Positions 1-46,880 of a DNA stretch of 46,880 bases are shown here, piece after piece. How positions within the stretch are numbered: position 1 is the stretch's first letter; each line of letters starts with the position of its first letter. This DNA is from Escherichia phage BEK2, in the sequence record MN158206.1, one strand, 5' to 3'. Under the pieces are notes generated by a model. The model was not told where the DNA came from, searched no databases, and saw only the letters and a program-made list of their open reading frames with translations. Made by a program: the position numbers and the translations under genes.

Positions 1-507
1 ATGAGCAAAGCAGCATTAAAGATGGGCGAAGGAAATTTCAAGGCGCTCTACAACAAGAAGTATGGCGATATTGCTATGGTGGCAATCAACCGCAAGTACA
101 CGCCTGAGGAAGTTTTCGATTTTGCGGTGAGATACTTCTCTTGGGCTGAAAGTGAGGTAATCAAAGCTATTGAGACGGCGGCTTTCCATGGCGTGGTTAG
201 TGAAAGCCTTGTACACAAACCGCGAGTGTTTACATTAACCGGGCTGGCGCTCTTTATGGGTGTTAACATCAATAGATTCGCTCGATGGCGCACTGAGGCT
301 GGATACTCTGATGTGATGGAATTTATTGATAACGTAATCTACGAGCAGAAGTACCAGCTTGGAGTTGCGGGTATCATCAACTCTACCATCGTTGGTAAAG
401 AGCTTGGTATTGATAAACCGCAGGAGATTAAGATTAGCAACAACTCCACAGCTAATGACGTTGATAGTATGAAGGAAGCACTGGAGTCCGTGATTAGTAA
501 GCTATAG
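1..507 (+). CDS. terminase small subunit (begins at window edge; 5' end unverified)
   Basis: 168-aa ORF immediately upstream of the large terminase and HNH gene; synteny-based call; stop TAG lies inside a degenerate TAGCAC box at 505-519. Confidence 0.5.
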   Translation: MSKAALKMGEGNFKALYNKKYGDIAMVAINRKYTPEEVFDFAVRYFSWAESEVIKAIETAAFHGVVSESLVHKPRVFTLTGLALFMGVNINRFARWRTEAGYSDVMEFIDNVIYEQKYQLGVAGIINSTIVGKELGIDKPQEIKISNNSTANDVDSMKEALESVISKL

Positions 508-547
508 CACTTATTGTTAAAAGAAGAGGCCCAATCAATGAGATAAT
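505..547 (+). promoter_or_regulatory. composite early-type promoter (degenerate box TAGCAC-TTATT-GTTA + -10 GATAAT at +37)
   Basis: box 505-519, -10 542-547, same 37-bp phasing as the other copies; precedes HNH gene. Confidence 0.45.
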
Positions 548-575
548 GGGCCCAACAAACTAGCGAGGTGGCGAT

Positions 576-1088
576 ATGAATTGGCATGATTATTTTGAAT
601 ACAAAGATGGGAAGATTTACTGGAAAGATTACGATAGCGAGAGGCTTGGAAGGAGAAGGATACAGCGAAGATTCATAGGGAAAGAGGTTGGCGGCATTGA
701 TAAAAGCCTAGGGTATGTTAGGGTAAACATGCCTGGTAAAAAATATTGGGTTCATAGAATAATCTGGGAGATGCATAACGGAGTAATACCAGAAGGTATG
801 CAAATTGACCGTATAAATCATGTTAGAAATGTTAATAGGATAGAAAACCTTAGGTTAGTTACAATTCAGGAAAATAGAAAGAATCAGTCAATAAATTCGA
901 GGAATAAGACCGGGGTTACCGGAGTCTGCATAGTATCTAGGACTGGCAAATATGCAGCTCAAATAAAAAAGGATGGAGAGAATATTCACTTGGGATTCTT
1001 TGATAATATTCACGACGCGTCGATTGTCAGGGCGAGGGCTGAATTTATTCTTGGGTATCATAAAAACCACGGGAGGAAAGATGAGTGA
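576..1088 (+). CDS. HNH homing endonuclease with AP2-like DNA-binding domain
   Basis: HNH motif 'YWVHRIIWEMHNG...IDRINHVRNVNRIENLRLVTIQEN' followed by AP2-like 'TGVTGVCIVSRTGKYAAQIKKDG'; 3' end overlaps terL start by 8 nt. Confidence 0.8.
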   Translation: MNWHDYFEYKDGKIYWKDYDSERLGRRRIQRRFIGKEVGGIDKSLGYVRVNMPGKKYWVHRIIWEMHNGVIPEGMQIDRINHVRNVNRIENLRLVTIQENRKNQSINSRNKTGVTGVCIVSRTGKYAAQIKKDGENIHLGFFDNIHDASIVRARAEFILGYHKNHGRKDE

Positions 1089-2652
1089 TTTAATCGTATG
1101 GGATGAGCTGACATACGCAGAAAAGATGGCTATCAAGGCCATCTCTGAGCATAGTTTCGAGGGGTTCTTGCGGTGTTTCTTCCAGATAACTCAGGGCGAG
1201 AGATTCAAAATGAATTGGCATGCGAAGTACCTATGCCGTGTTATAGATGAGATTCTCGAGGGAAAGAGAAAGGATACCATCATAAACGTAGCTCCCGGAT
1301 CAGCCAAAACCGAACTTTTTAGCATTCACTTCCCTGTGTATAGCATGATTAAGATTAAGAAGGTCAGGAATCTTAGTTTGTCGTTCTCTGATTCATTGGT
1401 TAAGCGCAACTCCAAACGCGTCCGTGACCTTATTAAGTCAAAGGAATTTCAGGAGCTCTGGCCTTGCACCTTTGGAACGTGCAGGGATGACGAGATTCAG
1501 GTTCTGGATGAGAATGGCAAAGTTAGGTTTGAGTCTATATCCAAGGCGATGGCAGGACAGGTGACGGGAAGCAGGGGAGGCTACATGACTGACGATTATA
1601 GTGGTTGCATAATGCTTGATGACCCACTAAAGCCTGATGACGCGTTAAGTAATGTAAGAAGAGAGGCTGTCAACATGCTTCTCAAGAACACAATTCGTTC
1701 ACGTCGAGCTAGCTCAGTAAAGGGAAAGGAAACGCCAATACTTTCCGTGCAGCAAAGACTTCATGTTCTGGACACTAGCCACTTCATGGAGTCAGGGCAA
1801 ATGGGCATAAAGTTCGACGTAGTGAAAGTTCCAGCCATAGTCACAGAGGATTACGCCGACACGCTTCCTGATTGGATCAAGCAACAATTTATTGATGATG
1901 TTCTTTCATCACCATTTGTAGAGCGGGATGGGGTTAAGTATTACAGCTACTTTCCGGCAAAGGAGTCAATAGAAGACCTGATGGCCATGTGGGATGCTGA
2001 CCAGTACACGTTCCTTAGTCAGTATCAACAAGAACCAGTAGCACTTGGCGGCAATCTGATTAACGTGGATTGGTTCCAGCGCCTTAGCGATACATTCAGA
2101 CCTCCCGCTAAGTATGATTATCGATTCATCACATGCGATACTGCGATGACTACAAAGAGTTATAGTGACTTCTCTGTACTTCAGTTGTGGGGCTATAAGG
2201 ACGCCAAGATTTACCTGATAGACCAGCGCAGAGGTAAGTGGGAGGCGCCAGAGTTGGAAGCTGAACTGCTGGACTTCGAGAAGAAATCAAGGGCAACCAG
2301 TCAGGCAGATGGCATCCTCCGAAAGATTATCATCGAGAAGAAAGCCTCTGGTATCGGTCTTATTCAATCGGCAGGTAGAGTTATGCGAACACCGATAGAG
2401 CCATACGTGCCGGATAACGACAAGCTAACTAGGGTAATGAGCGCATTGCCACAGATTAAAGCTGGTAACGTAGTTCTTCCCGAGTCAGCGTCGTGGTTAA
2501 ACGGATTGCTTACTGAGGTTGCGGCTTTTACGGCAGATGATTCGCATAAGCACGATGACCAAATTGATACCATGACAATGGCAATCAACCTGGTTCTGAA
2601 CATTGCGGACGATCCTAAGGCGCGACTAATGCGCATAGCGGGAATTAAATAG
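1081..2652 (+). CDS. terminase large subunit
   Basis: ATG 1081 with GGGAGG RBS (track ORF 973 starts inside HNH gene); size and position between terS/HNH and portal; stop TAG embedded in TAGCAC box. Confidence 0.85.
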   Translation: MSDLIVWDELTYAEKMAIKAISEHSFEGFLRCFFQITQGERFKMNWHAKYLCRVIDEILEGKRKDTIINVAPGSAKTELFSIHFPVYSMIKIKKVRNLSLSFSDSLVKRNSKRVRDLIKSKEFQELWPCTFGTCRDDEIQVLDENGKVRFESISKAMAGQVTGSRGGYMTDDYSGCIMLDDPLKPDDALSNVRREAVNMLLKNTIRSRRASSVKGKETPILSVQQRLHVLDTSHFMESGQMGIKFDVVKVPAIVTEDYADTLPDWIKQQFIDDVLSSPFVERDGVKYYSYFPAKESIEDLMAMWDADQYTFLSQYQQEPVALGGNLINVDWFQRLSDTFRPPAKYDYRFITCDTAMTTKSYSDFSVLQLWGYKDAKIYLIDQRRGKWEAPELEAELLDFEKKSRATSQADGILRKIIIEKKASGIGLIQSAGRVMRTPIEPYVPDNDKLTRVMSALPQIKAGNVVLPESASWLNGLLTEVAAFTADDSHKHDDQIDTMTMAINLVLNIADDPKARLMRIAGIK

Positions 2653-2692
2653 CACGAATTGCTAAACATAAAAGCCAGGGATGGCTTATAGT
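2650..2692 (+). promoter_or_regulatory. composite early-type promoter (TAGCACGAATTGCTA + -10 TATAGT)
   Basis: box 2650-2664, -10 2687-2692 (37-bp phasing), spacer contains inverted repeat agcca/tggct. Confidence 0.6.
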
Positions 2693-2727
2693 TACTTCAC
2701 ACAAACGAGATGAGAGGAGATAAACAA

Positions 2728-3111
2728 ATGGGACGCACTTCAAAGGTTGTATATCTTGGAAGCAACACTGGAGAGTGTGGTGGTTTTACAGTAGGAAAGG
2801 AATATAAGGCTTACAATTATAATACTGAATATAATTACATTTCAACTTATGATGATAAAGGTAGCTATCGTCAAATCAAGAACGGAGCATTCCACCACTT
2901 CAAACTCCATGATGAGGATGACCATTTTGTAACTGAGACTGAGTGCGCAGTCATGCAGCCCAGCGAAGATAAAAAACCATCTCTAATATATTGCATAAAC
3001 GGTCATGAAGTTGACATGATTGAGTTTGAAAATGTGCGCCATAAGGTTCTAGAGCTTGATGCTTATGGCGTAAAATGCGACACAATCAAGTTCGAAGTAA
3101 AATTCGAGTAA
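2728..3111 (+). CDS. hypothetical protein (autonomous cargo gene between terL and portal)
   Basis: ATG 2728 with GAGGAG RBS; own promoter upstream and own terminator downstream; no recognisable domain. Confidence 0.6.
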   Translation: MGRTSKVVYLGSNTGECGGFTVGKEYKAYNYNTEYNYISTYDDKGSYRQIKNGAFHHFKLHDEDDHFVTETECAVMQPSEDKKPSLIYCINGHEVDMIEFENVRHKVLELDAYGVKCDTIKFEVKFE

Positions 3112-3132
3112 TCAAAAACTGTGTGATAAACT

Positions 3133-3158
3133 AGCCCCTAAATGGGGCTTTTTTTATT
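3133..3158 (+). terminator. intrinsic terminator
   Basis: hairpin agcccc-taaat-ggggct followed by T7 run. Confidence 0.7.
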
Positions 3159-3168
3159 GGAGAAAAAC

Positions 3169-4437
3169 ATGGTTAAGACAGACAGCTACGCCAATATATT
3201 TCTCGGCGGCAGTGATGGTAGTGAGATTTACGGGAGCTTACAGAATCAGGAACCTACAATTCTGGGTTCGCTTTATGCAAATAATGCCATAGTGCGTAGA
3301 ATTATCGACACAATCCCTGAGACAGCATTAGCGGCAGGATTCCACATTGATGGCATTGATGATGAGCCTGCCTTCTGGTCACGCTGGGATGATCTAGAAA
3401 TGACGCAGAATATTAACGATGCTTGGTCTTGGGCTAGATTATTCGGTGGAGCCGCTATTGTCGCTATCGTTAAGGACAATAGGGCGCTAACAAGTCCTGT
3501 CAGAGAAGGTGCCGAACTTGAAACTGTTAGAGTTTACGACCGCACACAAGTAAAAGTACAAACTCGCGAGGAGAATCCCCGTAACGCACGTTTTGGTAAG
3601 CCACTAACCTATCGCATTACCACAAATGAGAGCGATATGTTCTATGATGTGCATTACAGCAGAATTCACATCATTGACGGAGAGCGAATTCCTAACGTAA
3701 TGCGTCGGCAAAATGACGGCTGGGGCCGCAGCGTTCTATCCAGTGACATTCTTGACTCAATCAAGGATTACACCAACTGCGAACGACTGGCTACGCAACT
3801 ACTGAGAAGAAAGCAGCAAGCAGTGTGGAAAGCCAAAGGTCTGGCTGAGTTGTGTGATGATAGCGAGGGATTTGGTGCCGCAAGGTTGCGCCTAGCACAG
3901 GTTGATAATAATAGCGGAGTTGGTCAGGCGATTGGGATTGATGCAGAATCTGAAGAGTATAGCGTTCTAAACTCTGACATTGGCGGGATTGATGCGTTTC
4001 TGGATAAGAAGTTTGACAGAATCGTTGCTCTGAGCGGTATTCATGAAATTATCCTCAAGAACAAAAACGTTGGCGGCGTGTCATCAAGTCAAAACACTGC
4101 ACTTGAGACATTCCACAAGCTAATTGACCGCAAGCGTAACTCTGAGCTGCTTCCTGTTCTTGAGTTCTTAATTCCGTTCATCGTTAACGTTGACGAATGG
4201 TCGGTTGAGTTTAACCCCTTAGCTCAGGAATCAAGCAAGGACAAAGCGGAGATTCTGGAGAGGAACGTAAACAGCATCGCGACGCTAATTGCATCTGGCG
4301 CTATGGATATTGATGAGGCGAGAGATACATTGCGTACAATCGCTCCAGAGGTTAAGATTAGTGACGGTTCAGTAGAGACAGAGGTGACAATTAGTGAAAC
4401 CAGTAACGACCCGCTGGAAGTATCCGCAGACAATTGA
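3169..4437 (+). CDS. portal protein
   Basis: ATG 3169 after terminator (track start 3142 lies in the hairpin); ~420 aa, follows terL, precedes Mu-F-like head protein. Confidence 0.8.
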   Translation: MVKTDSYANIFLGGSDGSEIYGSLQNQEPTILGSLYANNAIVRRIIDTIPETALAAGFHIDGIDDEPAFWSRWDDLEMTQNINDAWSWARLFGGAAIVAIVKDNRALTSPVREGAELETVRVYDRTQVKVQTREENPRNARFGKPLTYRITTNESDMFYDVHYSRIHIIDGERIPNVMRRQNDGWGRSVLSSDILDSIKDYTNCERLATQLLRRKQQAVWKAKGLAELCDDSEGFGAARLRLAQVDNNSGVGQAIGIDAESEEYSVLNSDIGGIDAFLDKKFDRIVALSGIHEIILKNKNVGGVSSSQNTALETFHKLIDRKRNSELLPVLEFLIPFIVNVDEWSVEFNPLAQESSKDKAEILERNVNSIATLIASGAMDIDEARDTLRTIAPEVKISDGSVETEVTISETSNDPLEVSADN

Positions 4438-5122
4438 GAGCCAGGTTAACCGCAATCTAAGTATTGCGGTAACTGAGTTAATTTCAGCAATGAAGGAGTC
4501 AGCAACAAGGCTTAAAATTGATACTGCGGAGGAACTGGAGGAGGAGGATGGATACCTTGATGGGGTAATTGCGGCATTGGTGGCTTCCTTTATATCAACA
4601 ATCCCAGCCATAGGGGCGGCGATATACAGATACAATAGCTCTCAATTTCTTGCGCTTGCAATCAAGACCGGAGGAAGATCCAACCCTAGCGTTCTAGACC
4701 TTGAAGTTAATGGCATTAATGGCGATGAGCCGTGGTATAATGATGACCTTAATCAGTGGGTTTACACCACAAACAAGTCAGCGATTAAATTACTGAATAA
4801 CATTAAAGATGACTTCATTCAAACGGCATCAACAGCACAGAATGGTGACTACGTTGAGTTATCAGATAGGTACAAAACATACAGAAAGCGAACGGCAAAC
4901 ATCGCATCTGGGATTGTGTCAAGCCTAAACTCTACACTTATGAGGCGGAGGATTGATGATGCTGGCGTTAGTCGTTACATCTGGCATGGTATGCTGGACG
5001 ATAGGGAGCGCCAGTCTCACATAGCAAGAGAAGGCCTTAGCTTTAAACTTGGTGGTAACGATATATTTCCAGGTCAAGAATACGGCTGTCGTTGTTGGTC
5101 TGTTCCAGATTGGGAATCATAA
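4394..5122 (+). CDS. head morphogenesis protein (Mu gpF / SPP1 gp7-like)
   Basis: C-terminal motif 'RYIWHGMLDDRERQSHIAREG' typical of Mu-F family; GTG start at 4394 overlaps portal 3' end, start uncertain. Confidence 0.65.
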   Translation: MKPVTTRWKYPQTIESQVNRNLSIAVTELISAMKESATRLKIDTAEELEEEDGYLDGVIAALVASFISTIPAIGAAIYRYNSSQFLALAIKTGGRSNPSVLDLEVNGINGDEPWYNDDLNQWVYTTNKSAIKLLNNIKDDFIQTASTAQNGDYVELSDRYKTYRKRTANIASGIVSSLNSTLMRRRIDDAGVSRYIWHGMLDDRERQSHIAREGLSFKLGGNDIFPGQEYGCRCWSVPDWES

Positions 5123-5134
5123 TAGGAGAATTAA

Positions 5135-6223
5135 ATGAGTAAAATCCGCTATGATAGCGCGAAGGTGAAGGCTCGATTTGATGAAAACGGCTTTCTGGTT
5201 GATACCCCGATTGTTGCACGCGTCGGGGTGCAAACCTACTACCTTCCAGATGGCACAGAACGCAGAGAATTTAGACCAGCCTCGGAGGTCTTTAAGCCTG
5301 ATTCTCTGGATAGTTATCAGGGCAAACCAATTACATTAGGTCATGTATTTGTTAACTCAGATAATGCTAAAGAGGTCGTTGTAGGCGCGGTGTCTGGCTC
5401 AGCAATGCGTGAAGATTCAAATGTGATTGTTCCACTAACTGTTTACGACAAAGAATCAATCGAGAAGGCCAAAAATGGAATTGCTGGTGAGCTATCTGTA
5501 GGGTACTCAACTGTTGACGTTGAGTCCAAAGGCTGGGGTAGTAACGAAACTGGTGAGTATAAGCTAGATGGTGAGTATCAATCACAGGATGAAATTCCTC
5601 CTGACTGGGTTAGATTCGATGCGCTGCAAACTGAAATTAAAGTAAACCATGTCGCGCTGGTATACAAAGGAAGAGCGCAAGTAGCAAAGTTAAATTTTGA
5701 CGCTCAACAGGAAAACCCGTATACTACTGACGTTGATATCAATAAAGAGGATAAACAGGAAATGATTAAGATTAAACTCGACGGCGCGCAGGAATTCGAA
5801 GTTGCACCGGAAATCGCTTCTCACATCGAAGCACTGAACGCAAAGGCTGACACTGCAATCGCAGAGCGCGACGCACTGAAAGCCAAGGTTGATGCAATGC
5901 CTGCTGAAATCGAAGCTGCAGTTGCTAAAGCGAAAGCTGATGCTGATGCCCTGGCCGCTCTGGTTGCCGTTGCCGCTGAAGCTGGTGTCAAAGCTGATGG
6001 TCTGGATTCTAAAGGTATTAAAGTTGCCTACGTTAAAGAAATCTCCGGCCTTGATGTTAGTGAGAAGTCTGACGCATACATCGACGCGGCATTCGACATT
6101 GCCAAAGAATCTGATAAAATGGCTGAAGTACGTAAAGCGACTACCTCTTCCGATAAATCTGACAGCGCCGATGAGCCTAAGAAATTAGATCCGCGTGCTC
6201 GTTTAGCTAAAATTAAGAAATAA
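5135..6223 (+). CDS. scaffolding/prohead core protein
   Basis: N-terminal globular domain plus Ala/Lys/Asp/Glu-rich coiled-coil C-terminus 'AKADTAIAERDALKAKVDAMPAEIEAAVAKAKADADALAAL'; position before capsid genes. Confidence 0.55.
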   Translation: MSKIRYDSAKVKARFDENGFLVDTPIVARVGVQTYYLPDGTERREFRPASEVFKPDSLDSYQGKPITLGHVFVNSDNAKEVVVGAVSGSAMREDSNVIVPLTVYDKESIEKAKNGIAGELSVGYSTVDVESKGWGSNETGEYKLDGEYQSQDEIPPDWVRFDALQTEIKVNHVALVYKGRAQVAKLNFDAQQENPYTTDVDINKEDKQEMIKIKLDGAQEFEVAPEIASHIEALNAKADTAIAERDALKAKVDAMPAEIEAAVAKAKADADALAALVAVAAEAGVKADGLDSKGIKVAYVKEISGLDVSEKSDAYIDAAFDIAKESDKMAEVRKATTSSDKSDSADEPKKLDPRARLAKIKK

Positions 6224-6235
6224 GGAGTTATAAAC

Positions 6236-6757
6236 ATGGCAATTCGTTCCGTAGCACTGGCTGGTATGATTTCTGATACTTCGCTCTATAACATCGACGG
6301 CGCTTGCGTGGTTGGCGGTGCAGCACCAATTCCGGTTGGCACTTTTGTTGGCGTAACTTCAGCTCAGCCTGTAGATGGTCACAAGGTTGTTGGCCTACCA
6401 GTCGTAACTGGCTCGGCAGTTAAACCTTATGGTGTTGTTGTTAAATCTCATTACGAGACTCCAGATGGCACAGCTCGCGTAAATGAAGCAGTTAACGTAA
6501 TGACTCATGGTCGAATCTGGGTTCGTACAACTCTAGCGGCTGCGCCAGTTTTTGGTAGTAAGGTTTACGTAAACGCGAGTGGCGTTGTTACTACTGAGGT
6601 TGCTACCACTACTTGGGAGACTGGCTTTACATTTGCTGGCGGTTATGTGTCGGCTTACGCTGGCGGCGCTGACCCAATTAAGCAAGGTGAAAGCGTTGAT
6701 GGCGCACTGGTTGAAGTTCAGTTGATTCAATCCGCAGACTCAACCGTCGCCGCTTAA
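6236..6757 (+). CDS. head structural/decoration-like protein
   Basis: Gly/Val/Thr-rich 173 aa ORF with strong RBS AAGGAG, between scaffold and major capsid. Confidence 0.4.
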   Translation: MAIRSVALAGMISDTSLYNIDGACVVGGAAPIPVGTFVGVTSAQPVDGHKVVGLPVVTGSAVKPYGVVVKSHYETPDGTARVNEAVNVMTHGRIWVRTTLAAAPVFGSKVYVNASGVVTTEVATTTWETGFTFAGGYVSAYAGGADPIKQGESVDGALVEVQLIQSADSTVAA

Positions 6758-6772
6758 TAATTAAGATATATA

Positions 6773-6797
6773 AAGCCTCCTTCGGGAGGTTTTTTTA
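6773..6797 (+). terminator. intrinsic terminator
   Basis: aagcctcc-ttcg-ggaggtt + T7. Confidence 0.7.
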
Positions 6798-6802
6798 TAC
6801 CA

Positions 6803-6830
6803 TTGCGTGGGCTAAAAACTCGTGTATAAT
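6803..6830 (+). promoter_or_regulatory. sigma70-like promoter for major capsid gene
   Basis: -35 TTGCGT (6803-6808), 16-bp spacer, -10 TATAAT (6825-6830). Confidence 0.5.
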
Positions 6831-6868
6831 GAATCCGTAGACACCTAACCGAAAAGGAACAATAAAGA

Positions 6869-7813
6869 ATGGCCATTAAATTTGATGCAGAACAAGCAAA
6901 AATCACCGCTCATCTCGAGCAAATGGGCGTAGATAAGGCCGATGCCGCAGGTATCTGGACCGTTAGTCAGCTAACCGCATCTCTGAAACGTGCTTACGAA
7001 AAAGAGTATGCAGACAACTCAGTTGTTAACATTTTCCCTGTAACCAATGAAATCCCTGGTCACGCGAAGTATTTCGAATATCCAGAGTTTGATGGTGTTG
7101 GTATTGCTCAGATTATCGCTGATTACTCTGACGACCTGCCGCTGGTTGATGCATTCATGACCGAGAAGCAAGGTAAAGTGTTCCGTTTCGGTAACGCATT
7201 CCTGATTTCTACTGATGAAATTAAAGCTGGCGCCGCAACTGGTCAATCACTGTCAACTCGCAAGCAGGCGCTGGCTTTCGAAGCGCACGACAACCTGCTT
7301 GATAAACTGGTTTGGTCTGGCTCCACTCCGCACGGTATCCCAAGCGTATTCGATCAGCCGAACATCAACAACGTTGTTGCAACTCCAAACTGGAATTTGC
7401 CGCAGAACGCAATTAATGACGTCACCGCTATGATTGATGCGGTTGAGAGTGCAACTCAAGGCCTCCATCATGTGACTGACATTCTGCTCCCGGCCTCTGC
7501 TCGCCGAGTAATGCAGCAGCTAGTTCCGAATGCCGCCCTGAGCTACGGTGAATTGTTCACTCGTAACAACCCAGGTCTGAATATTCGTTTCTTGCAGTTC
7601 CTGGATAACTACGATGGTGCGGGTGGAAAAGCCGCTCTGGCGTTTGAGAAGAATCCGCTTAACGCTAGCATCGAGATTCCAGAGGCTACTAACGTACTTC
7701 CTGGCCAAGTGAAGGATTTGCATATCAAATACCCCGTAACTTCCAAATCGACAGGCTTGGTAATTTACAGACCTTTAACATTTGCAGTTATCAAAGGCAT
7801 CACCTTTGCTTAA
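6869..7813 (+). CDS. major capsid protein
   Basis: 314 aa, own promoter and terminator, central position in head module. Confidence 0.7.
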   Translation: MAIKFDAEQAKITAHLEQMGVDKADAAGIWTVSQLTASLKRAYEKEYADNSVVNIFPVTNEIPGHAKYFEYPEFDGVGIAQIIADYSDDLPLVDAFMTEKQGKVFRFGNAFLISTDEIKAGAATGQSLSTRKQALAFEAHDNLLDKLVWSGSTPHGIPSVFDQPNINNVVATPNWNLPQNAINDVTAMIDAVESATQGLHHVTDILLPASARRVMQQLVPNAALSYGELFTRNNPGLNIRFLQFLDNYDGAGGKAALAFEKNPLNASIEIPEATNVLPGQVKDLHIKYPVTSKSTGLVIYRPLTFAVIKGITFA

Positions 7814-7818
7814 TAAAT

Positions 7819-7852
7819 CGCCCTCTTCGGAGGGCTTTTTTTACGTCTGTAC
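7819..7852 (+). terminator. intrinsic terminator
   Basis: cgccctc-ttcg-gagggc + T7. Confidence 0.7.
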
Positions 7853-7862
7853 CAAATGGAAT

Positions 7863-7876
7863 TGTTGGGTTATAAT
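7863..7876 (+). promoter_or_regulatory. -10-only promoter candidate (TATAAT)
   Basis: perfect TATAAT at 7871-7876 downstream of terminator, no good -35. Confidence 0.35.
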
Positions 7877-7906
7877 CACTCAATCAGATAAACAAAGGAG
7901 ACAAAA

Positions 7907-8152
7907 ATGATTCGCTTAGAACACACTGGCGCTTGCCTTATCGTTTACAAGGGTGAGAAATATTTGCCTGGTGACACTTTTGAGGTTGATGTAATTTGCG
8001 ACGGACTCAAGCGTTTAATCGCAGAGGGTAAACTCACCATTGAGGGTGACGCCAAAGCAACCAAACAGATCGCGCAAGAAGTTGTTAGCAAGAAAAAGCG
8101 CAAGGAACCGAAAACCATCTCCGAAGCTGAGAGTGGCAACGAGTACAAATAA
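7907..8152 (+). CDS. hypothetical protein
   Basis: 81 aa ORF with RBS AAGGAG, flanked by terminators. Confidence 0.5.
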   Translation: MIRLEHTGACLIVYKGEKYLPGDTFEVDVICDGLKRLIAEGKLTIEGDAKATKQIAQEVVSKKKRKEPKTISEAESGNEYK

Positions 8153-8193
8153 CAAACAGGGCGCTTCGGCGTCCTTTATTGTATGGAGCTAAT

Positions 8194-8595
8194 ATGAATG
8201 ATGCAATTTTGGCGTTTATGCGCTCTCTTGTTCCTGCTCTCAAAGCGGTGGATGACGAATCAATTAATGTATGGATTGATTTGGCACGTCTATACGTATG
8301 CGAAAGCAAGTTTGGCGCAGACAAAGATAAGGCCGTAGGACTTTACGCACTACACCTAATGCTTGCTGATGGCGCGTTTAAGGGTGAGAGTGAAGGGCTG
8401 GAAACATACAGCCGTAGAATGGCAAGTTATGCACTGAGCGGTGAATTCTCTATCACCTATGATAGCCAATCAGCAATCCAAGGTGATTTATCATCTTCCT
8501 CCTGGGGGCGCATGTACAAAGCACTGCTCCGCAAGAAAGGTGGCGGCTTCGGTTTAATTACTTCCGCTGGTGGCGGTGGGTGCGGTTGCCGATGA
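8194..8595 (+). CDS. head-tail connector protein
   Basis: ATG 8194 with GGAG RBS; position after capsid; Gly-rich C-terminus. Confidence 0.45.
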   Translation: MNDAILAFMRSLVPALKAVDDESINVWIDLARLYVCESKFGADKDKAVGLYALHLMLADGAFKGESEGLETYSRRMASYALSGEFSITYDSQSAIQGDLSSSSWGRMYKALLRKKGGGFGLITSAGGGGCGCR

Positions 8596-8963
8596 ACTAC
8601 AACGAAATAGAATCAATTACTCGCGCTGGTATTAACTTCTTTAGTGATGCAAATGGTGTTTATGAAATGAGCACCGGAGCCGGTTATGTTGAAATCGTTA
8701 ACGGCGTTGAGGTAGAGGTTCCTTCGCAGACATCCCAGATAAAAGGATTGGTGCGAGAAATCAAGACGCGCGATATTGATGGCGAGTTTATCCAGTTTGG
8801 CGATAAGCGCGGAATCTTCACGGCACAGGTGGAAATTAAGCAGGGTTATCAGATTAAGGTTGATGGCGAGACTTTCGTTGTTATTGACCCACGGCCCGTT
8901 AAACCAACCGGAACAGTTGTTGGGTATAGACCGATTCTTCGTAGGGTGGCTACTTATGGCTAG
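8592..8963 (+). CDS. head-tail adaptor/head closure protein
   Basis: positional; overlapping start/stop with neighbours. Confidence 0.4.
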   Translation: MNYNEIESITRAGINFFSDANGVYEMSTGAGYVEIVNGVEVEVPSQTSQIKGLVREIKTRDIDGEFIQFGDKRGIFTAQVEIKQGYQIKVDGETFVVIDPRPVKPTGTVVGYRPILRRVATYG

Positions 8964-9405
8964 TTTTATACCGAAGGCTAATGGCGGGGTTATTGAATTT
9001 AGTCGCTCCATTTCTGAATGGATAGATAAGGTTGAATCTGGAGTTGATGGGGTTGTTGCAGGAACCATTATCAAGACAGCTAATGGCCTGGTAGATCAGT
9101 CACCAGTTGACACTGGTAGATTTAAAGCCAACTGGCAAATAACAGCAAACTCCCCGGCTCAGCAGTCAGTAATTGACTATGATAAACTTGGAACAGAGAC
9201 CAAAAGAGCACTCGCAAGACAGGCAAGGGCGGTAGCCAGAGCAAAGGGAACAAAGGTCATTTACATAACAAGCAGGCTTGATTACTCAATTCACCTTGAA
9301 TATGGCGGCTCGGGTCAGGCGCCAAACGGCATTATTAGGATTGTTCAGATGCGGCTTGGTCGATACTTCCAGGAAGCAGTAGAGGAGGCTAAACGTGCAC
9401 TATGA
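8956..9405 (+). CDS. neck/tail completion protein (HK97 gp10-like)
   Basis: ATG 8956 'MASFIPKANGG...' (track ORF 8776 extends into previous gene); positional. Confidence 0.45.
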   Translation: MASFIPKANGGVIEFSRSISEWIDKVESGVDGVVAGTIIKTANGLVDQSPVDTGRFKANWQITANSPAQQSVIDYDKLGTETKRALARQARAVARAKGTKVIYITSRLDYSIHLEYGGSGQAPNGIIRIVQMRLGRYFQEAVEEAKRAL

Positions 9406-9796
9406 ATTGTCTATAGCTGCTAGGAAATATGTTAATGATTTGCTGGTGAGCAGCTTCCCAGTCAGATATCCGGTATCTTGGGAAAACGTTGCTTTCACTC
9501 CTCCAGCAGATGGCTCTATCTGGCTAAAGTATGACTACATCGAGGTTGACACCGCAACATACGGGCTGAGCAGGAAGTGCAAATACTACGTAGGCATGGT
9601 GCAGATTTCTGTTTTCTTCAGTCCGGGAACTGGAATTGATAGGCCAAGACAAATCGCTAATCAATTGGCAGAATCTATCGTTGATGGTACAATGCTTGAC
9701 AGCGGGACCATTTATGAGTCTGGAGTTGTTAACCCGGTTATCAAATCCAAGTCTGGGTGGTTTATCCCGGTTCATTTTTATGTTCGTCTAGACTAA
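9395..9796 (+). CDS. tail terminator-like protein
   Basis: GTG start with GAGGAGG RBS; positional, immediately upstream of major tail protein. Confidence 0.4.
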   Translation: MHYELSIAARKYVNDLLVSSFPVRYPVSWENVAFTPPADGSIWLKYDYIEVDTATYGLSRKCKYYVGMVQISVFFSPGTGIDRPRQIANQLAESIVDGTMLDSGTIYESGVVNPVIKSKSGWFIPVHFYVRLD

Positions 9797-9811
9797 CAAA
9801 AGGAAAAATAC

Positions 9812-10468
9812 ATGGCTCATTTATCAAACGGCACTCAGGTGTTCGTAGAGGGTTCTCGTGGCGAAGCTGTTGCGGTTACAGCAATCTCTAACGCAGCAAG
9901 CCCTGTTTTAACCGTAGCTGACAGCTCTGGTATTGAGGTTGGTAATCACCTCCTGTTTACCGCGTCTTCCTCTACACTGCTTGCTGACAAGCACGTTCGA
10001 GTTACCGCAGTTACTGGTACATCAATCACAGTTGAAGGTATCGATACTTCTAACACCACAAAATTCCCGGCGGGGTTGACTGGTGAGGTGGTTAAGATTA
10101 TTTCCTGGTTCGAGGTTCCGTGCGTTCAGGACGTTTCCACTGACGGCGGCGAGCAGCAATTCGTTAACTTCCAATGCTTGTCCGATGACCGTGAGCAGCA
10201 GATTCCGACTTATAAATCTGCCGTAACTAACACCTTTACCTTTGCTCATGAGTACACCAACCCGGTTTATCCGGTTCTGCGTAACTACGATGAGTCAGGA
10301 CAGGTTGTCGCAATTCATCTGTATGTTCCACGTGCACAGGAGATGCGTTTGCAGTCCGGCACTATCGCTTTCAACGACACGCCAACCATCGGTGTTAACG
10401 AAATCGAAACGGTGTCCATCTCGGTATCAATTCGTGGTCGACTGTCCTCTGTGGCAGCACCAGTTTAA
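9812..10468 (+). CDS. major tail protein
   Basis: 218 aa, strong RBS, followed by terminator, upstream of chaperone/tape-measure genes. Confidence 0.6.
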   Translation: MAHLSNGTQVFVEGSRGEAVAVTAISNAASPVLTVADSSGIEVGNHLLFTASSSTLLADKHVRVTAVTGTSITVEGIDTSNTTKFPAGLTGEVVKIISWFEVPCVQDVSTDGGEQQFVNFQCLSDDREQQIPTYKSAVTNTFTFAHEYTNPVYPVLRNYDESGQVVAIHLYVPRAQEMRLQSGTIAFNDTPTIGVNEIETVSISVSIRGRLSSVAAPV

Positions 10469-10475
10469 AGCACAA

Positions 10476-10497
10476 ACCCTCTTCGGAGGGTTTTTTA
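10476..10497 (+). terminator. intrinsic terminator
   Basis: ccctc-ttcg-gaggg + T6. Confidence 0.7.
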
Positions 10498-10502
10498 TTG
10501 CA

Positions 10503-10545
10503 TAGCACTTTTTGCTAAAGCACTTATCCAATCTTCCTGTATAGT
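10503..10545 (+). promoter_or_regulatory. composite early-type promoter (TAGCACTTTTTGCTA + -10 TATAGT)
   Basis: box 10503-10517, -10 10540-10545, leader 'ctcATCGAAACGAAA'. Confidence 0.6.
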
Positions 10546-10578
10546 TAACTCATCGAAACGAAATGAAGGAATTAAGAA

Positions 10579-10827
10579 ATGAATAACGTTAAAAACATTA
10601 TCAAACTTACTGCGGTTCTGGTTGCTTTTTATGCGGTGGTTCAGATTGTTAACCCAACGGGTGAGGCTGATGCAAATAGCAAGGCAAACAAATATACCGT
10701 TGAGTTTGCCAAAGCCGAGCGAGCATGCCAGGAACTTGTAGGTGGTAAGGTTGATCAAATCATGAAGTATGGTAGTGAGATTTGCAAGGATACCGCCGCT
10801 AAGATTGCAAAAGAAAACACTAAGTAA
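10579..10827 (+). CDS. small secreted/membrane-anchored protein (cargo gene inside tail operon)
   Basis: N-terminal hydrophobic segment 'LTAVLVAFYAVVQIV' then soluble domain with 2 Cys; own promoter. Confidence 0.6.
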   Translation: MNNVKNIIKLTAVLVAFYAVVQIVNPTGEADANSKANKYTVEFAKAERACQELVGGKVDQIMKYGSEICKDTAAKIAKENTK

Positions 10828-10865
10828 TAGAATACATACTCACAAACAATAAGAGGATTAACAAA

Positions 10866-11180
10866 ATGGCAAAGTTCAAACTTTCACTGGCGGCACTCCC
10901 GGACTTTAAGCTACCAGTAAAATTTAAGCTGGCTAACGACCAGGATGTAGAGGTTATTTTTACAGTCAAACACAAGAAAACATCTGAGCTTCAGGAATTG
11001 CTCAGCAAGGAAGATTTGAGCACCAAAGAACTTATTATGGCAATTACCTCTGATTGGGATTTGGAAGAGGAATACAACGAGGATAACGTTAATGAGTTCT
11101 CAGACCTGTTCCCAGCCTCAACCGTAGCGCTAACTACCGCTTATATGCAAGCACTGGCTGGTCAGCGAGTAAAAAACTAA
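10866..11180 (+). CDS. tail assembly chaperone (lambda G-like)
   Basis: 104 aa, acidic, immediately upstream of tape measure; ends at slippery site. Confidence 0.65.
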   Translation: MAKFKLSLAALPDFKLPVKFKLANDQDVEVIFTVKHKKTSELQELLSKEDLSTKELIMAITSDWDLEEEYNEDNVNEFSDLFPASTVALTTAYMQALAGQRVKN

Positions 11181-11500
11181 AACGAGCGGTGTACCTCCAG
11201 TACCAGTCAGAGCCAACTGATGCCGAACTGGAAGCTATTGGGATGCGCCGCTCTGATTACGAAGATGAAGAGCCTGAGGTTTTACACTTTGACGATAACA
11301 TGATGAAGGCGTGGGACATTTATTGTTCAATGGCTACACAATGGAGAGTCGGAGCTAACGGAGCAACTGGCCTAGATTACAACGTGCTAAATTTCCTCTT
11401 TAGAGTGTATAATGTTTCTGAAGAAGAATTGGTGCTCAGCGATTTACGCATCCTTGAAGCTAAGGCTCTTGAGATGATGGATAACCTGAGAAAAAAATAA
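10866..11500 (+). CDS. tail assembly chaperone frameshift fusion (lambda GT-like), -1 shift at A_AAA_AAC 11171-11177
   Basis: heptamer A AAA AAC directly before stop TAA; -1 frame is open to 11500 and is the frame of track ORF 11189..11500. Confidence 0.55.
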
Positions 11501-11519
11501 CCCGCTTCGGCGGGTTTTC
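11500..11519 (+). terminator. intrinsic terminator/attenuator
   Basis: aacccgc-ttcg-gcgggtttt. Confidence 0.5.
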
Positions 11520-11535
11520 TATTATGGAGGCTTAG

Positions 11536-14520
11536 ATGGCAACAAATGAATTAGCCGGAATCACGCTAGCCGTAGACGTCTCGCAGGTAGACAGGGGAAC
11601 GCAATCCCTACAGAAGTTCAGACAGGCCAACCAACAGGCTGCCTCTGGGATTAGTGAGTTCGTCAATGCTGAGCAGGTAGCAAAAACTCAGGCCAGAGAC
11701 ACGGCTCGCGCACTTGCTGAGCAGCAAGCATCACTTGCTAAGCTGCAAACGGCTATTGATCCAACTGCGGCAAAGTTCCGTAAACTCCAGGAGGCTGCTG
11801 TAGGTCTGGATAAGGCTTTCGCGGCTGGCGTAGTTCCTGATGAGGAGTTTTTCCGGTTAGGTGAGGCACTTGAAACGCAGAACGCAAAACTTGCCCGATC
11901 ACGTGCGGCGCTAACTGAGGAGGGAAGGGCGGCAGCACAGGCTGCAAAGGATAAGGCAAAAGCAAAGGCAGAGGCTGACAGATTTATCGCATCACTTGAG
12001 CGCCAGGCTCAAGCGGCAACATTGACGCGTGAGGAGTACTTAAAGTTACAGGCTGCTCAGCTTGGGGTAAGTTCTCAGGCAGCGCCTATTATTGACAGAA
12101 TCGCCGATGCATCACAGAAGGCAAACACCCAGTTAATTGCCCAGAGCAAGGCTTTTCAACGCTCTGGCTTAAGCGCAGGTCAATACAAGGCTGCAATCTC
12201 TCAATTGCCAGCGCAGATTACAGACATTGGCACATCACTTGCTGGCGGCATCCCGATCTGGCTTATTGCAATTCAGCAGGGTGGGCAAATTAAGGATGCA
12301 TTTGGTGGTATTGGCAACACCTTTAGATTCGCGCTCGCAGCCTTAAATCCATTCAATGTTGCTGTTGGTGTTTTGGGTGGGGCGCTTGTAGCTCTTGGTG
12401 TCGGTGCAGCTCAGGCTGAAAGTGAATTCAGGGCGTTAAACTCAGCTATTGCATTCTCCAACAACTCTACAATCGCATCAATCTCGCAGGTTAGAGAGTT
12501 GGTTAGCTCTGTTTCTGATGCAACAGGTGCCACCAGAGGGCTTGTGACTAGCATCGCAACAAGCCTTATTGAGCAAGGGAACCTTACGCTGACGCAGATT
12601 GACAAGATTACCAAATCAACCGCCAGATGGGCGCAGCTTACCGGAAAAGATGCAAAGGAAATTACTGGTTACTACAACCAGATTGCGAGCGACCCAATCC
12701 AGGGTTTGGTTGATTTGGATAAGCGCTTTAACTTCCTCACCAAGGGGCAGTTAACGACAATCGAAAACCTTAGGAAGACAAAGGGAGAGGTTGAGGCTGT
12801 TACCGCCGCAATTGACATTTTCAGTAAGTCCCAGGAAGCCAACCTTAACGACATAGCAGCGCAGTTAACTCCACTTGAGCTAGCCTGGAATGATTTCAAA
12901 AAGTACATCTCCGATATCTGGGATGCAATTAGTCGCAGAACAGTTGGGGCACTGAACCTGTTTGTTGACGTAATCGCCGGAACAATTGAGCAGATCAGGG
13001 TATTCATTAACCAGGGGGATGCCCTGATTGGTGAATTCGTAATTAGCGCAACTCAGGCATTGCAGAATATCCCCGGCCTTGATGGTGTCGGTGATGATGT
13101 AATCAAGAGTCAGCAGAAGATTATCGATGCCGCCAAGAAGCAAAACCTTGAGTTAGAAAAGTCTATCAAGGAGCGCGATGCCAGAATCAGGGAGGGAGAG
13201 CTTGGTTACGTTACTCGCAGAGAAAATCAGAATACCAATGAGCAGTCAGGCACGGATGAGGAGTTTGCAAAAAGGAAGAAGGCGCTTCAGGATGAACTTG
13301 ATGCGATCAAGAAAAACAGAGCCGAGGAGAAGGGTAGGGTTAAAGAGCAAAGGGATCTAACGATAGGTTATGAATCTGGCGTGCTGGCACTTCAGGCCCA
13401 ACTCAAGGCTCTTAAGGAAAACAGGGATGTCGGCGCAGTAATAAGCAATGAGAGCAATCAGTATCGTCAGGAGGTTGCTAAATTCCAGATTCTTGAGCAG
13501 AGGCAACTTGATGGCTCAATTACCAAAGAGCAAGCAAGGCTTCTCATTGAAAAGGATAAAGTTCTTGAGTTGGCTAGGCAGAAGGCTGAACTAGGTGACC
13601 AGATTGTTTTGCAGGAGCGAGCCAATAAGTTAGCTGAAGATAACCGCAAGAAGATTCTTCAGATTAACAATGAAGCAAATAACATTGATTTGGGTGCTGG
13701 CCTGTCTTCTCGTGAACAGCAGAGAGCTAAGGAGATTCAGGCTCTTCAGTCCAATCAGGTTAATGCTGGTGGTTCTGTTGATGATGTTGATTTTCAGCAA
13801 TTGCTGGAAGCAAGAAAGGAATACTACAAGCAGGAGGATAATCTTAGGTCAGACTGGCAAGCTGGCGTAACGTCAACCCTCGCTGACTTGACTGAGAAGT
13901 ACACTGATTACAACCAGATTGCTAAGGACTTGACAGTTGCGGCATTCGATGGAATTACAGACCAGATTACAAACCTTGTAACCACTGGTGAGACCAACTT
14001 CAGGGAGTTCACCGCAAACATCCTCAAAATGATTGCGAAGATTGCAACTCAGTTACTTTTGGTTAAGGCTATTGAATCTACAATCAAGAGCTTTGGTGGT
14101 GACACTGGTGCAGGTAGCGCTTTCGAGTCAATAAAGTCAGCAATTGGTTTCGCTGGCGGCGGCTACACTGGTGACGGCGGGAAGTATCAGCCAGCAGGTA
14201 CGGTGCATCGCGGGGAGTTTGTATTCACAAAAGAGGCAACTAGCCGAATTGGTGTGAAAAACCTTTACGCACTAATGAAGGGTTATGCAAACGGCGGAGC
14301 GGTTGGCGGTCCATCTGGTTATGCTAATGGCGGCTTGGTTTCTGGTGGTGCTGATGTTAATGTTAGTGGCATCACTGTTAACGTAAACTCGGGTGTAGGT
14401 AGCGATCCGGAGCAAGCTAAGGCACTGCAAAATGGCGTCAAGGCTATCGTAGCGGAAGAGATTTCTCAGTCCTTCCAGCAAGGCGGAAGAGCTTATCAGT
14501 ACCTTCGAGGATTCAACTAA
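11536..14520 (+). CDS. tail tape measure protein
   Basis: 994 aa, long coiled-coil Ala/Gln/Lys-rich regions, Gly-rich C-terminus. Confidence 0.85.
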   Translation: MATNELAGITLAVDVSQVDRGTQSLQKFRQANQQAASGISEFVNAEQVAKTQARDTARALAEQQASLAKLQTAIDPTAAKFRKLQEAAVGLDKAFAAGVVPDEEFFRLGEALETQNAKLARSRAALTEEGRAAAQAAKDKAKAKAEADRFIASLERQAQAATLTREEYLKLQAAQLGVSSQAAPIIDRIADASQKANTQLIAQSKAFQRSGLSAGQYKAAISQLPAQITDIGTSLAGGIPIWLIAIQQGGQIKDAFGGIGNTFRFALAALNPFNVAVGVLGGALVALGVGAAQAESEFRALNSAIAFSNNSTIASISQVRELVSSVSDATGATRGLVTSIATSLIEQGNLTLTQIDKITKSTARWAQLTGKDAKEITGYYNQIASDPIQGLVDLDKRFNFLTKGQLTTIENLRKTKGEVEAVTAAIDIFSKSQEANLNDIAAQLTPLELAWNDFKKYISDIWDAISRRTVGALNLFVDVIAGTIEQIRVFINQGDALIGEFVISATQALQNIPGLDGVGDDVIKSQQKIIDAAKKQNLELEKSIKERDARIREGELGYVTRRENQNTNEQSGTDEEFAKRKKALQDELDAIKKNRAEEKGRVKEQRDLTIGYESGVLALQAQLKALKENRDVGAVISNESNQYRQEVAKFQILEQRQLDGSITKEQARLLIEKDKVLELARQKAELGDQIVLQERANKLAEDNRKKILQINNEANNIDLGAGLSSREQQRAKEIQALQSNQVNAGGSVDDVDFQQLLEARKEYYKQEDNLRSDWQAGVTSTLADLTEKYTDYNQIAKDLTVAAFDGITDQITNLVTTGETNFREFTANILKMIAKIATQLLLVKAIESTIKSFGGDTGAGSAFESIKSAIGFAGGGYTGDGGKYQPAGTVHRGEFVFTKEATSRIGVKNLYALMKGYANGGAVGGPSGYANGGLVSGGADVNVSGITVNVNSGVGSDPEQAKALQNGVKAIVAEEISQSFQQGGRAYQYLRGFN

Positions 14521-14550
14521 TTAATGGGGCTTCTGCCCCTAGGGATTTTT

Positions 14551-14901
14551 ATGGCTATTGATACTTTTAACTGGTGCACGCAAGTCCAGGGTGGATCAGC
14601 ATCATTCAGCAATACGAACAACGTGCGAATTGTTAGCTTCGGGAATGGTTTTGAGCAAAGAGGGACTGGTGGTTATCGCAGCAACAAGCGAAGCTACCAG
14701 ATGACCTATACTAACAATGACTGGCGAGAGGTAATGGAATTTTGCTTCAACCACATCATTACCCCGTTCTTCTGGACTACGCCTCAAGGTGACACATCAA
14801 TGTTTGTTATTCAGCAGGATAGCATTAGCGTCACGCCGCTCAGAAAGGATGTTCAGACTGTAAATATGCAATTCGTGGAAGTATTTAGCTCAATGCGTTA
14901 A
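14551..14901 (+). CDS. minor tail protein (lambda gpM-like)
   Basis: 'RIVSFGNGFEQRGTGG' resembles lambda M 'RFGDGYSQRAPAG'; start 14551 (track start 14524 lies in a hairpin). Confidence 0.7.
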   Translation: MAIDTFNWCTQVQGGSASFSNTNNVRIVSFGNGFEQRGTGGYRSNKRSYQMTYTNNDWREVMEFCFNHIITPFFWTTPQGDTSMFVIQQDSISVTPLRKDVQTVNMQFVEVFSSMR

Positions 14902-14904
14902 ACT

Positions 14905-14928
14905 AAGCCCCTATGAGGGGCTTTTTTA
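14905..14928 (+). terminator. intrinsic terminator
   Basis: aagcccc-tatga-ggggc + T6. Confidence 0.65.
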
Positions 14929-14940
14929 TTGGAGAAATAT

Positions 14941-15696
14941 ATGCTAAGTCCAAAGTTTGAGAATCAGTTGCAAAGCCTTTTCCCTGGCGAGATTGTGACA
15001 CTAATCCAGGTTGACGGAACCTCCTTCGGAAGTCTCGTTTACAACTTCCACAATGAGAACATTTCATACACGCCAGAAGAGATTATGATGGCTCAAATGA
15101 ATGGGGAGCCACTACCAGAGAAGACTATTACATTTCGCGGTGAAGAGTATGGTCCTAGACCTTTCGGTATCTCTGGCATCAATATGACTTCTGACGGCAA
15201 AGCCAACAAAGTAACGCTAACAGTATCAAACGTAGACCAGCGTATTAGCGCACTTATCCGTACTTACAATGGATTGGTTAAAGCTAAGGTTACTATCTGG
15301 ATTACTACGCGTGATAACATCAACGAAGACGGGAGCATCGCTGATGGGGACTATCGCAGATTCGTTTACTTCATTGAGCGACCAAAGCAGGTTGACTACA
15401 AAACCGCATCATTTGAGCTAAGTAGCCCAATGGATATGGATGGAATTTATATCCCAGCGAGACTTGTTCAGTCTGTTTGCTATTTCGCCTCTAGGGGTTG
15501 GTATCGTAGCGGTAATGGCTGCGCTTATGCTGGCAATAGATACTTCAACAAGGATGACGAGCCAGTGTCAGACCCATCATTAGACTTCTGTGCAGGAACT
15601 GTTAACAGTTGCAAACTTAGATTTGGTGAGAATAATCAGTTAGATTTCGGTGGTTGTGCTTCAGCAAGCCTTCAGGCTAAAGCCAACCAGAGTTAA
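14941..15696 (+). CDS. minor tail protein (lambda gpL-like)
   Basis: 'LTVSNV' and C-terminal Cys cluster 'CYF...C...C...C' as in lambda L. Confidence 0.75.
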   Translation: MLSPKFENQLQSLFPGEIVTLIQVDGTSFGSLVYNFHNENISYTPEEIMMAQMNGEPLPEKTITFRGEEYGPRPFGISGINMTSDGKANKVTLTVSNVDQRISALIRTYNGLVKAKVTIWITTRDNINEDGSIADGDYRRFVYFIERPKQVDYKTASFELSSPMDMDGIYIPARLVQSVCYFASRGWYRSGNGCAYAGNRYFNKDDEPVSDPSLDFCAGTVNSCKLRFGENNQLDFGGCASASLQAKANQS

Positions 15697-15706
15697 GGAG
15701 AAATAA

Positions 15707-16465
15707 ATGTTAACACCAAAAGTTAAGCTGGAAATCTTCCAGCACGCAAAGGAAGTGTACCCGCAAGAATGTTGCGGGGTTGTTACCCAGAAGGGTAGGG
15801 CACAGAAATACCACAGAATCAAGAACGCCAGCAAAGACCCCGAAAATGAGTTTGTGCTTGATTCAAATGAGTATTCTGATATCGCATTTGGCTTAGCTGA
15901 TAATGAGTCAATTGTTTACATAGTTCACTCACACACGGGAGATGGTGCGACAACAAGACCTAGCCCGGCTGACATTTGTAGCTGCAATGAATGCGAGATT
16001 CCTTATGTTATCGTCAGCATTCCGGAGGGAGATATGCGCATCCTTGATCCATCAGCTATGCCACTGATTGGTCGCCCGTGGGGTTTGGGTAGCTTTGACT
16101 GCTGGGAGCTGGTGATGGCATTCCACAAGAAATACGGCGTAAAACTGAATGACTACCGCGTTAATTACCCGTGGTGGGAGAAACGGTACAATGAAAATAT
16201 CTATGAAGACAACTGGATTAAGGAAGGATTTGAACTGGTAAAAACTTCAGATATTCCGATTGGCTCAATGATTATGATGCAGGTGCAAAGTGAGGTGGCA
16301 AACCACGCTGGAATCTACATTGGCAACAACAGATTCATTCATCACCTTTATGGTAAAATGAGTTCAGTTGATATCTACTCCGATTACTGGCGAGAGCGCA
16401 CTGTGCGAATCGTTCGCCATAAGGATTTACCAGAGGATGTAATTTATGACCCAGAAACTGATTGA
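15707..16465 (+). CDS. tail tip protein (lambda gpK-like; JAMM/MPN + NlpC/P60)
   Basis: JAMM motif 'HSHTGDGATTRPSPAD' and Cys/His C-terminal domain. Confidence 0.75.
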   Translation: MLTPKVKLEIFQHAKEVYPQECCGVVTQKGRAQKYHRIKNASKDPENEFVLDSNEYSDIAFGLADNESIVYIVHSHTGDGATTRPSPADICSCNECEIPYVIVSIPEGDMRILDPSAMPLIGRPWGLGSFDCWELVMAFHKKYGVKLNDYRVNYPWWEKRYNENIYEDNWIKEGFELVKTSDIPIGSMIMMQVQSEVANHAGIYIGNNRFIHHLYGKMSSVDIYSDYWRERTVRIVRHKDLPEDVIYDPETD

Positions 16466-17018
16466 TATTAAGTTAGGCCTATCTTTAGGGCGTAAGTTTG
16501 GCAAGATTCACAAAATGGCAGTGAGCAGCGTTCCTGAAGCAATGCGAGCGCTTTGCTCACAAATTCCTGCTTTCAAGGAGTTCATGAACAGTCATGTTGG
16601 TCAAAACACAAGGTACGCCGTGTTCGTTGATGGTAAAAATGTGAATGAGCATCGAATCTCTGATTTTGGCGCCGTTCAGGAGATACGAATCTTACCAATC
16701 CCGCAAGGTCGTAAGTCTGGCGGCTTGTTTCAGACTATTTTAGGCGCCGCTCTTATCACGGTTGGCATCTTTACCGGGCAGATTTATCTTGTTGGCGCTG
16801 GTGTTTCTCTGGCTGCTGGCGGTATTGCTCAATTACTCTCGCCGCAAGCGACTGGATTAAAGACCCAGAACAACCAAACAAGCAACCGCGCATCATACGC
16901 ATTCGGCTCCGCAGTAAACACGGTGGCAGCTGGCTATCCGGTTTGCCTTCCATATGGCTATCGAACGGTTGGCGGCTCTGTGTTTAGTGCAGGCAGTTAT
17001 TCCGAAGACATTGCTTAA
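16446..17018 (+). CDS. tail assembly protein (lambda gpI-like)
   Basis: 'AMRALCSQIPAFKEF' and 'GRKSGGLFQTILGAAL' parallel lambda I 'AIRALATQLPAFRQK' / 'GAKSGGVFQIVLGAA'. Confidence 0.7.
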   Translation: MTQKLIDIKLGLSLGRKFGKIHKMAVSSVPEAMRALCSQIPAFKEFMNSHVGQNTRYAVFVDGKNVNEHRISDFGAVQEIRILPIPQGRKSGGLFQTILGAALITVGIFTGQIYLVGAGVSLAAGGIAQLLSPQATGLKTQNNQTSNRASYAFGSAVNTVAAGYPVCLPYGYRTVGGSVFSAGSYSEDIA

Positions 17019-17024
17019 ATATCA

Positions 17025-17047
17025 TACCCGCCTAGTGCGGGTTTTTT
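17025..17047 (+). terminator. intrinsic terminator
   Basis: acccgc-ctagt-gcgggt + T6. Confidence 0.65.
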
Positions 17048-17098
17048 ATTTAGTGTAGAATGGCACAAATGATCAAAACAAACATGAGGCTTTGTGAT

Positions 17099-20000
17099 AT
17101 GGCTGAAGATATTAAGATTTATGGTGCTAAGGGTGGTAGTCAGAAGCCGCATCAACCGGTGGAGCAGGAAGATAACCTCATTTCACTAAACAAGGTTAAG
17201 GTGTTGCTTGCTGTCGCTGACGGAGAGGTTGATTCAAACTTCTCAATGAAGGATTTATACCTTGCTGACGTTCCGGTGCAAAACCAGGATGGTAGCTACA
17301 ACTACGAAGGTGTTCGCGCTGAGTTCCGTGCTGGAACGCAGTATCAGGACTATATCGCTGGCCTTGATGGTGCAAACTCAGAGATTCAGGCATCAAGGGA
17401 AATCAAAAACGATACCCCGTACATCATTGCGGTTAACAATACTCAGCTATCGGCGATTCGTGTAAAACTATATTGGCCTCGACTGGTTAAGCAAGAAAGC
17501 AATGGAGACCTGAACGGAACAACTTGTGAGTACGCAATTGACCTGTCTGTTAATGGTGGAGCGTATCAGGAATACACTCGAGGAGTTGCTAACGGGAAGA
17601 CAACTACAGGTTACGACCGCAGCATTCGTGTAAACCTTCCGGCTGAATTTGATAGCGCATTGGTTCGCATCAGAAAGATTACGACAGATTCGACGAGTAG
17701 CACATTGGTTAACGGGATGCAGATTACAACCTATCAGGAAGTAATTGACGCTAAATTCCGCTATCCGCTTACAGCTCTTGTTTACGTTGAGTTTGGCTCT
17801 GACCTTTTTCCTAACGGTATCCCGACAATCTCTATCAAGAAGCGATGGAAGTTGATTCAGGTTCCTACAAACTATGACCCTGAAAGCAGAACTTATAGTG
17901 GCACATGGAATGGTATATTTAAAATGGCATGGTCAAATAACCCTGCGTGGGTTCTTTATGACTTAGTGACAAACCGCCGATATGGTCTTGATCAGAGAGA
18001 GCTTGGTGTAGAGATTGATAAGTGGGGTCTGTACGAAGCTGCGCAATTCTGTGACCAAATGGTTCCAGATGGAAAAGGCGGCATGGAGCCGCGCTACCTG
18101 TGCGATATGGTTGTGCAGAATAAAGTTGAGGCTTACACGCTAATTCGTGATATCTGTTCGATCTTCCGTGGCCTGACTTTCTATGATGGCGAAAAGATTG
18201 GTATCGTAGTTGATAAGCCTCGTAATCCATCTTACATCTTCACGAATGATAACGTTGTAAACGGATTGTTCAGCCGCACCTTTGCCAGTGATAAAAGCCT
18301 TTACACCACGGCAAACGTTCAGTTTGATGATGTTGAGAACAACTATCAGCAGGATATTGAACCAGTATTCGAATTAGAGGCAACTCGTCGTTTTGGATTT
18401 AACCCTGTAGATTTAACTGCGATTGGATGTACTCGCAGAAGTGAAGCAAACAGACGTGGCAGATGGCTACTGAAAACCAACCTGAGAAGCGAAACCATCA
18501 GCTTCACTACCGGGTTGGAAGGTATGATTCCGATGATTGGTGAGGTTATTGCGGTCAATGACGCGGCATGGTCGAGCAACTATCAGTTAAACCTTTCCGG
18601 TCGCATTGAATCAGTCCAGGGATTGCAGGTTTTTACCCCGTTTAAAGTTGACGCAGCGCCTGGCGACAGGATTCTTCTGAACAAGCCTGACGGAAATCCA
18701 GAAGCAAGAACTATTGCAAGCATTTCGGAAGATGGTAGGACGATTAACCTAAACACGGCGTTCAGCTTTGTAGCTCAGCCTGATACTGTGTTCGCAATTG
18801 ATAAGGATAATCTGGCACTTCAGCAGTATGTTGTGACCGGTATTCAAAAAGCAGATACTGATGGTAAGGACTCATTCCAGTATACGATTACTGCGGTAGA
18901 GTACGACCCTAACAAGTATGACGAGATTGACTACGGCGTTAACATTGCTGACCGCCCGACTTCAATTGTGGAACCTGACAGATTGTCGCCACCAGAAAAC
19001 CTGACCGTTTCAAGCTATAGTAAGGTTGTTCAGGGATTATCAGTTGAGACGATGGTAATTGGTTGGGATAAGGCGCCATACGCTAAAACTTACAATGTTC
19101 AGTGGAGGAAAGAGAACGGCAACTGGATTAACGTACCCAGAACAGCTAGCACAGAGGTTGATATCGAAGGTATTTACGCAGGAATCTATGACGTCAGGGT
19201 TCGCAGCGTATCAGATACTGAAAACGTTTCTGCCTGGTCTGACATTGTAACTGTTTCGCTAACTGGCAAGATTGGTCGACCATCTGCGCCTACGGTTATC
19301 ACTGCGTCAACTGATGAAGTATTTGGTATCCGTGTTAAATGGGGATTCCCTGAAGGCTCTGGCGATACTGCTTACACTGAACTTCAGCAGGTTCCAGATA
19401 ATGGTGATGGTACTTACAATCCTGATAGCGCCAGTCTGTTAACTTTGGTCCCGTATCCTCAGTATGAATACTGGCACACACCGATTCAACCAGGCAAGGT
19501 GATTTGGTATCGCGCAAGATTGATTGACAGAATCGGCAATACCTCTGATTGGTCTTATTTCGCTAGAGGCATGAGTACTGACGACGCCAGCATCATCAAC
19601 GATTATATCAAGGTTGATATTGAGGGTTCGGAAGGATTCAAATACCTCGAGCAGAATGCGATTCAAAAGAATCAGGACATTCAGAATCAAGCTGAGGCAA
19701 TTATCGAGAACGCATTGGCTAATGATGGTGATGTTCGTCGCATGACAAAGGAGAACGGCAAACGTAAGGCTGAATATGTTCAGGCAGTTAATCTCATAGC
19801 CGATGAAACTCAGGCGCGTGTAGAGGCTCTCACGCAGCTTAAAGCGCAGATAGATGATGAAATTGTTGGTCAGATTACAACAATTGAAACAGCGCTAGCT
19901 ACAGAGACTGAAGCCAGGGCAACAGCTGACACGGCTTTAACCGCAAGGATTGGTGATAACGAGGCGGCAATAAACCAGAAGCTAGACGCGTTCTCTAATG

Positions 20001-20485
20001 CCACATCAACTGGCGTACAGTACGGAATTAGTTTGGGCCTTAAATACAATGGGCAGACTTATTCATCGGGTATGAGCATGGAACTTGTTGGCACTGGTGA
20101 CAATGTTCGCAGTCAATTCATTTTTGACGCAAACAGATTCGCGATCAGTAATGGCATTGGTTCTGGTTCCGGTCAGTGGCAACTCCCCTTCGTTGTCGAG
20201 AATGGAAACGTGATAATCCAGAGCGCAGTAATCGCCGATGGCTCAATCAGTAACGCTAAGATTGGTAACTTTATTCAGTCTAGTAATTACGTGGCTGGCT
20301 CAAATGGTTGGAGGATATCAAAGGATGGAGCAAGTGAATTCAATAATGTGGTTGTTAGGGGCGCCCTATACGCATCCGAAGGTAACTTTGCTTTTAACGG
20401 AACAAACAATACGGTACAGATTAACGGGAACGGAATCACTGTTAACTTACCTGGAGGAGGAAGAGTTGTGGTAGGTACGTTCTAA
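17099..20485 (+). CDS. central tail fiber / host specificity protein (lambda J-like)
   Basis: strong similarity in order and motifs to lambda J N-terminal 2/3 (e.g. 'LIQVPTNYDPESRTYSGTWNGIFKMAWSNNPAWVLYDLV', 'DKWGLYEAAQFCDQMVPDGKGGMEPRY'); start 17060-17099 uncertain. Confidence 0.9.
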   Translation: MAEDIKIYGAKGGSQKPHQPVEQEDNLISLNKVKVLLAVADGEVDSNFSMKDLYLADVPVQNQDGSYNYEGVRAEFRAGTQYQDYIAGLDGANSEIQASREIKNDTPYIIAVNNTQLSAIRVKLYWPRLVKQESNGDLNGTTCEYAIDLSVNGGAYQEYTRGVANGKTTTGYDRSIRVNLPAEFDSALVRIRKITTDSTSSTLVNGMQITTYQEVIDAKFRYPLTALVYVEFGSDLFPNGIPTISIKKRWKLIQVPTNYDPESRTYSGTWNGIFKMAWSNNPAWVLYDLVTNRRYGLDQRELGVEIDKWGLYEAAQFCDQMVPDGKGGMEPRYLCDMVVQNKVEAYTLIRDICSIFRGLTFYDGEKIGIVVDKPRNPSYIFTNDNVVNGLFSRTFASDKSLYTTANVQFDDVENNYQQDIEPVFELEATRRFGFNPVDLTAIGCTRRSEANRRGRWLLKTNLRSETISFTTGLEGMIPMIGEVIAVNDAAWSSNYQLNLSGRIESVQGLQVFTPFKVDAAPGDRILLNKPDGNPEARTIASISEDGRTINLNTAFSFVAQPDTVFAIDKDNLALQQYVVTGIQKADTDGKDSFQYTITAVEYDPNKYDEIDYGVNIADRPTSIVEPDRLSPPENLTVSSYSKVVQGLSVETMVIGWDKAPYAKTYNVQWRKENGNWINVPRTASTEVDIEGIYAGIYDVRVRSVSDTENVSAWSDIVTVSLTGKIGRPSAPTVITASTDEVFGIRVKWGFPEGSGDTAYTELQQVPDNGDGTYNPDSASLLTLVPYPQYEYWHTPIQPGKVIWYRARLIDRIGNTSDWSYFARGMSTDDASIINDYIKVDIEGSEGFKYLEQNAIQKNQDIQNQAEAIIENALANDGDVRRMTKENGKRKAEYVQAVNLIADETQARVEALTQLKAQIDDEIVGQITTIETALATETEARATADTALTARIGDNEAAINQKLDAFSNATSTGVQYGISLGLKYNGQTYSSGMSMELVGTGDNVRSQFIFDANRFAISNGIGSGSGQWQLPFVVENGNVIIQSAVIADGSISNAKIGNFIQSSNYVAGSNGWRISKDGASEFNNVVVRGALYASEGNFAFNGTNNTVQINGNGITVNLPGGGRVVVGTF

Positions 20486-20489
20486 AACA

Positions 20490-20509
20490 AAGGCCCCGAA
20501 AGGGGCCTT
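20490..20509. terminator. bidirectional terminator between convergent J gene and minus-strand operon
   Basis: aaggcccc-gaaa-ggggcctt flanked by T-runs on both strands. Confidence 0.65.
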
Positions 20510-20513
20510 ATCT

Positions 20514-21458
20514 TTAATACATGTCAGGAAGGTAAGGAAGTGGTGTTGATATTGTTACGTCAGGCCTATTCCCTATCTCGTATCTGACAATCCTTGAACC
20601 GGTTCCTGAGCGAACATAACCATTGCTCATCACGATTCCTTTGTTTCTCAACTCCTTATATGCTGGTATTGCCCTTGTGTTAAATCCACATCTAAGTATT
20701 GGGAAGTAAGAGTCACCAATGTACTGGTTGCTACCTGATAGGTTTATGAATCCAGAAACAACCAATGGCCTTGTGACGGTTGATAAAGTGCAGGCACCAT
20801 TTGAGTTAAATATGTTAAGTCCCGGACCAGGGGTTGGTGCTACCATCTGAAAAATAATCAAGTCCATAGTGACACTTCCTGGGGTATCACCAGTATCTTC
20901 AGTATTTATGTTTGTACATATTAACTGATTGCTCCCATTGTACTCAACTGACACACCGGAGTTGCTCCACTTTCCAAATGGAATTCCATAAATTGGCAGC
21001 GTGTAAGTGTCGGTGAAAGATATACTCTGAGCAAACTTGCACACCAACAACCTGTCAGTGGTGGTTATCGAAGTAAAATCAGTACTATTCGCAACATAAA
21101 TACCCTGGCCAGCCGATGCTCTTAGTACCTCAACAACAGTGCCAGAAAATTGCGTTATACGGTCAGAGTATCCATTCTCGTAACCAATTGATATTGTTCC
21201 GCTTGATTCTGTTGATGAAAATCCATTTATGTAGTAAATCTCAACTCCCCTATCAAGTTCGAATGAGTAGGCGCCATTGTTAGGGATAAGGAACCTTGAC
21301 GCTCCTTCATTGCCCTGAATTGAAAATGTCTTACTAAACCCGCCGCTAGAAACGTTGAAATTGCCAGCGAAATTCAATGCCCGCATCCCTGCGGTAATTG
21401 TCATTGGCTTCCTTCCATCATTGAGGTCTATATAAATACCTTGAGCCATTAATTCCAC
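20514..21458 (-). CDS. putative receptor-binding / tail-tip accessory protein
   Basis: 314 aa Gly/Ser/Thr/Asn-rich beta-type protein co-transcribed downstream of lipoprotein gene, adjacent and convergent to J; functional call is inference. Confidence 0.4.
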
Positions 21459-21679
21459 TCCTTAGAGCCATAATCACTAACAGATCCACCGGAGCCTTTA
21501 ATACCAGCGTAGCGAATATCAACCTCACCAGCAGGAACAACTACACCACCTTTCCACTTAGACACGCACACGCCGTTTGCTTGCGTTGCACACCAACCAT
21601 CCGGGCGAGGACCAGAAGAACAACCAACTGCCATGATTACTGCTGCTGCGATGATTGCTGATTTGATGAAGTTATTCAT
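21449..21679 (-). CDS. lipoprotein, Cor/Llp-like superinfection-exclusion candidate
   Basis: signal peptide + lipobox '[10 protein letters not shown]|SS'; ATG 21679 with AAGGAA RBS; small mature domain with 3 Cys. Confidence 0.65.
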
Positions 21680-21714
21680 TTTGTATTCCTTAGTAATTTC
21701 GTTTCGATGGAGTA

Positions 21715-21757
21715 ATAGTATCGCATCCTTGCGATCAGTGTTTAGCAATTAGTGCTA
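21715..21757 (-). promoter_or_regulatory. composite early-type promoter (box + -10 TACTAT)
   Basis: box 21743-21757 (minus sense TAGCACTAATTGCTA), -10 at 21715-21720, leader 'ctccATCGAAACGAAAT'. Confidence 0.55.
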
Positions 21758-22431
21758 TTCGCCAAAAATACAGCTCTTGCAAATCCACGAGGTGTAAGAC
21801 TGCGAATTACCTTTGTTTTCTTGCTCTTCCCGCCTAGCTTCTTGTGCTGGTCTGAGTATCCATCATTAACGTCAACTGGTGAGGCTTGAGGCCATTTAAA
21901 CCCATTGCCAGACCAAATGCACGTCTTCTTAGGATATGCGTCTCTTGGCTTTATTAGGTCGCTAAAAAACGGGTGTAAATCATCTTCCGGCAAATAGCCT
22001 CCGTATTCGTAAGGGTGAAACGTGTTATCAGGTTTACTCCAGAGCGATGACAGCACGCTGACTGGGTTCTCAATCATGTATGGAACTCCGTATTTTTCAG
22101 CCAGTTTAAAAGCAACCTTGCAAGTCTCTGCCGCCTCAATTTGGAAGTTTTGGTTGGCTAGGCGCTTACGCTCAAAGTGTGCTGCCCCGCTCACGGCTAA
22201 ATCCGTACAGGGCGGGAATGCCATGATAAAATCAGGCTTCACATCAAAATCAAAACTGGAATCTATCCAGGCATTAACGTATGTAATGTTCTCATGCTCA
22301 ACCTTTGCATTTAAGTCACTGTAGCTCCCGTGGTCGGAATCATCAAAGTTGAAGCAGCAGCATGTGTGGCCAGCTTCAGCCCAATCATTTACAGCCAAAC
22401 CAGAACCATCAAATAAAGACCAGATAACCAT
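21742..22431 (-). CDS. DNA methyltransferase (FxGxG / PPC / ENP motifs)
   Basis: 'LFDGSGLA', '[12 protein letters not shown]', 'MIENPV'; class (C5 vs N6) uncertain; C-terminus 'NSTNC' encoded by TAGCAC box. Confidence 0.55.
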
Positions 22432-22460
22432 TTCAAAACCCTCTTCGTTAAAGTGCGGCG

Positions 22461-22503
22461 ATTATACTGCACAAAATTTATTGTTCTTTAGCAATTCGTG
22501 CTA
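22461..22503 (-). promoter_or_regulatory. composite early-type promoter (box + -10 TATAAT)
   Basis: box 22489-22503, perfect TATAAT (minus) at 22461-22466. Confidence 0.6.
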
Positions 22504-23172
22504 TTTCTTTTCCAGCAGCAGCTTGATGTCAATGCCGAGATTATTCTCAATCAATCCGGTCAGCGCATCATTCTTTTCTTTAAGAGCGAAGCATTGCGCT
22601 TCATACTTAAATCTTTCCTCCATCTCATTCGAGCGACTAGCCCAACACTGGCGAGCCTCACAAGCCAGCATATCGAGTTTTTCATCGGTATTCTTATCCA
22701 TGAGTAAGATCTCATTTATTCTTTGCTCTGCAACAATGCGCTGGCTCAGGTGTGCATTTTGCGCATTAGCCACACCAAGCATCATTCGAGCCTCTTTTAG
22801 CTCATCAATGCTTACCATCCGGCTGATTACTTCTGCTTGTTTTTTAACTAACGCCTCGAGCTCATGAAGTCGACGGATAACTCTGCGACGAAGAACTACG
22901 CTGTAGCCAGTGATTAGCGTTTCGGTGAGTTCCTTGTTGAGTAAAATCTCAGATGTATAGCCTCGATTATCCGTAAGTACTTGATAATCATCATGACCCA
23001 AATCTGGGGCATCGTTATAATGTAACAATTCATTGATCATTTCCTTTGTGTCGCGAACGACGTGATCATGACGCTTACCTGTCAATTCAGCAATTTCCTT
23101 CGTGCTCATCATGGTTTTTGGCTGTTCTTTGTACGCTTCAATTTTCATTTTAGTCTCTCTTATGCTTTTCAT
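22501..23172 (-). CDS. Rha-family (phage regulatory protein Rha) domain protein with coiled-coil C-terminus
   Basis: 'MSTKEIAELTGKRHDHVVRDTKEM' matches Rha N-terminal domain; start 23172/23148/23112 uncertain. Confidence 0.65.
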   Translation of the reverse strand: MKSIRETKMKIEAYKEQPKTMMSTKEIAELTGKRHDHVVRDTKEMINELLHYNDAPDLGHDDYQVLTDNRGYTSEILLNKELTETLITGYSVVLRRRVIRRLHELEALVKKQAEVISRMVSIDELKEARMMLGVANAQNAHLSQRIVAEQRINEILLMDKNTDEKLDMLACEARQCWASRSNEMEERFKYEAQCFALKEKNDALTGLIENNLGIDIKLLLEKK

Positions 23173-23252
23173 GGCTCAGATTTGAGCCATCGCTTGGTTT
23201 TGCTCTACCGATTTTCGGTAGACCAAGCAGCACCATTGCCACCATGCGACTA

Positions 23253-23295
23253 AATATACCTAAAGATAGTCAGTTGTCTTTAGCAATTAGTGCTA
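23253..23295 (-). promoter_or_regulatory. composite early-type promoter (box + -10 TATATT)
   Basis: box 23281-23295, -10 (minus) 23253-23258. Confidence 0.5.
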
Positions 23296-23780
23296 TTTAT
23301 CGCCAATTTCACCACAAATCACAGTTACACGTAACCGATGTAACTCGATGTATACAATCTCATTCGCGGAAAATGATATACGCGCCGTTACGCAAATTTA
23401 CGCAATAGTTACATTAAAATATCTATATATATCAACCTTTTACTATTATTATTATTATATATATTACTGTGTATATCATGTAACTACTGTTCTGGAGTGT
23501 TCCGGTTATAATTTTAATATCATGTGGATTTATACAGTATTGTGTGGCAGCCATACCAATGCACCCCCCGCAAGAAACGGTATACACGATATACACGATG
23601 GTTACATTGAGCTATATCTGGGCTGAGATGCCATTTTACGTAACAAGTTGCAATGCCTACACGGAATTACAAGTATTCACGCGTAAGTTTAAATCAACGA
23701 TTGGCAAAACCAATTGGACTGGCTACGGTACCGAATATATAGTTACCTCATCGAAAGCAAGCAACCAGAGAGATACAGAA
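23296..23780. repeat. divergent control region A: iterons + AT-rich microsatellite tract (candidate origin/operator region)
   Basis: GTTAC-AC-GTAAC inverted repeat 23324-23335, TTACGCAA x2 (23386-23404), tandem TATACACGA x2 (23581-23598), (TA)n/(TTA)n tract 23415-23490, shared block 23604-23646. Confidence 0.5.
23714..23743 (+). promoter_or_regulatory. rightward sigma70-like promoter of region A
   Basis: TTGGAC ... TATAGT (23738-23743) followed by leader 'cctcATCGAAAGCAAGCA'. Confidence 0.45.
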
Positions 23781-23975
23781 ATGACCTACTACATTATCAA
23801 AGAGAAAAACAACGCACTGTTCGGCGATTGCTACTTTGGAGGCGAGGCCGGTTACACCACCGATAAGAATGAGGCAGACCGATTCGATACCAAAGAAGAA
23901 GCCAGGGATGTGCTGACTGGTTACTTCACTGAAGAAGATTTGAAGTCTGTTAAAGTAGTTAAGGTCAAGGGGTGA
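23781..23975 (+). CDS. hypothetical protein
   Basis: 64 aa ORF (internal start of track ORF 23544) directly after promoter/leader. Confidence 0.45.
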   Translation: MTYYIIKEKNNALFGDCYFGGEAGYTTDKNEADRFDTKEEARDVLTGYFTEEDLKSVKVVKVKG

Positions 23976-23978
23976 GTT

Positions 23979-24944
23979 ATGAGCTTTAAGGTTTTTACAA
24001 GGGAGGAACTATCAAACTCGGAGTACCACGCTGAAACTGAACACATCTCAGGTTCCTCACTTGTCGAGATTATTCAGGGTTCACCAGCCAAGTGGAGGTT
24101 TAAGCAACGCAATAGCGATAGCAAGGCTCTTAAGTTTGGAACGCTGAGTCACACGTATATCCTAGAGGGTGACATGTTTGATAAAGAATACCTTCGAGCT
24201 ACAGACCTTGATGCGATTGATGGATTAATTACAAGCCAAGCAGGATTATCAGCAGCACTTAAAAAAGTTGGTGTAGCTGGCACGTCCGGGAAGGGGTATA
24301 GCGAGCTCGTAGAAATGATGTATCGTTCTGGTGAGGATTGGCCTGTTAAATGGTTAATTGAGCAGCAGGAGGGCGCGCAGGCGCTCGTGGAGGGTAAGGA
24401 GTTGGTTAGCGCCGCAGACTATGACAAAGTGATAGCTATGCGTGAGGTTCTTTGCAACATTCCGGAATATGATGCAATTGTGAACAGCGAGACGGCGCAG
24501 AAAGAGTTATCAATATTCGGTGAGATTCTAGGTGTTGGAGTTAAGATTCGAATCGACCACGTAGATGTTATTGATGGTGTGGTTCGGATCACAGATTATA
24601 AAACGACAGCGGACGCAAGCCCAGAAGGATTTGGTAAATCAGCATTCAATCACGGATACCTTGCAAAAATGGCATTACAGCGTGATCTATTTGTTAAGGC
24701 ATTCAACGAGAAGCGCAAGGTTGTTGTAGGATTGCTGGCACAGGAGAAGGTGGAGCCATACTTACCAATGCTGTACACCTTAACTGACGAACAGCTTCGA
24801 ATCGGTAGGTTGCAGTATCTTGAGGCGCTGGCTACTTACAAGAAGTGTAAGGAGCTAGATAGCTGGCCAGGGTACTCTAATGGCATTACAGAGCAAGAGC
24901 TATTAGTTCCTGAGTGGGCATTAAAACAATATAAAGAAATCTAA
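23979..24944 (+). CDS. PD-(D/E)xK family exonuclease (recombination nuclease)
   Basis: 'VKIRIDHVDVIDGVVRITDYKT' D..D.K nuclease motif; upstream of Erf. Confidence 0.65.
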   Translation: MSFKVFTREELSNSEYHAETEHISGSSLVEIIQGSPAKWRFKQRNSDSKALKFGTLSHTYILEGDMFDKEYLRATDLDAIDGLITSQAGLSAALKKVGVAGTSGKGYSELVEMMYRSGEDWPVKWLIEQQEGAQALVEGKELVSAADYDKVIAMREVLCNIPEYDAIVNSETAQKELSIFGEILGVGVKIRIDHVDVIDGVVRITDYKTTADASPEGFGKSAFNHGYLAKMALQRDLFVKAFNEKRKVVVGLLAQEKVEPYLPMLYTLTDEQLRIGRLQYLEALATYKKCKELDSWPGYSNGITEQELLVPEWALKQYKEI

Positions 24945-24945
24945 A

Positions 24946-24988
24946 TAGCACGAATTGCTAAAACAAGGTGGGATAGCTGAGGTATAGT
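24946..24988 (+). promoter_or_regulatory. composite early-type promoter (TAGCACGAATTGCTA + -10 TATAGT)
   Basis: box 24946-24960, -10 24983-24988. Confidence 0.6.
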
Positions 24989-25020
24989 TATACCATCAAC
25001 AACGGACGAGGTTAAAGAAA

Positions 25021-25200
25021 GTGAGAATATTTGAAAGTAAAAGCTGTAGCGACATTGAGATATTCGTTAATGAAAATGATGGATTAATTCAAACAATAGA
25101 CATATACCAAGATGGAGATGTTGTCGTTATAAGTGAAAAATGTAAGGCGATAGAGATTGCAGAATATATTTTAAAAATTTCAGAATACCTTGAGGACTGA
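25021..25200 (+). CDS. hypothetical small protein (59 aa, below track threshold)
   Basis: GTG start with GAGG RBS; ends 1 nt before erf ATG. Confidence 0.3.
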   Translation: MRIFESKSCSDIEIFVNENDGLIQTIDIYQDGDVVVISEKCKAIEIAEYILKISEYLED

Positions 25201-25201
25201 C

Positions 25202-25852
25202 ATGCAAATTTCAGAATCATGCAAATCAATTTTAAAGGCGCTTCACACTGCAAAGGCTATGTTTGCAAAAGCGGAAAAAACAAAGTGTAACAATCACCTA
25301 AATAATAGATATGCAACTTTAGAAGACGTACTAGCGGCTGTTGAGCCTGGTTTAGATGAGTGCGGGTTGGTGATGTTCCAGAGTGTTCTTGATGATGAAC
25401 AAACGAATCGTATGAAGGTTGAAACTAAGTTGTTTCATGCAGAATCTGGAGAGTGGGTCAGCTTCTTAATGATTGTCCCAATCAGTAAGAATGATGCACA
25501 AGGTTATGGCTCAGCTTTAACATACGCTAGACGTTACGGAATCACGGCTGCCCTTGGTCTTAGCCAGGCAGATGATGATGGAAATCTGGCGGCTAAGGGA
25601 GTTAAAGACTTTAAACGAGAACTCGAGAAATGCAACACTCTTGATGAGCTTCGTAGTGTATGGAAGGAGGCCAAACAATCACTTGATGCGGCAGGATGGA
25701 AGGTTTTTGAACCTCACATTATCGAGCGAAAAGCAGAGATAGAGGCTAATGCAGCAACTGGCTTCAACCCAGCCACACCTAAGAAAGTTGCAGAAAAAAG
25801 TAGTGATAAAGAAAAGAATGAAGTAGAATCACAACAAATCGACACATTCTAA
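25202..25852 (+). CDS. erf: ERF-family single-strand annealing protein
   Basis: 'RYATLEDVLAAV' and 'GSALTYARRYGI' ERF signature. Confidence 0.8.
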   Translation: MQISESCKSILKALHTAKAMFAKAEKTKCNNHLNNRYATLEDVLAAVEPGLDECGLVMFQSVLDDEQTNRMKVETKLFHAESGEWVSFLMIVPISKNDAQGYGSALTYARRYGITAALGLSQADDDGNLAAKGVKDFKRELEKCNTLDELRSVWKEAKQSLDAAGWKVFEPHIIERKAEIEANAATGFNPATPKKVAEKSSDKEKNEVESQQIDTF

Positions 25853-25893
25853 TTTAATAGGGGCCTCGGCCCCAACAAACAGAGAGATAAAAT

Positions 25894-26319
25894 ATGCACG
25901 TAATTACTGGTCAGATTCGCCGCGCTCCATTCACTAAAGAAGGTCAAAACGCCAATGGTAACTGGAAAATGTTCGCGGTTGATTTGAGTGAGCGATACAA
26001 AGATAAAGATGGTCAATCGCAATATACGAATTACAGAGCCGTCTTCTTCGCTAAAGAATCCATGTTAGACTGGTATAATGAAGCATTTCAAGAGGGTAAG
26101 ATTGTTAGTGTTAGCTCTGAAAGCCTGGCTGTTGATGTTCGTGATAAAGATAGCAAGACTTACGTAACTGTTAACATGAACAATCCTCGTCTTGAGTTTA
26201 GCCAGCGTGGCGATACAGCACCACAACAGCATGGGCAAAAGCAACAACAGAAAACTCAGCAACAGCAGCGTCAGCAACCTCAGCAACAACAACAGGTTGA
26301 AGACGATATTCCCTTCTGA
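25894..26319 (+). CDS. ssb: single-stranded DNA-binding protein
   Basis: OB-fold N-terminus, Gln-rich linker, acidic tip '...VEDDIPF' like E. coli SSB 'DDDIPF'. Confidence 0.85.
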   Translation: MHVITGQIRRAPFTKEGQNANGNWKMFAVDLSERYKDKDGQSQYTNYRAVFFAKESMLDWYNEAFQEGKIVSVSSESLAVDVRDKDSKTYVTVNMNNPRLEFSQRGDTAPQQHGQKQQQKTQQQQRQQPQQQQQVEDDIPF

Positions 26320-26350
26320 TAAAAGATAAAGCCACTTTCTGATTTTGATA

Positions 26351-26374
26351 AAAAGGAGCCTTACGGCTCCTTTT
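26351..26374. terminator. bidirectional terminator
   Basis: aaaaaggagcc-ttac-ggctcctttt. Confidence 0.65.
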
Positions 26375-26379
26375 ATTAC

Positions 26380-27588
26380 TTAAACACCAGTCAGTCTAGA
26401 TAACTCCCTACGTAGAAGCGCGCACTCTAGAGCGAGGCACTCCTCCATTCGAACCATCCATATTTCTCCAGCATCCTTACTTTCATCGGCATCCCATTTT
26501 TCGTGAATAAGTATTCCGTAATCACATGCGTCCAGACCTGCTTTAAGGAACTTGTCTCTGATGTCTTGAGCAATTACACCAATGTGTAGACGAGCTTCAT
26601 TGTCTCCCTTCTCAGAAACTGCCCTCTTCATTTTCCACTGCTTGTAATTTACTGTACTCCAGGCATCAAGAACTTCGTCAGGAATATCACCTATAAAAAC
26701 CTTGTGGTTTTCATCGGAAACAACTGTAGGTGCGTTCTGAAAATACGCATTGTTATATGTCAGTGATGCATATCCAATGTTATGCGTCGCGGTAACGTCA
26801 GGTGCAAGTGTTCTTGTTCTAAGTATTCCCGACACATTACCTCCTCCGAAGTTTACAGCAGCAGTAGTATTTAGCTCTGCACCACTTACGAACTCCTGAA
26901 TCCAGGGGCCTACCGAAGATGAGGATATTTGTCGACGCCACCCCGTCTGCGATGCGCCATTAGTTCGCAATGTTTGTATGGTGTCGTTATTACCTATAAG
27001 GTACTCAACATCCATAATTGATGCACCAGTGCCTCTAGTTGGTACATCTGTGAACACAGAGAATACGGAGCCTGGAATGTAATATCGACCTGGTGTTTTT
27101 ATGTTAGACAGAAGGTTTCCGTTTGATGATGCACTAGAAGCCGTCATGAACTCGATCAATCCAAACTGAAAAACTTTATGCCAACCAGAATCCACGTAAT
27201 TAGCAGCGGCAGATCTATTTATGTGACGTGACCAAAGACCGTTTTCGTTCTGGTAAAAAAAAGAAATCTTATTGTTAGCCTCAAGTGAAGCGTAAACAGT
27301 TAGACGACCAGAAAGTCGTGCGCCGTTGGTTAGAGAAGGCATATCAAATTCTGTGTTTACACTCTGTGCAATCTCCGTCATAAATATGGCGTTATTTGGC
27401 ATTCTGGTAGCAATCAGAGACACAGTCGCTTCATCTGCGGTAATACCTAGTTCAGCAAGTTTAGTCAGAGTCATTACACCGGACTGGTCGTTGAGTCTAC
27501 CTATCTGAGACTCTATCATCATTAAGGCTTCGTCGAGGGAGTCTTTATTGGCAGTAAGAATGTTGGCATCGAGGGTTAATTTTTCCAT
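26380..27588 (-). CDS. tail fiber protein, possible C-terminal intramolecular chaperone domain
   Basis: Gly/Ser/Thr/Asn-rich body; C-terminus 'ARLHIGVIAQDIRDKFLKAGLD...YGILIHEKW' resembles auto-chaperone domains; low certainty. Confidence 0.45.
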   Translation of the reverse strand: MEKLTLDANILTANKDSLDEALMMIESQIGRLNDQSGVMTLTKLAELGITADEATVSLIATRMPNNAIFMTEIAQSVNTEFDMPSLTNGARLSGRLTVYASLEANNKISFFYQNENGLWSRHINRSAAANYVDSGWHKVFQFGLIEFMTASSASSNGNLLSNIKTPGRYYIPGSVFSVFTDVPTRGTGASIMDVEYLIGNNDTIQTLRTNGASQTGWRRQISSSSVGPWIQEFVSGAELNTTAAVNFGGGNVSGILRTRTLAPDVTATHNIGYASLTYNNAYFQNAPTVVSDENHKVFIGDIPDEVLDAWSTVNYKQWKMKRAVSEKGDNEARLHIGVIAQDIRDKFLKAGLDACDYGILIHEKWDADESKDAGEIWMVRMEECLALECALLRRELSRLTGV

Positions 27589-27598
27589 TTTAATATCC

Positions 27599-29116
27599 TT
27601 AAATTGTGAGGTCTACGTATAGTGGTTTGTGGTCACCTATAGCGAGAGGTGTATCTACAGAGCCATATTCACCTTGTTCTGAAAAACCTTTGTGGAATAT
27701 GCGATCAAGATACCATGTACCGCCGTTATTGCTGGTATTAATCTCCCCATTCCGGTTAACCATTGTGAAACCTGCGTCTATGAATGGTTGAAAATCAGAA
27801 TCGTTGTTGGTGTTCCAGTCACCCATCAATACGACATGGCTGTGTGTTTCTGCTGCAGCCATGCTTGCTAACTCGGTTATCATGGCACTAATGCGTTCCT
27901 GTGATAGCGCTAGATGAGTATTATAAACTACAACCGTTGTGCCGTTAACTTTCATCTCAGCTCTTACATAACTCCTGTATTCTGTGTCGCCTACTGTTGG
28001 TTGAGATAAGAAACGGGATCCGGTGACATTGGTTAGCGGTCGAGTTGAAGCTACCATGTTCCCGTAGTTTCTACCGAAGCTGAACCACTCTGAAGTTGAC
28101 TGGAAACCCGATCCGTAAGGGTAAAGCGCTAATTCGGATGCTCGCAAGTTGGGTACAGTATAGCTTTCCTGGCCGCCAACAAAATCCGCACCTATCCGTA
28201 GCCACCAAGTATTAATGTCAACGATTCGCTGCCTGTTAGCGTAGTCACCACCGAAATATCCACTTATACTGCCGGCTCCCCAGTTGTTCCAAGTGACGAA
28301 ACGAACCTTGTTAGAAGTAATTGCGTCTTCGCGCTCTCGAATCATCTGGCGTACGTTATCAGTTGAAGTTGCGACGATCTGTTCCCTAAGGGTAGCATCT
28401 GTTAGGCCAATCCATGCTGTCGGGCCTATTCCGCCAGTCGAATCCACGGTTGAGTTTGCTGGAACAACCTTAGGAAGTTCACCTCCCCACACGTAAGATG
28501 CTGCATTGCCATCTTTAATATCTATTATTTGCTGTGTTTTTGATTCAATTGTAACGCCATCCTGAAAGCTACCAATTAAGGCACCAGAAACAGAAGCGGC
28601 ACTTGCTGCGGCCTGTTGCGCAGATGTGGAAGCTGATGATGCGCTCAATTCGGATGATTGCTTATCCTGTGATACCTGATAAGCATCACTTGATACTTGA
28701 GCGCCAATGGTGACAATTTCTCCATATTGTGTGTTAATTTGGTTAACATCATTTGAAAATTTATCCTGATCAAAATCCTTAAAAACATCAACAGCTGTTG
28801 CAACTTCCGTTTCACGTGACTGGTAGTAACGAAGAGTTTCTGCAACATCCTGAGCCAAACCTTGAACGGTAATCCCATCGTGCGCAAGGATTGCGTAACC
28901 AGTTCCAGCAGGAACGGTTTCAGAGTTGGGGTTGTAAACATTAATCTGCGTATCGCTGATAATTTCTGAGATGGTGTAAATCTGTACCGGCTCTGTTTTA
29001 AATACAATGGTTGCACCAACTCTGATCAGTGTAAGTGGTGCCTTCCATGTTGTACCTACGCCAATAACCTCGCCATTTGCGGCCAGCGAAGCTGTTCCTA
29101 AGTCATAAATTGCCAT
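27599..29116 (-). CDS. tail fiber protein with C-terminal endonuclease/exonuclease/phosphatase (EEP) domain
   Basis: ATG 29116 with GGAGA RBS; Ser/Ala-rich linker; EEP motifs 'FVTWNNWG', 'NTHLA', 'VVLMGDWNTN', 'GDHKPLYVDL'. Confidence 0.7.
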   Translation of the reverse strand: MAIYDLGTASLAANGEVIGVGTTWKAPLTLIRVGATIVFKTEPVQIYTISEIISDTQINVYNPNSETVPAGTGYAILAHDGITVQGLAQDVAETLRYYQSRETEVATAVDVFKDFDQDKFSNDVNQINTQYGEIVTIGAQVSSDAYQVSQDKQSSELSASSASTSAQQAAASAASVSGALIGSFQDGVTIESKTQQIIDIKDGNAASYVWGGELPKVVPANSTVDSTGGIGPTAWIGLTDATLREQIVATSTDNVRQMIREREDAITSNKVRFVTWNNWGAGSISGYFGGDYANRQRIVDINTWWLRIGADFVGGQESYTVPNLRASELALYPYGSGFQSTSEWFSFGRNYGNMVASTRPLTNVTGSRFLSQPTVGDTEYRSYVRAEMKVNGTTVVVYNTHLALSQERISAMITELASMAAAETHSHVVLMGDWNTNNDSDFQPFIDAGFTMVNRNGEINTSNNGGTWYLDRIFHKGFSEQGEYGSVDTPLAIGDHKPLYVDLTI

Positions 29117-29140
29117 CGTGTAAAGTCTCCTTTTGTAAAA

Positions 29141-29155
29141 TAGCACGAATTGCTA
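29141..29155 (+). promoter_or_regulatory. orphan TAGCACGAATTGCTA box (no phased -10 for adjacent gene)
   Basis: perfect box between primase terminator and tail-fiber start codon, antisense to both. Confidence 0.4.
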
Positions 29156-29180
29156 AGTTGGATTGTAGCATCTTTCGGGT

Positions 29181-29202
29181 ATAAAAAACCTCCCGAAGGA
29201 GG
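29181..29202 (-). terminator. intrinsic terminator after primase gene
   Basis: minus sense cctcc-ttcg-ggagg + T6. Confidence 0.65.
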
Positions 29203-30126
29203 TTAGCTATTCAATAAGTCACTTGCCTTATATATCTTCTTCCTGATGCCGCTCTTGAATGAGTATTCATCATTTGGTATTACCACGTCAATACACCTGT
29301 CATCCGCAACGCAAAGCAACTCTCTGTCAAGTTTGCACGCCACTCTCAGCTTTTGGTTTCTAAGCGCGTAAGCAACCATTTCCATGTTGTAACTGGAGTA
29401 GCAAACAAGCACACAGCGGTTGCCAGTAGCAATGTGAACACGATAGCCGTCAATGAGATTATCGACCAGATAAGCGAACTCACCATCCTTAAGGGAACCA
29501 ATAACAGCCACAGACTGGCGAGTGTAATCTTTTGCGGCATAACTAACATCTCCTTCTTCATTGATAAACATTACATTGCACATTTCTTCTGATATACCAT
29601 CACCATAAGCCATGAAGCAAGGTATTGCATGGATTAATTCACCTGATTTTGCTCTACCAACATCAAAGCCAAACTCGCTATAGATTCCCTCGTATATACT
29701 GAGTGGGGTTGATTCTACTCTTTCCGTCCTTCCCATTATCTCTAAGCATCTTTCGTGGTCAATTTGAGCGCCCATTTTGTAGAGCTGGGTTCTTGATGCT
29801 TGCTTGTTTGCCTTGTTGACAACCTCAACCGGGATAAGGTTTAGCCACTCACCGAGAACGTCGATACACTCACTGAATGACTCGCCTCGCAGCTTCTGGA
29901 CCCAGAGAATTCCATCCCCTGAGCCGCACTGGTTGCAGATAATGCCACCATCACCATCTTCGCTAACCTTGTTTGTCCATCTCGCGCGATCGTTTCCACC
30001 GCAATAGATGCATGGCTTGTGCTTCTTGGTCTGGAAAAACTTAGGATCTGCGCCGCAGATGTTTATAAGCGCCTTATCCCACAGTCCGCGCATTCTTGGT
30101 AGAACCTCTTTCTTATCGTAGTGCAT
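29203..30126 (-). CDS. DNA primase (zinc-ribbon + catalytic domain)
   Basis: 'PCIYCGGNDRARW...GGIICNQCGSGDGI' matches primase Zn-ribbon pattern. Confidence 0.65.
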   Translation of the reverse strand: MHYDKKEVLPRMRGLWDKALINICGADPKFFQTKKHKPCIYCGGNDRARWTNKVSEDGDGGIICNQCGSGDGILWVQKLRGESFSECIDVLGEWLNLIPVEVVNKANKQASRTQLYKMGAQIDHERCLEIMGRTERVESTPLSIYEGIYSEFGFDVGRAKSGELIHAIPCFMAYGDGISEEMCNVMFINEEGDVSYAAKDYTRQSVAVIGSLKDGEFAYLVDNLIDGYRVHIATGNRCVLVCYSSYNMEMVAYALRNQKLRVACKLDRELLCVADDRCIDVVIPNDEYSFKSGIRKKIYKASDLLNS

Positions 30127-30208
30127 ATTAATCTATCTCTTAACAAATAAAAAAGGATGTACCTATTATGGCACATCCAATTCTTTACTCTTTAGCTTTT
30201 CGTGCCAA

Positions 30209-30397
30209 TTAAATAACAAAGTGATGAGTCATTCTTCGCGACAAAAAAGACTCAAGATATTTTTCAATTACGTCCTTTTTACCAGTTTTTTTGTTGTAGG
30301 CGTATGGAGTTCCGCTGGTGTTATCAACTTTACCAACAAATTTGTCGCCATCAACGTTAAAGATTGCTACGAATTTACATTTAGGTAATTTGTTCAT
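30209..30397 (-). CDS. hypothetical protein
   Basis: 62 aa ORF with AAGGAT RBS. Confidence 0.4.
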   Translation of the reverse strand: MNKLPKCKFVAIFNVDGDKFVGKVDNTSGTPYAYNKKTGKKDVIEKYLESFLSRRMTHHFVI

Positions 30398-30446
30398 TTT
30401 GTATATCCTTGTTTAGTTTATCGGCTTTCGATGTGTTAACCATACC

Positions 30447-30932
30447 TCATCCATGAGAAATGTCTTTAGCTTTTCGTGCTGCCTCGTTAGCGGCCTTAAT
30501 CTTGCGCCATGAGCGACACTCTGGCTTGGTGGCTAATTCTGCATCAGTGACCACGCGCAGCATGTGACGTTTTTTGCAGCGCAGGGTTAGAGGCTTGCCA
30601 TTGCCGTCGAATTGCAGATCTGGTCGGCAGAATGTGGCTCTAAAACCTTCCCCGGTTCGTTTGTAGTAGTTGTGCGATAACTGAGCACCACGTGCGGAAA
30701 TCATGCCGCGCTTAAACCATTCTTCTACAGCCTGTGGTGTTACCTTTAGCTGCTTTGCGATATTCGCTTTTGTGCCGAAGAAATCAAGAACTATATCTAG
30801 TCGCGCGCGTAGTCCGGCTCTTACTTCATCTTTTAAAACGTAGTAGCCTGAAGGTCGTTTGCGTTGTTTTTTGTCTTCAGTGCGGATAGTTCCGTTGTTC
30901 CCGTTGATTGTTCGCTTGTCGACTGTATTCAT
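30447..30932 (-). CDS. HTH DNA-binding protein (candidate transcriptional regulator)
   Basis: 'TKANIAKQLKVTPQAVEEWFKRGMIS' helix-turn-helix; first gene of leftward operon; GAGGT RBS. Confidence 0.55.
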   Translation of the reverse strand: MNTVDKRTINGNNGTIRTEDKKQRKRPSGYYVLKDEVRAGLRARLDIVLDFFGTKANIAKQLKVTPQAVEEWFKRGMISARGAQLSHNYYKRTGEGFRATFCRPDLQFDGNGKPLTLRCKKRHMLRVVTDAELATKPECRSWRKIKAANEAARKAKDISHG

Positions 30933-30945
30933 TTCATTACCTCAG

Positions 30946-30988
30946 TAGCATTTTTTGTTAAAAGTCATTCTGATTTGATGGTAGTATT
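30946..30988 (+). promoter_or_regulatory. degenerate composite promoter (TAGCATTTTTTGTTA + -10 TAGTAT/AGTATT)
   Basis: box 30946-30960, -10 ~30982-30988 at 36-37 bp; precedes helicase. Confidence 0.4.
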
Positions 30989-31033
30989 GTACTCAATTAA
31001 ACGCTACAAGACAATTTTTATAGGAATTTAGAT

Positions 31034-33028
31034 ATGTTGCCTATCGAGAAGCTGGTTGCCAACTTCGACAAAGAAAGAATCAAGCAGATTCAGAAAGACT
31101 ATCAGTTTGGTGAGATAACCCCTTACGAATTCCAGTGTGTAACATTTGATGCAATTGGCAAGGCTATTGGGAAGTACGAGGCCCCATTTATCGCTGACCT
31201 TTCAGTATCTGCGGGTAAGACAATCATTCTTGCCATGATTGGTAAGCGCATGGAGCAATTGGGGTTGCCTTATATGGTGCTCTCTCGCCAGTCAGAGATA
31301 ATCGGTCAGAACTCGGAAGAACTTCGCAATTTCGGCATCCGTAACAGCGTCTATTGCGCTGGCCTTAACGTTAAATCAGTTTACTACCCGACTATAGTGG
31401 CTAGTGAAGGCACTGCGGCTAACGGCTTGTTTAAGGGGCTTGGTGACTATGTTCCGGCAGTTATAGCTATAGATGAATGCCACATGGTAGATCACATGGA
31501 TATCGTGGAAGCAGAGGAGAACGAAGAAACATTTGAGCAAATGAGCACAAAGAAAGGCGAGATGGTTTTCAAGGATGGCGTTAATACCGGATTGCTTGGC
31601 ACTGGTCGCGCACAGTACACGCTAATAATTATTGAGATGAAGCGCCGATGCAAAGAAAAGTACGGTCGTGAGCTTCGTATCTTTGGCCTTACTGGCAGCC
31701 CGTATCGTAACAATGATCATATTGTCGTTAGCAATCCAAATGTTCGTGGATTCTGGCGCAAAACAGTGATTCAGGTTCCAACGAATTACCTTGTTGATTT
31801 GGGGTTTGTTGTACCAACCGTTTACGGAGAGGTTGGTGATTTGGGTTACGACCTTAGCGAATTTTCGCCAGACGGTAGTGATGGTGTGAAAGACTTTAGT
31901 AAGAAAGAAATGGATGCGATGACTGCGAAGATTCACGACAACCAATCCATGACTCAAAAGATAATGCAGTTTGTCGTCAAAATACTGGAGACTCGCAACG
32001 CCGCATTGGTCACCTGCGCTGGAAAACTCCATTGTGATGAGGCTGCTGCGGCATTGCCGGATGGATACCCTTACGCCATTATCACCGATTCTACCGGAGA
32101 GAGGAAGCGCAGAGAGATTCTTGCAGATTGCCAGACTGGAAAGTACAAGATTATCTTTCAGATTGGATGCCTAACTACGGGCGTAAACCAACCGCTGTGG
32201 GATACTAGCGTCATACTACGCAAGATTGGCAGTCTAACATTAATGATTCAGCTTCTTGGTCGTGGCATGCGAAAACTAAAAAAGGCGCACATAGATGCTG
32301 GGTTCAAGAAGGAAGACCACTTGGTATTAGACTTTGCCGGAGCGCTTGATGACATGGCAGAGCTTTACTTTGACCCAATAATTGAAGAGATTCAGGCTGA
32401 AAAGTTTAAATCCTCAAGAAAAGGTGGTGGTGAGGTTCGCCAGTGTCCGCAATGTGGATATGAGAACTCGCCATTTGCTAGACGCTGTAGCAATAAGATT
32501 GATGGTGTTAGATGCGATCACTTTTTCCAGTTCACAACATGTGATGATATTACCGACCAACAAACAAAGGCAGTAATCAAGAAAGGTTGTGGAACTAAAA
32601 ATGACATAGCAGCAAAAGTTTGTCGTGAATGCGGAGAAATGCTTAAAGACCCAAACGCTAACCTGACTGGAAAGATGTATCGTCGCGGAGACTATTTGCG
32701 TGTTTATGACTTCCAGGTTGGATTGAGCAAAAATCAAACTGGCATAGTAGTTAAGTATAATATCATGGCGCACAACGGAGAAAGATTTAACGCTTGGGAG
32801 TTCTTTAATCCAGAGTCTGACCATCGAGTTTGTAGTGTGCTGTGGAAAAACTTTTGCCTTTCTCATATTGAGAATCGCACAGAAGCAGCACGAATTGGCA
32901 GACTGAAGAATGCCAGAATGATTATGACTAACGCAGATAAGTTTCGTGCGCCAGTCCAGGTGACACACCGCAAGAATGGCAAAGGAAAGGACGTGATCGC
33001 TTTTAAGAATTTTGGAGAATTGTTATGA
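31034..33028 (+). CDS. SF2 DNA helicase (DEAH/DECH-box)
   Basis: Walker A 'SAGKT', Walker B 'IDECH', motif VI 'QLLGRGMR', C-terminal Cys cluster. Confidence 0.85.
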   Translation: MLPIEKLVANFDKERIKQIQKDYQFGEITPYEFQCVTFDAIGKAIGKYEAPFIADLSVSAGKTIILAMIGKRMEQLGLPYMVLSRQSEIIGQNSEELRNFGIRNSVYCAGLNVKSVYYPTIVASEGTAANGLFKGLGDYVPAVIAIDECHMVDHMDIVEAEENEETFEQMSTKKGEMVFKDGVNTGLLGTGRAQYTLIIIEMKRRCKEKYGRELRIFGLTGSPYRNNDHIVVSNPNVRGFWRKTVIQVPTNYLVDLGFVVPTVYGEVGDLGYDLSEFSPDGSDGVKDFSKKEMDAMTAKIHDNQSMTQKIMQFVVKILETRNAALVTCAGKLHCDEAAAALPDGYPYAIITDSTGERKRREILADCQTGKYKIIFQIGCLTTGVNQPLWDTSVILRKIGSLTLMIQLLGRGMRKLKKAHIDAGFKKEDHLVLDFAGALDDMAELYFDPIIEEIQAEKFKSSRKGGGEVRQCPQCGYENSPFARRCSNKIDGVRCDHFFQFTTCDDITDQQTKAVIKKGCGTKNDIAAKVCRECGEMLKDPNANLTGKMYRRGDYLRVYDFQVGLSKNQTGIVVKYNIMAHNGERFNAWEFFNPESDHRVCSVLWKNFCLSHIENRTEAARIGRLKNARMIMTNADKFRAPVQVTHRKNGKGKDVIAFKNFGELL

Positions 33029-33444
33029 AAATTACAGACAAAGTTGACTACATTGAGTTTTACCATGGCCCGGTTAAGTCTTGCCCGAAAGAGGATGACG
33101 AGCAAATCTTTTGCTCTGATTGGGTTAAGTATAACTATCCAGAGATGGTATTTTTCCACTGCGTGAATGAGGGTAAGAAAACCATTGGTCAGGCAAGAAA
33201 AGACCAGGCCAAGGGGCTTCTCAAAGGCGTATCAGACTGTATGTTTCTTATTCCCGAATCTATCCGAGGAAAGTACCCTTTCGGAGCCATAGAGCTAAAG
33301 AGGGCTGGGAAGACGCAGGCTAGTCCGGTCAGCGACGAGCAGAAGTCATTCCTTAAAAGCGTAAGAGAATCAGGAGGTTTTGCCGGGGTAGCCTACGGTC
33401 GCGAGGGTTTTCTAGCGGCGTTTAAAGAAATGATTTCAAAATAG
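33025..33444 (+). CDS. VRR-NUC domain nuclease
   Basis: 'DCMFLIPES...GAIELKR' D..E.K core; coupled to helicase (ATGA overlap). Confidence 0.65.
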   Translation: MKITDKVDYIEFYHGPVKSCPKEDDEQIFCSDWVKYNYPEMVFFHCVNEGKKTIGQARKDQAKGLLKGVSDCMFLIPESIRGKYPFGAIELKRAGKTQASPVSDEQKSFLKSVRESGGFAGVAYGREGFLAAFKEMISK

Positions 33445-33484
33445 CACGAATTGCTAAAGACGTTTCGTTGAGTTGGTGTATTAT
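33442..33484 (+). promoter_or_regulatory. composite early-type promoter (TAGCACGAATTGCTA + -10 TATTAT)
   Basis: box 33442-33456, -10 33479-33484, leader 'ttcATCGAAACGAAACG'. Confidence 0.6.
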
Positions 33485-33522
33485 CTATTCATCGAAACGA
33501 AACGCACAAAGAGAGAAAGAAA

Positions 33523-33723
33523 ATGGCTACTATCTTTACTGGTAAAATCTACGAATCACGCAAAACTGGTTATGAATATGAGTTGGTTATCACAGAAGAT
33601 GGTTACATACTTACTGATACTGATGATATGTCTTACGCATTCGAAGTTAGCCCGACTTACAAAGATGACCTGGAAACTGTTAAAAACGCATTTGGCGAAA
33701 AATTTGATGAGGTATTCGAATAA
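33523..33723 (+). CDS. hypothetical protein
   Basis: 66 aa acidic ORF after promoter. Confidence 0.5.
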   Translation: MATIFTGKIYESRKTGYEYELVITEDGYILTDTDDMSYAFEVSPTYKDDLETVKNAFGEKFDEVFE

Positions 33724-33944
33724 TGGCAATTTTTACATTTGAAAATCAATGGGAAGTTTTCCAGGCGATGGCGGCTAAGGAGTTGCATAAAGCTGGGTAT
33801 AAATATAATGGCTGGGATATGGTTTGGTGCCTGGACATGAGTTTTGAACATGATTACCTGAACACAGATATCGAAACATGGCGTGACCGTATGGTTGCAG
33901 ACATTACTGAAATGAAAAAAGATTGCCCAGAGGATTTTGAATAA
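33723..33944 (+). CDS. hypothetical protein
   Basis: 73 aa ORF, overlapping stop/start. Confidence 0.5.
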   Translation: MAIFTFENQWEVFQAMAAKELHKAGYKYNGWDMVWCLDMSFEHDYLNTDIETWRDRMVADITEMKKDCPEDFE

Positions 33945-34069
33945 TGAAAATTGCAGACAAAGAGATGTTCGAGATCGCACAGACTTATGCAAGTTACGCA
34001 GTTAAAACTGGTTCAGAATATTGCTGGATGTGCGCTAAAGAATACCTAAAAATGGCTTACGGACTATGA
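33944..34069 (+). CDS. hypothetical small protein (41 aa)
   Basis: TAATG and ATGA overlaps with neighbours suggest translational coupling. Confidence 0.3.
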   Translation: MKIADKEMFEIAQTYASYAVKTGSEYCWMCAKEYLKMAYGL

Positions 34070-34314
34070 TAGTTGAAACAGGACGAGCCGCAGTATGGGC
34101 GCACTGCGGAGAGGCGGGAATCCAGGATGACATTAAGCAGATCTCTCGCTTCTTTGACATAAAAGATATTAGCGTTGTGTTCAATGGTAAATTCTCTTAC
34201 ATGGATGATCGACCAAGAAAATACGTAAGAGTTAAGCCAGGTGTCGGGATTGATGTTAATGAGTTCCTCAAATCTGAGGGATACAAGTTTAAGATAAAGA
34301 AGCCTAAGGATTAA
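34066..34314 (+). CDS. hypothetical protein
   Basis: 82 aa ORF. Confidence 0.5.
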   Translation: MIVETGRAAVWAHCGEAGIQDDIKQISRFFDIKDISVVFNGKFSYMDDRPRKYVRVKPGVGIDVNEFLKSEGYKFKIKKPKD

Positions 34315-34316
34315 GC

Positions 34317-34568
34317 ATGTTGGGTTTAGATTTTCAGCCAGAGCATTACGATTTAGTGCATGGGAAAAGTGGCACAAAGTTTAGAGCGATACCTATTACT
34401 GACTGGTTTCCTCCTGATTATGTGGATGTGAATGCAAAAACTAAAGAAGGTAAGTGGGTGCAGATTTATCATTCTCCAGCATGCGGAAACCTGTGCATGA
34501 CTGACCTTGACCAGAAGTTAACAATTAGTGCTGATTTAATTGACTACTGGTTAAAAGAAGTTGAATGA
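34317..34568 (+). CDS. hypothetical protein
   Basis: 83 aa ORF. Confidence 0.5.
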   Translation: MLGLDFQPEHYDLVHGKSGTKFRAIPITDWFPPDYVDVNAKTKEGKWVQIYHSPACGNLCMTDLDQKLTISADLIDYWLKEVE

Positions 34569-34650
34569 AGATCATAATACTAGTAGCATTAGTCCCACTG
34601 TTTAGCTCTACTATCTTATACTTTATCGTAATGAATTAAGGAACTTATAA

Positions 34651-35781
34651 ATGGCAACTGCAAAGATTAGCAACGAACAACTACGCGAAGAACTGGCAAG
34701 TGGCATGACCAACAAGGCAATCGCAGAGAAGTACGGAATGAACATTCGCAATGTTGAATTGCGTCGTAGTAAATTGGCTAAGAGCGGGGAATTGCACGGG
34801 AACCCAGGCATCAAGAAACTAGTTCCTGACGGTTATATGGTTAAAGGCACATCAACAATGATTGACGCGGAAGGTAACGAGAAGATCAGATGGGTTAAAA
34901 CTTCAATAGATAATGAGCGACTTGAGGTTTTAATGGAGCAAGCGCGTGAGGCTTTTTGCTCTGATTTGCCAAAGGCAGATTCGGTCACCCACTCAGGTAA
35001 TGAGGTAAATTCTGAATTAATGACTCTTTACCCGATTTTTGATATCCATATCGGCATGATGGCTCATCGACATGAGTCTGGTGAAAATTATGACACCAAT
35101 ACCGCAGAGAAATTAATGGAATCATATTTCGATCATGCAATTTCTGTATCACCATCATCAGAGAAGGCTGTGATTTTGGTTGGCGGTGATTTCCTTCACT
35201 CTGACGGACTGGAGGCTGTAACTCCAGCAAGTGGGCACTGCCTTGATCAAGATAGTCGATATGCCAAGTTAGTTTATGTGGCAATTCGCTCAATTCGCGG
35301 TGCGGTAGAGAAGATGCTTAAGAAACACAAGGAAGTCGAGATTCAAATCATAGAGGGAAATCATGACCAAAGTGGTATGATTTGGCTTCGTGCGGCAATG
35401 GCTGCATTTTATGAAAGCGAGAGTCGCGTGTTTGTTGATACCAGCCCGGCAATCATGCACAAAACACGATTTGGCTCAACACTACTTGGTTACACGCACG
35501 GTCACACGATGAAGAAAGCAGAAGGCAGGCTTGCAGCTATGGCAACTGATTACAGGAAAGATTTTGGTGAGTGTGAATTTGTTTATTGCCACTCCGGGCA
35601 TTTTCACCACGCAACTGTTACAGAGTGCACTCTTGGGATTGATGAGGTTCACCCAGCTCTGGCTAGCAAGGATGCATATGCCGCTCGAGGAGGGTGGCGA
35701 TCATATCGCCAAGCGGCTGCAATTGTTTACCACAAGAATTTTGGCGAGGTTGGTAGACACATTTATCGCCCAGGTATGTAA
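34651..35781 (+). CDS. calcineurin-like metallophosphoesterase with N-terminal HTH
   Basis: 'DIHIGMM', 'GGDFLHSDG', 'EGNHD', 'GHTH' phosphoesterase motifs; N-terminal 'MTNKAIAEKYGMNIRNVELRR'. Confidence 0.65.
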   Translation: MATAKISNEQLREELASGMTNKAIAEKYGMNIRNVELRRSKLAKSGELHGNPGIKKLVPDGYMVKGTSTMIDAEGNEKIRWVKTSIDNERLEVLMEQAREAFCSDLPKADSVTHSGNEVNSELMTLYPIFDIHIGMMAHRHESGENYDTNTAEKLMESYFDHAISVSPSSEKAVILVGGDFLHSDGLEAVTPASGHCLDQDSRYAKLVYVAIRSIRGAVEKMLKKHKEVEIQIIEGNHDQSGMIWLRAAMAAFYESESRVFVDTSPAIMHKTRFGSTLLGYTHGHTMKKAEGRLAAMATDYRKDFGECEFVYCHSGHFHHATVTECTLGIDEVHPALASKDAYAARGGWRSYRQAAAIVYHKNFGEVGRHIYRPGM

Positions 35782-35782
35782 A

Positions 35783-35825
35783 TAGCACTTTTTGCCTAAA
35801 GCATGCCGTAGAAATGCGGCATAAT
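35783..35825 (+). promoter_or_regulatory. composite promoter variant (TAGCACTTTTTGCCTA + -10 CATAAT)
   Basis: box 35783-35798, -10 35820-35825, spacer inverted repeat atgccg/cggcat. Confidence 0.5.
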
Positions 35826-35866
35826 TACCACATCTAAACGAGATGAACTAAACGAGGAAACACAAA

Positions 35867-36043
35867 ATGACTAAAATGATTTATTGCACCAAAAACAATT
35901 CCAAGACCCTGCCATTTACAGTTAACCAGCCGTACAACGCAGAGTACCAGGGCGATGGATATTACAAGATTTATGGAGACGATATGAAGCACATCTTAGC
36001 GCCGATTGATGGTTCGTTGGTTGAATTTATTATCGCTGACTAG
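35867..36043 (+). CDS. hypothetical small protein (58 aa)
   Basis: ATG 35867 after promoter; followed by terminator. Confidence 0.35.
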   Translation: MTKMIYCTKNNSKTLPFTVNQPYNAEYQGDGYYKIYGDDMKHILAPIDGSLVEFIIAD

Positions 36044-36070
36044 CGCAGCAAAAACATAGTGTTACGAACG

Positions 36071-36096
36071 GGGAGCCTTTTGGCTCCCTTTTTTTA
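36071..36096 (+). terminator. intrinsic terminator
   Basis: ggggagcc-tttt-ggctccc + T7. Confidence 0.7.
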
Positions 36097-36173
36097 TGCT
36101 TCTTTTCCTAGCGGTGCTAATGTATCATTCTTTTATTAACTTAAACATTGACAAATACATAAAGGTGGATCAC

Positions 36174-36389
36174 ATGAGGGAGGTAATTAACGCCGCTACG
36201 GCATCAACTGGAGGCGCTGCGGTAACTGGCGCGGCAACTGGTCAAATGACTATAGCAATAATCAGCCTTATCGCTCTAATCATTTTTGGAGCCTGGGGTG
36301 CTTACTGGAAGTATAAGGATAGTCAAGCTATTCGTCGAGCCCTTGAGTCTGGCGACCTGAAAACGGCAATCAATATAAGGAGCAAGTAA
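36174..36389 (+). CDS. holin/pinholin-like membrane protein
   Basis: ATG 36174 with AAGGTGG RBS; TM segment 'MTIAIISLIALIIFGAWGAYW'; immediately upstream of endolysin. Confidence 0.55.
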   Translation: MREVINAATASTGGAAVTGAATGQMTIAIISLIALIIFGAWGAYWKYKDSQAIRRALESGDLKTAINIRSK

Positions 36390-36875
36390 ATGAAGCAGAA
36401 GCTGGCCATTAGTGCTGCGACAGCTGCGGCAATATACATAGCAGCGCCACTTATTGAGCTTGTGGAGGGTGTAGAGAATAAGCCGTATATTGACATTGCT
36501 GGGGTGAAAACAGTTTGTTCAGGGATCACTGGCAACGACGTAGTTTGGGGTAAAACTTACAGTAACAGGGAATGCAGAAACCTGCTGGAGAAACACATTC
36601 AGATTCATGGGAAGCATGTTCAGGATGCTGTAACCTACCAAATTGCACCGCAGACAAGGGCGGCTTTAATCAGCTTTAGCTACAATGTTGGCGGCTCTGC
36701 GATGAGGAAGTCTACGGCTGTTAAATTAATTAACCAGGGCAAGATTGAGCAAGGTTGCAAGGCTCTCGGGATGTGGGACAAGGCTCGAGTTAACGGGAAA
36801 CTGAAGGTAGTTAAAGGCCTGGTGAATCGCAGGAATGAGGAGATTAAGTTATGCTTAAGTGGATTGCAGCGTTAG
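36390..36875 (+). CDS. endolysin, T4-lysozyme-like, with N-terminal SAR-like segment
   Basis: catalytic triad context 'ELVEGVENKPYIDIAGVKT' (E..D..T); weakly hydrophobic Ala-rich N-terminus. Confidence 0.7.
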   Translation: MKQKLAISAATAAAIYIAAPLIELVEGVENKPYIDIAGVKTVCSGITGNDVVWGKTYSNRECRNLLEKHIQIHGKHVQDAVTYQIAPQTRAALISFSYNVGGSAMRKSTAVKLINQGKIEQGCKALGMWDKARVNGKLKVVKGLVNRRNEEIKLCLSGLQR

Positions 36876-37240
36876 TGATGTGCGTAGCTTTATCTGGATG
36901 CTCAGCAACATCTGCTCTGACCGGGTTAATTGGCAGCAAGCCAGAGATTAGCGCACAGGCTGGAGCAGAAAACAACAATGTTGGAGTTGGGTTAACGAAT
37001 AAGGTTGACCACAGTAACTCCAGCGATGCCACCGTCAAAGATTCTAAGGTTGGTTCACTAGATAGCTCGAGCGGGAAAAAGACTTCTGATAACTCTATTA
37101 AGGCATCAACAATCACGGCAGAAAAGATTGAGATTACAAACAACGAATCATCAGCGCTTCCGTGGGTTGGAACTGGGGCTATGGGGTTACTGGTTTTTGT
37201 TCTCCTGGCCGTAATCTTAAGACGTAAAAAAGCCTCCTAA
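36851..37240 (+). CDS. unimolecular spanin (lipoprotein N-terminus + C-terminal TM)
   Basis: lipobox 'LSGC|S' and C-terminal TM 'LPWVGTGAMGLLVFVLLAVILRRKK', the architecture described for phage T1 gp11. Confidence 0.7.
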   Translation: MLKWIAALVMCVALSGCSATSALTGLIGSKPEISAQAGAENNNVGVGLTNKVDHSNSSDATVKDSKVGSLDSSSGKKTSDNSIKASTITAEKIEITNNESSALPWVGTGAMGLLVFVLLAVILRRKKAS

Positions 37241-37247
37241 TGGAGGC
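37230..37247. terminator. bidirectional terminator between convergent operons
   Basis: agcctcc-taat-ggaggct with flanking A/T runs. Confidence 0.55.
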
Positions 37248-37265
37248 TATGCTTTTCTTTTCTAT

Positions 37266-37463
37266 TTAATCTCTTTCAACCGTGAAAGTTTTGCTAAATT
37301 GCTCATTTGTCATAGTTACAAATCCATTTCTGTGCTTAACCTTCATGTTTTCACTTCCGGCATACATATACTCATATACTCTACCGACAGTAAAGTAAAT
37401 GAAGCACATTTCCTCTCTCTCACTCAGGTTTGCAAAAGACATGCCTTTATATTTGGCCTTCAT
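37266..37463 (-). CDS. hypothetical protein
   Basis: 65 aa ORF. Confidence 0.4.
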   Translation of the reverse strand: MKAKYKGMSFANLSEREEMCFIYFTVGRVYEYMYAGSENMKVKHRNGFVTMTNEQFSKTFTVERD

Positions 37464-37543
37464 GATAATTTCCTTTCTCTTCTTAGTTTATATGGATTAA
37501 TAATAACAAAAGCCCACAAGGGGCTTTTAACAAAAGGTGCTAT

Positions 37544-37879
37544 TTAAGAGAATAACTCGTCGTCCGTCATTGTTCCTATATTCATCATCTCTTTTATGTA
37601 CTTGCTCTCATACCCGCTAAGTGCCTCGAAATTGAAATCAAACGGCCTCTTCAGGCTACCCTTGCTAACAAACTCACCACACTTACCATTAATGTAACCC
37701 GCACTCAACATCTTCGCGCAAAACTCCTTTGAAGCAGCGCTGCAAAATTCCCTATGCGACAACCCGGCGGCTTTGCTAAATCTCTGAGAGTCCTTGTGTT
37801 GGTAGATGAATCGCGCCAAATGCTGCCGTGTGAAATATGAATACGACTCGCAGAACTTAAATATATCTAGCAGGAACAT
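37544..37879 (-). CDS. hypothetical protein
   Basis: 111 aa Cys-containing ORF downstream of ATPase gene. Confidence 0.45.
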   Translation of the reverse strand: MFLLDIFKFCESYSYFTRQHLARFIYQHKDSQRFSKAAGLSHREFCSAASKEFCAKMLSAGYINGKCGEFVSKGSLKRPFDFNFEALSGYESKYIKEMMNIGTMTDDELFS

Positions 37880-37882
37880 TCA

Positions 37883-39466
37883 TCACCCCAGCAGTCGCGG
37901 ATTAATGTAAACCTTATCACCAATCAGGCACGTGTAGTTTTTCTCGTCAAGCATTGGCAGTAGGTGATCTTTAATCTTCGTCATTACCCCAGCCTGAGCC
38001 TCGAACGGCTTAACCTTTCGAGCAGCTTCATATAATGAGCGAATACCAACTACACCCTTGCCGTTCTTTCCTTGCTTGATCAGGATATCAATCAGCTTAT
38101 TCATCTCGGCATTATCGCCAGCGTGACCAGCGGCGTTAGCAGATGAAAGATAAGTCTTGCTAAGTTCATTGAACATAATTACAGCTTCTTGCATGGTATC
38201 AAGCTCAATCTCTCTTGACTTCTGTGGACTCCCGCCATTTGGGTTAAACCAGTTACGCACAGTGTGAAGAACCGCCGCAATCCTGATGGCCTGCTTATCG
38301 AACTTACCCAGGGCGCCGCGCAACATTGTGTGGGAATACTTCCCGCCGTCCGCAAGGTGAGGCTCCATCTCCTGACGTGCGCGGTTAAGATACTTCATTG
38401 CTGAGTTGCTCACTGTCAACTTAACATCTTGCTCATTCATTATTTCATGAACTAATCGGAAATAGTCGGCCTTGAGTCCACCATCAATTGGCTCATATGT
38501 TGAATCTCCATTCTCATCAACAAACACACGCTCGCCCAAAAATGACTTTTCACGCACAAGCAGAAATCGCTCCGACACACCGATACCACGTGCGCCAGCG
38601 TTCATGATTGCATTGATTGTTTCGTCTTGCGCAATTACTGAGATGCAACCCATAGCAACGAAGCTCATGTTGTTCTCTGCGTTCGCACGCGCAATGGACA
38701 CGTTACCAGCATCCCATGCCTTCAGTACAAGTTCGCTGTTCGTCTTCTTGGATCCGTCACCGTACGTCATACCTAGCAGTGAGTTGACGCTCGTCGCCTC
38801 ATCAGAGATAACCGCGAAGTTACCTTGTCGGTTGTTTATTCGTGCCAGACCTTCCGGCGTGGTGTCGGATACAGGGAAAACGATATCACAAAGTTTCTCG
38901 AGCTTTTCCTCAAGCTCCTCCTTCTCCTCAAAAAGAGAAGCCATCTCTGAAGGAGATTTCTCCTGCTTCATCTCTTTGGATAATGCAGATAGTTTGGCCA
39001 TGATCTTCTTGCGCTCACGCTTGCGAACTTCATTAAGACGCTCAGTCTCAGCAATCATTGGAGCAATCGATAGCGAGTTAATTGCTGATTTACCAGTTGA
39101 TGGCGGCTGGCTTGTCACGACGTAGAGCGCAGTTGGTTGTTGGGTTCCATGATACTCAACTGTAAATCGGCCCAGCATCGCAGCGGAAATACACCCCAGG
39201 AAGTGCATGTATGCGGACGACTCAGGAAACTGAACCGAACGAGCTATGTTAGATGACAGTTTGCCAACAACATCAATATCATTACCTAGTGAGATTACGG
39301 GATACTTGTCATTAGCTGCATCAATCTCGACCGGAGCCTTCCAAAATGATTGAGAATGACGATAGCCATTGGCATTGATAGCGACGCGCAGGGGTGGGAG
39401 GTTGTCCGCAGCAGCAATTGCCATAACCTGTTCAACAGACAGTTTATCTTCGTTGAAATCAAACAT
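37883..39466 (-). CDS. P-loop ATPase, putative replication initiator/helicase
   Basis: Walker A 'SQPPSTGKSA', Walker B 'FAVISDEAT'; N- and C-terminal segments paralogous to 42798..43322. Confidence 0.65.
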   Translation of the reverse strand: MFDFNEDKLSVEQVMAIAAADNLPPLRVAINANGYRHSQSFWKAPVEIDAANDKYPVISLGNDIDVVGKLSSNIARSVQFPESSAYMHFLGCISAAMLGRFTVEYHGTQQPTALYVVTSQPPSTGKSAINSLSIAPMIAETERLNEVRKRERKKIMAKLSALSKEMKQEKSPSEMASLFEEKEELEEKLEKLCDIVFPVSDTTPEGLARINNRQGNFAVISDEATSVNSLLGMTYGDGSKKTNSELVLKAWDAGNVSIARANAENNMSFVAMGCISVIAQDETINAIMNAGARGIGVSERFLLVREKSFLGERVFVDENGDSTYEPIDGGLKADYFRLVHEIMNEQDVKLTVSNSAMKYLNRARQEMEPHLADGGKYSHTMLRGALGKFDKQAIRIAAVLHTVRNWFNPNGGSPQKSREIELDTMQEAVIMFNELSKTYLSSANAAGHAGDNAEMNKLIDILIKQGKNGKGVVGIRSLYEAARKVKPFEAQAGVMTKIKDHLLPMLDEKNYTCLIGDKVYINPRLLG

Positions 39467-39539
39467 TACTTCTCTCCGTATTGTTTCTGAGCGGACATTA
39501 TATCAACGACCGCTTATAATTCATTATCAATTTTGCTAT

Positions 39540-39893
39540 TTACAGGTATTGCGCCTCAAAATGGTACGTCTGGCAAAGAGTGTAAAATCCAACATCCTCG
39601 CTGCGGTAAAGCTGCCAAGCATTACCATCCTCATCGTAAATGTAACCGGCATTTTGCCCTATCCCGGCATGCATAGATACCTGGTAGCGCTTTCCTTCTT
39701 TAAAGTCTTTTTTAACTCCTGACTTGTGGTTAACCTTTGTGCAGTAAAGCGTCTTAGTCTTGACGTACTTACCGCGCTCTTCGAGGTTAACCCATTTGCC
39801 ATCTTTCTTAATCTGCTCCACACCATCTTTAACGCGAGCTTTGTAGAGTACGTTTTCGTTGCTGATCCAGCTTTTAGTAATCGTAGTGGTCAT
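39540..39893 (-). CDS. hypothetical protein
   Basis: 117 aa ORF with own promoter. Confidence 0.5.
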   Translation of the reverse strand: MTTTITKSWISNENVLYKARVKDGVEQIKKDGKWVNLEERGKYVKTKTLYCTKVNHKSGVKKDFKEGKRYQVSMHAGIGQNAGYIYDEDGNAWQLYRSEDVGFYTLCQTYHFEAQYL

Positions 39894-39929
39894 TTTGTTT
39901 TCCTTTTCGTGTTTCGTTTCGATGAGATT

Positions 39930-39972
39930 AATATACAGGAAAAGCCCCGAAGGGCTTTAGCAATTAGTGCTA
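39930..39972 (-). promoter_or_regulatory. composite early-type promoter with embedded terminator hairpin
   Basis: box 39958-39972, hairpin aagccc-ttcg-gggctttt in spacer, -10 TATATT 39930-39935, leader 'tctcATCGAAACGAAAC'. Confidence 0.55.
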
Positions 39973-40208
39973 TTTATTTCCTTGAGTCCAAGTGGCGTTA
40001 TCACTACCTTATACCAAGTTCCAATCTCTGGCTTATTTACATTATATGCCAGCTCTACATAACCTAGCCGAAATAGTTTTGGTATACCTCTGGATGACTT
40101 GCCACAATCACGAATCCTGCCGCGATTAAGGTCATAGCTTATTTGATGAATCTCTCCATTATGAATACAGTGGAGGGTTTTTATTGCGGATTCAGAAATT
40201 TTAATCAC
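39957..40208 (-). CDS. hypothetical protein
   Basis: 83 aa, GTG start; C-terminus 'NSTNC' encoded by the box. Confidence 0.45.
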   Translation of the reverse strand: MIKISESAIKTLHCIHNGEIHQISYDLNRGRIRDCGKSSRGIPKLFRLGYVELAYNVNKPEIGTWYKVVITPLGLKEINSTNC

Positions 40209-40375
40209 TTATTTTCACCGTTAATATTCTTCGCATTCTCTATCGCCTTGAGCATAATTTCATGACTCTCAAGCAAGTCCTCGCGGAACCAGTCGCCGCA
40301 AGGCCAGCCCTTACCAGACATCTTTGACACAACTTCAAAATCCCAATAACTCAAATCTGAAGGTAATAGCATCAT
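40205..40375 (-). CDS. hypothetical small protein (56 aa)
   Basis: overlapping start/stop with both neighbours. Confidence 0.3.
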   Translation of the reverse strand: MMLLPSDLSYWDFEVVSKMSGKGWPCGDWFREDLLESHEIMLKAIENAKNINGENK

Positions 40376-40611
40376 TTCACCTCATCAAAAGTTGCAATCC
40401 CAGGAATAAACATTCCAACCTTCCATCCTGCAATGGCAATCCAGCCAGAATCGTTCTTGTGCGGTCGCTCAGCGCCTTTAATTAACCATTCGTTCGGGAT
40501 TGTCTTGCCGTTAATGATTAGTGGCTCAGCGTCGTACATAGAGCCTTTAACGAACGGTGTCAAAACCTTCTTATCGGTACTGGTAATAACGTTAGTGCAG
40601 CGAATTTTCAT
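40372..40611 (-). CDS. hypothetical protein
   Basis: 79 aa ORF. Confidence 0.5.
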   Translation of the reverse strand: MKIRCTNVITSTDKKVLTPFVKGSMYDAEPLIINGKTIPNEWLIKGAERPHKNDSGWIAIAGWKVGMFIPGIATFDEVK

Positions 40612-40781
40612 TGCACCACCTCAAACTCACCAGGGTGAATAACAAGCGGTTTAGATGTGCCATCCATTATTACCACCCTACCATCTCCGCAATCCATGAA
40701 TACATCGTAAACTTCGCCAATCTCAATGCCGTAATAATCTGTTGTGTAAATCGTGTCAAACTTAACAATCTTAATTTTCAT
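40608..40781 (-). CDS. hypothetical small protein (57 aa)
   Basis: GAGGAT RBS, ATGA overlap with downstream gene. Confidence 0.35.
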   Translation of the reverse strand: MKIKIVKFDTIYTTDYYGIEIGEVYDVFMDCGDGRVVIMDGTSKPLVIHPGEFEVVQ

Positions 40782-40791
40782 ATCTCAATCC

Positions 40792-40968
40792 TCAAAATGG
40801 AATGCAGTCTTGGCAGCCAAGTCCATCGCAGCACAGGAATTCATCCTCTGACTGGAATTGCTTAGCCAGATCAATATCTATTCGTCCGCGGACAACCATT
40901 TCGGTGTAATCTTCGTTAAGACCAATCAGTGCGCATTCGTGACGTAACTTATCTTTATCAATCTTCAT
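40792..40968 (-). CDS. hypothetical small Cys-rich protein (58 aa)
   Basis: 'CCDGLGCQDC' cluster; weak RBS. Confidence 0.3.
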   Translation of the reverse strand: MKIDKDKLRHECALIGLNEDYTEMVVRGRIDIDLAKQFQSEDEFLCCDGLGCQDCIPF

Positions 40969-41022
40969 ATCTATACCATCGTTTGGTTTGTGCCGGATGT
41001 CGTCCGGCGGCGATATAATTTA

Positions 41023-41262
41023 TTAGTGCTGCTTTGCTGTGTAAAACTTCCAGTCATCCTGGACTTCAATCAATGTCCCGTTGGCTATCATTGCACTAAG
41101 GCTATCTTCAGTAAGGAGAGTTCTCAGCCAGGTATATTTGTTTCCTACGCGAACATTGCCACAGTTATTAAACACGCTACCGTTTACCAGCATCATCTCA
41201 ACGCCTTTTGAGCCAGGCTTAGTGAAGAGGCGTTTTTCTGTTTTAGTGGTCTGGATGCTCAT
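41023..41262 (-). CDS. hypothetical protein
   Basis: 79 aa, GGAGA RBS, own promoter. Confidence 0.5.
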   Translation of the reverse strand: MSIQTTKTEKRLFTKPGSKGVEMMLVNGSVFNNCGNVRVGNKYTWLRTLLTEDSLSAMIANGTLIEVQDDWKFYTAKQH

Positions 41263-41300
41263 TTTTATCTCCGGTGTGTTCGTTTCGTTTCGATGAAGTA

Positions 41301-41343
41301 ACTATACGCCATCCGTGGCGGTGAGTTTTAGCAATTCGTGCTA
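41301..41343 (-). promoter_or_regulatory. composite early-type promoter (box + -10 TATAGT)
   Basis: box 41329-41343, -10 41301-41306, leader 'cttcATCGAAACGAAACG', spacer inverted repeat cgcca/tggcg. Confidence 0.6.
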
Positions 41344-41633
41344 TTGCGTTCGATGTATGCATTAATTTCTTCAGCAGTTTCCATTGCGGAGCGGAAAGCG
41401 CCTTTTGCGTGGCGAGAATCTCGGAATGACTGGAAAAATTTACGAGCAACGTTTGCGAACATCGCGCCAGTGATACGAGAATCACCGAAATTAGTTTCGA
41501 TTGAGTTACTGATGCCATCACGGAACTCATTCTCAGCCATGAACATCTCAGCCATTTCTGCGGTGGCGAAAAGGTCTGCCAGTGCTTGCATGTTTTCGTG
41601 GTCAGCTTTAGTGAAAAGGTTCATGTTAATCAT
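41328..41633 (-). CDS. hypothetical protein (first gene of leftward early operon)
   Basis: 101 aa; C-terminus 'NSTNC' encoded by box. Confidence 0.5.
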   Translation of the reverse strand: MINMNLFTKADHENMQALADLFATAEMAEMFMAENEFRDGISNSIETNFGDSRITGAMFANVARKFFQSFRDSRHAKGAFRSAMETAEEINAYIERNSTNC

Positions 41634-41670
41634 TTTTGTGTCTCCGTGAGTTCTTCGTTTCGATGGAGTA

Positions 41671-41714
41671 ATAATAGCGAATCACACCCGATCGGTCATT
41701 AGCAAAAAGTGCTA
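41671..41714 (-). promoter_or_regulatory. composite early-type promoter (box TAGCACTTTTTGCTA + -10 TATTAT)
   Basis: box 41700-41714, -10 41671-41676, leader 'ctccATCGAAACGAAGAA'. Confidence 0.55.
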
Positions 41715-42300
41715 TTCGTTAGATTTATGGATTGTTGCAGATATTGCAATGATTCACATAATTATTGCACATACAGCAATATTGCTTCAGATGCAATGAT
41801 GTTTTTGATTGTTGCGAAAAGTGAAATGAAGTGGGGAGTGAGCGAATGAAAGATGGATGGACTACCATACAAGTTGATTTTGATTCTGGCTGGGCCATTT
41901 TCACGCCTACACGTAACGCCAGTAGCGCGATGTAAGCCAAGGCCAATCGTTACGTGAGTTACGCGCAGCTACGCCCGGACTTACACTATAAGTGCTTAAT
42001 ATATATATATATCTTCTTTCTATTATTATTATTAATATTAATATTATTGTATGTAAGTCGTGTAACGTGGGTCCTAGCGATATCTATATGTTTTTTCCTA
42101 TCAGAATACATTATTGCTATTTTATGTGGGATTTAGCCAGTATGGGGCCATTGCACTCATTTGCCTCGTTACACGCACGACACGAAACTACATTGAGCTA
42201 TAGCTGGGCTGGTGTGCCATTTCGCGTAACGACCCCCAAAAGTTACCAAAAATTACACTTGACTACATGTGTAAGTCGGGATATGATGGACTCAACTTAA
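41715..42300. repeat. divergent control region B: ATTGCA iteron array, GTTACG repeats, AT-rich tract, two copies of the shared block (candidate origin)
   Basis: (A/G)TTGC(A/T) about 7 copies 41730-41815; block copies about 41887-41920 and 42190-42232; (TA)n/(TTA)n tract 41995-42055. Confidence 0.5.
42259..42287 (+). promoter_or_regulatory. strong sigma70 promoter (rightward early)
   Basis: -35 TTGACT, 17-bp spacer, -10 TATGAT. Confidence 0.65.
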
Positions 42301-42318
42301 ACGAGAGGAGTGATAGAG

Positions 42319-42798
42319 ATGAACGAGAAGGTAACATTAGGCCAAGTGATTCGTGAGATGGTAAAGGCGGCGCTTAAGTCTGAGGATAAGCAGATCAGCG
42401 TGACACTCAACAAGATTGAGAGCCTTATTGGCGCAGAGGAGGGTGGTCTACATAAGCTTAAGAGCTCATACATCTATAATACAACGGCTCGCATGCCTGA
42501 GTTGAGAGATGCCGGACTGAAGGCGACCCACCATTATGATGAGGATGAGGGTGATAGTGAGTTTGGTGAAACCACTCTGGCTGGGGAAAAGAAGTTAGTT
42601 ATCAAGCTGATTCCTGGAGCTGCAAACATTGGAATCAGGAAGAAGACCAACGACGCGATCAAGGATGAGGCAATCAATGGGTTCAAGGCCAAGATTTCGA
42701 AGGTGATGCCAGACCTCTCTGAGTATGAGGGTGAAGCGCTTGCAGCCGCCATGAAGGCCATTAAGGATTACCGTTTAATTATTGAGGAGATTAAGTAA
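42319..42798 (+). CDS. hypothetical protein (first rightward early gene)
   Basis: ATG 42319 with GAGGAG RBS (track GTG 42310). Confidence 0.55.
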   Translation: MNEKVTLGQVIREMVKAALKSEDKQISVTLNKIESLIGAEEGGLHKLKSSYIYNTTARMPELRDAGLKATHHYDEDEGDSEFGETTLAGEKKLVIKLIPGAANIGIRKKTNDAIKDEAINGFKAKISKVMPDLSEYEGEALAAAMKAIKDYRLIIEEIK

Positions 42799-43322
42799 TG
42801 TTTGACTTTAACGAGGATAAACTGACAGAAGAGCAGGTTATGCAAGTAGCCATGGCAGATAGCCTTCCACCACTACGTGTTGCAATCAGCGCTAACGGGT
42901 ATCGACAGTCAACGGCGTTTTGGGGTTCGATTGATACCTCAGAGGTGTATAGTGGTGATGAGCTTGGTGTACTGATTAAAATCATCAGGAAAATGGGAGT
43001 TAACGGCAAAGGAGTTGTCGGCATTAGGTCTCTATACGAAGGTGCTCGCAAGGTTAAGCCCTTTGAGGGTAGCAATGGAATCATGGCGCGTATTAAGGAT
43101 GAGCTCATCCCAGCTCTAGAGGAAATTAATATCGCTTGCCTAATTGGAGATAAGATTTATGTCCACCCAGCTATCATTGATGAGTACTGGCAACCCAACT
43201 TCAAAACTTACGAAGGTGAGCACCCCAGTAGACTACCACACCACTTGCGATACAGTGACGATGAGATAATAAAGGCGATTCGGTTCTACTGGGAAGCTAA
43301 ATCACTGCTTAGCGGCGGATAG
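42798..43322 (+). CDS. truncated paralog of the 37883..39466 ATPase (N- and C-terminal domains only)
   Basis: 'MFDFNEDKLTEEQVMQVAMADSLPPLRVAISANGYRQS' and 'NGKGVVGIRSLYEGARKVKPFE...CLIGDKIYVHP' match both ends of the 527-aa protein. Confidence 0.6.
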   Translation: MFDFNEDKLTEEQVMQVAMADSLPPLRVAISANGYRQSTAFWGSIDTSEVYSGDELGVLIKIIRKMGVNGKGVVGIRSLYEGARKVKPFEGSNGIMARIKDELIPALEEINIACLIGDKIYVHPAIIDEYWQPNFKTYEGEHPSRLPHHLRYSDDEIIKAIRFYWEAKSLLSGG

Positions 43323-43362
43323 CACGAATTGCTAAAAGGGGATTCATCCTGACTGGTATAAT
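43320..43362 (+). promoter_or_regulatory. composite early-type promoter (TAGCACGAATTGCTA + -10 TATAAT)
   Basis: box 43320-43334, perfect TATAAT 43357-43362. Confidence 0.6.
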
Positions 43363-43516
43363 CCCCACATCAACCACGCGAATGGAAGTTAAGTGACCAT
43401 ATACGAACATAGATTCAGCAGCAGGGGTATTGATATGCTTCTGCACTATATAGACGAAAAATACGCAAAGCTCATGCTTAAGACGCATGGCGGCACAATA
43501 ACGAGGATTAACAAAA

Positions 43517-44149
43517 ATGGCTAAAATTATCATTCTTAACGGACCCGCTTCTATTGGTAAGGACACTATTGGCAACGCGTTATGCTATGATTACCGATGC
43601 ATCAAAACCAGCCTTAAGCGTCCAATGTTTGAAATTGCCGAGTCAATCCTGGGGGTGGAGGCATTCAGTAAGTTCATCACGGCTTATGATGACCGAGATC
43701 AGAAAGAGATGCCTCAGAGCTTCCTTGGTGGCAAGACCTGCCGCGAGTTCATGATCTGGATTAGCGAAACGGTAGTCAAGCCTCTATTTGGCAACCAGCA
43801 ATTCGGTAAGCTGATGAGCGAACATATAAATCTGTGTGATGAAGGATTCACGTTCGTTTGCACTGATGGCGGGTTCACTGATGAAGTCATAAAGCTTGTT
43901 GAAGATGGTCACGATGTTACCGTTGTGCGTCTATTTATGGATGGCAAGACCTTCGCAGGCGATAGTCGTAATTACATCCACATTGAAGAATCTCAGTTCC
44001 ATTACTGCTCGTGGTATCAGGAGTGTGACGTGCATCTAATAAGTGGTGACATTGATGGCGGTGTCCTGGCGGTGGCTGAGGCTTGCGGTATTAGCTCATC
44101 AGTCCCAGAGGTTGATGTTTACGAGTGGGAAGATGGATTGCCCTGGTAA
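43517..44149 (+). CDS. P-loop nucleotide kinase (dNMP-kinase-like)
   Basis: Walker A 'LNGPASIGKDT' resembling T4 gp1 'GVKRSGKDT'. Confidence 0.55.
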   Translation: MAKIIILNGPASIGKDTIGNALCYDYRCIKTSLKRPMFEIAESILGVEAFSKFITAYDDRDQKEMPQSFLGGKTCREFMIWISETVVKPLFGNQQFGKLMSEHINLCDEGFTFVCTDGGFTDEVIKLVEDGHDVTVVRLFMDGKTFAGDSRNYIHIEESQFHYCSWYQECDVHLISGDIDGGVLAVAEACGISSSVPEVDVYEWEDGLPW

Positions 44150-44150
44150 A

Positions 44151-44193
44151 TAGCACTTTTTGCCTAACCCTCTTCGGAGGGTTTTGTTATAGT
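44151..44193 (+). promoter_or_regulatory. composite promoter variant with embedded terminator (TAGCACTTTTTGCCTA, hairpin, -10 TGtTATAGT)
   Basis: box 44151-44166, hairpin ccctc-ttcg-gaggg + T4 (44167-44186), -10 44188-44193, leader 'tcccATCGAAAGCAAAC'. Confidence 0.55.
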
Positions 44194-44231
44194 TATCCCA
44201 TCGAAAGCAAACAACCAAACGGAGCTACAAA

Positions 44232-44324
44232 ATGATTTCTTTACTGATGATTATCCCTGCTGTTATCGCCCTGGGTCTGATGGTTAGTGCTGGTGAGTTC
44301 TACGTCCCAGTCAACAAGAAATAG
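44232..44324 (+). CDS. hypothetical small hydrophobic peptide (30 aa)
   Basis: 'MISLLMIIPAVIALGLMVSAG...' single TM; own promoter; stop in next box. Confidence 0.3.
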   Translation: MISLLMIIPAVIALGLMVSAGEFYVPVNKK

Positions 44325-44363
44325 CACGAAATGATAAGCCGCTCCGGCGGGTTTTGTTATAGT
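44322..44363 (+). promoter_or_regulatory. degenerate composite promoter (TAGCACGAAATGATA + hairpin + -10 TGtTATAGT)
   Basis: -10 44358-44363 at 36 bp. Confidence 0.4.
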
Positions 44364-44392
44364 TAGTTCACACCAAGCGAGAGGAAAGAGAA

Positions 44393-44485
44393 GTGAAGCA
44401 ATACCCATCAAGCAATCACCATAACGGTCACATCATGCAGTTCTATCGCCACAATCTGAAGACTAATGGAGTATTTGGAAAATGA
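44393..44485 (+). CDS. hypothetical small protein (30 aa)
   Basis: GTG with GAGAGGAAAGAG RBS; ATGA overlap with next gene. Confidence 0.3.
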
Positions 44486-44721
44486 TTACAATTAACCTGT
44501 CAGATAAAGACGCAGAAATGCTAAAGAGTATTATTATGAAACCAATGTACTCCACGCTCTCATTCGAGCAGATGCGAGTAGTGAAAGAAGTTGGCACACA
44601 GATTAATAATCAGCAGTTCGACGTTAGCGACTTCGATTCATCTCGTCAATACGAGTCGCTTAGCGTCAATGCTGCGTACATTGATAAAGCAGTATGGGAA
44701 AAGGCGAGAAATAAAAAATGA
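44482..44721 (+). CDS. hypothetical protein
   Basis: 79 aa ORF. Confidence 0.5.
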
Positions 44722-44855
44722 TTTACATCCACACGTACTACACTGGTAAGTTTAATAGCGTTAAGCATGCTCGAGTTCACGATAGCTACGATAGTGCAAA
44801 GGCTCAATGGTTGGTTCTTGGTGGTGATATTAATTCATATAGAGTCGCTGAATAG
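44718..44855 (+). CDS. hypothetical small protein (45 aa)
   Basis: ATGA overlap upstream; stop TAG inside box. Confidence 0.35.
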   Translation: MIYIHTYYTGKFNSVKHARVHDSYDSAKAQWLVLGGDINSYRVAE

Positions 44856-44895
44856 CACTAATTGCTAAAACAGTATTGGGGTAATTTGTTATAGT
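44853..44895 (+). promoter_or_regulatory. composite early-type promoter (TAGCACTAATTGCTA + -10 TGtTATAGT)
   Basis: box 44853-44867, -10 44890-44895, leader 'ccccATCGAAACGAACGAGG'. Confidence 0.6.
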
Positions 44896-44925
44896 TACCC
44901 CATCGAAACGAACGAGGAAGCAGAA

Positions 44926-45105
44926 ATGAAATTCCAACAAGGCGACCCCAAGCTCCAGGCCAACCACTTCGATGGCTACGCAACATTCATCATCGCCCAG
45001 GCATGCGGAATGTGTGAAGAGCCTCAGGTTCACACAATCCACTTAACCGAAGAGCAAGCCCGAGAGCTGGCTTACGAAATTCTAGAGCAATTGAACCGAA
45101 TTTAA
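44926..45105 (+). CDS. hypothetical protein (59 aa)
   Basis: ATG 44926 downstream of promoter/leader; antisense track ORF 44830..45042 rejected. Confidence 0.45.
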   Translation: MKFQQGDPKLQANHFDGYATFIIAQACGMCEEPQVHTIHLTEEQARELAYEILEQLNRI

Positions 45106-45156
45106 CGCGCCTAAAGCGCATTCTAACGAACGATAATTTAAGTAAGGTGATTCATC

Positions 45157-45288
45157 ATGGAAGTACAAGAAAGCCCAGTAGGGTGGTGTAAGAGAATGCA
45201 GGACGAAGCTAAGACTGGTGAAGAGGCAATGGCTTACTACGAACTGGCGCAAATGTGGATGGAACGGGAGAAGAAGAGAAATGACTAA
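45157..45288 (+). CDS. hypothetical small protein (43 aa)
   Basis: AAGGTG RBS. Confidence 0.35.
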   Translation: MEVQESPVGWCKRMQDEAKTGEEAMAYYELAQMWMEREKKRND

Positions 45289-45433
45289 CACTTGTGTATT
45301 TTTTTATGACGGTGAATTTATTGATGACTTAATCTACTTCAATGAAAAGTATGGCGACACATTCGAATGCGACGGCGACAATCTCGAGGTTCTGTCAACT
45401 TTCAATAGGGGTGGAAAAAATGAACTTCACTGA
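45281..45433 (+). CDS. hypothetical small protein (50 aa)
   Basis: internal ATG of track ORF 45218; overlaps neighbours. Confidence 0.35.
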   Translation: MTNTCVFFYDGEFIDDLIYFNEKYGDTFECDGDNLEVLSTFNRGGKNELH

Positions 45434-45572
45434 ATATGTGATTGCATGTGAACGACTGGTTTTCGATATGAAGACTTTCCACTGGTTCATCATTAAGGAT
45501 CTAATTAAGCCTTATAAGCAATGCGTTACGCCAGAGGCATTTATAAAGAACTTCTATAGCACTAAAAGCTAA
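45420..45572 (+). CDS. hypothetical small protein (50 aa)
   Basis: internal ATG of track ORF 45342. Confidence 0.35.
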   Translation: MNFTEYVIACERLVFDMKTFHWFIIKDLIKPYKQCVTPEAFIKNFYSTKS

Positions 45573-45629
45573 ACGCAGTCGCCACGGATGGCATATAATT
45601 ACCATATCAAAACAAAGAGAGATTGAGAT

Positions 45630-45740
45630 ATGACAAGTTATGGTTCTTACACACTTGGTGAGCTATATGACGCTTATTACTCATGGGGTTCAGCATCAGA
45701 ATGCGATGCAGACACAAAGGCAGTAATAATTGAGGATTGA
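45630..45740 (+). CDS. hypothetical small protein (36 aa)
   Basis: RBS-like GAGAGATTGAG upstream. Confidence 0.3.
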   Translation: MTSYGSYTLGELYDAYYSWGSASECDADTKAVIIED

Positions 45741-45743
45741 GAT

Positions 45744-45983
45744 ATGTTCGGACTAAACGAGTCAATGTTCAATGCGGTAAAGCGCCAGGCTAAAAAGCTC
45801 AACGATAAGTATGAGTCATTAAGCAAACTGGAACGCAAGAATGATAAGTTTGTTGCGTGTGTAATCACTGAAGTTTGGGAGCCAGTTTCTACGGTAATCA
45901 GCAGAGATCGCTTTGTCTGGGTAGCTGGTTATTTGCGAGGCCGCGTTGGTCATGACGAGAATGGGGATAGTCTTTATGAGTGA
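45744..45983 (+). CDS. hypothetical protein
   Basis: 79 aa ORF. Confidence 0.5.
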   Translation: MFGLNESMFNAVKRQAKKLNDKYESLSKLERKNDKFVACVITEVWEPVSTVISRDRFVWVAGYLRGRVGHDENGDSLYE

Positions 45984-46040
45984 ATTAACAATCTGGTTTA
46001 TCGCGGGGCTGATTGCTTGGGGTTACTTTATGGTGGTCGC

Positions 46041-46283
46041 ATGAGAACACTTAGGCAGATCTTGAACGGTTGCAAGAAGCATCATTATGTATTTAACAAG
46101 TCTAGAGTGCCCCAGGGTCGTATTGGTTGTGATGAGTACTTTTGCATAAAATGCTTGCACATAATTCACATAAACCATAGGCCATTAAGCTTAAGAAAGC
46201 CTAAGATAGAATCCCTATACGGATACCAGCCGAAAGATAGTGGACATATGTGGGTGATTGGAAAACCGCCAGTTAAACGGTAA
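46041..46283 (+). CDS. hypothetical Cys-containing protein
   Basis: ATG 46041; 'C..C...C' pattern. Confidence 0.45.
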   Translation: MRTLRQILNGCKKHHYVFNKSRVPQGRIGCDEYFCIKCLHIIHINHRPLSLRKPKIESLYGYQPKDSGHMWVIGKPPVKR

Positions 46284-46297
46284 TTGTTAAAAAGAGC

Positions 46298-46326
46298 TTG
46301 CATCACTGACTGGAATTATCTAACAT
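46298..46326 (+). promoter_or_regulatory. sigma70-like promoter upstream of tRNA
   Basis: -35 TTGCAT, 17-bp spacer, -10 TAACAT. Confidence 0.4.
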
Positions 46327-46492
46327 TAACCACGTAGACAAACGAGCCATCCAAGATGGAACGGCGCACGGAGCGCAACTACTAAGTCCGTTGCTCATTA
46401 TGTAGCTCATGCGGCATTAAGACCTAGCGCAAATAGGCATATTAACCGGCTGTATCAGGCAGCCCCGGAGCCGTAACCGGGACTCATTCAAA

Positions 46493-46569
46493 GCTCGAGT
46501 GGCGAAAGTGGATATCGCAAGAGACTTCTAATCTCTAGATTGCTGGTTCGAATCCAGCCTCGGGCGCCA
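46493..46569 (+). tRNA. tRNA-Arg (anticodon UCU)
   Basis: hand-folded cloverleaf: acceptor GCTCGAG/CTCGGGC (one G-U), D-stem GCGA/TCGC with GG in loop, anticodon stem AGAGA/TCTCT, loop CT-TCT-AA, T-arm GCTGG-TTCGAAT-CCAGC, discriminator G, encoded CCA. Confidence 0.8.
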
Positions 46570-46584
46570 ATAAAGGAGTTCATT

Positions 46585-46767
46585 ATGTGGGATGTGAAGT
46601 TGTCCATTCGCTTAATGGGCCGCTCGTGCAAGAATTGCACTCAAGATTATATCGCGTCAGTTGCCGCAATCAGCGCTGAGGATGCGGTAGCGAAAGTAAA
46701 AGAGATGTCAGGCGCTGACCCTGATACTCACAAATTCCTGGTTGCTTACGTTCGTGAGCGAAAGTAA
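46585..46767 (+). CDS. hypothetical protein
   Basis: 60 aa from ATG 46585 with AAGGAG RBS. Confidence 0.45.
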   Translation: MWDVKLSIRLMGRSCKNCTQDYIASVAAISAEDAVAKVKEMSGADPDTHKFLVAYVRERK

Positions 46768-46811
46768 AAAGTGTTATACCCTCGTTAAGTTTCGTTTCTC
46801 TCGTTGTTTTT

Positions 46812-46837
46812 AGCCCTCGCTTGAGGGCTTTTTTTCG
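46812..46837 (+). terminator. intrinsic terminator
   Basis: agccctc-gcttg-agggct + T7. Confidence 0.7.
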
Positions 46838-46846
46838 CCTGCAATA

Positions 46847-46855
46847 TGGTATAAT
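46847..46855 (+). promoter_or_regulatory. extended -10 promoter (TGgTATAAT) for a gene starting beyond window end
   Basis: followed by RBS AAGGAGG at 46871-46877, no start codon inside window. Confidence 0.45.
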
Positions 46856-46880
46856 CTGACCTCAACAAAGGAGGATTAAC

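Follow-up and report, generated by a model that had tools for sequence, protein, structure and literature searches.

Enzymatic and two-subunit receptor-binding proteins of phages

Receptor-binding proteins are the main host-range determinants of phages, and their enzymatic domains are used against capsules and biofilms and as reagents for typing. The catalogue of receptor-binding enzymes known so far comprises glycosidases, lyases, esterases and peptidases. In the enzymatic tailspikes, such as the P22 tailspike endorhamnosidase, the K1F endosialidase, TSP1-4 of CBA120 and the O-antigen deacetylase gp63.1 of G7C, an anchor and a Tail_spike_N-type domain are followed by a C-terminal enzyme, and the enzyme module is swapped between phages at conserved junctions. 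Virion enzymes that hydrolyse phosphodiester-linked surface polymers are also known, as the phi29 gp12 appendage degrades teichoic acid and staphylococcal phage baseplates bear GDPD domains. A two-gene arrangement is found in the LtfA/LtfB branched fibres of the T5-like phages DT57C and DT571/2, where the second of two adjacent genes ends in an S74-type chaperone and the locus is thought to be O-antigen-binding and dispensable on rough strains. The receptor-binding proteins of the staphylococcal phages P68, NF5, phi11, 80alpha and phi812, which recognise wall teichoic acid, each combine stem, propeller and tower domains in one large polypeptide.

The fibre of Escherichia phage BEK3 described here resembles the enzymatic tailspikes in its layout and in the exchange of its C-terminal module, but that module is an alpha/beta sandwich of the endonuclease/exonuclease/phosphatase (EEP) superfamily instead of a beta-helix glycosidase or lyase or an SGNH esterase. 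The bond predicted to be cleaved is a phosphodiester and not a glycosidic or ester bond, and a second protein, the product of the adjacent partner gene, is obligatory. EEP fibres fill the slots of enzymatic tailspikes, lying after the tail-spike genes in Se-J, at the T7 gene 17 position and at the Drexlerviridae lateral-fibre locus. By model and Foldseek, the BEK3 fibre C-terminus was not a right-handed parallel beta-helix catalytic domain. Because it is an EEP sandwich, the fibre was classed as depolymerase-like in its working and kept apart from the beta-helix family. It shares with phi29 gp12 and the GDPD baseplates the proposed hydrolysis of a phosphodiester-linked surface polymer, whereas gp12 is a beta-helix, GDPD is a TIM barrel, both act on Gram-positive hosts and neither has a sequence relationship to the EEP domain. 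The arrangement of two adjacent genes recalls LtfA/LtfB; however, in DT57C the receptor-binding domains of both subunits are non-enzymatic, while the BEK3 pair has an enzyme at the end of its first subunit and is exchanged across virus families as one cassette.

As far as we could find, no EEP-type phosphoesterase has been characterised on a virion. The full-text literature, in which the slash-containing family name is not directly searchable, yielded no paper on EEP-bearing fibres, in line with the doubt voiced in the first-pass annotation that this fibre type had been characterised. Phage BEK3 was not mentioned in the full texts, and the CrRp3 paper contained nothing on an EEP domain. The paper on the C. 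rodentium phage Eifel2 was considered as a receptor lead and dropped, Eifel2 being a Felixounavirus without the EEP module.

The fibre gene, its anchor and its EEP domain

The fibre gene lies on the minus strand of the window, which is the whole stretch of 46,880 nucleotides analysed (Table 1). It corresponds to GenBank QGH76808.1 of BEK3 (Drexlerviridae), where it is annotated as "tail fibers protein". This phage was isolated on the K-12 derivative K514, which is without O-antigen. The open reading frame listing gave the fibre frame as 27599..29146 (minus strand), opening at a GTG at 29146 in frame upstream of the ATG. The ATG at 29116 (MAIYDLG...) is preceded, at a distance of about 10 nt, by an AAGGAG(A) site, which argues that this ATG and not the GTG is the true start, and the MA(I/L)Y beginning is common to the GenBank coding sequence and the fibre homologues. 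As read from the sequence, terminator-like hairpins on both sides mark the fibre and partner genes as co-transcribed; the hairpin past the partner stop was read directly and is absent from the terminator-scan list.

Table 1. Features of the fibre and partner locus in the window.
Feature	Coordinates	Strand	Remarks
EEP-bearing lateral tail fibre CDS	27599..29116	-	505 aa + stop
Virion-anchor domain, aa 1-110	28787..29116	-	common to Rtp-like lateral fibres and Klebsiella phage depolymerases (PDB 7vyv, 7lzj)
Helical, Ser/Ala-rich low-complexity linker, aa 111-181	28574..28786	-	
Tail_spike_N domain (TSP1/Gp66 type), aa 182-238	28403..28573	-	
EEP phosphoesterase domain, aa 256-505	27602..28351	-	
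Partner gene, 402 aa	26380..27588	-	10 nt downstream of fibre gene; own AAGGA site
Peptidase_S74 core (endosialidase-type intramolecular chaperone), partner aa 291-347	26548..26718	-	Pfam
Ribosome-binding site AAGGAGA	29126..29132	-	~10 nt upstream of ATG 29116
Terminator-like hairpin (AACCTCCTTCGGGAGGTT, then T-run)	29187..29204	-	after primase gene; upstream edge of operon
Terminator-like hairpin (aaaaGGAGCCgtaaGGCTCCttttt)	26350..26374	-	just past partner stop; downstream edge of operon
Imported EEP + partner cassette	26340..28457	.	no DNA homology to other Rtp-like Drexlerviridae

The gene was found in the syntenic Drexlerviridae slot between the primase and the SSB/recombinase genes, a position that has been described for the lateral fibre gene of this family; in the BASEL collection the locus holds diverse fibres that are probably O-antigen-binding and are dispensable on K-12 (PMC8594841). 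When about 100 relatives were compared, conservation at this fibre locus was limited to the N-terminus. The first 250 residues were 58-76% identical to the lateral fibres of Rtp-like Drexlerviridae (AugustePiccard, SU57, Rtp, Rogue1 and others), which together with the syntenic slot bears out the earlier reading of the protein as a tail fibre. PHROG tail-fibre families were matched by both the N-terminal (E=1e-61) and the C-terminal part (E=5e-55). The Ser/Ala-rich linker that had been noticed is present in the translation as SSELSASSASTSAQQAAASAASVSGA, and no other part of the protein differs as much between BEK3 and L014, its twin from a metagenome (57% identity). It is followed by a Tail_spike_N domain (PF18668, 55.3 bits against a cut-off of 25), which likewise precedes the catalytic domain in the CBA120 and G7C tailspikes.

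The four EEP motifs quoted in the first-pass annotation were all present in the translation, as RFVTWNNWG, VVYNTHLALS, VVLMGDWNTNND and AIGDHKPLYVDLTI. The profile search and structure prediction proposed there both returned the expected domain. Exo_endo_phos (PF03372) was matched at aa 296-496 with 42.6 bits against a cut-off of 24.5 (E=7.5e-11), and by 35 of 35 homologues scanned, while only a sub-threshold generic EEP match was found in NCBIfam, with no specific subfamily assigned. The AlphaFold model of aa 256-505 showed a confident EEP fold (mean pLDDT 90.6), predicted to be a four-layer alpha/beta sandwich, and Foldseek matched it to solved EEP structures at E of about 1e-13 to 1e-14. 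These included 4ruw, TDP2, neutral sphingomyelinase and B. cereus sphingomyelinase (E=4e-14, TM 0.6-0.73). The Pfam, PHROG and fold matches of the fibre go far past what chance would give. EEP domains are normally monomeric, and phage fibres are trimers.

The domain was also complete in its catalytic residues, the lack of which had been named in the first-pass annotation as a ground for refutation. N277, E317, H401, D433, N435, D471, D495 and H496, which belong to the motifs Asn (WN), Glu (QE), His (THL), Asp-x-Asn (GDxN), Asp (DRI) and Asp-His (DH), were invariant in 35 homologues (22-86% identity) and in 10 phage copies. Only nine columns of the 35-homologue alignment were invariant, these eight catalytic or metal-binding positions and the start Met, at a mean column identity of 19%. 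The E, H and GDxN motifs aligned with those of beta-toxin and 3teb. From the sequence, the active site is intact, maintained by selection and of the Mg2+ type, and the domain is apparently active. It is very highly probable that the protein is a fibre of the virion and that its EEP domain is competent for catalysis.

A binding-only role was considered as well, in which the EEP domain would be a pseudoenzyme or docking platform for a phosphorylated ligand or for the partner, and true receptor binding would fall to the partner. Phage fibres often contain enzyme folds that have lost their catalysis, the partner is always there and resembles a receptor-binding module, and it was named "putative tailspike" by the CR8/CR44b authors. 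Pseudoenzymes, however, normally lose catalytic residues, and here all eight stay invariant at overall identities down to 22%, with a dN/dS of 0.12 for the EEP domain against the metagenome twin. We regard a purely binding function as the least probable of the alternatives.

The partner gene and the EEP cassette

The partner opens with a conserved N-domain of about 235 aa (26884-27588), continues in a short stalk and closes with a Peptidase_S74 intramolecular chaperone (43.8 bits against a cut-off of 22 in BEK3). Peptidase_S74 was also found in the partners of L005 and P0180-P0189 (precomputed Pfam) and of L006, and the W22 partner aligned across the S74 region of BEK3 at 59% identity; the domain was absent from the partners of Se-J, CR44b, CrRp3, CtuB1, PM116 and PA28. 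A partner homologue was located directly downstream of the EEP gene in 10 of 10 phage backbones examined, those of PM116 and PA28 being weak partial matches (E=3e-8 and 5e-9). Conversely, a tblastn search for the partner N-domain in 50,697 phage records returned seven, each of them an EEP carrier. The pairwise identities of EEP domain and partner were correlated (r=0.89, Mantel p=1e-4). In the BEK3 genome, homology to AugustePiccard returned at 28458 (about fibre aa 220 by DNA, aa 251 by protein) and homology to JulesPiccard at 28770. It is highly likely that the EEP domain and the partner form one functional module, and together they make up a mobile two-gene cassette for receptor recognition.

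In profile comparison the partner matched receptor-binding proteins of the S. aureus phages NF5, P68, phi812, 80alpha and phi11. The similarity joins its N-domain to the C-terminal modules of these proteins (E=1e-7 to 3e-3) through a GxYYxxGxxxxxFTDxP pattern and spans only about 80-100 residues; the partner, in contrast to the staphylococcal proteins, is small and dependent on the neighbouring EEP protein. The structure model of the partner was of low confidence (pLDDT 58, pTM 0.32), and a fold search with it, which also returned staphylococcal receptor-binding proteins, serves only to back the independent profile result. The partner was at first taken for a beta-propeller, a reading that was given up, as the profile alignment lands on the staphylococcal C-terminal modules and not on the propeller. 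The CR8/CR44b authors report a resemblance of the partner to PRD1 P2.

Strict pairing and correlated divergence are also typical of toxin-immunity pairs and fibre assembly proteins, and tail-fibre assembly proteins are typically encoded just downstream of the fibre. The partner might accordingly be an inhibitor, immunity protein or assembly chaperone that masks a self-harmful EEP domain in the producing cell until adsorption. Some fibre chaperones remain on the virion, which fits the CR44b record, where the EEP fibre and its partner (gp17 and gp17.01) are both annotated with "matches in mass spectrometry analysis". Against this, the partners of BEK3, W22, L005 and L006 bear their own S74 domain and a short triple-helix-like stalk, as would an autonomous trimeric fibre protein and not an inhibitor, and the partner profile matches receptor-binding proteins. 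A masking role is improbable as the whole account of the partner, and it is compatible with a part in receptor binding, not exclusive of it.

The EEP clade itself was rare: a search of 1.84 billion representatives gave 48 clusters at E<1e-10, and an EEP fibre is carried by about 10 sequenced phages, so BEK3 is not its sole bearer. The first-pass annotation had noticed neither the partner gene nor the cassette, nor the occurrence of the fibre in other phages. Strains of C. koseri, Providencia and Proteus have copies in prophages. The domain was borne on T7-type, P22-type, TSP-type and Drexlerviridae anchors; among 35 family members, the N-terminal module was Tail_spike_N in 13, the T7 tail-fibre N-domain in six and the P22 head-binding domain in three. 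In Kuttervirus Se-J, the EEP gene has its own Tail_spike_N and directly follows the annotated tail-spike/tail-fibre genes gp095-097; in W22 (Justusliebigvirus) it lies inside the phi92-type fibre cluster, and in CR44b it is gene 17. The EEP DNA had no match in 5,426 complete E. coli genomes at the "distant" setting of blastn, a scan of GTDB species representatives with two peptide patterns revealed no relative, and the IMG/VR search gave two loci only. The strict pairing of EEP and partner across unrelated phages makes a clean system for studying the exchange of multi-subunit receptor-binding cassettes.

Candidate substrates of the EEP domain

The explanation that we favour, with somewhat better than even confidence as a whole, combines the fibre, the recombined EEP cassette, the partner adhesin and the cleavage of a glycan phosphodiester. 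Recombination has joined a standard Drexlerviridae virion anchor and tailspike N-domain to the C-terminal EEP domain, and the same cassette has been grafted onto T7-type gp17, SP6/K1-5-type, P22 head-binding, Ackermannviridae TSP, phi92-like and lambdoid scaffolds. The partner would be a virion-bound adhesin that is docked on or beside the EEP domain and grips a surface glycan, within which the EEP domain would then hydrolyse a phosphodiester bond, the likeliest target being a glycosyl-phosphate or alditol-phosphate bridge in the repeat unit of an O-antigen or capsule. As a receptor-destroying depolymerase, the EEP domain would let the phage work through the polysaccharide down to the terminal outer-membrane receptor, and on K-12, the isolation host, which lacks O-antigen, the phage could do without the fibre. 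Taken separately, a glycan phosphodiester is our best inference for the substrate, at a little under even confidence.

Three C. rodentium phages from two unrelated lineages, CR8, CR44b and CrRp3, carry the module. The O-antigen of C. rodentium is O152-like (PMC12501221). Of the 182 E. coli serogroups just six, O152 included, have repeat units that contain a sugar-phosphate-sugar bridge (PMC9912281). For C. rodentium, an O-antigen-deficient strain (PMC12892995) and a strain with a Klebsiella O1 swap (PMC12501221) exist. The O152-like O-antigen lends circumstantial support to the earlier suggestion that phosphodiester-linked surface polymers or lipid head groups are cut at adsorption; this link concerns one host species, and the use of the O-antigen by the three phages is conjecture. 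As the EEP domain always travels with an adhesin-like partner, an undescribed route through phosphate-linked sugar coats is suggested. Tentatively, the EEP domain and partner may represent an unrecognised class of depolymerase, a two-component "phosphodiesterase receptor-binding module" for phosphodiester-bridged surface glycans. With equal caution, this class could target, for example, O152-type and teichoic-acid-like O-antigens or capsules and be spread as a horizontal cassette over at least seven phage families or genera. If the domain does cleave glycosyl-phosphate bridges, this would explain how phages handle those few O-antigens and capsules in which phosphodiesters hold the polymer together, would provide specific enzymes for phosphodiester polymers, and would make the EEP-partner pair a sequence signature by which host serotype could be predicted from a phage genome.

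Among characterised enzymes, those closest in sequence profile were bacterial sphingomyelinase C and beta-toxin, both phosphodiesterases (E=2e-4 to 1e-3 for S. aureus beta-toxin and Streptomyces sphingomyelinase C, the E=2e-4 match spanning only about 135 positions), and the human neutral and B. cereus sphingomyelinases were among the top fold matches. This raises the possibility, which we hold to be unlikely, that the EEP domain is a lipid-anchor or membrane phosphodiesterase like sphingomyelinase C or phospholipase C. On this reading it would cut the phosphodiester between a glycan and its lipid, as in ECA-PG or the lyso-phosphatidylglycerol of group 2 capsules, or attack outer-membrane phospholipid or lipid A phosphates, and so strip the glycan or loosen the outer membrane locally. 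ECA-PG, phosphodiester-linked to lipid, is found in all Enterobacterales, to which nearly all carrier hosts belong, and O-antigen-less K-12 supports BEK3 growth. Furthermore, Justusliebigvirus, the genus of W22, is phi92-like, and the BASEL authors placed phi92-like phages with relatives of Vequintavirinae, whose shared primary receptor is apparently ECA (PMC8594841).

On the other side, the EEP domain shares PF03372 and the same constellation (Glu for Mg2+, two His, Asp-x-Asn and Asp) with sphingomyelinase C and beta-toxin, but at 14-16% identity and TM 0.65-0.72, no better than its match to TDP2. It differs from them in its fusion to a phage fibre, in its substrate, which is probably a glycan and not a lipid, and in its separate, rare clade. 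Its position is terminal on a long lateral fibre and behind a glycan-type adhesin, away from the tail tip where the membrane is contacted. A universal anchor such as ECA-PG also predicts a conserved EEP domain; instead, 25-57% identity was seen between hosts, as in a serotype module.

The EEP superfamily holds DNase I, ExoIII/APE1, CdtB and TDP2, and structures of the last dominated the Foldseek list. Because TDP2 and other nucleic-acid enzymes scored equal to the sphingomyelinases, the fold by itself does not discriminate between substrates. A virion-borne DNase that clears extracellular DNA of biofilm or mucus on the way to the cells was also weighed, and it appears distinctly less probable than a lipid phosphodiesterase. 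The profile search of PDB sequences gave no nuclease at E<0.01. The family is acidic throughout (net charge -6 to -15, pI 4.6-5.5), which is weak evidence against a DNase, because DNase I is acidic too. In addition, a generic DNase would need neither co-evolution with an adhesin-like partner nor the serotype-specific gp17 slot of T7-type phages, where the EEP domain is the sole fibre tip. Even with DNA or lipid as its substrate, such an enzyme on a virion would be unusual.

The fibre gene and its EEP domain

The 46,880-nt window corresponds to Escherichia phage BEK3 (MN158207.1; Drexlerviridae, Braunvirinae; isolation host E. coli K514), with numbering offset by 3 nt from that of the GenBank record, in which the gene under study is annotated as 'tail fibers protein' (CDS QGH76808.1). 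The ORF call started at a GTG (27599..29146). Because an AAGGAG site lies ~10 nt 5' of the ATG at 29116 and the MA(I/L)Y start is also seen in fibre homologues and solved relatives, the gene was assigned the shorter frame listed in the table below. The first-pass annotation had described a tail fibre ending in an endonuclease/exonuclease/phosphatase (EEP) domain, and the EEP motifs that it quoted and its Ser/Ala-rich stretch were all found in the translation. Both the fibre and the EEP domains exceeded curated Pfam cut-offs in the profile search, and PHROGs tail-fibre families matched the N- and C-terminal halves. The observation was confirmed, and its interpretation was supported as far as sequence reaches.

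Coordinates of features at the BEK3 fibre locus and at related loci
Feature	Sequence	Position	Strand	Remarks
Terminator hairpin	window	29187-29204		after primase gene; directly precedes fibre gene
Fibre gene	window	27599..29116	-	505 aa
Tail_spike_N	fibre	aa 182-238		Pfam E=7e-15, above curated cut-off
Exo_endo_phos	fibre	aa 296-496		Pfam E=7.5e-11, above curated cut-off
Partner ORF	window	26380..27588	-	402 aa; 10 nt 3' of fibre gene; own AAGGA site
Peptidase_S74	partner	aa 291-347		Pfam; intramolecular chaperone
SSB-like ORF	window	25894-26319	+	beside cassette
ORF of 62 aa	window	30209-30397
EEP fibre of L014	gut metagenome ERZ987937, 4,379-bp contig	381-1877
Partner of L014	gut metagenome ERZ987937, 4,379-bp contig	1888-3096
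CR44b partner homologue	L008	4723-5544
Putative homing endonuclease	AugustePiccard (L003)	3514-3993		between primase and transcriptional regulator

The first 167 residues of the fibre resembled the N-terminal anchor of the solved Klebsiella phage depolymerases 7vyv and 7lzj (E about 1e-35), and aa ~180-250 the N-domain of many solved tailspikes including CBA120 TSP1, TSP3 and G7C gp63.1. When phage records were searched by tblastn, the N-terminal half was common to 1,304 of them and at least 80% of the fibre was covered by the BEK3 record only. Modelling of aa 256-505 with AlphaFold from 18 homologues gave a confident EEP fold (mean pLDDT 90.6, pTM 0.91). The model matched solved EEP enzymes with E about 1e-13 to 1e-14, TM 0.6-0.73 and 14-18% identity, namely 4ruw, TDP2, human neutral and B. 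cereus sphingomyelinases, and Bacteroides EEP proteins. Two predicted viral structures were close, that of the tail fibre of CR8 (TM 0.91) and that of the EEP protein of CrRp3 (TM 0.90), and the remaining matches were giant-virus EEPs and far weaker. The BEK3 domain genuinely belongs to the EEP superfamily; no characterised EEP subfamily could be assigned to it.

The completeness of the catalytic set was also borne out. When 35 family members, which share 22-86% identity with BEK3, were aligned (mean column identity 19%), nine columns were invariant: the start Met, N277, E317, H401, D433, N435, D471, D495 and H496. The eight residues other than Met are the canonical EEP catalytic and metal-binding set, as established for enzymes such as DNase I, APE1 and sphingomyelinase. 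The Glu, the His and the GDxN motif fell in the correct places when the family was aligned with beta-toxin and 3teb, and the same eight residues were kept in all 10 phage copies examined in detail. Furthermore, the EEP domains of BEK3 and of its gut-metagenome twin L014 differ with a dN/dS of 0.12 at dS 0.23. A domain retained as a non-catalytic scaffold, or as a binding-only pseudoenzyme, is therefore unlikely.

A partner gene travelling with the EEP domain

The fibre gene is followed by a second ORF, directly 3' of which lies a hairpin with a T-run; with terminators on both sides, the two genes form one bracketed unit. The GenBank note on this partner (QGH76807.1) reads 'binds to the polymannose O-antigen accelerating adsorption of T5 phage'. 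Its likeness to T5-type fibres was confined to the generic C-terminal S74 chaperone domain, so the note was probably over-transferred. The N-terminal 260 aa correspond to phrog_22156 ('unknown function') and were found in 7 of 50,697 phage records (BEK3, W22, Se-H, Se-I, Se-J, Se-N), all of them EEP carriers in which the match was the gene just 3' of the EEP gene.

This adjacency was also seen in the 131-kb metagenome contig L005 (61% partner identity), in W22 (59%) and in a lambdoid IMG/VR prophage (L006; 43%), where the pair follows a GpJ-like gene. Profile comparison with hhalign identified CR44b gp17.01 (probability 98.8%, E=1e-16) and CrRp3 gp09 (probability 98.4%, E=7e-15) as homologues, and HMM search added Se-J gp099 and one in Cronobacter B1. 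Thus, a partner lies directly downstream of the EEP gene in every one of the 10 backbones examined, PM116 and PA28 being counted by weak, partial HMM matches. The partner homologues in protein databases sit on contigs matching in length those of the EEP homologues. Pairwise identities of the EEP domain and the partner N-domain among ten phages were correlated (Pearson r=0.89, Mantel p=1e-4), and therefore the two have been inherited and have diverged as one unit. The EEP fibre makes up half of a conserved two-gene module that moves horizontally.

The partner family profile matched S. aureus phage receptor-binding proteins through their C-terminal modules (NF5 Gp17, 1e-7; P68 tail fibre, 4e-6; phi812 RBP, 6e-6; 80alpha and phi11, 3e-3), and a fold search with a low-confidence partner model (pLDDT 58) returned the same proteins. 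In the CR44b GenBank record, gp17 and gp17.01 are both noted as 'matches in mass spectrometry analysis'. We read the partner as a putative virion-bound adhesin-type subunit. The 2014 announcement of CR8 and CR44b called its homologue (CR8_49 / CR44b_50) a unique 'putative tailspike' with Phyre likeness to the PRD1 adsorption protein P2, and made no comment on the EEP domain of the neighbouring gene 17 (PMC4038870). Apart from this one-line remark, no earlier description of the obligatory partner or of the cassette behaviour appears to exist. The first-pass annotation had doubted whether this fibre type was characterised, and no functional or structural study of EEP-bearing fibres was found in the literature searched; the combination of EEP and fibre domains is already visible in database labels.

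Exchange and distribution of the module

The recombinase, SSB, primase and regulator genes that flank the locus showed 83-87% DNA identity to ~100 Rtp-like phages. DNA homology ended at 26339; AugustePiccard could be aligned again from 28458 and JulesPiccard from 28770, and the fibre protein matched theirs up to aa 251 (76%) and aa 153 (81%), respectively. L014 is a fragment of a second Rtp-like phage, with the EEP fibre and the partner between primase and SSB/ERF. Compared with BEK3, its Tail_spike_N, EEP domain (aa 181-505) and partner were 92-95% identical and fibre aa 1-180 only 57-75% (dS about 1.8). These opposite identity patterns place exchange junctions on both sides of Tail_spike_N, and the L014 pattern suggests that the cassette was transferred recently, with a junction before that domain. 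Drexlerviridae lateral fibres are conserved at the far N-terminus only, probably bind O-antigen and are dispensable on K-12 (PMC8594841). The junctions in BEK3 fit this picture, and its fibre genuinely belongs to the lateral-fibre family.

Two neighbouring features were also recorded. Where AugustePiccard has a putative homing endonuclease, BEK3 (~30130-30450) has merely a 62-aa ORF. The SSB-like ORF has a strikingly glutamine-rich tail (…QQHGQKQQQKTQQQQRQQPQQQQQVEDDIPF) ahead of its acidic C-terminal tip.

The EEP domain alone was detected by tblastn in 17 of 50,697 phage records, representing ~10 phages: BEK3, W22 (Justusliebigvirus, 57% identity), the Citrobacter phages CR44b and CR8 (T7-like gene 17), CrRp3 (Vectrevirus), Cronobacter vB_CtuP_B1, Proteus PM116, 'Pseudomonas' PA28 and the Salmonella kutterviruses (Kuttervirus) Se-H, Se-I, Se-J and Se-N. 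Exhaustive HMMER search of 1.84 billion cluster representatives gave 280 matches at E<1e-3, 48 at <1e-10 and 24 at <1e-30. A word-indexed search of 5.8 billion proteins gave 20, several on Citrobacter koseri chromosomes and labelled 'EEP family protein' or 'tail fiber/spike domain-containing protein' by NCBI/UniRef. The 35 members scanned also carried Tail_spike_N (13), a T7 tail-fibre N-domain (6) or a P22 head-binding domain (3). In Se-J the EEP gene, with Tail_spike_N, follows three annotated tail-spike/tail-fibre genes (gp095-097), and in W22 it lies within a phi92-type multi-fibre cluster. The clade is rare and distinct, and phage receptor-binding proteins carry it almost exclusively, at their working tip.

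The host names given in some records seem questionable. PA28 (L012, OM234793.1) is flagged UNVERIFIED and classed in Novosibovirus, and the E. coli Rtp-like region of BEK3 is ~84-85% identical in DNA to 'Pseudomonas phage PsgS01F' and 'Campylobacter phage A110b' (PP134917.1, MG065688.1).

Predicted substrate of the EEP domain

Judged from its sequence, the BEK3 fibre is an enzyme-bearing receptor-binding protein with an EEP phosphoesterase as the enzyme. It is predicted to work like other enzyme-tipped receptor-binding proteins, although it lacks the beta-helix that defines classical tailspike depolymerases. When the EEP family profile was compared with PDB sequences, the best match was the uncharacterised Leptotrichia EEP 3teb, followed by S. 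aureus beta-toxin and Streptomyces sphingomyelinase C, and no nuclease was matched at E<0.01; a virion DNase is one alternative role. Sphingomyelinases being the nearest characterised relatives, the domain could alternatively act as a membrane or lipid-anchor phosphodiesterase, and ECA-PG, which is joined to lipid by a phosphodiester, would offer such a bond.

A phosphodiester within a surface glycan is our tentative prediction, held at slightly less than even confidence, and the lead is ecological and comes from one host species. The module carriers CR8, CR44b and CrRp3 belong to two unrelated podovirus lineages and were all isolated on Citrobacter rodentium, and in CR8 and CR44b the EEP domain forms the tip of the sole tail fibre. 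Typing in silico and an immunoblot with anti-O152 show the C. rodentium O-antigen to be like that of E. coli O152 (PMC12501221). Among the 182 serogroups of E. coli, only six (O84, O152, O160, O172, O173, O181) have a sugar-sugar phosphodiester in the repeat unit, and eleven further serogroups have sugar-alditol phosphodiesters (PMC9912281). The simplest reading is that a phosphodiesterase would take the place of the O-antigen glycosidase of other phages. Identity of the EEP domain between hosts was 25-57%, a divergence that looks like serotype-specific tuning.

Follow-up and report, generated by a model that had tools for sequence, protein, structure and literature searches.

Sequence and structure analysis of Escherichia phage BEK2 DNA (sequence record MN158206.1; 46,880 nucleotides, analysed over the whole stretch and called the window below) points to a 376-residue protein that is probably a DNA-directed metallophosphoesterase (MPE) nuclease, with a predicted helix-turn-helix (HTH) domain at its N-terminus. 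For its role during infection we tentatively propose, with a probability of roughly 0.45, that this HTH-MPE protein breaks down host DNA as a nuclease tethered to DNA, which would make it an analogue but not a homologue of the A1 protein of phage T5. As a sequence feature the gene is ordinary: it belongs to a very large catalogued phage family (PHROG 704; T1 Orf16, 'exonuclease'), in which the HTH-MPE fusion is very common, and a near-identical orthologue is already in the literature.

Gene and domain organization

The ATG start and the open reading frame were confirmed as described in the earlier sequence-only reading of this DNA. The gene, its ribosome-binding site and the recognizable parts of the protein are as follows.

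34651..35781, + strand: HTH-MPE gene, 376 amino acids plus stop codon; corresponds to BEK3 CDS QGH76819.1 and is orthologous to T1 Orf16 and Bas01_0050
34638..34642, + strand: ribosome-binding site AAGGA, 8 nt 5' of the ATG, from sequence inspection
34672..34782, + strand: predicted HTH of the LuxR/sigma-region-4 type, residues 8-44 (helices 8-16, 21-28 and 32-44)
34822..34965, + strand: family-specific middle module, residues 58-105, with a VPDG-x-VKG-x-ST beta-hairpin (62-71, 77-86), the invariant W81 (WVKT) and helix 88-104
35008..35778, + strand: calcineurin-like metallophosphoesterase core, residues 120-376, assigned from fold matches and invariant motifs
35035..35055, + strand: MPE motif I, IFDIHIG (D131, H133)
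35179..35205, + strand: MPE motif II, VGGDFLHSD (D180, H183), of the GDxxH form, as in Mre11
35224..35259, + strand: conserved, family-specific loop PASGHCLDQDSR (S194-G195-H196, D199, D201, R203), between motifs II and III
35350..35370, + strand: MPE motif III, IEGNHDQ (N237, H238)
35491..35508, + strand: MPE motif IV, YTHGHT (H283)
35590..35613, + strand: MPE motif V, HSGHFHHA (H317, H319)

The encoded protein is 100% identical to the product of a CDS of phage BEK3 (MN158207.1, Drexlerviridae, Braunvirinae; coordinate offset +4), which is annotated there as a hypothetical protein. It matches PHROG 704 ('DNA repair exonuclease') with E=4.4e-151 over residues 4-376 and profile positions 2-388 of 390, and this match and the identity to the BEK3 CDS indicate that the open reading frame is a genuine gene. 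The N-terminus aligns from residue 1 onward with that of the T1 orthologue Orf16 (AAP49983.1, 'exonuclease', 65% identity). The gene is the final one of a rightward unit, downstream of a helicase and a VRR-NUC-like gene, and is followed by a 58-amino acid ORF and the holin-endolysin-spanin cassette. The T1 and Bas01 orthologues occupy the syntenic slot ahead of the lysis cassette.

An HTH in the first ca. 50 residues had been suggested from the letters of the sequence, and this suggestion holds: it is supported by a family profile, an AlphaFold2 model and structural superposition, and the fold predicted for the N-terminus is that of an HTH. The AlphaFold2 model (mean pLDDT 87) begins with three helices (8-16, 21-27, 32-44), which are followed by an extended beta-hairpin (62-71, 77-86) and one further helix (88-104); the alpha/beta core starts at residue 120. 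A profile built from 66 N-terminal segments matches RhlR, DesR, VraR, NarL, GerE, FixJ and region 4 of ECF sigma factors, as well as HTHs of LysR proteins, with E values from 7e-6 to 1e-3. The N-terminal helices superpose on those of StyR, EvgA, RcsB, NarL, GerE and TraR at 1.3-2.4 A, so the predicted fold is superposable on the LuxR/GerE-sigma-70 region 4 type of HTH. The homologues of the protein match many different HTH Pfam families. At least 35 residues lie N-terminal to the middle module in 113 of 119 diverse representatives, and judging from profile and model the HTH appears to be genuine and kept in these 113 proteins.

The sequence-only reading had also called for a domain search, the outcome of which depended on the level at which it was done. 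With the single protein the Pfam matches stayed below threshold, both for GerE (residues 13-41, E=0.075, 13.1 bits against a cut-off of 23.5) and for Metallophos PF00149 (residues 161-257, E=0.077, 13.9 bits against 21.5), whereas the family profile and the structural comparison confirmed both domains; the domain assignments given here rest on this family-level and structural evidence. The family is divergent; at E<=0.01, the Metallophos model recognizes 28 of the 119 representatives and Metallophos_2 recognizes 21. A PDB sequence search with the single protein gave no match even at E<=10, and none of the PADLOC models matched at E<=0.01.

The calcineurin-like motifs had been described as complete, and indeed all five are present. 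They read D131-I-H133, G179-D180-F-L-H183, G236-N237-H238-D239, H283 and G316-H317-F-H319, in agreement with the five metal-binding motifs DxH, GDxx(D/H), GNH(D/E), H and GHxH of the calcineurin-like superfamily, and the core has the alpha/beta sandwich fold of that superfamily. In an alignment of 133 sequences, which extends down to ca. 27% identity, D131, H133, D180, H183, N237, H238, H283, H317 and H319 are invariant columns. Since the catalytic residues are invariant over ca. 4,700 clusters at 50% identity, the enzyme seems to be under selection to be active. The columns of the PASGHCLDQDSR loop are invariant or near-invariant as well; the model is less confident in this region (pLDDT 68-76), and the loop may contact the substrate. 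In fold comparisons the closest structures are the nuclease-type MPEs PolD-DP1, SbcD and Mre11. MJ0936, YfcE, Rv0805, GpdQ and LpxH also score well, in contrast to the far lower scores of PPP-type folds.

Between the HTH and the MPE core lies a third conserved module that was absent from the earlier description. This middle module is better conserved than the HTH, with an invariant W81. A fold search with residues 1-118 returned no structural match to the middle module; the HTH alone was matched.

Distribution, genomic context and genetic evidence

The family is widespread among phages. A tblastn search gave matches in 2,021 phage records, among them those of Escherichia, Klebsiella, Salmonella and Vibrio phages; in 1,948 records the match spans 80% or more of the protein. 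An exhaustive search yielded 4,667 representatives of 50%-identity clusters (1,050 at E<=1e-30), and the best of these are nearly all 370-420 amino acids long. Homologues occur in Drexlerviridae, Guernseyvirinae, Autographiviridae (Erwinia phage S2), Schitoviridae (Vibrio SBP1), Vibrio siphoviruses and Xiamenvirus, and also in prophages of Microbulbifer and Novosphingobium. The gene is present in 508 of 522 Drexlerviridae (PMC13164509). The names given to PHROG 704 members derive from HHpred similarity only, and no biochemical characterization of any member was found in the literature. The TLS protein gp66, which judging by its name ('proof-reading exonuclease') we take to be an orthologue, carries an implausible label: there is no DNA polymerase among the window ORFs examined, and the label presumably stems from resemblance to PolD-DP1.

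Several genes elsewhere in the window bear on the possible functions of the protein.

33025-33444: VRR-NUC-like gene
23979-24944: RecE-like exonuclease VIII, beside an Erf-type recombinase and SSB
43517-44149: dNMP kinase
30447-30932 and 37544-37879: other HTH candidates

A role as the exonuclease partner of the Erf recombinase was considered and rejected, since the RecE-like exonuclease VIII is encoded beside Erf and SSB. Related loci show recurring associations with genes of nucleic acid metabolism. In Drexlerviridae a PNK or dNMP kinase gene is often located immediately 3' of the HTH-MPE gene, in Erwinia phage S2 the gene lies between exo- and endonuclease genes (5'-3' exonuclease, endonuclease) and those for PNK and ligase, and in two unrelated elements a dATP/dGTP pyrophosphohydrolase gene follows directly at the 3' side. 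In one lambdoid prophage the gene is found downstream of NinG and upstream of the lysis genes; lambda itself carries an MPE phosphatase in the region after NinG. An HNH endonuclease gene frequently adjoins the HTH-MPE gene in distant lineages and is absent from that position in BEK3, for which reason it is most simply explained as a homing element.

Genetic evidence comes from phage Bas1 (AugustePiccard), in which the syntenic gene Bas01_0050 encodes a protein of 376 amino acids with 369 residues (98%) identical to the window protein. Bas1 mutants that escape the DRT7/UG10 defence carry missense or frameshift mutations in Bas01_0050, which was termed 'a nucleic acid-targeting phosphoesterase'; its co-expression was impossible because of toxicity in E. 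coli, and in lambda the DRT7 escapers map to gam (bioRxiv 10.64898/2026.02.16.706125). The positions of the Bas01_0050 escape mutations were not found in the main text or the supplement examined (bioRxiv 10.64898/2026.02.16.706125). The viability of the escapers and the toxicity imply that plaques can form without the protein, that the protein alone harms E. coli, and that it is tied to what DRT7 senses.

Destruction of the host chromosome by T1 has reportedly been known from 1981 onward, and mutants defective in this degradation are said to show a higher transduction frequency. To judge from a paper title, such mutants are probably viable; a mapping of these classical mutants to the HTH-MPE ORF was not found in the literature examined. 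Both T1 and TLS break down the host genome and recycle its nucleotides, and as of 2024 the responsible early gene products had not been identified (PMC11447400). A dispensable, toxic protein with a predicted DNA-binding domain and a nuclease-type active site, encoded in a DNA-metabolism region, fits the missing T1 degradation enzyme.

Proposed role and alternative explanations

According to the proposed mechanism, the protein would be expressed early and act on DNA as a metal-dependent phosphodiesterase, i.e. a nuclease. The LuxR-type HTH would hold the enzyme on duplex DNA, and the beta-hairpin-plus-helix module would connect this domain with a binuclear-metal MPE site, at which the phosphodiester backbone would be cleaved. 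In T1-like phages its most likely job would be the breakdown of the host chromosome, leading to host shut-off and the release of 5'-dNMPs, which the phage dNMP kinase could channel into phage DNA synthesis by the host replisome. The presence of a dNMP kinase gene in the window, where no DNA polymerase gene was found among the ORFs examined, is consistent with such salvage of dNMPs for replication by host enzymes. The activity of the enzyme, or the DNA damage that it causes, would be the trigger of DRT7, and the gene would not be needed for plaque formation in the laboratory. DNA as the substrate, host DNA as the target and tethering as the role of the HTH are the parts of this scheme that we infer.

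Some observations do not fit easily with a role in host DNA degradation. There is no evident mechanism by which phage DNA would be spared, the VRR-NUC-like protein (33025-33444) or the RecE-like exonuclease (23979-24944) could degrade host DNA instead, and the family is also found in temperate prophages. Furthermore, the fact that lambda escapers map to gam might instead reflect an effect on RecBCD or DNA ends.

One alternative, which we consider unlikely, is that the protein acts as a lone Mre11/SbcD-like nuclease processing DNA ends or replication intermediates. It would then support replication or recombination of the phage, or weaken the attack of RecBCD on linear phage DNA, and not carry out bulk degradation of host DNA, and DRT7 would sense a perturbation that is also caused by lambda Gam. 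The nearest folds and the GDxxH and GNHD forms of the motifs are indeed those of SbcD and Mre11, both the T1 curators and PHROG name the protein an exonuclease, and escape from DRT7 maps to gam in lambda and to Bas01_0050 in Bas1 (bioRxiv 10.64898/2026.02.16.706125). The position of the gene in a helicase/VRR-NUC operon, and in Erwinia phage S2 near genes for a 5'-3' exonuclease, an endonuclease, PNK and ligase, would also suit an end-processing enzyme. However, no Rad50/SbcC-like partner is encoded in the window, where the neighbours are small ORFs, the helicase, VRR-NUC and lysis genes, nor was one seen in T1 or in the distant homologue loci examined. The protein stops right after the MPE core, which leaves no room for a capping domain, and the recombination module already has an exonuclease of its own. 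Moreover, the gene is dispensable, and strong toxicity of the protein on its own better matches indiscriminate DNA damage.

A phosphoesterase with a substrate other than DNA backbone linkages is improbable, even if MPEs as a class are catalytically diverse and MJ0936, YfcE, Rv0805, GpdQ and LpxH are among the well-scoring folds mentioned above. Such an enzyme could heal RNA or DNA ends by removal of 2',3'-cyclic phosphates or 3'-phosphates in concert with PNK and ligase, hydrolyse (cyclic) nucleotides, or dephosphorylate proteins in the manner of NinI, with the HTH serving for localization or regulation. PNK, ligase and the dNTP pyrophosphohydrolase are recurring neighbours, and the lambdoid prophage copy sits after NinG. 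A 2',3'-cyclic phosphodiesterase activity is documented for both CthPnkp and lambda phosphatase (PMC2190708).

A further possibility is that the protein is mainly a transcription factor, with a dimeric HTH that recognizes the box repeat AATAGCAC-N4-TTGCTAAA and activates or silences phage promoters, the MPE core being an accessory or a sensor. We regard this as very unlikely. The box, which has the palindromic core TAGCA-N5-TGCTA, is strongly over-represented, with 21 copies in the window against 1.9 expected and 9 copies in 13 kb of T1 against 0.36 expected. About 19 boxes are oriented with transcription, each ca. 22 nt 5' of a TATAGT-like -10 element followed by a CATCGAAACGA leader, and the spacer between box and -10 element often holds a terminator hairpin. 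By our own reckoning the centre of the palindrome is ca. 42 bp upstream of the inferred transcription starts; LuxR-type activators bind palindromes at about -42. The repeat is also found in TLS, T1, Rtp and Rogue1, and there is no known binding factor for it (PMC11447400). Two box-type elements flank the unit that ends with the HTH-MPE gene.

33439..33510, + strand: box-type promoter-like element (AAATAGCACGAATTGCTAAA, spacer, TATTAT, CATCGAAACGAA leader)
35781..35850, + strand: next box-type element, whose first base coincides with the final base of the HTH-MPE stop codon

The first element is a putative promoter that would start a unit of five small ORFs and the HTH-MPE gene, with no terminator-like site on the + strand between this element and position 35781. 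The second marks the end of that unit and the start of the one with the 58-amino acid ORF (35867-36043), which is followed by a terminator at 36070-36089. The same arrangement of box and HTH-MPE stop codon is found in T1, as in BEK3.

Comparison with loci outside the T1 group speaks against the HTH as a reader of this box. The recognition helix of the homologue in Jerseyvirus blauehaus (RRNVQLRSARL) is closely similar to the one described here (IRNVELRRSKL), but the box is absent from the whole 42-kb Jerseyvirus blauehaus genome, which has a different palindrome of its own. Likewise, the recognition helix is similar in the homologue from Erwinia phage S2, of which 11 kb were searched for the box without a match; this phage belongs to the Autographiviridae (T7-like), which encode their own RNA polymerase. 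Residues R33 and V35 of the helix do not vary among six highly divergent homologues, nor across five unrelated phage groups whose promoters differ. Since box-less relatives possess a similar helix, it is apparently the enzyme itself that the HTH serves, by general DNA binding or binding to a conserved target, and not promoters specific to T1-like phages. The idea of the sequence-only reading that the HTH might bind the box sequences thus found no support. Boxes also precede early operons, which would create a bootstrapping problem for an activator made by the phage; the gene is dispensable, other HTH candidates are encoded at 30447-30932 and 37544-37879, and the invariant catalytic site argues for an enzymatic role as the primary one. 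Among the functions considered earlier (targeted nuclease, phosphatase or regulator), the nuclease is the one supported by fold and motifs, and a regulator that reads the box is disfavoured. A bifunctional protein that cuts DNA and reads the 'ATAGCAC...TTGCTAAAA' repeat at ca. -42 of some 20 phage promoters is highly improbable, attractive as it would be in coupling destruction of the host genome to control of phage transcription within one polypeptide and in explaining the box at the stop codon.

The combination of a predicted DNA-binding domain, a nuclease-type site, toxicity, dispensability and near-universal conservation makes the HTH-MPE protein an immediately testable candidate for a host-chromosome-degrading enzyme. 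Among coliphages and Klebsiella phages, the T1-like group (Drexlerviridae) is one of the most frequent, and it is notorious for contaminating laboratories. If degradation of host DNA by the HTH-MPE protein were confirmed, it would give a name to a very large family (ca. 4,700 clusters) spread over unrelated phage groups, account for what the DRT7 reverse-transcriptase defence responds to in Bas1, and open a way to engineer T1-like phages so that their transduction or host killing is changed. If it is wrong, the family would represent an ordinary enzyme of DNA metabolism.

Relation to known metallophosphoesterases

Whereas its fold is that of the nuclease-type MPEs, the HTH-MPE protein falls outside the Mre11/SbcD family by sequence, domain structure and gene neighbourhood. 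Sequence identity to Mre11/SbcD, T4 gp47 and PolD DP1 is only 12-14%, and the comparison of the HTH-MPE family profile with PDB Mre11 gave E=0.2. None of the SbcD/Mre11 family models of NCBIfam and Pfam matched; TIGR00024 (SbcD_rel_arch) scored 12.4 bits against 115. Mre11 and SbcD possess a capping domain after the nuclease domain, whereas the HTH-MPE protein ends right after the MPE core and no such domain is evident in the model. Conversely, Mre11/SbcD and PolD DP1 lack the N-terminal HTH and the beta-hairpin module.

The lambda phosphatase NinI is also a phage MPE, but it is of the PPP type and has no HTH. Its motifs GDxVDRG and GNHE differ from GDFLH and GNHD in the HTH-MPE protein, which does not have the PPP-type signature. 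A precedent for the proposed role is Gp48 of mycobacteriophage A10ZJ24, a Cluster A MPE. It is expressed early, degrades host DNA and is toxic; breakdown of DNA was seen in vitro as well as in vivo, along with phosphodiesterase activity (PMC12287305). Similar to the HTH-MPE protein, Gp48 carries the complete set of five MPE motifs, but its motif I starts at residue 10, which means that HTH and middle module are absent.

The database record of the T5 protein A1 assigns it a part in degrading host DNA and in host shut-off. In the literature A1 is described as a DNA-binding domain at the N-terminus joined to a C-terminal endonuclease domain; mutations that escape retron Eco2 map to it, and it is described as essential since DNA transfer (second-step transfer) requires it (PMC12916289). 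Its C-terminal half contains the motifs GDIH, HDVHD, SNHD, HGH and GHTH, which are invariant in 66 relatives, some of which give N-terminal HTH Pfam matches. A1 thus resembles the HTH-MPE protein in combining an N-terminal DNA-binding part with a C-terminal D-x-H ... D ... N-H-D ... H ... G-H-x-H domain, and both are early phage proteins and defence-escape loci. However, A1 is larger (556 amino acids, with a much larger N-terminal part) and essential, whereas the HTH-MPE gene is dispensable. Alignment of the HTH-MPE profile with A1 by hhalign gave a probability of 13%, and with the 66-sequence A1 family alignment 19%, the latter for the HTH only. Homology was not significant with either the single sequence or the 66-sequence profile, so we regard A1 as no more than an analogue. 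Nucleases that degrade host DNA, namely DenA, DenB and A1, repeatedly act as triggers of bacterial defence, with PUA-Cal-HAD and retron Eco2 as the responding systems (for Eco2 and A1: PMC12916289). If the HTH-MPE protein indeed degrades host DNA, then T5 A1, the mycobacteriophage Gp48 and the HTH-MPE family would represent convergent use of metallophosphoesterases against the DNA of the host.

A genome-wide promoter-like element

The box belongs to a promoter-like element which occurs throughout the genome at about 19-21 sites in the window, the repeat itself being counted 21 times where 1.9 copies are expected. Its first part is AATAGCAC-N4-TTGCTAAA, in which TAGCA-N5-TGCTA forms the palindromic core. 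About 22 nt of spacer separate this repeat from a TATAGT-like -10 element, which is often accompanied by TGn and is followed by an CATCGAAACGA leader.

Box-type elements in the window
Plus strand: 2650, 10503, 24946, 29141, 33442, 35783, 43320, 44151, 44322, 44853, 45557
Minus strand: 41714, 41343, 39972, 37542, 30481, 23295, 22503, 21757

The spacer frequently contains a GC hairpin with a T-run, so that the terminator of the upstream unit is nested within the promoter of the next unit. The repeat is centred near -42, which is the usual site for class II activators. The same repeat is already known from TLS and T1 (PMC11447400).

Three further ORFs of the window could encode DNA-binding proteins that read the box.

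Candidate box readers
30447-30932, minus strand: PHROG 2856 'transcriptional regulator'; its counterpart in T1 carries the annotation P22 C2-like
37544-37879, minus strand: PHROG 2794; judged from its position beside the ATPase gene, taken to be the counterpart of the T1 RipR-like 'HTH domain-containing protein'
39540-39893, minus strand: PHROG 2684, a PHROG of unknown function

Duplicated segments and database matches

Two other repeats were found in the window. The first is a 131-nt inverted repeat (39341-39471 versus 42793-42923, 71% complementary) which overlaps two genes on opposite strands.

Genes at the inverted repeat
37883-39466, minus strand: ATPase/'helicase', 527 aa, PHROG 2373
42798-43322, plus strand: 174-aa ORF, PHROG 7327

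The 174-aa product resembles the C-terminal ~90 residues of the ATPase, and the inverted repeat is a trace of partial gene duplication. The second is an AT-rich region of ~250 bp present in two copies (23418-23671 and 41998-42257, 72-79% identical), both with (TTA)n and (TA)n runs. The ORFs downstream of the two copies, at 23544-23975 (PHROG 35664) and 42310-42798 (PHROG 4841) respectively, are both of unknown function. These copies are possibly origin-like and may be what the sequence-only reading meant by 'iteron' sequences.

A search of the phage collection also returned near-identical T1-like sequence in 61 'Campylobacter phage' records and in single 'Pseudomonas' and 'Acinetobacter' phage records. 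Campylobacter phage A110b, with a nucleotide identity of about 88%, and Pseudomonas phage PsgS01F are two examples. Such records are probably mislabelled or contaminating coliphages.

Surroundings of the HTH-MPE gene

In seven comparison loci the gene for the helix-turn-helix metallophosphoesterase (HTH-MPE) is directly adjoined by an HNH endonuclease gene; BEK3 has no HNH endonuclease gene beside it.

HNH genes beside HTH-MPE
7207-7689: T1 (L001)
5742-6227: Bas01 (L012)
5064-5573: Vibrio siphovirus (L004)
10290-10847: Novosphingobium prophage (L009)
10292-10909: uncultured contig (L010)
6171-6671: Jerseyvirus (L005)
1720-2028: N4-like Vibrio phage (L003)

The adjacency reflects either recurrent homing into a conserved target or functional pairing. 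Another gene of the Novosphingobium prophage (L009, 4368-4607, minus strand) has a 79-aa product that contains the Pfam domain Acb2_Tad1_hairpin and looks like an anti-CBASS/anti-Thoeris sponge.

In the Jerseyvirus Salmonella phage blauehaus (L011) the HTH-MPE gene lies in a small leftward operon, inserted amid tail genes on the strand opposite to them. This phage has its own repeated intergenic palindrome, ATATAATAG-AGTA-CTATTA (at 235, 3221, 20711, 32855, 36472 and 38716), one copy of which is found just upstream of the operon.

The lambdoid-style Microbulbifer prophage (L008, region 8369-10595) carries the HTH-MPE gene between the genes for NinG and dGTP_diPhyd_N, a dATP/dGTP pyrophosphohydrolase that is also encoded downstream of HTH-MPE in the N4-like Vibrio phage SBP1 (L003, 3340-3702). 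In the prophage, the HTH-MPE/dGTP_diPhyd_N stretch is located just ahead of the holin and terminase genes, a position which in lambda is occupied by the nin-region phosphatase and Q.

Follow-up and report, generated by a model that had tools for sequence, protein, structure and literature searches.

Positions 36174-37240 of the window (by which we mean the whole stretch of DNA that was analysed, 46,880 nucleotides) very probably encode the lysis cassette of an Rtp-like coliphage of the T1 superfamily, and the three products would most likely act by the pinholin / SAR-endolysin / u-spanin pathway. According to both the ORF listing and the raw sequence, this interval is filled exactly by three tandem open reading frames on the plus strand, just as an earlier note on this DNA had described them. 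Our analysis gives direct results on the order of the genes, their homology, their motifs, and their topology signals; the lysis activities are predicted. The cassette is an ordinary T1/Rtp-like three-gene module: it is already deposited, and modules of this type are well described.

Identification of the phage and the cassette

In a megablast search with positions 36000-37300, the only match with 100% identity over the full query was the record for phage BEK3 (MN158207.1; 46,884 bp). Window coordinates are those of MN158207.1 minus 4. The window is essentially a complete phage genome that was already deposited. The taxonomy of MN158207.1 is Drexlerviridae; Braunvirinae, and the Drexlerviridae are the former T1-like phages. 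The same search found 85 further records at 80-90% identity. These are mostly from Rtp-like coliphages, for instance IME253, which is classified in the genus Rtpvirus. The earlier note had taken the architecture of the spanin as support for a T1-like assignment. The assignment holds at the level of the Drexlerviridae, but the phage is Rtp-like (Braunvirinae) and not T1 proper (Tunavirinae), and the spanin is a poor guide when taken alone, as discussed below.

All three genes match PHROG profiles (E = 1.9e-37 for the holin, 4.6e-45 for the endolysin, and 7.4e-49 for the Rz-like spanin). Pairwise comparisons by BLASTP to gp13, gp12, and gp11 of phage T1 gave E = 1e-31, 1e-41, and 4e-23, respectively. 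Also, lipoprotein signals are rare in this 46.9-kb window, where just one ORF besides the spanin has one. Because of these matches and the rarity of the signal, we do not consider the three genes to be a chance pattern. The coordinates of the cassette and of nearby features are in Table 1.

Table 1. Features of the lysis cassette and its surroundings, in window coordinates.
Feature	Position	Strand	Basis
DUF7244 (SH3-clan) protein, 58 aa, T1 gp14 homologue	35867..36043	+	PF23896, PHROG 4788
Intrinsic-terminator-like hairpin and T-run	36070..36096	+	8-pair stem with 6 G-C pairs, then TTTTTTT
Shine-Dalgarno-like AAAGGTGGA	36161-36169	+	5' of the holin start
Predicted holin, 71 aa, T1 gp13 family	36174..36389	+	PHROG 2877, similarity to T1 gp13
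Predicted SAR-type GH24 endolysin (muramidase), 161 aa	36390..36875	+	PF00959, RrrD/R21 matches
SAR-like segment, endolysin residues 5-22	nt 36402-36455	+	Hydropathy, composition
Endolysin E26	36465-36467	+	Catalytic residue by alignment
Endolysin D35	36492-36494	+	Catalytic residue by alignment
Endolysin T41	36510-36512	+	Catalytic residue by alignment
Predicted unimolecular spanin, 129 aa, T1 gp11 family	36851..37240	+	PHROG 1804, similarity to T1 gp11 and Rtp
Spanin lipoprotein signal	residues 1-16	+	
Spanin lipobox LSGC, residues 14-17	nt 36890-36901	+	Cys17 at 36899-36901
Spanin C-terminal TMD, residues ~104-123	nt 37160-37219	+	Followed by cytoplasmic RRKKAS
Bidirectional terminator-like hairpin	37231..37248	both strands	Loop contains the spanin stop codon

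Limits of the spanin as a marker of T1-like phages

We examined 80 IMG/VR loci that contain a homologue of the spanin. The T1-type holin occurred together with the spanin only in 19 Drexlerviridae-type loci (it was found in 19/19 of these). At 58 of the 80 loci, the T1-type holin was not detected, and the sole endolysin match was downstream, with 27-33% identity. These 58 loci are on contigs of 42-45 kb and look like KP34-type podophages. Because the gp11 family of u-spanins is also found in KP34-like podophages, a spanin of this family is, by itself, weak support for a T1-like assignment. The diagnostic feature is the co-occurrence and order of the SH3, holin, endolysin, and spanin genes, along with the flanking exonuclease and helicase genes.

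The endolysin

The earlier note had recognised a T4-lysozyme-like endolysin, and this agrees with a match to Phage_lysozyme (PF00959; E = 3.7e-34). Its best matches in the PDB are RrrD (4ZPU; E = 3.7e-27) and the SAR endolysin R21 (3HDE, E = 1.7e-26; 3HDF, E = 9.4e-26). The SAR regions of these closest solved relatives are part of the alignment: the alignments to 4ZPU and 3HDE begin at residue 10, which is within the N-terminal hydrophobic segment. The endolysin is also 46% identical to T1 gp12.

After the N-terminal MKQK, with its lysines at positions 2 and 4, the endolysin has 18 uncharged residues (5-22). The average hydropathy of this segment on the Kyte-Doolittle scale (KD) is 1.98, and 56% of its residues are Gly, Ala, Ser, or Thr; the corresponding values for the SAR domain of RrrD/R21 are 1.99 and 65%. 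E26, D35, and T41 are spaced as Glu-8-Asp-5-Thr, and in the alignment they fall on the LEGV...KDIVG...WTVC motif of R21 and RrrD. Both the SAR-like N-terminus and this spacing are retained in the relatives from the Drexlerviridae. Because the SAR segment lacks cysteine (there is none in residues 1-25), the endolysin would be of the R21 type and not of the disulfide-caged type of P1 Lyz. Its four cysteines (residues 43, 62, 123, and 155) align with cysteines of R21.

These features and the homology to R21 and RrrD give good support to the SAR assignment. An improbable alternative is that the endolysin does not act by tether and release: it could have a cleavable signal peptide, or it could be soluble and cytoplasmic and depend on a canonical holin. 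The hydropathy of the N-terminal segment (1.98) would indeed be sufficient for an ordinary signal peptide. However, both the hydropathy and the composition of the segment equal those of RrrD, and it aligns with the R21/RrrD SAR domain, which is kept in the mature, active enzyme (3HDF). Furthermore, the only A-x-A-like site is at an Ala-Ala-Pro junction, which places Pro at +1, and Pro at this position disfavours cleavage by signal peptidase I. As for the cytoplasmic version, the T1 endolysin lyses E. coli when expressed alone, while the T7 endolysin does not (PMC10954549). Lysis without a holin excludes a purely cytoplasmic enzyme and fits with holin-independent export. We therefore retain the SAR assignment.

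The spanin

The earlier note had described a single protein with both a lipobox and a C-terminal transmembrane segment, as in T1 gp11, and both parts of this description were confirmed. The third and last gene of the cassette, which overlaps the endolysin gene by 25 nt, encodes a full-length homologue of this prototype u-spanin (39% identity over the whole length), with the same LSGC lipobox and with a C-terminal TMD according to both hydropathy and an AlphaFold2 helix. It belongs to PHROG 1804 (Rz-like spanin) and is 93% identical, over its full length, to a protein from phage Rtp. Members of the gp11 family are defined as sharing at least 40% identity with other members across 40% or more of the periplasmic domain (PMC6139136). 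By this measure, the similarity of the periplasmic domain to T1 gp11 is borderline (39.8% identity over 83/86 residues). Because Rtp is a listed member of the family (Table 5 of PMC6139136), the 93% identity to its protein places the spanin within the family.

The N-terminal signal has MLK as its n-region and WIAALVMCVA as its h-region, and these are followed by the lipobox with Cys17. LSGC is also the lipobox of wild-type T1 gp11, and the pattern for the family is [LVI][ASTVI][GAS]C (PMC6139136). At the +2 position there is Ser18 and no Asp, as expected for sorting to the outer membrane, and residues 18-103 contain no cysteine, in agreement with the criterion of a cysteine-free periplasmic domain. 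Near the C-terminus, hydropathy in 19-residue windows (KD19) peaks at 2.41 (residues 105-123), and RRKKAS follows.

These features are conserved. Across 51 unique homologues of the spanin, all 51 have the C-terminal TMD and 48 have Ser at +2. For the other three, the lipoboxes were called as AAGC, TGSC, and IIAC, which we judged to be parsing errors. The lipobox cysteine is present at all 80 of the IMG/VR loci; the motif is L[ST]GCS at 77 of them and LYGC, ICGC, or VSGC at the remaining three.

AlphaFold2 placed helices at residues 2-14 (the signal), 20-23, and 105-127 (the TMD). Its confidence was low overall (mean pLDDT of 53.5) and about 85 in the block of residues 111-120; the helices of the signal and of the TMD are the sole confident parts. 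Residues 18-87 had pLDDT below 50 and no strands, in a model built from a shallow alignment of 30 sequences (78-93% identity). The alignment was shallow because the large protein search listed only relatives with at least 78% identity, and these were without Pfam domains. For the periplasmic domain of the gp11 family, a beta-rich architecture has been described, in which a short helix precedes several strands (PMC6139136). At its low confidence in this domain, the model did not reproduce that architecture, and it does not speak against it either.

We considered other ways of reading this locus. A two-component spanin was rejected: the only embedded or overlapping ORF in the spanin gene that might encode an Rz1-like protein is a 30-aa ORF that starts with GTG (36859-36951) and lacks a lipobox. 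We also rejected Met10 (36878), which is the start in the RefSeq record for Rtp. Because starting at Met10 would leave just four residues (MCVA) before the lipobox, the start at 36851 is needed for a functional signal. Also, the spanin has a sub-threshold match to the NCBIfam family "spanin2_3" (22 bits, with a cut-off of 80); the lipoprotein signal is the most likely reason for this match.

The evidence supports the third gene as a putative unimolecular spanin of the T1 gp11 family, with spanin function assigned by homology. Its homologues in JulesPiccard, ETEP102, and Stevie are annotated as u-spanins. Homologues in several other records are labelled "lipoprotein", "putative membrane protein", "hypothetical protein", or even "serine protease", which might suggest an unrelated bitopic lipoprotein, such as a superinfection-exclusion or Cor-like protein, that does not disrupt the outer membrane. 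We view this as highly improbable, given the full-length homology to T1 gp11, which complements lambda RzRz1 (PMC6139136; complementation is known for T1 gp11 only). In both of the phage families that carry it, the gene always adjoins holin and endolysin genes, and the window contains no other candidate for the spanin. The only other ORF with a lipobox (76 aa; 21449-21679) lacks a C-terminal TMD.

The holin

The small transmembrane protein of the earlier note is a homologue of T1 gp13 (58% identity by BLASTP), and it matches all of PHROG 2877 (positions 1-71 of 71). It has one strongly hydrophobic segment, at residues 25-45 (mean KD of 1.96), which is the only segment with KD19 above 1.6, and its C-terminal tail is basic. 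Just before the strongly hydrophobic segment is an uncharged segment of 20 residues (4-23; KD of 0.84), of which 80% are Gly, Ala, Ser, or Thr. The uncharged character of the N-terminal 20 residues is kept across the family. The holin did not match any Pfam holin family, and it has no similarity that BLASTP could detect (E = 1.1) to EssD, the S21-like holin from the DLP12 prophage. Judging by its sequence, the holin is a member of the T1 gp13 family and lies outside the S21 family.

The start at 36174 is conserved. Many close relatives have a stop codon within 4-10 codons upstream in this frame, and the annotated holins of T1, Rtp, JulesPiccard, and ETEP102 are all 71 aa. The 89-aa holin in the GenBank record for BEK3 is hence an over-extension. 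Starts further upstream, at 36096 and 36120, were rejected for two reasons: they lack a Shine-Dalgarno sequence, and many close relatives have a closed frame there.

The holin probably works like a pinholin, although this is a functional inference only. Pinholins of the S21 type have two TMDs, of which the first is weakly hydrophobic and can be released, and they form small heptameric holes. A competing view, less probable but deserving serious attention, is that the holin has a single TMD (N-out, C-in) and is not a pinholin, and that it forms large or otherwise different lesions. In that case, the N-terminal segment rich in Gly, Ala, Ser, and Thr would lie in the periplasm as a tail, and there would be no releasable TMD1. 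This view would account for the single segment with KD19 above 1.6 and for the lack of sequence similarity to S21. Also, residues 4-23 run directly into TMD2, so that the two hydrophobic stretches are contiguous, without the polar loop that is found in EssD/S21. On the other hand, the N-terminal 20 residues are uncharged, their character is conserved in the family, and at 0.84 their KD exceeds that of TMD1 of EssD/S21 (0.52, for what we take to be the position of TMD1 in EssD). The partner endolysin is of the SAR type, for which depolarisation suffices. Published descriptions differ: the record for T1 gp13 notes one transmembrane domain, while the paper on phage TLS gives two (PMC11447400). 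Stevie's homologue carries a pinholin annotation, and T1-family cassettes have been described as combining a pinholin with a SAR endolysin (PMC6139136, PMC11447400, PMC13164509), which also argues against the single-TMD view. When the T1 holin was expressed alone, it had low bactericidal activity (PMC10954549). Overall, we favor a pinholin-like function.

The upstream SH3-like gene and transcription signals

Upstream of the holin gene, and outside of 36174-37240, is a gene for a 58-aa protein. This protein matches DUF7244 (E = 4.7e-29), which belongs to the SH3 clan, and it shares 44% identity with T1 gp14. A DUF7244 gene is found 5' of the holin gene in 14 of the 19 Drexlerviridae-type loci. 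A standalone SH3 protein was recently proposed to be an auxiliary part of the lysis module in the Drexlerviridae (PMC13164509, 2026). It is possible that the DUF7244 gene is an accessory gene of the lysis module.

A bolder proposal has two parts: that the 71-aa holins of the T1/Rtp type are a topologically distinct class of pinholin, and that the DUF7244/SH3-like protein is a genuine fourth lysis factor. The first part is suggested by the uncharged stretch of 42 residues, which has no loop between helices, in a holin that is unrelated to S21. As to the second part, the SH3-like protein may act in a Gram-negative host by tuning the SAR endolysin. We think it unlikely that both parts are correct. 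Both ideas have already been raised in the literature and neither is specific to the window.

A terminator-like hairpin stands between the DUF7244 gene and the holin gene. A scan for sigma-70-like promoters between this hairpin and the holin found none, and sites in the region were as numerous as expected from shuffled sequences. There is a TTGACA at 36149-36154, and it lacks a usable -10 element. At the other end, the hairpin at 37231-37248 closes the cassette against converging genes on the minus strand. The corresponding site is annotated as a terminator in T1 and bears terminators on both strands in Stevie.

Proposed mechanism of lysis

By homology, we would expect the host's Sec machinery to export the endolysin during late infection, with the weakly hydrophobic SAR segment at its N-terminus keeping it inactive and tethered to the inner membrane. 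Meanwhile, the 71-aa holin would build up in the inner membrane until its programmed triggering, which would form small holes and collapse the proton motive force. If the endolysin behaves as the R21 structures suggest, depolarisation would release the SAR segment, and the freed enzyme would refold, bringing E26, D35, and T41 together in an active muramidase site, and would then degrade the peptidoglycan.

The expected behaviour of the spanin follows that of T1 gp11. By this time it would have been lipidated at Cys17 and, because the +2 residue is Ser, sorted to the outer membrane, while its C-terminal helix would stay in the inner membrane. With the lipid at one end and the helix at the other, a single chain would cross the periplasm and pass through the meshes of the peptidoglycan. 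Removal of the wall would free the spanin to move and to collapse, and this would disrupt the outer membrane, probably through fusion of the two membranes.

Implications for annotation

The cassette is a textbook case of the pinholin / SAR endolysin / u-spanin pathway, and its scientific interest is small. The topology of the holin, the structure of the spanin's periplasmic domain, and the role of the SH3-like gene are family-wide matters, and none of them is specific to the window. The practical value is in annotation: the GenBank record for BEK3 labels the spanin as a "hypothetical protein" and over-extends the holin, and in the RefSeq record for Rtp, a shortened start drops the lipoprotein signal from the spanin. 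Correctly delimited spanins have some applied use, because u-spanins of the T1 type have been investigated as potent bactericidal payloads that act within the cell (PMC10954549).

Comparison with known systems

The spanin of KP34-like podophages (Drulisvirus) is of the gp11 family (~50% identity); its lipobox is LTGC, and it, too, has a C-terminal TMD. In these phages, the order of the genes is spanin, holin, endolysin, as seen in the annotated genome of Drulisvirus KPPK108.2. Their holin is unrelated to ours, and their GH24 endolysin is only 27-33% identical.

In phage 21 and DLP12 (S21/EssD and R21/RrrD), the endolysin is a clear homologue of the endolysin from the window (E ~1e-26). R21 and RrrD share with it the E-D-T triad, the positions of the four cysteines, and a SAR segment that is free of cysteine, so we expect the same mode of activation. 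In contrast, S21 is not detectably related to the holin from the window, and instead of a unimolecular spanin, 21/DLP12 has an embedded two-component pair (RzpD/RzoD).

Rtp (rtp63-rtp65) and the BASEL phage JulesPiccard (bas03_0052-0054) have holins that are ~94-99% identical to that of the window, with 86-89% identity for the endolysins and 91-93% for the spanins. Their genes are laid out in the same way, down to the 25-nt overlap, and those of JulesPiccard are annotated as holin, endolysin, and u-spanin. In the RefSeq record, the Rtp spanin begins at the internal Met10, which gives a protein of 120 aa that has lost the n-region of the signal peptide. Unlike Rtp and JulesPiccard, the window (and BEK3) has a unique 65-aa orphan ORF directly 3' of the cassette.

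T1 is from a different subfamily (Tunavirinae instead of Braunvirinae), and its holin (gp13), endolysin (gp12), and u-spanin (gp11) genes are in the same order as in the window, at 58%, 46%, and 39% identity. There are two differences in layout. First, the endolysin and spanin genes of T1 abut, with an overlap of 1 nt, instead of the 25 nt seen in the window, in BEK3, and in other Rtp-like phages. Second, T1 has a gene for an HNH endonuclease (gp15) between the exonuclease gene and gp14, which the window and BEK3 lack. Otherwise, synteny with both T1 and Rtp is complete: gp16 exonuclease, gp14, holin, endolysin, spanin, the reversed gp10, and gp9 helicase. The T1 spanin gene also shares finer details with the spanin gene in the window: its product has the identical LSGC followed by Ser, and a terminator hairpin overlaps its end.

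Annotation of the lysis genes in public records

The entries for the holin and the spanin of BEK3 (MN158207.1, a 100% identical match to BEK2) and for the RefSeq spanin of phage Rtp are annotation errors. In the BEK3 record, the holin call is 18 codons too long (the extra sequence corresponds to window 36120-36173), and the spanin is labelled "hypothetical protein". The Rtp spanin (1478-1840 of the Rtp locus, L090) was given an internal methionine, Met10, as its start, which leaves a protein of 120 aa and removes the n-region of the signal peptide.

Residues 8-88 of the unimolecular spanin (u-spanin; window 36851-37237 region) had a sub-threshold match to the NCBIfam family "spanin2_3, bacteriophage spanin2 family", scoring 22 bits (E = 1e-4) where the cut-off is 80 bits. 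The lipoprotein signal probably accounts for this match. According to published work, similarity between u-spanins and o-spanins is not detectable (PMC6139136).

Neighboring genes and a second lipoprotein

Coordinates of genes considered alongside the lysis cassette
Feature	Window	Strand	Description
DUF7244 / SH3-clan gene	35867-36043	+	58 aa; T1 gp14 homologue
65-aa ORF	37266-37463	-	directly downstream of spanin
76-aa ORF	21449-21679	-	lipoprotein signal

The DUF7244 gene lies directly upstream of the holin, with a terminator-like hairpin between the two, and was recently put forward as an accessory component of the Drexlerviridae lysis module (PMC13164509). On the other side of the cassette, the 65-aa ORF is flanked by one terminator-like hairpin at 37231-37248 and another at 37507-37529. 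Neither Pfam nor PHROG gave a match for it, and blastn and tblastn against 50,697 phage records returned BEK3 itself and no other match. It looks like an orphan insertion that is unique to this phage.

Apart from the spanin, only the 76-aa ORF carries a lipoprotein signal in the whole window. It matches PHROG 4281, a family of unknown function, and we infer that it may be a superinfection-exclusion lipoprotein of the Cor/Llp type.

Spanin homologues in other phages

Homologues of the u-spanin at ~50% identity are found in IMG/VR (loci L023-L088), on contigs that resemble KP34-type podophages. The sole endolysin match at these loci is downstream of the spanin (27-33% identity), and the T1-type holin (T1 gp13 family) was not detected there. 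These observations suggest that the spanin gene has been transferred between phage families.

Follow-up and report, generated by a model that had tools for sequence, protein, structure and literature searches.

A Motor-less Paralog of the DUF3987 Helicase Ends in T1-like Coliphages, a Candidate Modulator of Replication Initiation

The genome of a T1-like coliphage (family Drexlerviridae) encodes, besides a 527-aa replication-type ATPase of the DUF3987 family, a 174-aa paralog that keeps the two end domains of the ATPase and lacks its motor. We tentatively prefer, at less than even confidence, to read the short protein as an optional factor that restrains or times initiation, that is, a motor-less mimic of the helicase specificity module. 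The observations behind this proposal are the homology of the end domains, the lack of a motor in the short protein, purifying selection on the short gene, the matching of its product to the cognate helicase, the co-variation of a nearby noncoding block with the helicase ends, and the frequent loss of the gene. The features of the window, by which we mean the whole 46,880-nucleotide stretch of DNA analyzed, are collected in Table 1.

Table 1. Positions of the helicase gene, its short paralog, and the elements around them, counted from the first nucleotide of the window
Feature	Position	Strand	Remark
Helicase gene, DUF3987/SF6 (MCM-like), 527 aa	37883..39466	-	T1 ST9 orthologue
Helicase C-terminal winged-helix (WH) domain, aa 448-527	37886..38125	-	common to short paralog
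Helicase Walker B AVISDE, aa 218-223	38798..38815	-	
Helicase Walker A PPSTGKS, aa 121-127	39086..39106	-	
Helicase N-terminal three-helix domain, aa 1-45	39332..39466	-	common to short paralog
Noncoding block, type A allele	41694..41880	.	contains TTGC-centered repeats and also palindromes (ATTGTTGC, ATTGCAAT, GCAATATTGC); putative cis target of helicase end module
21-nt T1-like repeat, another copy	41699-41715		
(TA)n/(TTA)n AT-rich tract	41995..42060	.	flanking TTACRC motifs; resembles a DNA-unwinding element; conserved in all relatives
Sigma-70-like promoter TTGACT-17-TATGAT	42259..42287	+	rightward early operon; consensus scan
DUF7174 gene	42319..42798	+	PF23796, E = 7e-48; directly upstream of short paralog
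Shine-Dalgarno GAGGAG for short gene	~42784-42789	+	
Short motor-less paralog gene (phrog_7327), 174 aa	42798..43322	+	
Short paralog, N-domain	42798-42932	+	
Short paralog, winged helix	42948-43178	+	
Short paralog, conserved tail	43179-43319	+	
21-nt T1-like repeat copy (sense ATAGCACnnnTTGCTAAAA)	43319..43335	-	starts at short-gene stop codon

The first-pass annotation had taken the long protein for a replication ATPase, and the present analysis agrees. The protein matches PF13148 in Pfam (aa 81-430; 141.3 bits, gathering cut-off 27) and has an MCM-type AAA+ fold. When conservation of the Walker motifs was scored across 45 helicase homologues (alignment A2), Q120, P121, P122, G125, and K126 proved invariant, as did S221 and E223, with D222 nearly so. 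DUF3987 proteins have been described as replicative helicases of SF6 that carry a C-terminal wHTH (PMC4889955), and helicase activity has been proven for one member (PMC11724360). The 527-aa protein shares the Pfam match, Walker A and B, the MCM-like AAA+ fold, and the C-terminal winged helix with the DUF3987/SF6 phage helicases (T1 ST9; AgaPH), and its unwinding activity and role in replication are predicted by analogy with this family. It differs from the family at its N-terminus, which is a 45-aa three-helix domain rather than a PriCT or primase domain, the primase being encoded here by a separate, distant gene, the homologue of T1 ST24. A separately encoded paralog consisting of the end domains only is likewise absent from descriptions of the family. 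Helices 11-21, 25-33, and 36-41 of the N-terminal domain are present in the predicted models of both the helicase and the short protein, and the helicase WH domain is modeled as helix 451-468, strand 472-474, helices 475-482 and 494-508, and strands 512-515 and 518-521. Mean pairwise identity within the helicase family is 56% in the core, 41% in the WH domain, and 38% in the N-domain, the most variable part of the protein.

Both ORFs lie on the strands and at the positions first proposed for them, and the central claim of the first-pass annotation, that roughly the first 45 and last 75 residues of the ATPase recur in the short protein, is borne out by protein alignment. In composition-adjusted BLASTP, aa 1-69 of the short protein align with helicase aa 1-73 at 55% identity (E = 7e-21) and aa 51-127 with helicase aa 448-526 at 59% identity (E = 1e-29); the first 42 residues of the two proteins are 76% identical without a gap. 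The N-terminal homology extends to the DNA as an inverted repeat (39341-39471 versus 42793-42923; 131 nt, 71% complementary). A low-complexity artefact can be eliminated as the source of the similarity on the basis of the composition-adjusted E values and a DNA identity of 70-76%. Helicase residues ~46-447, with Walker A and B inside, have no counterpart in the short protein, and the latter ends in a 47-aa tail that has no paralog elsewhere in the window and is carried by no helicase, again as had been proposed. The short paralog keeps, in other words, the interaction- and DNA-binding-type domains of the full-length protein without its catalytic domain. It matches phrog_7327 over the full length of the profile (E = 1.3e-76; aa 1-173 align with positions 1-178 of a 179-position profile), a family annotated as "unknown function" in PHROGs. 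Searches of Pfam, NCBIfam, and PDB sequences returned no match to the end domains or the tail, and the hits of a BFVD fold search were confined to family members and helicase fragments. Conservation of the tail extends to family members that are only 25-40% identical, and no adaptor motif of known type was found in it.

The paralogy is not recent. At third codon positions the paralogs have an identity of 0.29-0.55, and dS has reached saturation in all genomes, L038 included, which rules out a recent duplication or a recent gene conversion; the short gene represents an old, conserved gene family. Helicase orthologues are likewise saturated at synonymous sites, and so the timing cannot separate an old conversion from co-evolution.

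The earlier description of two inverted genes flanking an intergenic region is confirmed: the genes are divergent around 41650-42310. They are not its immediate neighbors, however; nine small ORFs separate it from the helicase gene and the DUF7174 gene lies between it and the short paralog. The DUF7174 stop codon overlaps the start of the short gene (TAATG), and the two genes are adjacent at every locus examined. The short paralog is the second gene of a rightward early operon; the leftward operon, upstream of which the intergenic block is located, ends with the helicase gene. We infer that the short protein is made early from the promoter-like site, which recurs at the same alignment position in relatives, the Shine-Dalgarno sequence, the translational coupling, and the purifying selection described below. 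The region is also marked by a 21-nt T1-like repeat, an element described in phage TLS (PMC11447400), of which the window holds 15 copies against 0.05 expected.

Alignments indicate that divergent short paralogs carry lineage-specific residues of the end domains of their own helicase. The helicase of L038 differs from that of the window phage (BEK3) at 38 N/WH sites; at these sites, the L038 short paralog has the residue of its own helicase at 18 and that of BEK3 at 6, and the corresponding tallies for seven other short paralogs are 139 for the BEK3 state and 33 for the L038 state. The sample is small and comprises this one paired genome together with two unpaired lineage matches. The N-domain of the short paralog P0253 is identical to that of helicase P0184 at 41 of 47 residues and 41% identical to that of the BEK3 helicase, with a third-codon identity of 0.36, and the P0245 N-domain is 76% identical to P0131 and 51% identical to P0121. 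The contigs of P0245, P0253, P0250, P0271, and P0244 end before the helicase gene.

The short gene is present in Braunvirinae, Rogunavirinae, and Nouzillyvirus and absent from T1 as well as from other Drexlerviridae that carry the same helicase. Hundreds of intact copies of conserved length exist; some 100 or more Drexlerviridae records carry both genes, and 112 records have the short gene at full length. The dN/dS is 0.15-0.37, well below 1 in every domain, with dS saturated; by this pattern of substitution the gene is under purifying selection and functional where intact. The gene is also recurrently disrupted. In-frame stops occur at 7 of 23 loci, versus 2 of ~190 gene-locus pairs in 17 neighboring genes (Fisher p = 2e-6), and other lesions include a frameshift, internal deletions, and complete absence. 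Among the same genomes, the short gene evolves faster than the helicase (46-87% versus 76-100% identity). The recurrent disruption suggests that the gene is dispensable and possibly costly, and it fits any dispensable accessory gene equally well. Frequent nonsense, frameshift, and deletion alleles are what a nonfunctional remnant of a partial duplication would show, but we strongly disfavor this reading as very improbable, given the many intact copies of constant length, the low dN/dS at saturated dS, the retention of the tail in divergent members, and the fixed synteny and translational coupling. A short copy that tracks its own helicase and yet is often knocked out suggests an optional modulator of replication initiation.

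The cognate matching, the block co-variation, and the recurrent inactivation are compatible as well with a positively acting adaptor at the origin, or with a decoy of protective function. As a non-essential accessory factor, the short protein would mark or remodel the origin, or bridge through its tail to the primase or a host factor, and so recruit the cognate helicase or assist its loading. The homology and cognate matching apply equally here, the gene stands early in its operon, the conserved tail could serve as a recruitment motif, and T1-like phages have no annotated separate initiator or loader (PMC11447400). We nevertheless consider this role unlikely: T1 and the other Drexlerviridae with the same helicase manage without the gene, about one-third of the genomes examined carry a knock-out, which would be unexpected if the protein improved replication, and the tail is without a known adaptor motif. 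Alternatively, the short protein could sequester a helicase-targeting factor of the host or of a satellite, or poison the helicases and origins of co-infecting relatives, and would then have no benefit or carry a cost on permissive laboratory hosts. Such a mimic must track the cognate helicase, as is seen, and the mosaic early region, the faster evolution relative to the helicase, and the presence/absence and nonsense polymorphism are typical of conflict genes. However, we know of no defense system or inhibitor directed against the ends of DUF3987 helicases, the defense literature checked concerns other helicases or other proteins, none of the domains has a dN/dS anywhere near 1, and no defense or anti-defense family was matched in Pfam, PHROGs, or NCBIfam. 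We consider a decoy or weapon unlikely as well.

The noncoding block is a possible cis site for the helicase ends. The type A allele is 82-97% identical across 20 other loci despite different flanking genes, and in L035, L038, and L040 it is replaced by a type B allele. Where type B is present, the helicase ends are divergent (L038, N 62% and WH 76%; L035, N 73% and WH 87%), despite a small terminase (TerS) that is 89-90% identical to that of BEK3. Conversely, type A is kept in L013 and L039, although their TerS is only 53-61% identical, and in L034, where the helicase is 86% identical overall and its ends are 98% and 91% identical. Type-specific residues lie in the stretches NGKGVVGIRS versus AGKGFVSLRA and CLIGDKVY versus CMIDDRVY. 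On these three type B loci, drawn from few independent lineages, the block allele tracks the helicase N/WH domains and not the small terminase, which makes the block look origin-like; co-inheritance by linkage could contribute to the pattern, all elements lying within ~5 kb. Assignment of the block as a TerS-specific pac site is weakened by its dissociation from TerS. Part of the block, namely its left edge (AGATTT), may still be the pac site: the TLS pac has been assigned to AGATTT (PMC11447400), and coordinate 1 of the T1 record falls inside the homologous GATTGTTGC motif. For TLS, no replication origin could be identified (PMC11447400). For TTACRC, a motif chosen post hoc, 7 occurrences were counted in 41650-42310, where 0.9 would be expected.

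This arrangement resembles that of SaPI Rep and SCCmec Cch, self-loading MCM-like initiator helicases whose C-terminal winged helix recognizes iterons on either side of an AT-rich stretch of the origin and is required for the helicase to be active (PMC9371898). The phage protein likewise combines an AAA+ motor with a C-terminal winged helix, and the phage has a repeat block, next to an AT-rich tract, whose allele varies together with the helicase ends; when tested for membership in the sequence family of SaPI Rep and SCCmec Cch, the 527-aa protein fell outside it. The palindromes ATTGCAAT and GCAATATTGC, which sit in the block upstream of the leftward operon, could also be the targets of a repurposed DNA-binding protein, in which the winged helix, dimerized via the C-terminal amphipathic helix that is conserved family-wide, regulates the divergent early promoters and the tie to the helicase is only historical. 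This is quite improbable in our view, as it leaves unexplained why lineage-specific N/WH residues are shared with the cognate helicase despite saturated synonymous divergence, and the N-domain is acidic (pI 4.3).

Returning to the modulator reading, we propose that the MCM-like helicase probably self-loads at the origin, with the three-helix domain at its variable N-terminus and the winged helix at its C-terminus forming a specificity module that would recognize the origin, a partner protein, or both. The short protein would be this module without the motor, joined to the conserved tail. By occupying the ligand of the helicase end module, it would limit or time helicase loading. The allele-specific repeat block at 41694-41880, next to the AT-rich tract, is most likely part of this ligand, and the helicase ring itself may be another part. 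Cognate matching, block co-variation, and recurrent inactivation fit a dispensable or costly mimic, as expected of a negative regulator. The first-pass annotation saw in this architecture a dominant-negative or copy-control regulator, a view that is thus supported in part. The strongly conserved tail is not needed by a pure competitor, and the modulator model leaves it unexplained. A more ambitious version, which we hold to be doubtful, treats the helicase end module, the short paralog, and the two-allele block as one co-evolving system. The block would be the origin of T1-like phages, and the short paralog an antagonist specific to that origin, which early in infection would sit on the origin or cap the helicase, setting when, how often, or for which genome (self or that of a co-infecting relative) the helicase self-loads.

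A truncated regulator of the proposed kind would have precedents. Papillomavirus E8^E2, Tn5 Inh, and the short R6K pi keep the DNA-binding or oligomerization part of a protein without its catalytic or activating part and act as negative regulators; E8^E2 additionally gains a function from a short unique peptide. These proteins are made from the same gene as the full-length protein, via alternative starts or splicing, whereas the short paralog is the product of a separate and anciently diverged gene in another operon and joins the two ends of its parent. In archaeal and eukaryotic MCM, a C-terminal winged helix on the MCM-type motor modulates activity or mediates loading contacts. There it acts in cis within the helicase polypeptide, whereas the phage encodes an additional, free copy.

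Among coliphages, T1-like phages (Drexlerviridae) are common; they contaminate fermentations and are candidates for therapy. This locus offers a testable triad, namely, an MCM-like helicase with variable ends that look like specificity determinants, a free copy of those ends, and an allele-specific block by an AT-rich tract. Isogenic comparisons are already at hand in the natural knock-outs, such as DTL versus BEK3 or JeanPiccard (Bas02), phages with an intact copy. If the short protein modulates loading, the regulatory winged helix of MCM-type helicases would have a counterpart that is encoded by its own gene and acts in trans, and this counterpart would be a natural tool for dissecting the self-loading of SF6 helicases.

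Protein alignment bore out the homology that the first-pass annotation had proposed for the ends of the helicase, a 527-aa DUF3987/superfamily 6 MCM-like protein, and of the 174-aa short paralog; the similarity is real, and a composition artefact can be eliminated as its source. The window corresponds to Escherichia phage BEK3 (MN158207.1; Drexlerviridae, Braunvirinae), its positions being those of the record minus 4. Both ORFs are present where they had been placed, and both are labelled "hypothetical protein" in that GenBank record. By BLASTP, helicase residues 1-73 match short-paralog residues 1-69 (55% identity, E 7e-21), with residues 1-42 of the latter aligning ungapped at 76% identity, and helicase residues 448-526 match residues 51-127 (59% identity, E 1e-29). 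As had been claimed, the ATPase core is missing: helicase residues ~46-447, which contain Walker motifs A (PPSTGKS) and B (AVISDE), both invariant among homologues, lack a counterpart in the short paralog. The 47-residue tail of the short paralog has no second copy in the genome. The N-terminal arms are recognizable in DNA too, as an inverted repeat 131 nt long with 71% complementarity, and the identity of both genes begins 5 nt 5′ of each ATG (AAGTAATG).

Features of the window and of related loci (locus handles, L0xx, precede coordinates outside the window)
Feature	Location	Strand	Remark
phrog_2794 ORF	37544-37879	-	111 aa, directly downstream of helicase, conserved; in BEK3 record solely as shorter 55-aa version
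Helicase	37883..39466	-	527 aa
phrog_2684 ORF	39540-39893	-	117 aa, directly upstream of helicase; conserved in 14 BEK3-type loci examined
Type A block	41694-41880		between divergent operons
(TA)n(TTA)n tract	41995-42060		conserved
Sigma-70-like promoter	42259-42287		TTGACT-17-TATGAT
DUF7174	42319..42798	+	ATG 42319 (GenBank) or GTG 42310 (longest ORF)
Short paralog	42798..43322	+	174 aa
tRNA-Arg (anticodon TCT)	46493-46569	+	near right window end; conserved in JeanPiccard and AHP42
TTAGCAAnnnGTGCTAT copies 1-8	504-520, 2649-2665, 10502-10518, 21742-21758, 22488-22504, 23280-23296, 24945-24961, 29140-29156
TTAGCAAnnnGTGCTAT copies 9-15	33441-33457, 37527-37543, 39957-39973, 41328-41344, 41699-41715, 43319-43335, 44852-44868
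Type B block	L035 about 6150-6350; L038 about 4300-4520; L040 18-225		mutually conserved
HNH gene, DTL gp12	L002 6326-6847		in leftward operon
HNH gene, T1 ST8	L032 46085-46624		directly upstream of helicase
Nonsense allele, DTL	L003 8001-8519		codon 141, TAG; hence gp16 annotated 140 aa
Nonsense allele, 44,219-bp vB_EcoS group			codon 141, TGA
Nonsense allele	L007		codon 37, TAA
Nonsense allele	L009		codon 34, TGA, plus frameshift
Nonsense alleles, Msk			codons 37 and 138
Nonsense allele, metagenome contig	L023		in-frame stop
Frameshift	L022
In-frame deletion	L031		51 aa left
Deletion, phage ES	L014		only tail retained

The short paralog is a member of phrog_7327 (E 1e-76), annotated as of unknown function, and is found at full length in 112 phage records and in >120 metagenomic clusters at 90% identity (170-187 aa). 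Searched with a profile, 1.8 billion representatives gave matches to this family, its fragments and the helicases only. An AF2 model (pLDDT 76, pTM 0.66) places N-terminal helices at residues 11-21, 25-33 and 36-41, the same three as in the helicase. A canonical winged helix (55-122) comes next, then a disordered segment (128-150) and a terminal helix (154-171), whose motif E-E-V-x-x-A-I-x-F-Y-R-x-x-K is retained in members of just 25-40% overall identity. The 13 intact copies compared give dN/dS values of 0.15 (N-domain), 0.25 (winged helix) and 0.37 (tail), at a dS close to 1 or higher. The family spread, the conserved motif and these ratios indicate that the short paralog is a functional gene and not a relic, and a dead remnant is strongly disfavored. 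We note that the profile search also brought up P0273, a 633-aa protein of non-phage character in which five stretches in tandem match the N-domain profile weakly (motif AEAEGLPL-x-SA-x-SSGY-x-HV); the likely explanation is an unrelated repeat domain that has a short motif in common with the N-domain.

In every locus examined, the short paralog lies directly 3′ of DUF7174, with stop and start overlapping; counted from a sigma-70-like promoter it comes second, and it is preceded by a GAGGAG Shine-Dalgarno sequence. Family members are present in Braunvirinae, Rogunavirinae (AHP42_64, JK06 JK_46) and Nouzillyvirus. T1 has no short paralog even in a profile search, Klebsiella weberviruses match the helicase only, and one Braunvirinae-like contig runs from DUF7174 straight to the next gene; the short paralog is therefore an accessory gene. 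It is disrupted in about a third of related genomes (L003, L005, L007, L009, L011, L014, L022, L023 and L031) by nonsense, frameshift and deletion alleles that are independent events, whereas the genes around it are intact. The stops cluster near both domain borders, at codons 34-37 and 138-141, and the codons downstream of them are still conserved, so the disruptions are recent. A tblastn screen found in-frame stops in 7/23 loci for the short paralog versus 2/~190 gene-locus pairs for 17 neighboring genes (Fisher p 2e-6); one of the seven, phage ES, is a deletion on inspection, and the resulting 6/23 leaves the conclusion unchanged. All loci with a disrupted short paralog have an intact helicase gene and an intact DUF7174.

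Across related genomes, helicase identity is 76-100% and that of the short paralog 36-87%. In a neighbor-joining tree of the N-domain and winged-helix segments, 119 short paralogs form a single clade without any helicase, nearest the BEK3-type helicases. The informative paired case is contig L038, whose helicase is 62% (N-domain) and 76% (winged helix) identical to that of BEK3. At the 38 end-domain sites where these helicases differ, the L038 short paralog agrees with its own helicase 18 times and with that of BEK3 six times, versus 139 BEK3 and 33 L038 states in seven other short paralogs; NGMRY, GIS-L, AGKGFVSLR and CMI(D/N)(D/N)RVY are examples common only to the L038 pair. Two unpaired short paralogs behave similarly: the P0253 N-domain is identical to helicase P0184 at 41/47 positions, against just 41% identity with the BEK3 helicase, and the P0245 N-domain matches P0131 (76% identity) better than P0121 (51%). 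Third-position identity between paralogs is 0.29-0.55 everywhere (P0253/P0184, 0.36, with dN 0.11); synonymous sites are thus randomized, so that recent conversion tracts are absent and the amino acid match has been kept by selection. Because helicase orthologues are saturated as well (dS 2.2), the match may equally reflect old gene conversion, re-duplication or residue-by-residue co-evolution. A repurposed regulator appears quite improbable.

The block between the divergent operons gives a second layer of co-variation. Type A, with TTGC-centered repeats and palindromes, keeps 82-97% identity across 20 other loci despite strongly diverged flanking genes; next to it come TACGC/TTACRC motifs (7 vs 0.9 expected, the motif having been chosen post hoc) on either side of the (TA)n(TTA)n tract. 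Type A occurs in 21 loci, and type B, an unrelated allele at the same position, in three. Type B accompanies divergent helicase ends (L038, N-domain 62% and winged helix 76%; L035, 73% and 87%) with a small terminase 89-90% identical to that of BEK3, whereas type A is kept in L039 and L013, where the small terminase is just 61% and 53% identical, and in L034, where the helicase is 86% identical overall and its ends 98% and 91%. The allele thus tracks the helicase ends and not the small terminase, which speaks more for an origin-like site than for a pac site, within the limits set by linkage within 5 kb and few type B lineages. We regard the block as a candidate origin of T1-like phages. Two caveats apply: T1 record coordinate 1, the annotated terminal repeat start, falls inside the homologous GATTGTTGC motif, and AGATTT, to which TLS pac was assigned (PMC11447400), also occurs at the left edge of the block. 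The window also holds fifteen copies of TTAGCAAnnnGTGCTAT (0.05 expected), all intergenic and always ATAGCACnnnTTGCTAA in the sense of local transcription; the same element has been described in phage TLS as a 21-nt repeat, aaATAGCACnnnTTGnTAAAA (PMC11447400), and T1 also carries many copies.

DUF3987 has been assigned to helicase superfamily 6 (PMC4889955), and 5′-3′ helicase activity was demonstrated for one PriCT-DUF3987 protein (PMC11724360); a sequence search detected no solved structure of any relative. T1-like phages encode a separate primase, with no polymerase and no annotated initiator (PMC11447400). The helicase, whose T1 orthologue is ST9, lies near the distal end of the divergent leftward operon. 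HNH homing-endonuclease genes of DTL and T1, absent from BEK3, show mosaic turnover around it. The adjacent phrog_2684 ORF may encode a helicase partner; its match to the winged-helix ssDNA-binding protein Sul7s is very weak (E 0.036, far below cut-off). Mean pairwise identity in the helicase family is 38% in the N-domain, 41% in the winged helix and 56% in the AAA+ core, as expected if the ends are specificity modules.

Our literature searches turned up no account of this paralogy, and databases give the family as unknown. Domain-deleted antagonists of replication proteins are familiar from other systems; a gene of its own that joins the N- and C-terminal ends of an SF6 helicase and follows the cognate helicase in evolution is, to our knowledge, without precedent. 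SaPI Rep and Cch use their C-terminal winged helix to recognize the iterons of the origin and need it for helicase activity (PMC9371898), a role that we use as an analogy. Together with the two layers of co-variation and dispensability, it leads us to propose that the short paralog would be a motor-less mimic of the helicase specificity module, made early in infection, competing for the ligand of that module, which may be origin DNA, the ring of the helicase or some partner protein. We consider a positive adaptor less likely, and a decoy or exclusion factor no likelier than an adaptor. The conserved tail is not accounted for by simple competition and suggests an added contact or dimerization element. 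Such competition would modulate, most likely negatively, the self-loading of the MCM-like helicase.

Follow-up and report, generated by a model that had tools for sequence, protein, structure and literature searches.

Escherichia phage BEK2 (MN158206.1) carries short GC-rich hairpins between a repeated sequence box and the -10 hexamer of a predicted promoter, and the question they raise is what such hairpins do there and what sets their spacing. An earlier note had read them as intrinsic terminators nested inside promoter spacers, one compact element that ends the upstream gene, terminates and restarts transcription. We analysed a stretch of 46,880 nucleotides, here called the window, together with related phages. 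On balance we favour a reading in which the junction is a factor-dependent promoter whose free 22-bp spacer folds as a hairpin in the upstream message and would act as a leaky terminator at four sites.

The repeated gene junction

Almost identical to Escherichia phage BEK3, one of the T1-like phages in the Drexlerviridae, the window contains 19 copies of the arrangement AAATAGCAC-N3-TTGCTA, then 22 nt, then a sigma-70-type -10 hexamer; the spacer is 21-23 nt in three of them and 22 nt elsewhere. The pattern TAGCAC-N25-36-TATAGT occurs seven times against 0.04 expected. Judged by sequence, the window sites are evidently copies of a standard T1-like gene junction, a compact four-part cassette: a box of 18-21 nt (AAATAGCAC-N3-TTGCTAAA), a 22-bp spacer free of sequence constraint, a sigma-70-type -10 that is TGn-extended in many copies, and a predicted CA start followed by an A/C-rich leader. 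At the window junctions the start codon lies approximately 70-85 nt past the box.

TAGCA and TGCTA make the box a near-palindrome of the form 5-N5-5, and each reading frame meets a stop codon in it: counted from the T of TAGCAC, TAA at -4, TAG at 0 and TAA at +13. An upstream ORF stops inside the box at 15 of the 19 window sites and, of the approximately 199 upstream ORFs in T1-like phages that are 50 codons or longer, 181 terminate at -4, -3, 0 or +13; that the element ends the upstream gene, as the earlier note had it, is thus borne out. The same box, in the same orientation relative to genes, intergenic and along the direction of transcription, is found in the 21-nt direct repeat aaATAGCACnnnTTGnTAAAA of phage TLS, which was seen in T1, Rtp and Rogue1 too and lies approximately 76 nt upstream of start codons (PMC11447400, 2024). 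There the repeat is treated as an isolated element, a candidate stoperator, enhancer site or UP element, and the paper mentions neither the -10 at its constant distance of 22 nt nor the stops within the box nor the hairpins in the spacer (PMC11447400).

Hairpins in the spacer

At four window junctions the spacer hairpin is followed by a T-run, and at all four a co-directional upstream ORF ends in the box. On the plus strand, the box at 44148..44165 (AAATAGCACTTTTTGCCT) overlaps with its first bases the TAA stop of a dNMP-kinase-like ORF (43517-44149). Its 22-nt spacer (44166-44187) contains the hairpin AACCCTC-TTCG-GAGGGTT (44166..44183, core 44168-44181) and a T-run (TTGT) that reaches 44187; the -10 TATAGT (44188..44193) is extended by the preceding TGT, with a predicted start at A 44200. 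The box at 44319..44336, also on the plus strand (AAATAGCACGAAATGATA), has a degenerate -35-like 3' half (ATGATA) and a spacer of 21 nt (44337-44357), in which the hairpin CCGC-TCCG-GCGG (44339-44350) has a 4-bp stem followed by GTTTTGT up to 44357; the -10 TATAGT (44358..44363) is again TGT-extended and the start is predicted at A 44370.

The other two are on the minus strand. An unannotated ORF of 83 codons (39957-40208) ends in the box at 39958..39975 (AAATAGCACTAATTGCTA, TTGCTA at 39963-39958), its TAA stop (39959-39957) being part of TTGCTAA. The 22-nt spacer (39936..39957) folds as AAGCCC-TTCG-GGGCTT (core 39955-39944) with the tail TTTTCCTG (TTTTCC after the stem), and is followed by the -10 TATATT (39930..39935), a predicted start at A 39923, the leader ATCGAAACGAAAC and the downstream ORF 39893-39540. 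At the box 37528..37545 (AAATAGCACCTTTTGTTA) a 111-codon ORF ends with TAA at 37546-37544, and the 22-nt spacer (37506..37527) contains the hairpin AAAAGCCC-CTTGT-GGGCTTTT (core 37524-37512), then TTTTGT and, after this T-run, the -10 TATTAT (37505-37500).

The GC hairpins with T-runs that had been listed at 39936-39957 (minus), 44167-44186 and 44340-44357 are therefore all present, the third being weak (4-bp stem, z -0.9); the gap of 22 bp given for them holds at 39936-39957 and 44166-44187, but is 21 nt at 44337-44357. The hairpin at 37512-37524 (minus) was absent from that list. Two shorter inverted repeats, placed by the note at 2667-2686 and 41307-41328, were also found, both without a T-run: AAGCCA-GGGA-TGGCTT at 2672..2687 (plus, d-score, as defined below, -17) adjoins the -10 TATAGT at 2687-2692, and CGCCA-CGGA-TGGCG at 41307..41320 (minus, d-score -24) adjoins the -10 TATAGT at 41306-41301. 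Most of the remaining box copies in the window also have hairpins. The hairpin TGGGGTA...TACCCCA (44877..44902, plus; -13.4 kcal/mol for the stem-loop alone) holds the -10 TATAGT (44890-44895) in its loop and lacks a U-tract, while GGGGAT...ATCCCC (43338..43366, plus) embraces the -10 TATAAT at 43357-43362, the 38-nt spacer/-10 segment of this junction folding at -13.4 kcal/mol.

Across 104 non-redundant T1-like junctions, the spacer/-10 region folds at -10.2 kcal/mol, compared with -4.85 +/- 0.20 kcal/mol in column-permuted controls, and a neutral stem score of at least 8 is reached by 50% of junctions versus 3.8% of controls. For the 19 window sites the mean MFE is -8.22, as against -4.55 +/- 0.48 after column permutation (0/500 reach the observed value) and -5.17 for random genomic 40-mers (0/300). 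Single hairpins have z values of only -0.9 to -3.7, which would suit short GC palindromes arising by chance in a few spacers; the permutation tests refute this explanation both family-wide and within the window, and we give it practically no credence.

Internal mismatches in the stems are G:T in 54 cases and A:C in 5; when only non-redundant representatives are counted the numbers are 19 and 4, versus 1.26:1.52 in permuted controls. This excess of G:T over A:C therefore indicates selection on the sense-strand RNA. Strong hairpins occur at 60% of junctions with an ORF ending in the box and at 28% of the others (p = 0.0013), and the window sites divide likewise, with mean MFEs of -9.17 (n=15) and -3.32 (n=4; p = 0.0018). 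None of the four junctions that have a canonical terminator upstream of the box has a strong spacer hairpin (p = 0.006); at one, the stand-alone terminator CCCTCTTCGGAGGG, then TTTTTTATT (10477..10490, plus) stands directly upstream of the box 10500-10517, whose spacer is without a hairpin (MFE 0.0). Where the stop codon is at +13, the stem begins later. Between orthologous junctions (BEK3 35783, Rtp, T1 41957 and others) the hairpin is kept and the stem sequence changed. The comparisons support the view that the hairpins are sense-strand RNA structures linked to upstream transcription.

RNAalifold found no structure common to the junction sites, since hairpins at different sites do not line up. 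Their placement follows three registers, A, B and C, which together account for 83 of the 104 junctions; in register B the -10 hexamer sits within the hairpin loop, and approximately one third of the junction hairpins embrace the -10. This placement, in many hairpins and at T1 sites too, together with a spacing that is non-canonical for sigma-70, could be taken to mean that the inverted repeats act as DNA, as a cruciform or protein site needed by the 22-bp-spaced promoter and, for example, presenting or pre-melting the -10. We regard this as very improbable, given that the 54:5 asymmetry leaves only the sense strand folding well, that there are three register classes and 20-30% of junctions are hairpin-free, and that hairpins are missing precisely where an upstream ORF or transcript does not arrive.

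Predicted promoter geometry and the 22-bp spacing

A -10-like hexamer (A at position 2, T at position 6) lies at exactly 22 nt from 226 of 320 unique boxes; each other spacing tried gave between 0 and 26. Across the family, positions -30 to -18 have zero information content, while G-14 (0.73), C-1 (0.75) and A+1 (0.80) stand out. The -10, the G at -14 and a predicted C-1/A+1 start 7 nt downstream of the hexamer agree with the promoter that the earlier note had proposed. No TTGACA-like -35 was found at 17 +/- 1 bp, where the sequence reads AAAACn; the -10 is instead preceded by TTGCTA at a distance of 22 bp. Canonical promoters exist in the window too, for example TTGACT-17-TATGAT at 42259-42287.

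The nesting of a hairpin had been offered as the reason for the fixed spacer length. The hairpin-free copies 10503, 22503, 23295 and 33442 hold the 22-nt spacing equally rigidly, so that the length must come from promoter geometry and the proposed reason falls away: the unconstrained spacer sequence permits the hairpin, not vice versa. Most likely, we infer, the promoter depends on a putative box-bound factor whose geometry fixes the 22 bp. If the start is 7 nt past the hexamer, the box is centred at approximately -42. In class II activator-dependent promoters, CRP or FNR sites are centred at -41.5, and lambda cI acts at PRM; the T1-like junction resembles them in its dyad-symmetric site near -42, its poor or absent -35, its good -10 and its rigid spacing, but differs in that its activator is putative and the position of its centre rests on an inferred start site. 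A sigma-54 promoter, with the consensus TGGCAC-N5-TTGC, GG at -24, GC at -12 and a fixed N5, was considered and rejected: the box, TAGCAC-N3-TTGC, lacks the GG and has a spacing shorter by 2 nt.

Possible termination, known systems and ORFan boundaries

An intrinsic terminator calls for a GC-rich stem of at least 4-5 bp with a loop of 3-8 nt, a U-rich tract directly behind it that brings the joint score of hairpin and tail above zero, and transcripts that end 7-9 nt past the stem. The cores 44168-44181, 39955-39944, 37524-37512 and 44339-44350 are such stem-loops, at -8.7 to -11.0 kcal/mol with extensions. We scored them with a d-score of the d'Aubenton-Carafa form, which serves as an internal yardstick only: the first three reach +22 (-10.5 kcal/mol, z -2.2), +14 (-10.2 kcal/mol, z -2.6) and +12 (-11.0 kcal/mol, z -3.7), and the last has a borderline -1.9 (-8.7 kcal/mol, z -0.9, not significant alone), although its BEK6 counterpart has the stronger stem CCCGC-TCCT-GCGGG. 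In our reading, the upstream message runs through the unconstrained 22 bp at its 3' end, and selection there has favoured folding into a GC hairpin. At these four sites, weakly at 44339-44350, the hairpin lies 6-9 nt farther upstream and is followed by UUUU(G/C)N, so that it is built like an intrinsic terminator of the leaky kind; transcripts from upstream would then end within or beside the -10 hexamer, approximately 10 nt ahead of the next transcript start. Our literature search on T1-like phages found no mapped transcript 3' or 5' ends.

Like the canonical rho-independent terminators found in E. coli and coliphages, the nested hairpins combine a 4-5 bp GC stem and its A-U extension with a UUCG-like loop and a U-rich tail, lie after a co-directional ORF and would act on one strand only. 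They differ in their shorter stems, their interrupted U-tracts, which overlap the promoter -10 region, and scores well below those of stand-alone terminators in the same genome (+30 to +64), the last of which speaks against termination. A terminator ending at the -10 would also leave the box unshielded from read-through polymerase. As a general explanation, the claim that the element terminates is not supported. Three window hairpins score as terminators, but the U-tract is adequate at only about 12% of junctions, and termination leaves unexplained both the roughly 88% of hairpins without one, which abut, overlap or embrace the -10, and the third that embrace it.

Alternatively, the main role of the hairpins might be to shield the upstream message, once it has been read through and cleaved, from 3' exonucleases, as stabilisers of its 3' end or barriers to processing, rather than to terminate; the few T-runs would then be incidental. 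This we consider a distinctly less probable reading. The missing U-tract at most junctions (d < 0 in 92/104) fits it, as does the junction 44151, where a terminator-type hairpin is replaced in the L118/L061 orthologue by one that lacks a U-tract and embraces the -10, and the G:T bias and ORF association agree with it equally well. It does not account for the shift of four window hairpins by 6-9 nt upstream, exact room for a U-run, nor for the 12 of 104 junctions with d > 0 versus 0.1 in permuted sets. Furthermore, the stand-alone terminator 10477-10490 has exactly the stem-loop found at 44168-44181, and curators annotated equivalent T1 and TLS hairpins as terminators: the T1 GenBank record has a rho-independent terminator at 41978-42000, within the spacer of box 41957, and in the TLS supplementary table terminator T62 begins one base past direct repeat DR12 and T57 starts 8 nt past DR10 (PMC11447400).

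Since the T-run also makes the TGn of the extended -10, it is possibly a promoter feature. That the T-runs are nothing else, a T-rich -17 plus TGn, with the GC hairpins unrelated and no termination, seems to us improbable. All four finish in TGT or TG beside the hexamer, T at -17 is moderately conserved across the family, as is G at -14, and the coupling of T-run and stem is weak in representatives (1/4 vs 7/100, p = 0.28). That coupling is, however, significant in 231 unique sites (3/6 vs 11/225, p = 0.003), hairpin and T-run combine 100-fold above the permuted expectation, and T-run hairpins end at -21 to -19, the others at -13.

The closest known system is the PeSL (promoter-early stem-loop) cassette of the T4-type myoviruses RB49/phi1, PST and nt-1 (Arbiol et al. 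2010, PMC2839356; Comeau et al. 2014, PMC4122927), of which the T1-like junction is an analogue, not a member. Both are repeated intergenic motifs (19 copies in our window) that span the upstream stop, promoter, stem-loop, SD and start; in both the stem-loop lies mostly between -35 and -10 or over the -10, has stems with G-T pairs and is interpreted as a terminator or attenuator of upstream transcription. The sequences are unrelated and the phage families differ, ours being a siphovirus of the Drexlerviridae. The promoter of a PeSL is an early one that matches the sigma-70 consensus and has AT-rich DNA upstream, whereas the T1-like junction has a near-palindromic box 22 bp from the -10 and no -35 at 17 bp; and lacZ fusions have demonstrated promoter and terminator activity for PeSLs (PMC2839356; PMC4122927), activities that are predicted for the T1-like junctions.

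Both systems flank ORFans and mark indel boundaries between close relatives. Between the two plus-strand T-run junctions lies an unannotated hydrophobic ORF of 30 codons (MISLLMIIPAVIALGLMVSAGEFYVPVNKK, 44232..44324, plus), which stops at the TAG within the next box and for which no counterpart was found in any other phage record; BEK6 has one junction where BEK3 has two flanking this ORFan. A cassette at 37257..37550 (minus), made up of the junction with box 37528..37545 and a 65-codon ORF (37463-37266), is missing in phages DTL and T145P1, whose sequences join the two flanks directly. These are the two clear cassette indels. BEK3 homology breakpoints fall at a box edge in 10 of 70 cases, versus 0.64 expected (p ~1e-9); an earlier breakpoint test, on fragmentary loci, found no enrichment at junctions. 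The junctions bound ORFan insertions, as PeSLs do.

This layout of gene junctions is known from T4-type phages and was undescribed until now for the T1-like family, in which the window sites are one instance of a family-wide rule. In BEK2 the short intergenic gaps would be prefabricated junctions: approximately 50 bases accommodate the stop codon, a hairpin in the RNA that is terminator-like in four cases, and the promoter that follows.

The box and its promoter geometry

Escherichia phage BEK3 (MN158207.1; Drexlerviridae, Braunvirinae, T1/Rtp-like) matches the window at 100% identity from 39000 to 45000; elsewhere the two records differ by a few substitutions, the first at 3252, and by a 4-nt indel that lies somewhere in 20000-30000 and offsets the coordinates by 4 nt from about 30000 on. 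A tRNA-Arg gene (anticodon TCT) at 46493-46569 on the plus strand is missing from the feature table of the BEK3 record. The junctions follow a fixed order: a box, AAATAGCAC-N3-TTGCTA, then 22 nt, a -10-like hexamer (TATAGT, TATAAT or TATTAT) and the leader yyCATCGAAACGAAAC. ATAGCAC occurs 19 times in the window against 6.3 ± 2.7 expected, and TAGCAC-N25-36-TATAGT seven times against 0.04 expected. Rfam holds no family matching any junction, its single match being a tRNA. There are 19 good copies of the box in the window, nearly all oriented as the flanking genes. The exception, at 29141-29203 (+), runs opposite to both flanking minus-strand genes and adjoins a minus-strand terminator (29202-29189); a box in phage T1, at 34903 (+), has the same position and orientation. 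This copy may be the source of a short antisense RNA; alternatively, it may indicate that the box acts as a protein site irrespective of orientation.

Collecting boxes from T1 and 120 IMG/VR loci that match the box, we obtained 320 unique copies. A hexamer counted as -10-type if its second base is A, its sixth T and no fewer than 4/6 bases match TATAAT; one lies exactly 22 nt past TTGCTA in 226 of the 320, at 21 nt in 16 and at 23 nt in 15. Among 104 non-redundant junctions from T1-like phages, G-14 (0.73), C-1 (0.75) and A+1 (0.80) are conserved, and positions -30 to -18 carry no information content. Judged by this conservation, the hexamer and its flanking bases are a sigma-70-type -10 and start-site signature. 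The first 12-14 transcribed bases are conserved at all junctions (ATCGAAACGAAAC; e.g. 39923-39910 (-) and 44200-44213 (+)), A/C-rich and almost without U; this leader could be an unstructured translation enhancer, an RNase site or an initial-transcribed-region signal.

TTGCTA cannot serve as an ordinary -35, since the 22-bp spacer places it 5 bp too far upstream. The consensus of sigma-54 promoters at -24/-12 is TGGCAC-N5-TTGC, which the TAGCAC-N3-TTGC of the box (e.g. 44151-44165) resembles, being 2 nt shorter and without GG; we judge the resemblance a coincidence, and the absence of GG and the N3 spacing in place of N5 rule out a sigma-54 reading. The box also contains a near-palindrome, TAGCA-N5-TGCTA, centred at about -42 if transcription starts 7 nt past the hexamer. 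Class II activators bind at about -42, and from this placement we infer that the box promoter would be factor-dependent, with its geometry setting the 22 bp. Among 10 neighbouring proteins, PHROGs and Pfam searches detected none of a DNA-binding or sigma-like family; the families represented are DUF3987 helicase-like, dNMP-kinase-like and DUFs. An ordinary consensus sigma-70 promoter is also present, at 42259-42287 in a divergent non-coding region, which argues that the box promoters are a separate class. Within this 680-bp region (41640-42320), 41990-42050 form a (TA)n/AT-rich core, and there are several palindromes of box-like 5-N5-5 geometry (TTGCA-N5-TGCAA and AGCAA-TA-TTGCT); the region is probably an early control region or origin. 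Box-like sequences that have no -10 occur in T1 at 8363 and 25022 (+), just past annotated terminators. They immediately precede or overlap the ribosome-binding sites of the genes for the small terminase and the tail fibre, so that a promoter-independent function of the box is possible.

Hairpins in the spacers and their link to upstream genes

An earlier note on this DNA had reported hairpins in the gap between box and -10 at 39936-39957 (-), 44167-44186 and 44340-44357, with shorter repeats near 2667 and 41307, and all are as described. The first three fold at 39957-39942 (-; -10.2 kcal/mol), 44166-44183 (+; -10.5 kcal/mol) and, with a 4-bp stem, 44339-44350 (+; -8.7 kcal/mol), and the short ones at 2672-2687 (+) and 41320-41307 (-), at -8.7 kcal/mol each. 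A fourth hairpin with a T-run, unlisted there, lies at 37527-37506 (-; -11.0 kcal/mol, z -3.7). Folding the spacer/-10 segments of all 19 window copies gave a mean MFE of -8.22 kcal/mol, compared with -4.55 ± 0.48 for column-permuted controls (0/500 reach the observed value) and -5.17 kcal/mol for random genomic 40-mers (0/300). The 104 junctions behave alike, at -10.2 kcal/mol versus -4.85 ± 0.20 in column-permuted controls, with an MFE of -8 or lower in 66% of junctions and 13% of controls. When stems were sought with an equal penalty for all mismatches, a stem score of at least 6 was reached by 83/104 junctions versus about 28 in controls, and one of at least 8 by 50% versus 3.8%. Three registers occur. 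In A the stem lies within the spacer and abuts the -10, in B it encloses the hexamer in its loop and has its 3' arm at -6 to -1, and in C it overlaps the hexamer; T1 has mostly register B and BEK3 mostly A. RNAalifold found no structure shared by 11 nested-terminator spacers, since their hairpins lie 1-3 nt out of register between sites, which also makes column-based covariation unusable. Predicted sense-strand hairpins embedded in the promoter are a family-wide rule in the Drexlerviridae, present at about 80% of more than 100 non-redundant junctions, mostly without a U-tract and often embracing the -10.

The mismatches within the stems bear on the molecule in which they form. In 162 unique hairpins, 54 internal 1x1 mismatches are G:T and 5 are A:C (15:0 in register A, 27:1 in C and 12:4 in B); the non-redundant set gives 19:4, and permuted controls 1.26:1.52. 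Since G:U is tolerated only in sense-strand RNA, a cruciform or a double-stranded protein site in the spacer seems unlikely. Shortening of the spacer by a cruciform is ruled out, as extrusion would leave no more than 2-8 bp and good pairing is confined to one strand. Given that the junction promoter's own transcript would start downstream of the stems, these must, if the predicted start is right, form in RNA arriving from upstream.

The box supplies stops in all three frames (TAA at -4, TAG at 0, TAA at +13), and across the family about 199 upstream ORFs have 50 codons or more, 181 of them ending at -4, -3, 0 or +13. The proposal that the upstream gene's stop lies in the box holds at 15/19 window sites. 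Strong hairpins accompany such endings: they are found at 60% of junctions with an ORF ending in the box and at 28% of the others (p = 0.0013), and the window mean MFE is -9.17 (n=15) versus -3.32 (n=4; p = 0.0018). The four weakly folding sites are 23295 and 41714, which are first promoters of divergent blocks, the antisense orphan box at 29141, and 10503, which has a stand-alone terminator directly upstream. In the family, a strong spacer hairpin is missing from all four junctions whose box closely follows a canonical terminator (p = 0.006, small n). A stop at +13 goes with a later start of the stem (median spacer position 11 versus 7), so that about 13 nt separate it from the stop codon.

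Terminator-like anatomy of the nested hairpins

To score a hairpin with its tail as a terminator we used d, in the d'Aubenton-Carafa form, which serves as an internal yardstick only. It is above 0 at 12/104 junctions, versus 0.1 in permuted sets. In the window it is +22 at 44168-44181, +14 at 39955-39944, +12 at 37524-37512 and -1.9 at 44339-44350; the phage's stand-alone terminators (14 or so) score +30 to +64. The stand-alone terminator at 10477 has exactly the same stem-loop, CCCTCTTCGGAGGG, as the hairpin at 44168. The 3' edge of hairpins with a T-run lies at -21 to -19, leaving space for UUUU(G/C)N before the hexamer, and that of hairpins without one at -13. The GenBank record of T1 annotates a rho-independent terminator at 41978-42000, within the spacer of the box at 41957, and in the supplementary table for phage TLS T62 starts one base past DR12 and T57 8 nt past DR10 (PMC11447400).

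Three or four window sites thus have, in their predicted folds, the anatomy of a terminator, and to that extent the sequence supports the earlier interpretation. It does not support the further claim, that nesting explains the fixed spacer length, as hairpin-free copies keep the 22 bp; a free spacer sequence makes a hairpin possible, and the hairpin does not fix the length. Nested terminators of this kind would probably be leaky, with predicted 3' ends in or beside the -10, some 10 nt short of the next start. Coupling between T-run and stem reaches significance only among the 231 unique sites (p = 0.003), being weak in the non-redundant set (p = 0.28). A U-tract is missing from about 88% of junction hairpins, and at one orthologous junction a -10-embracing hairpin stands in place of a terminator-type one. 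The hairpin class as a whole may have a more general role, e.g. 3'-end protection or pausing. In the literature searched, we found no transcriptome or promoter mapping of a T1-like phage.

Strong stand-alone terminators (d +20 to +51), with no promoter after them, also lie between late structural genes (3134-3148, 6776-6789, 7820-7835, 8159-8174, 11501-11514, 14907-14921 and 17027-17041, all plus strand). Their U-tracts lead directly into the Shine-Dalgarno sequence that follows, an arrangement that points to graded attenuation of the late operon or to its antitermination directed by the phage.

Junctions as composite and possibly portable units

Comparing BEK3 with BEK6, DTL and T145P1, we found 10/70 internal homology breakpoints within -8 to +2 of a box edge, versus 0.64 expected (p about 1e-9). 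The signal is seen only with these three full relatives; dc-megablast of the window against IMG/VR fragments gave a 1.3-fold enrichment that is not significant. A 30-aa hydrophobic ORFan at 44232-44324 (+), without a match in 50,697 phage records except BEK3 itself, is flanked by two junctions, and BEK6 has a single junction there with matching outer flanks. DTL and T145P1 lack the cassette 37257-37550, which comprises the minus-strand junction at 37528 and a 65-aa ORF. The BEK3 annotation lacks this ORFan, an 83-aa ORF at 39957-40208 (-) and a 30-aa ORF at 44393-44485 (+), and the stops or starts of all three fit the junction grammar.

A 2024 paper on TLS described the box as a direct repeat of 21 nt with unknown function and noted it in T1, Rtp and Rogue1 too, but mentions no -10, stops or hairpins (PMC11447400); we found no other paper mentioning the box in the literature searched. 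The junctions are of a putative composite promoter-terminator type whose design is known from the promoter-early stem-loops (PeSL) of T4-type phages, for which terminator and promoter activities were demonstrated by lacZ fusions and a role in ORFan shuffling described (PMC2839356, PMC4122927). Both combine an upstream stop, a promoter and a stem-loop, the latter mostly between -35 and -10 or over the -10 and with G-T pairs, and the BEK3 junctions resemble PeSL in evolutionary behaviour, with box edges at homology breakpoints and ORFan insertions. However, the T1-like junctions have unrelated sequence, belong to another phage family and are without a consensus -35; they are not members of the PeSL family. 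A more encompassing reading, which we consider rather improbable, is that the U-tract-free hairpins mark termination or hand-over without a U-tract, in which a factor-bound promoter, its geometry set by the box at -42, halts or recycles the arriving polymerase, and that the stop-hairpin-promoter unit is a portable recombination module moving ORFans between T1-like phages.

A repeat left without a function by the 2024 re-annotation of TLS gains a concrete, testable role from these results: in about 20 promoters per genome it would form the upstream half, the -10 lying exactly 22 bp away. A second, unrelated phage lineage would have reached the PeSL design, with stop, terminator or hairpin, and promoter fused in one portable junction. 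Should the nested terminators fail, the family-wide hairpins without a U-tract would still need explaining; should they work, early read-through would meet a gate exactly where control passes to a regulated promoter, making each junction a compact temporal switch and a ready insulating part for synthetic biology.
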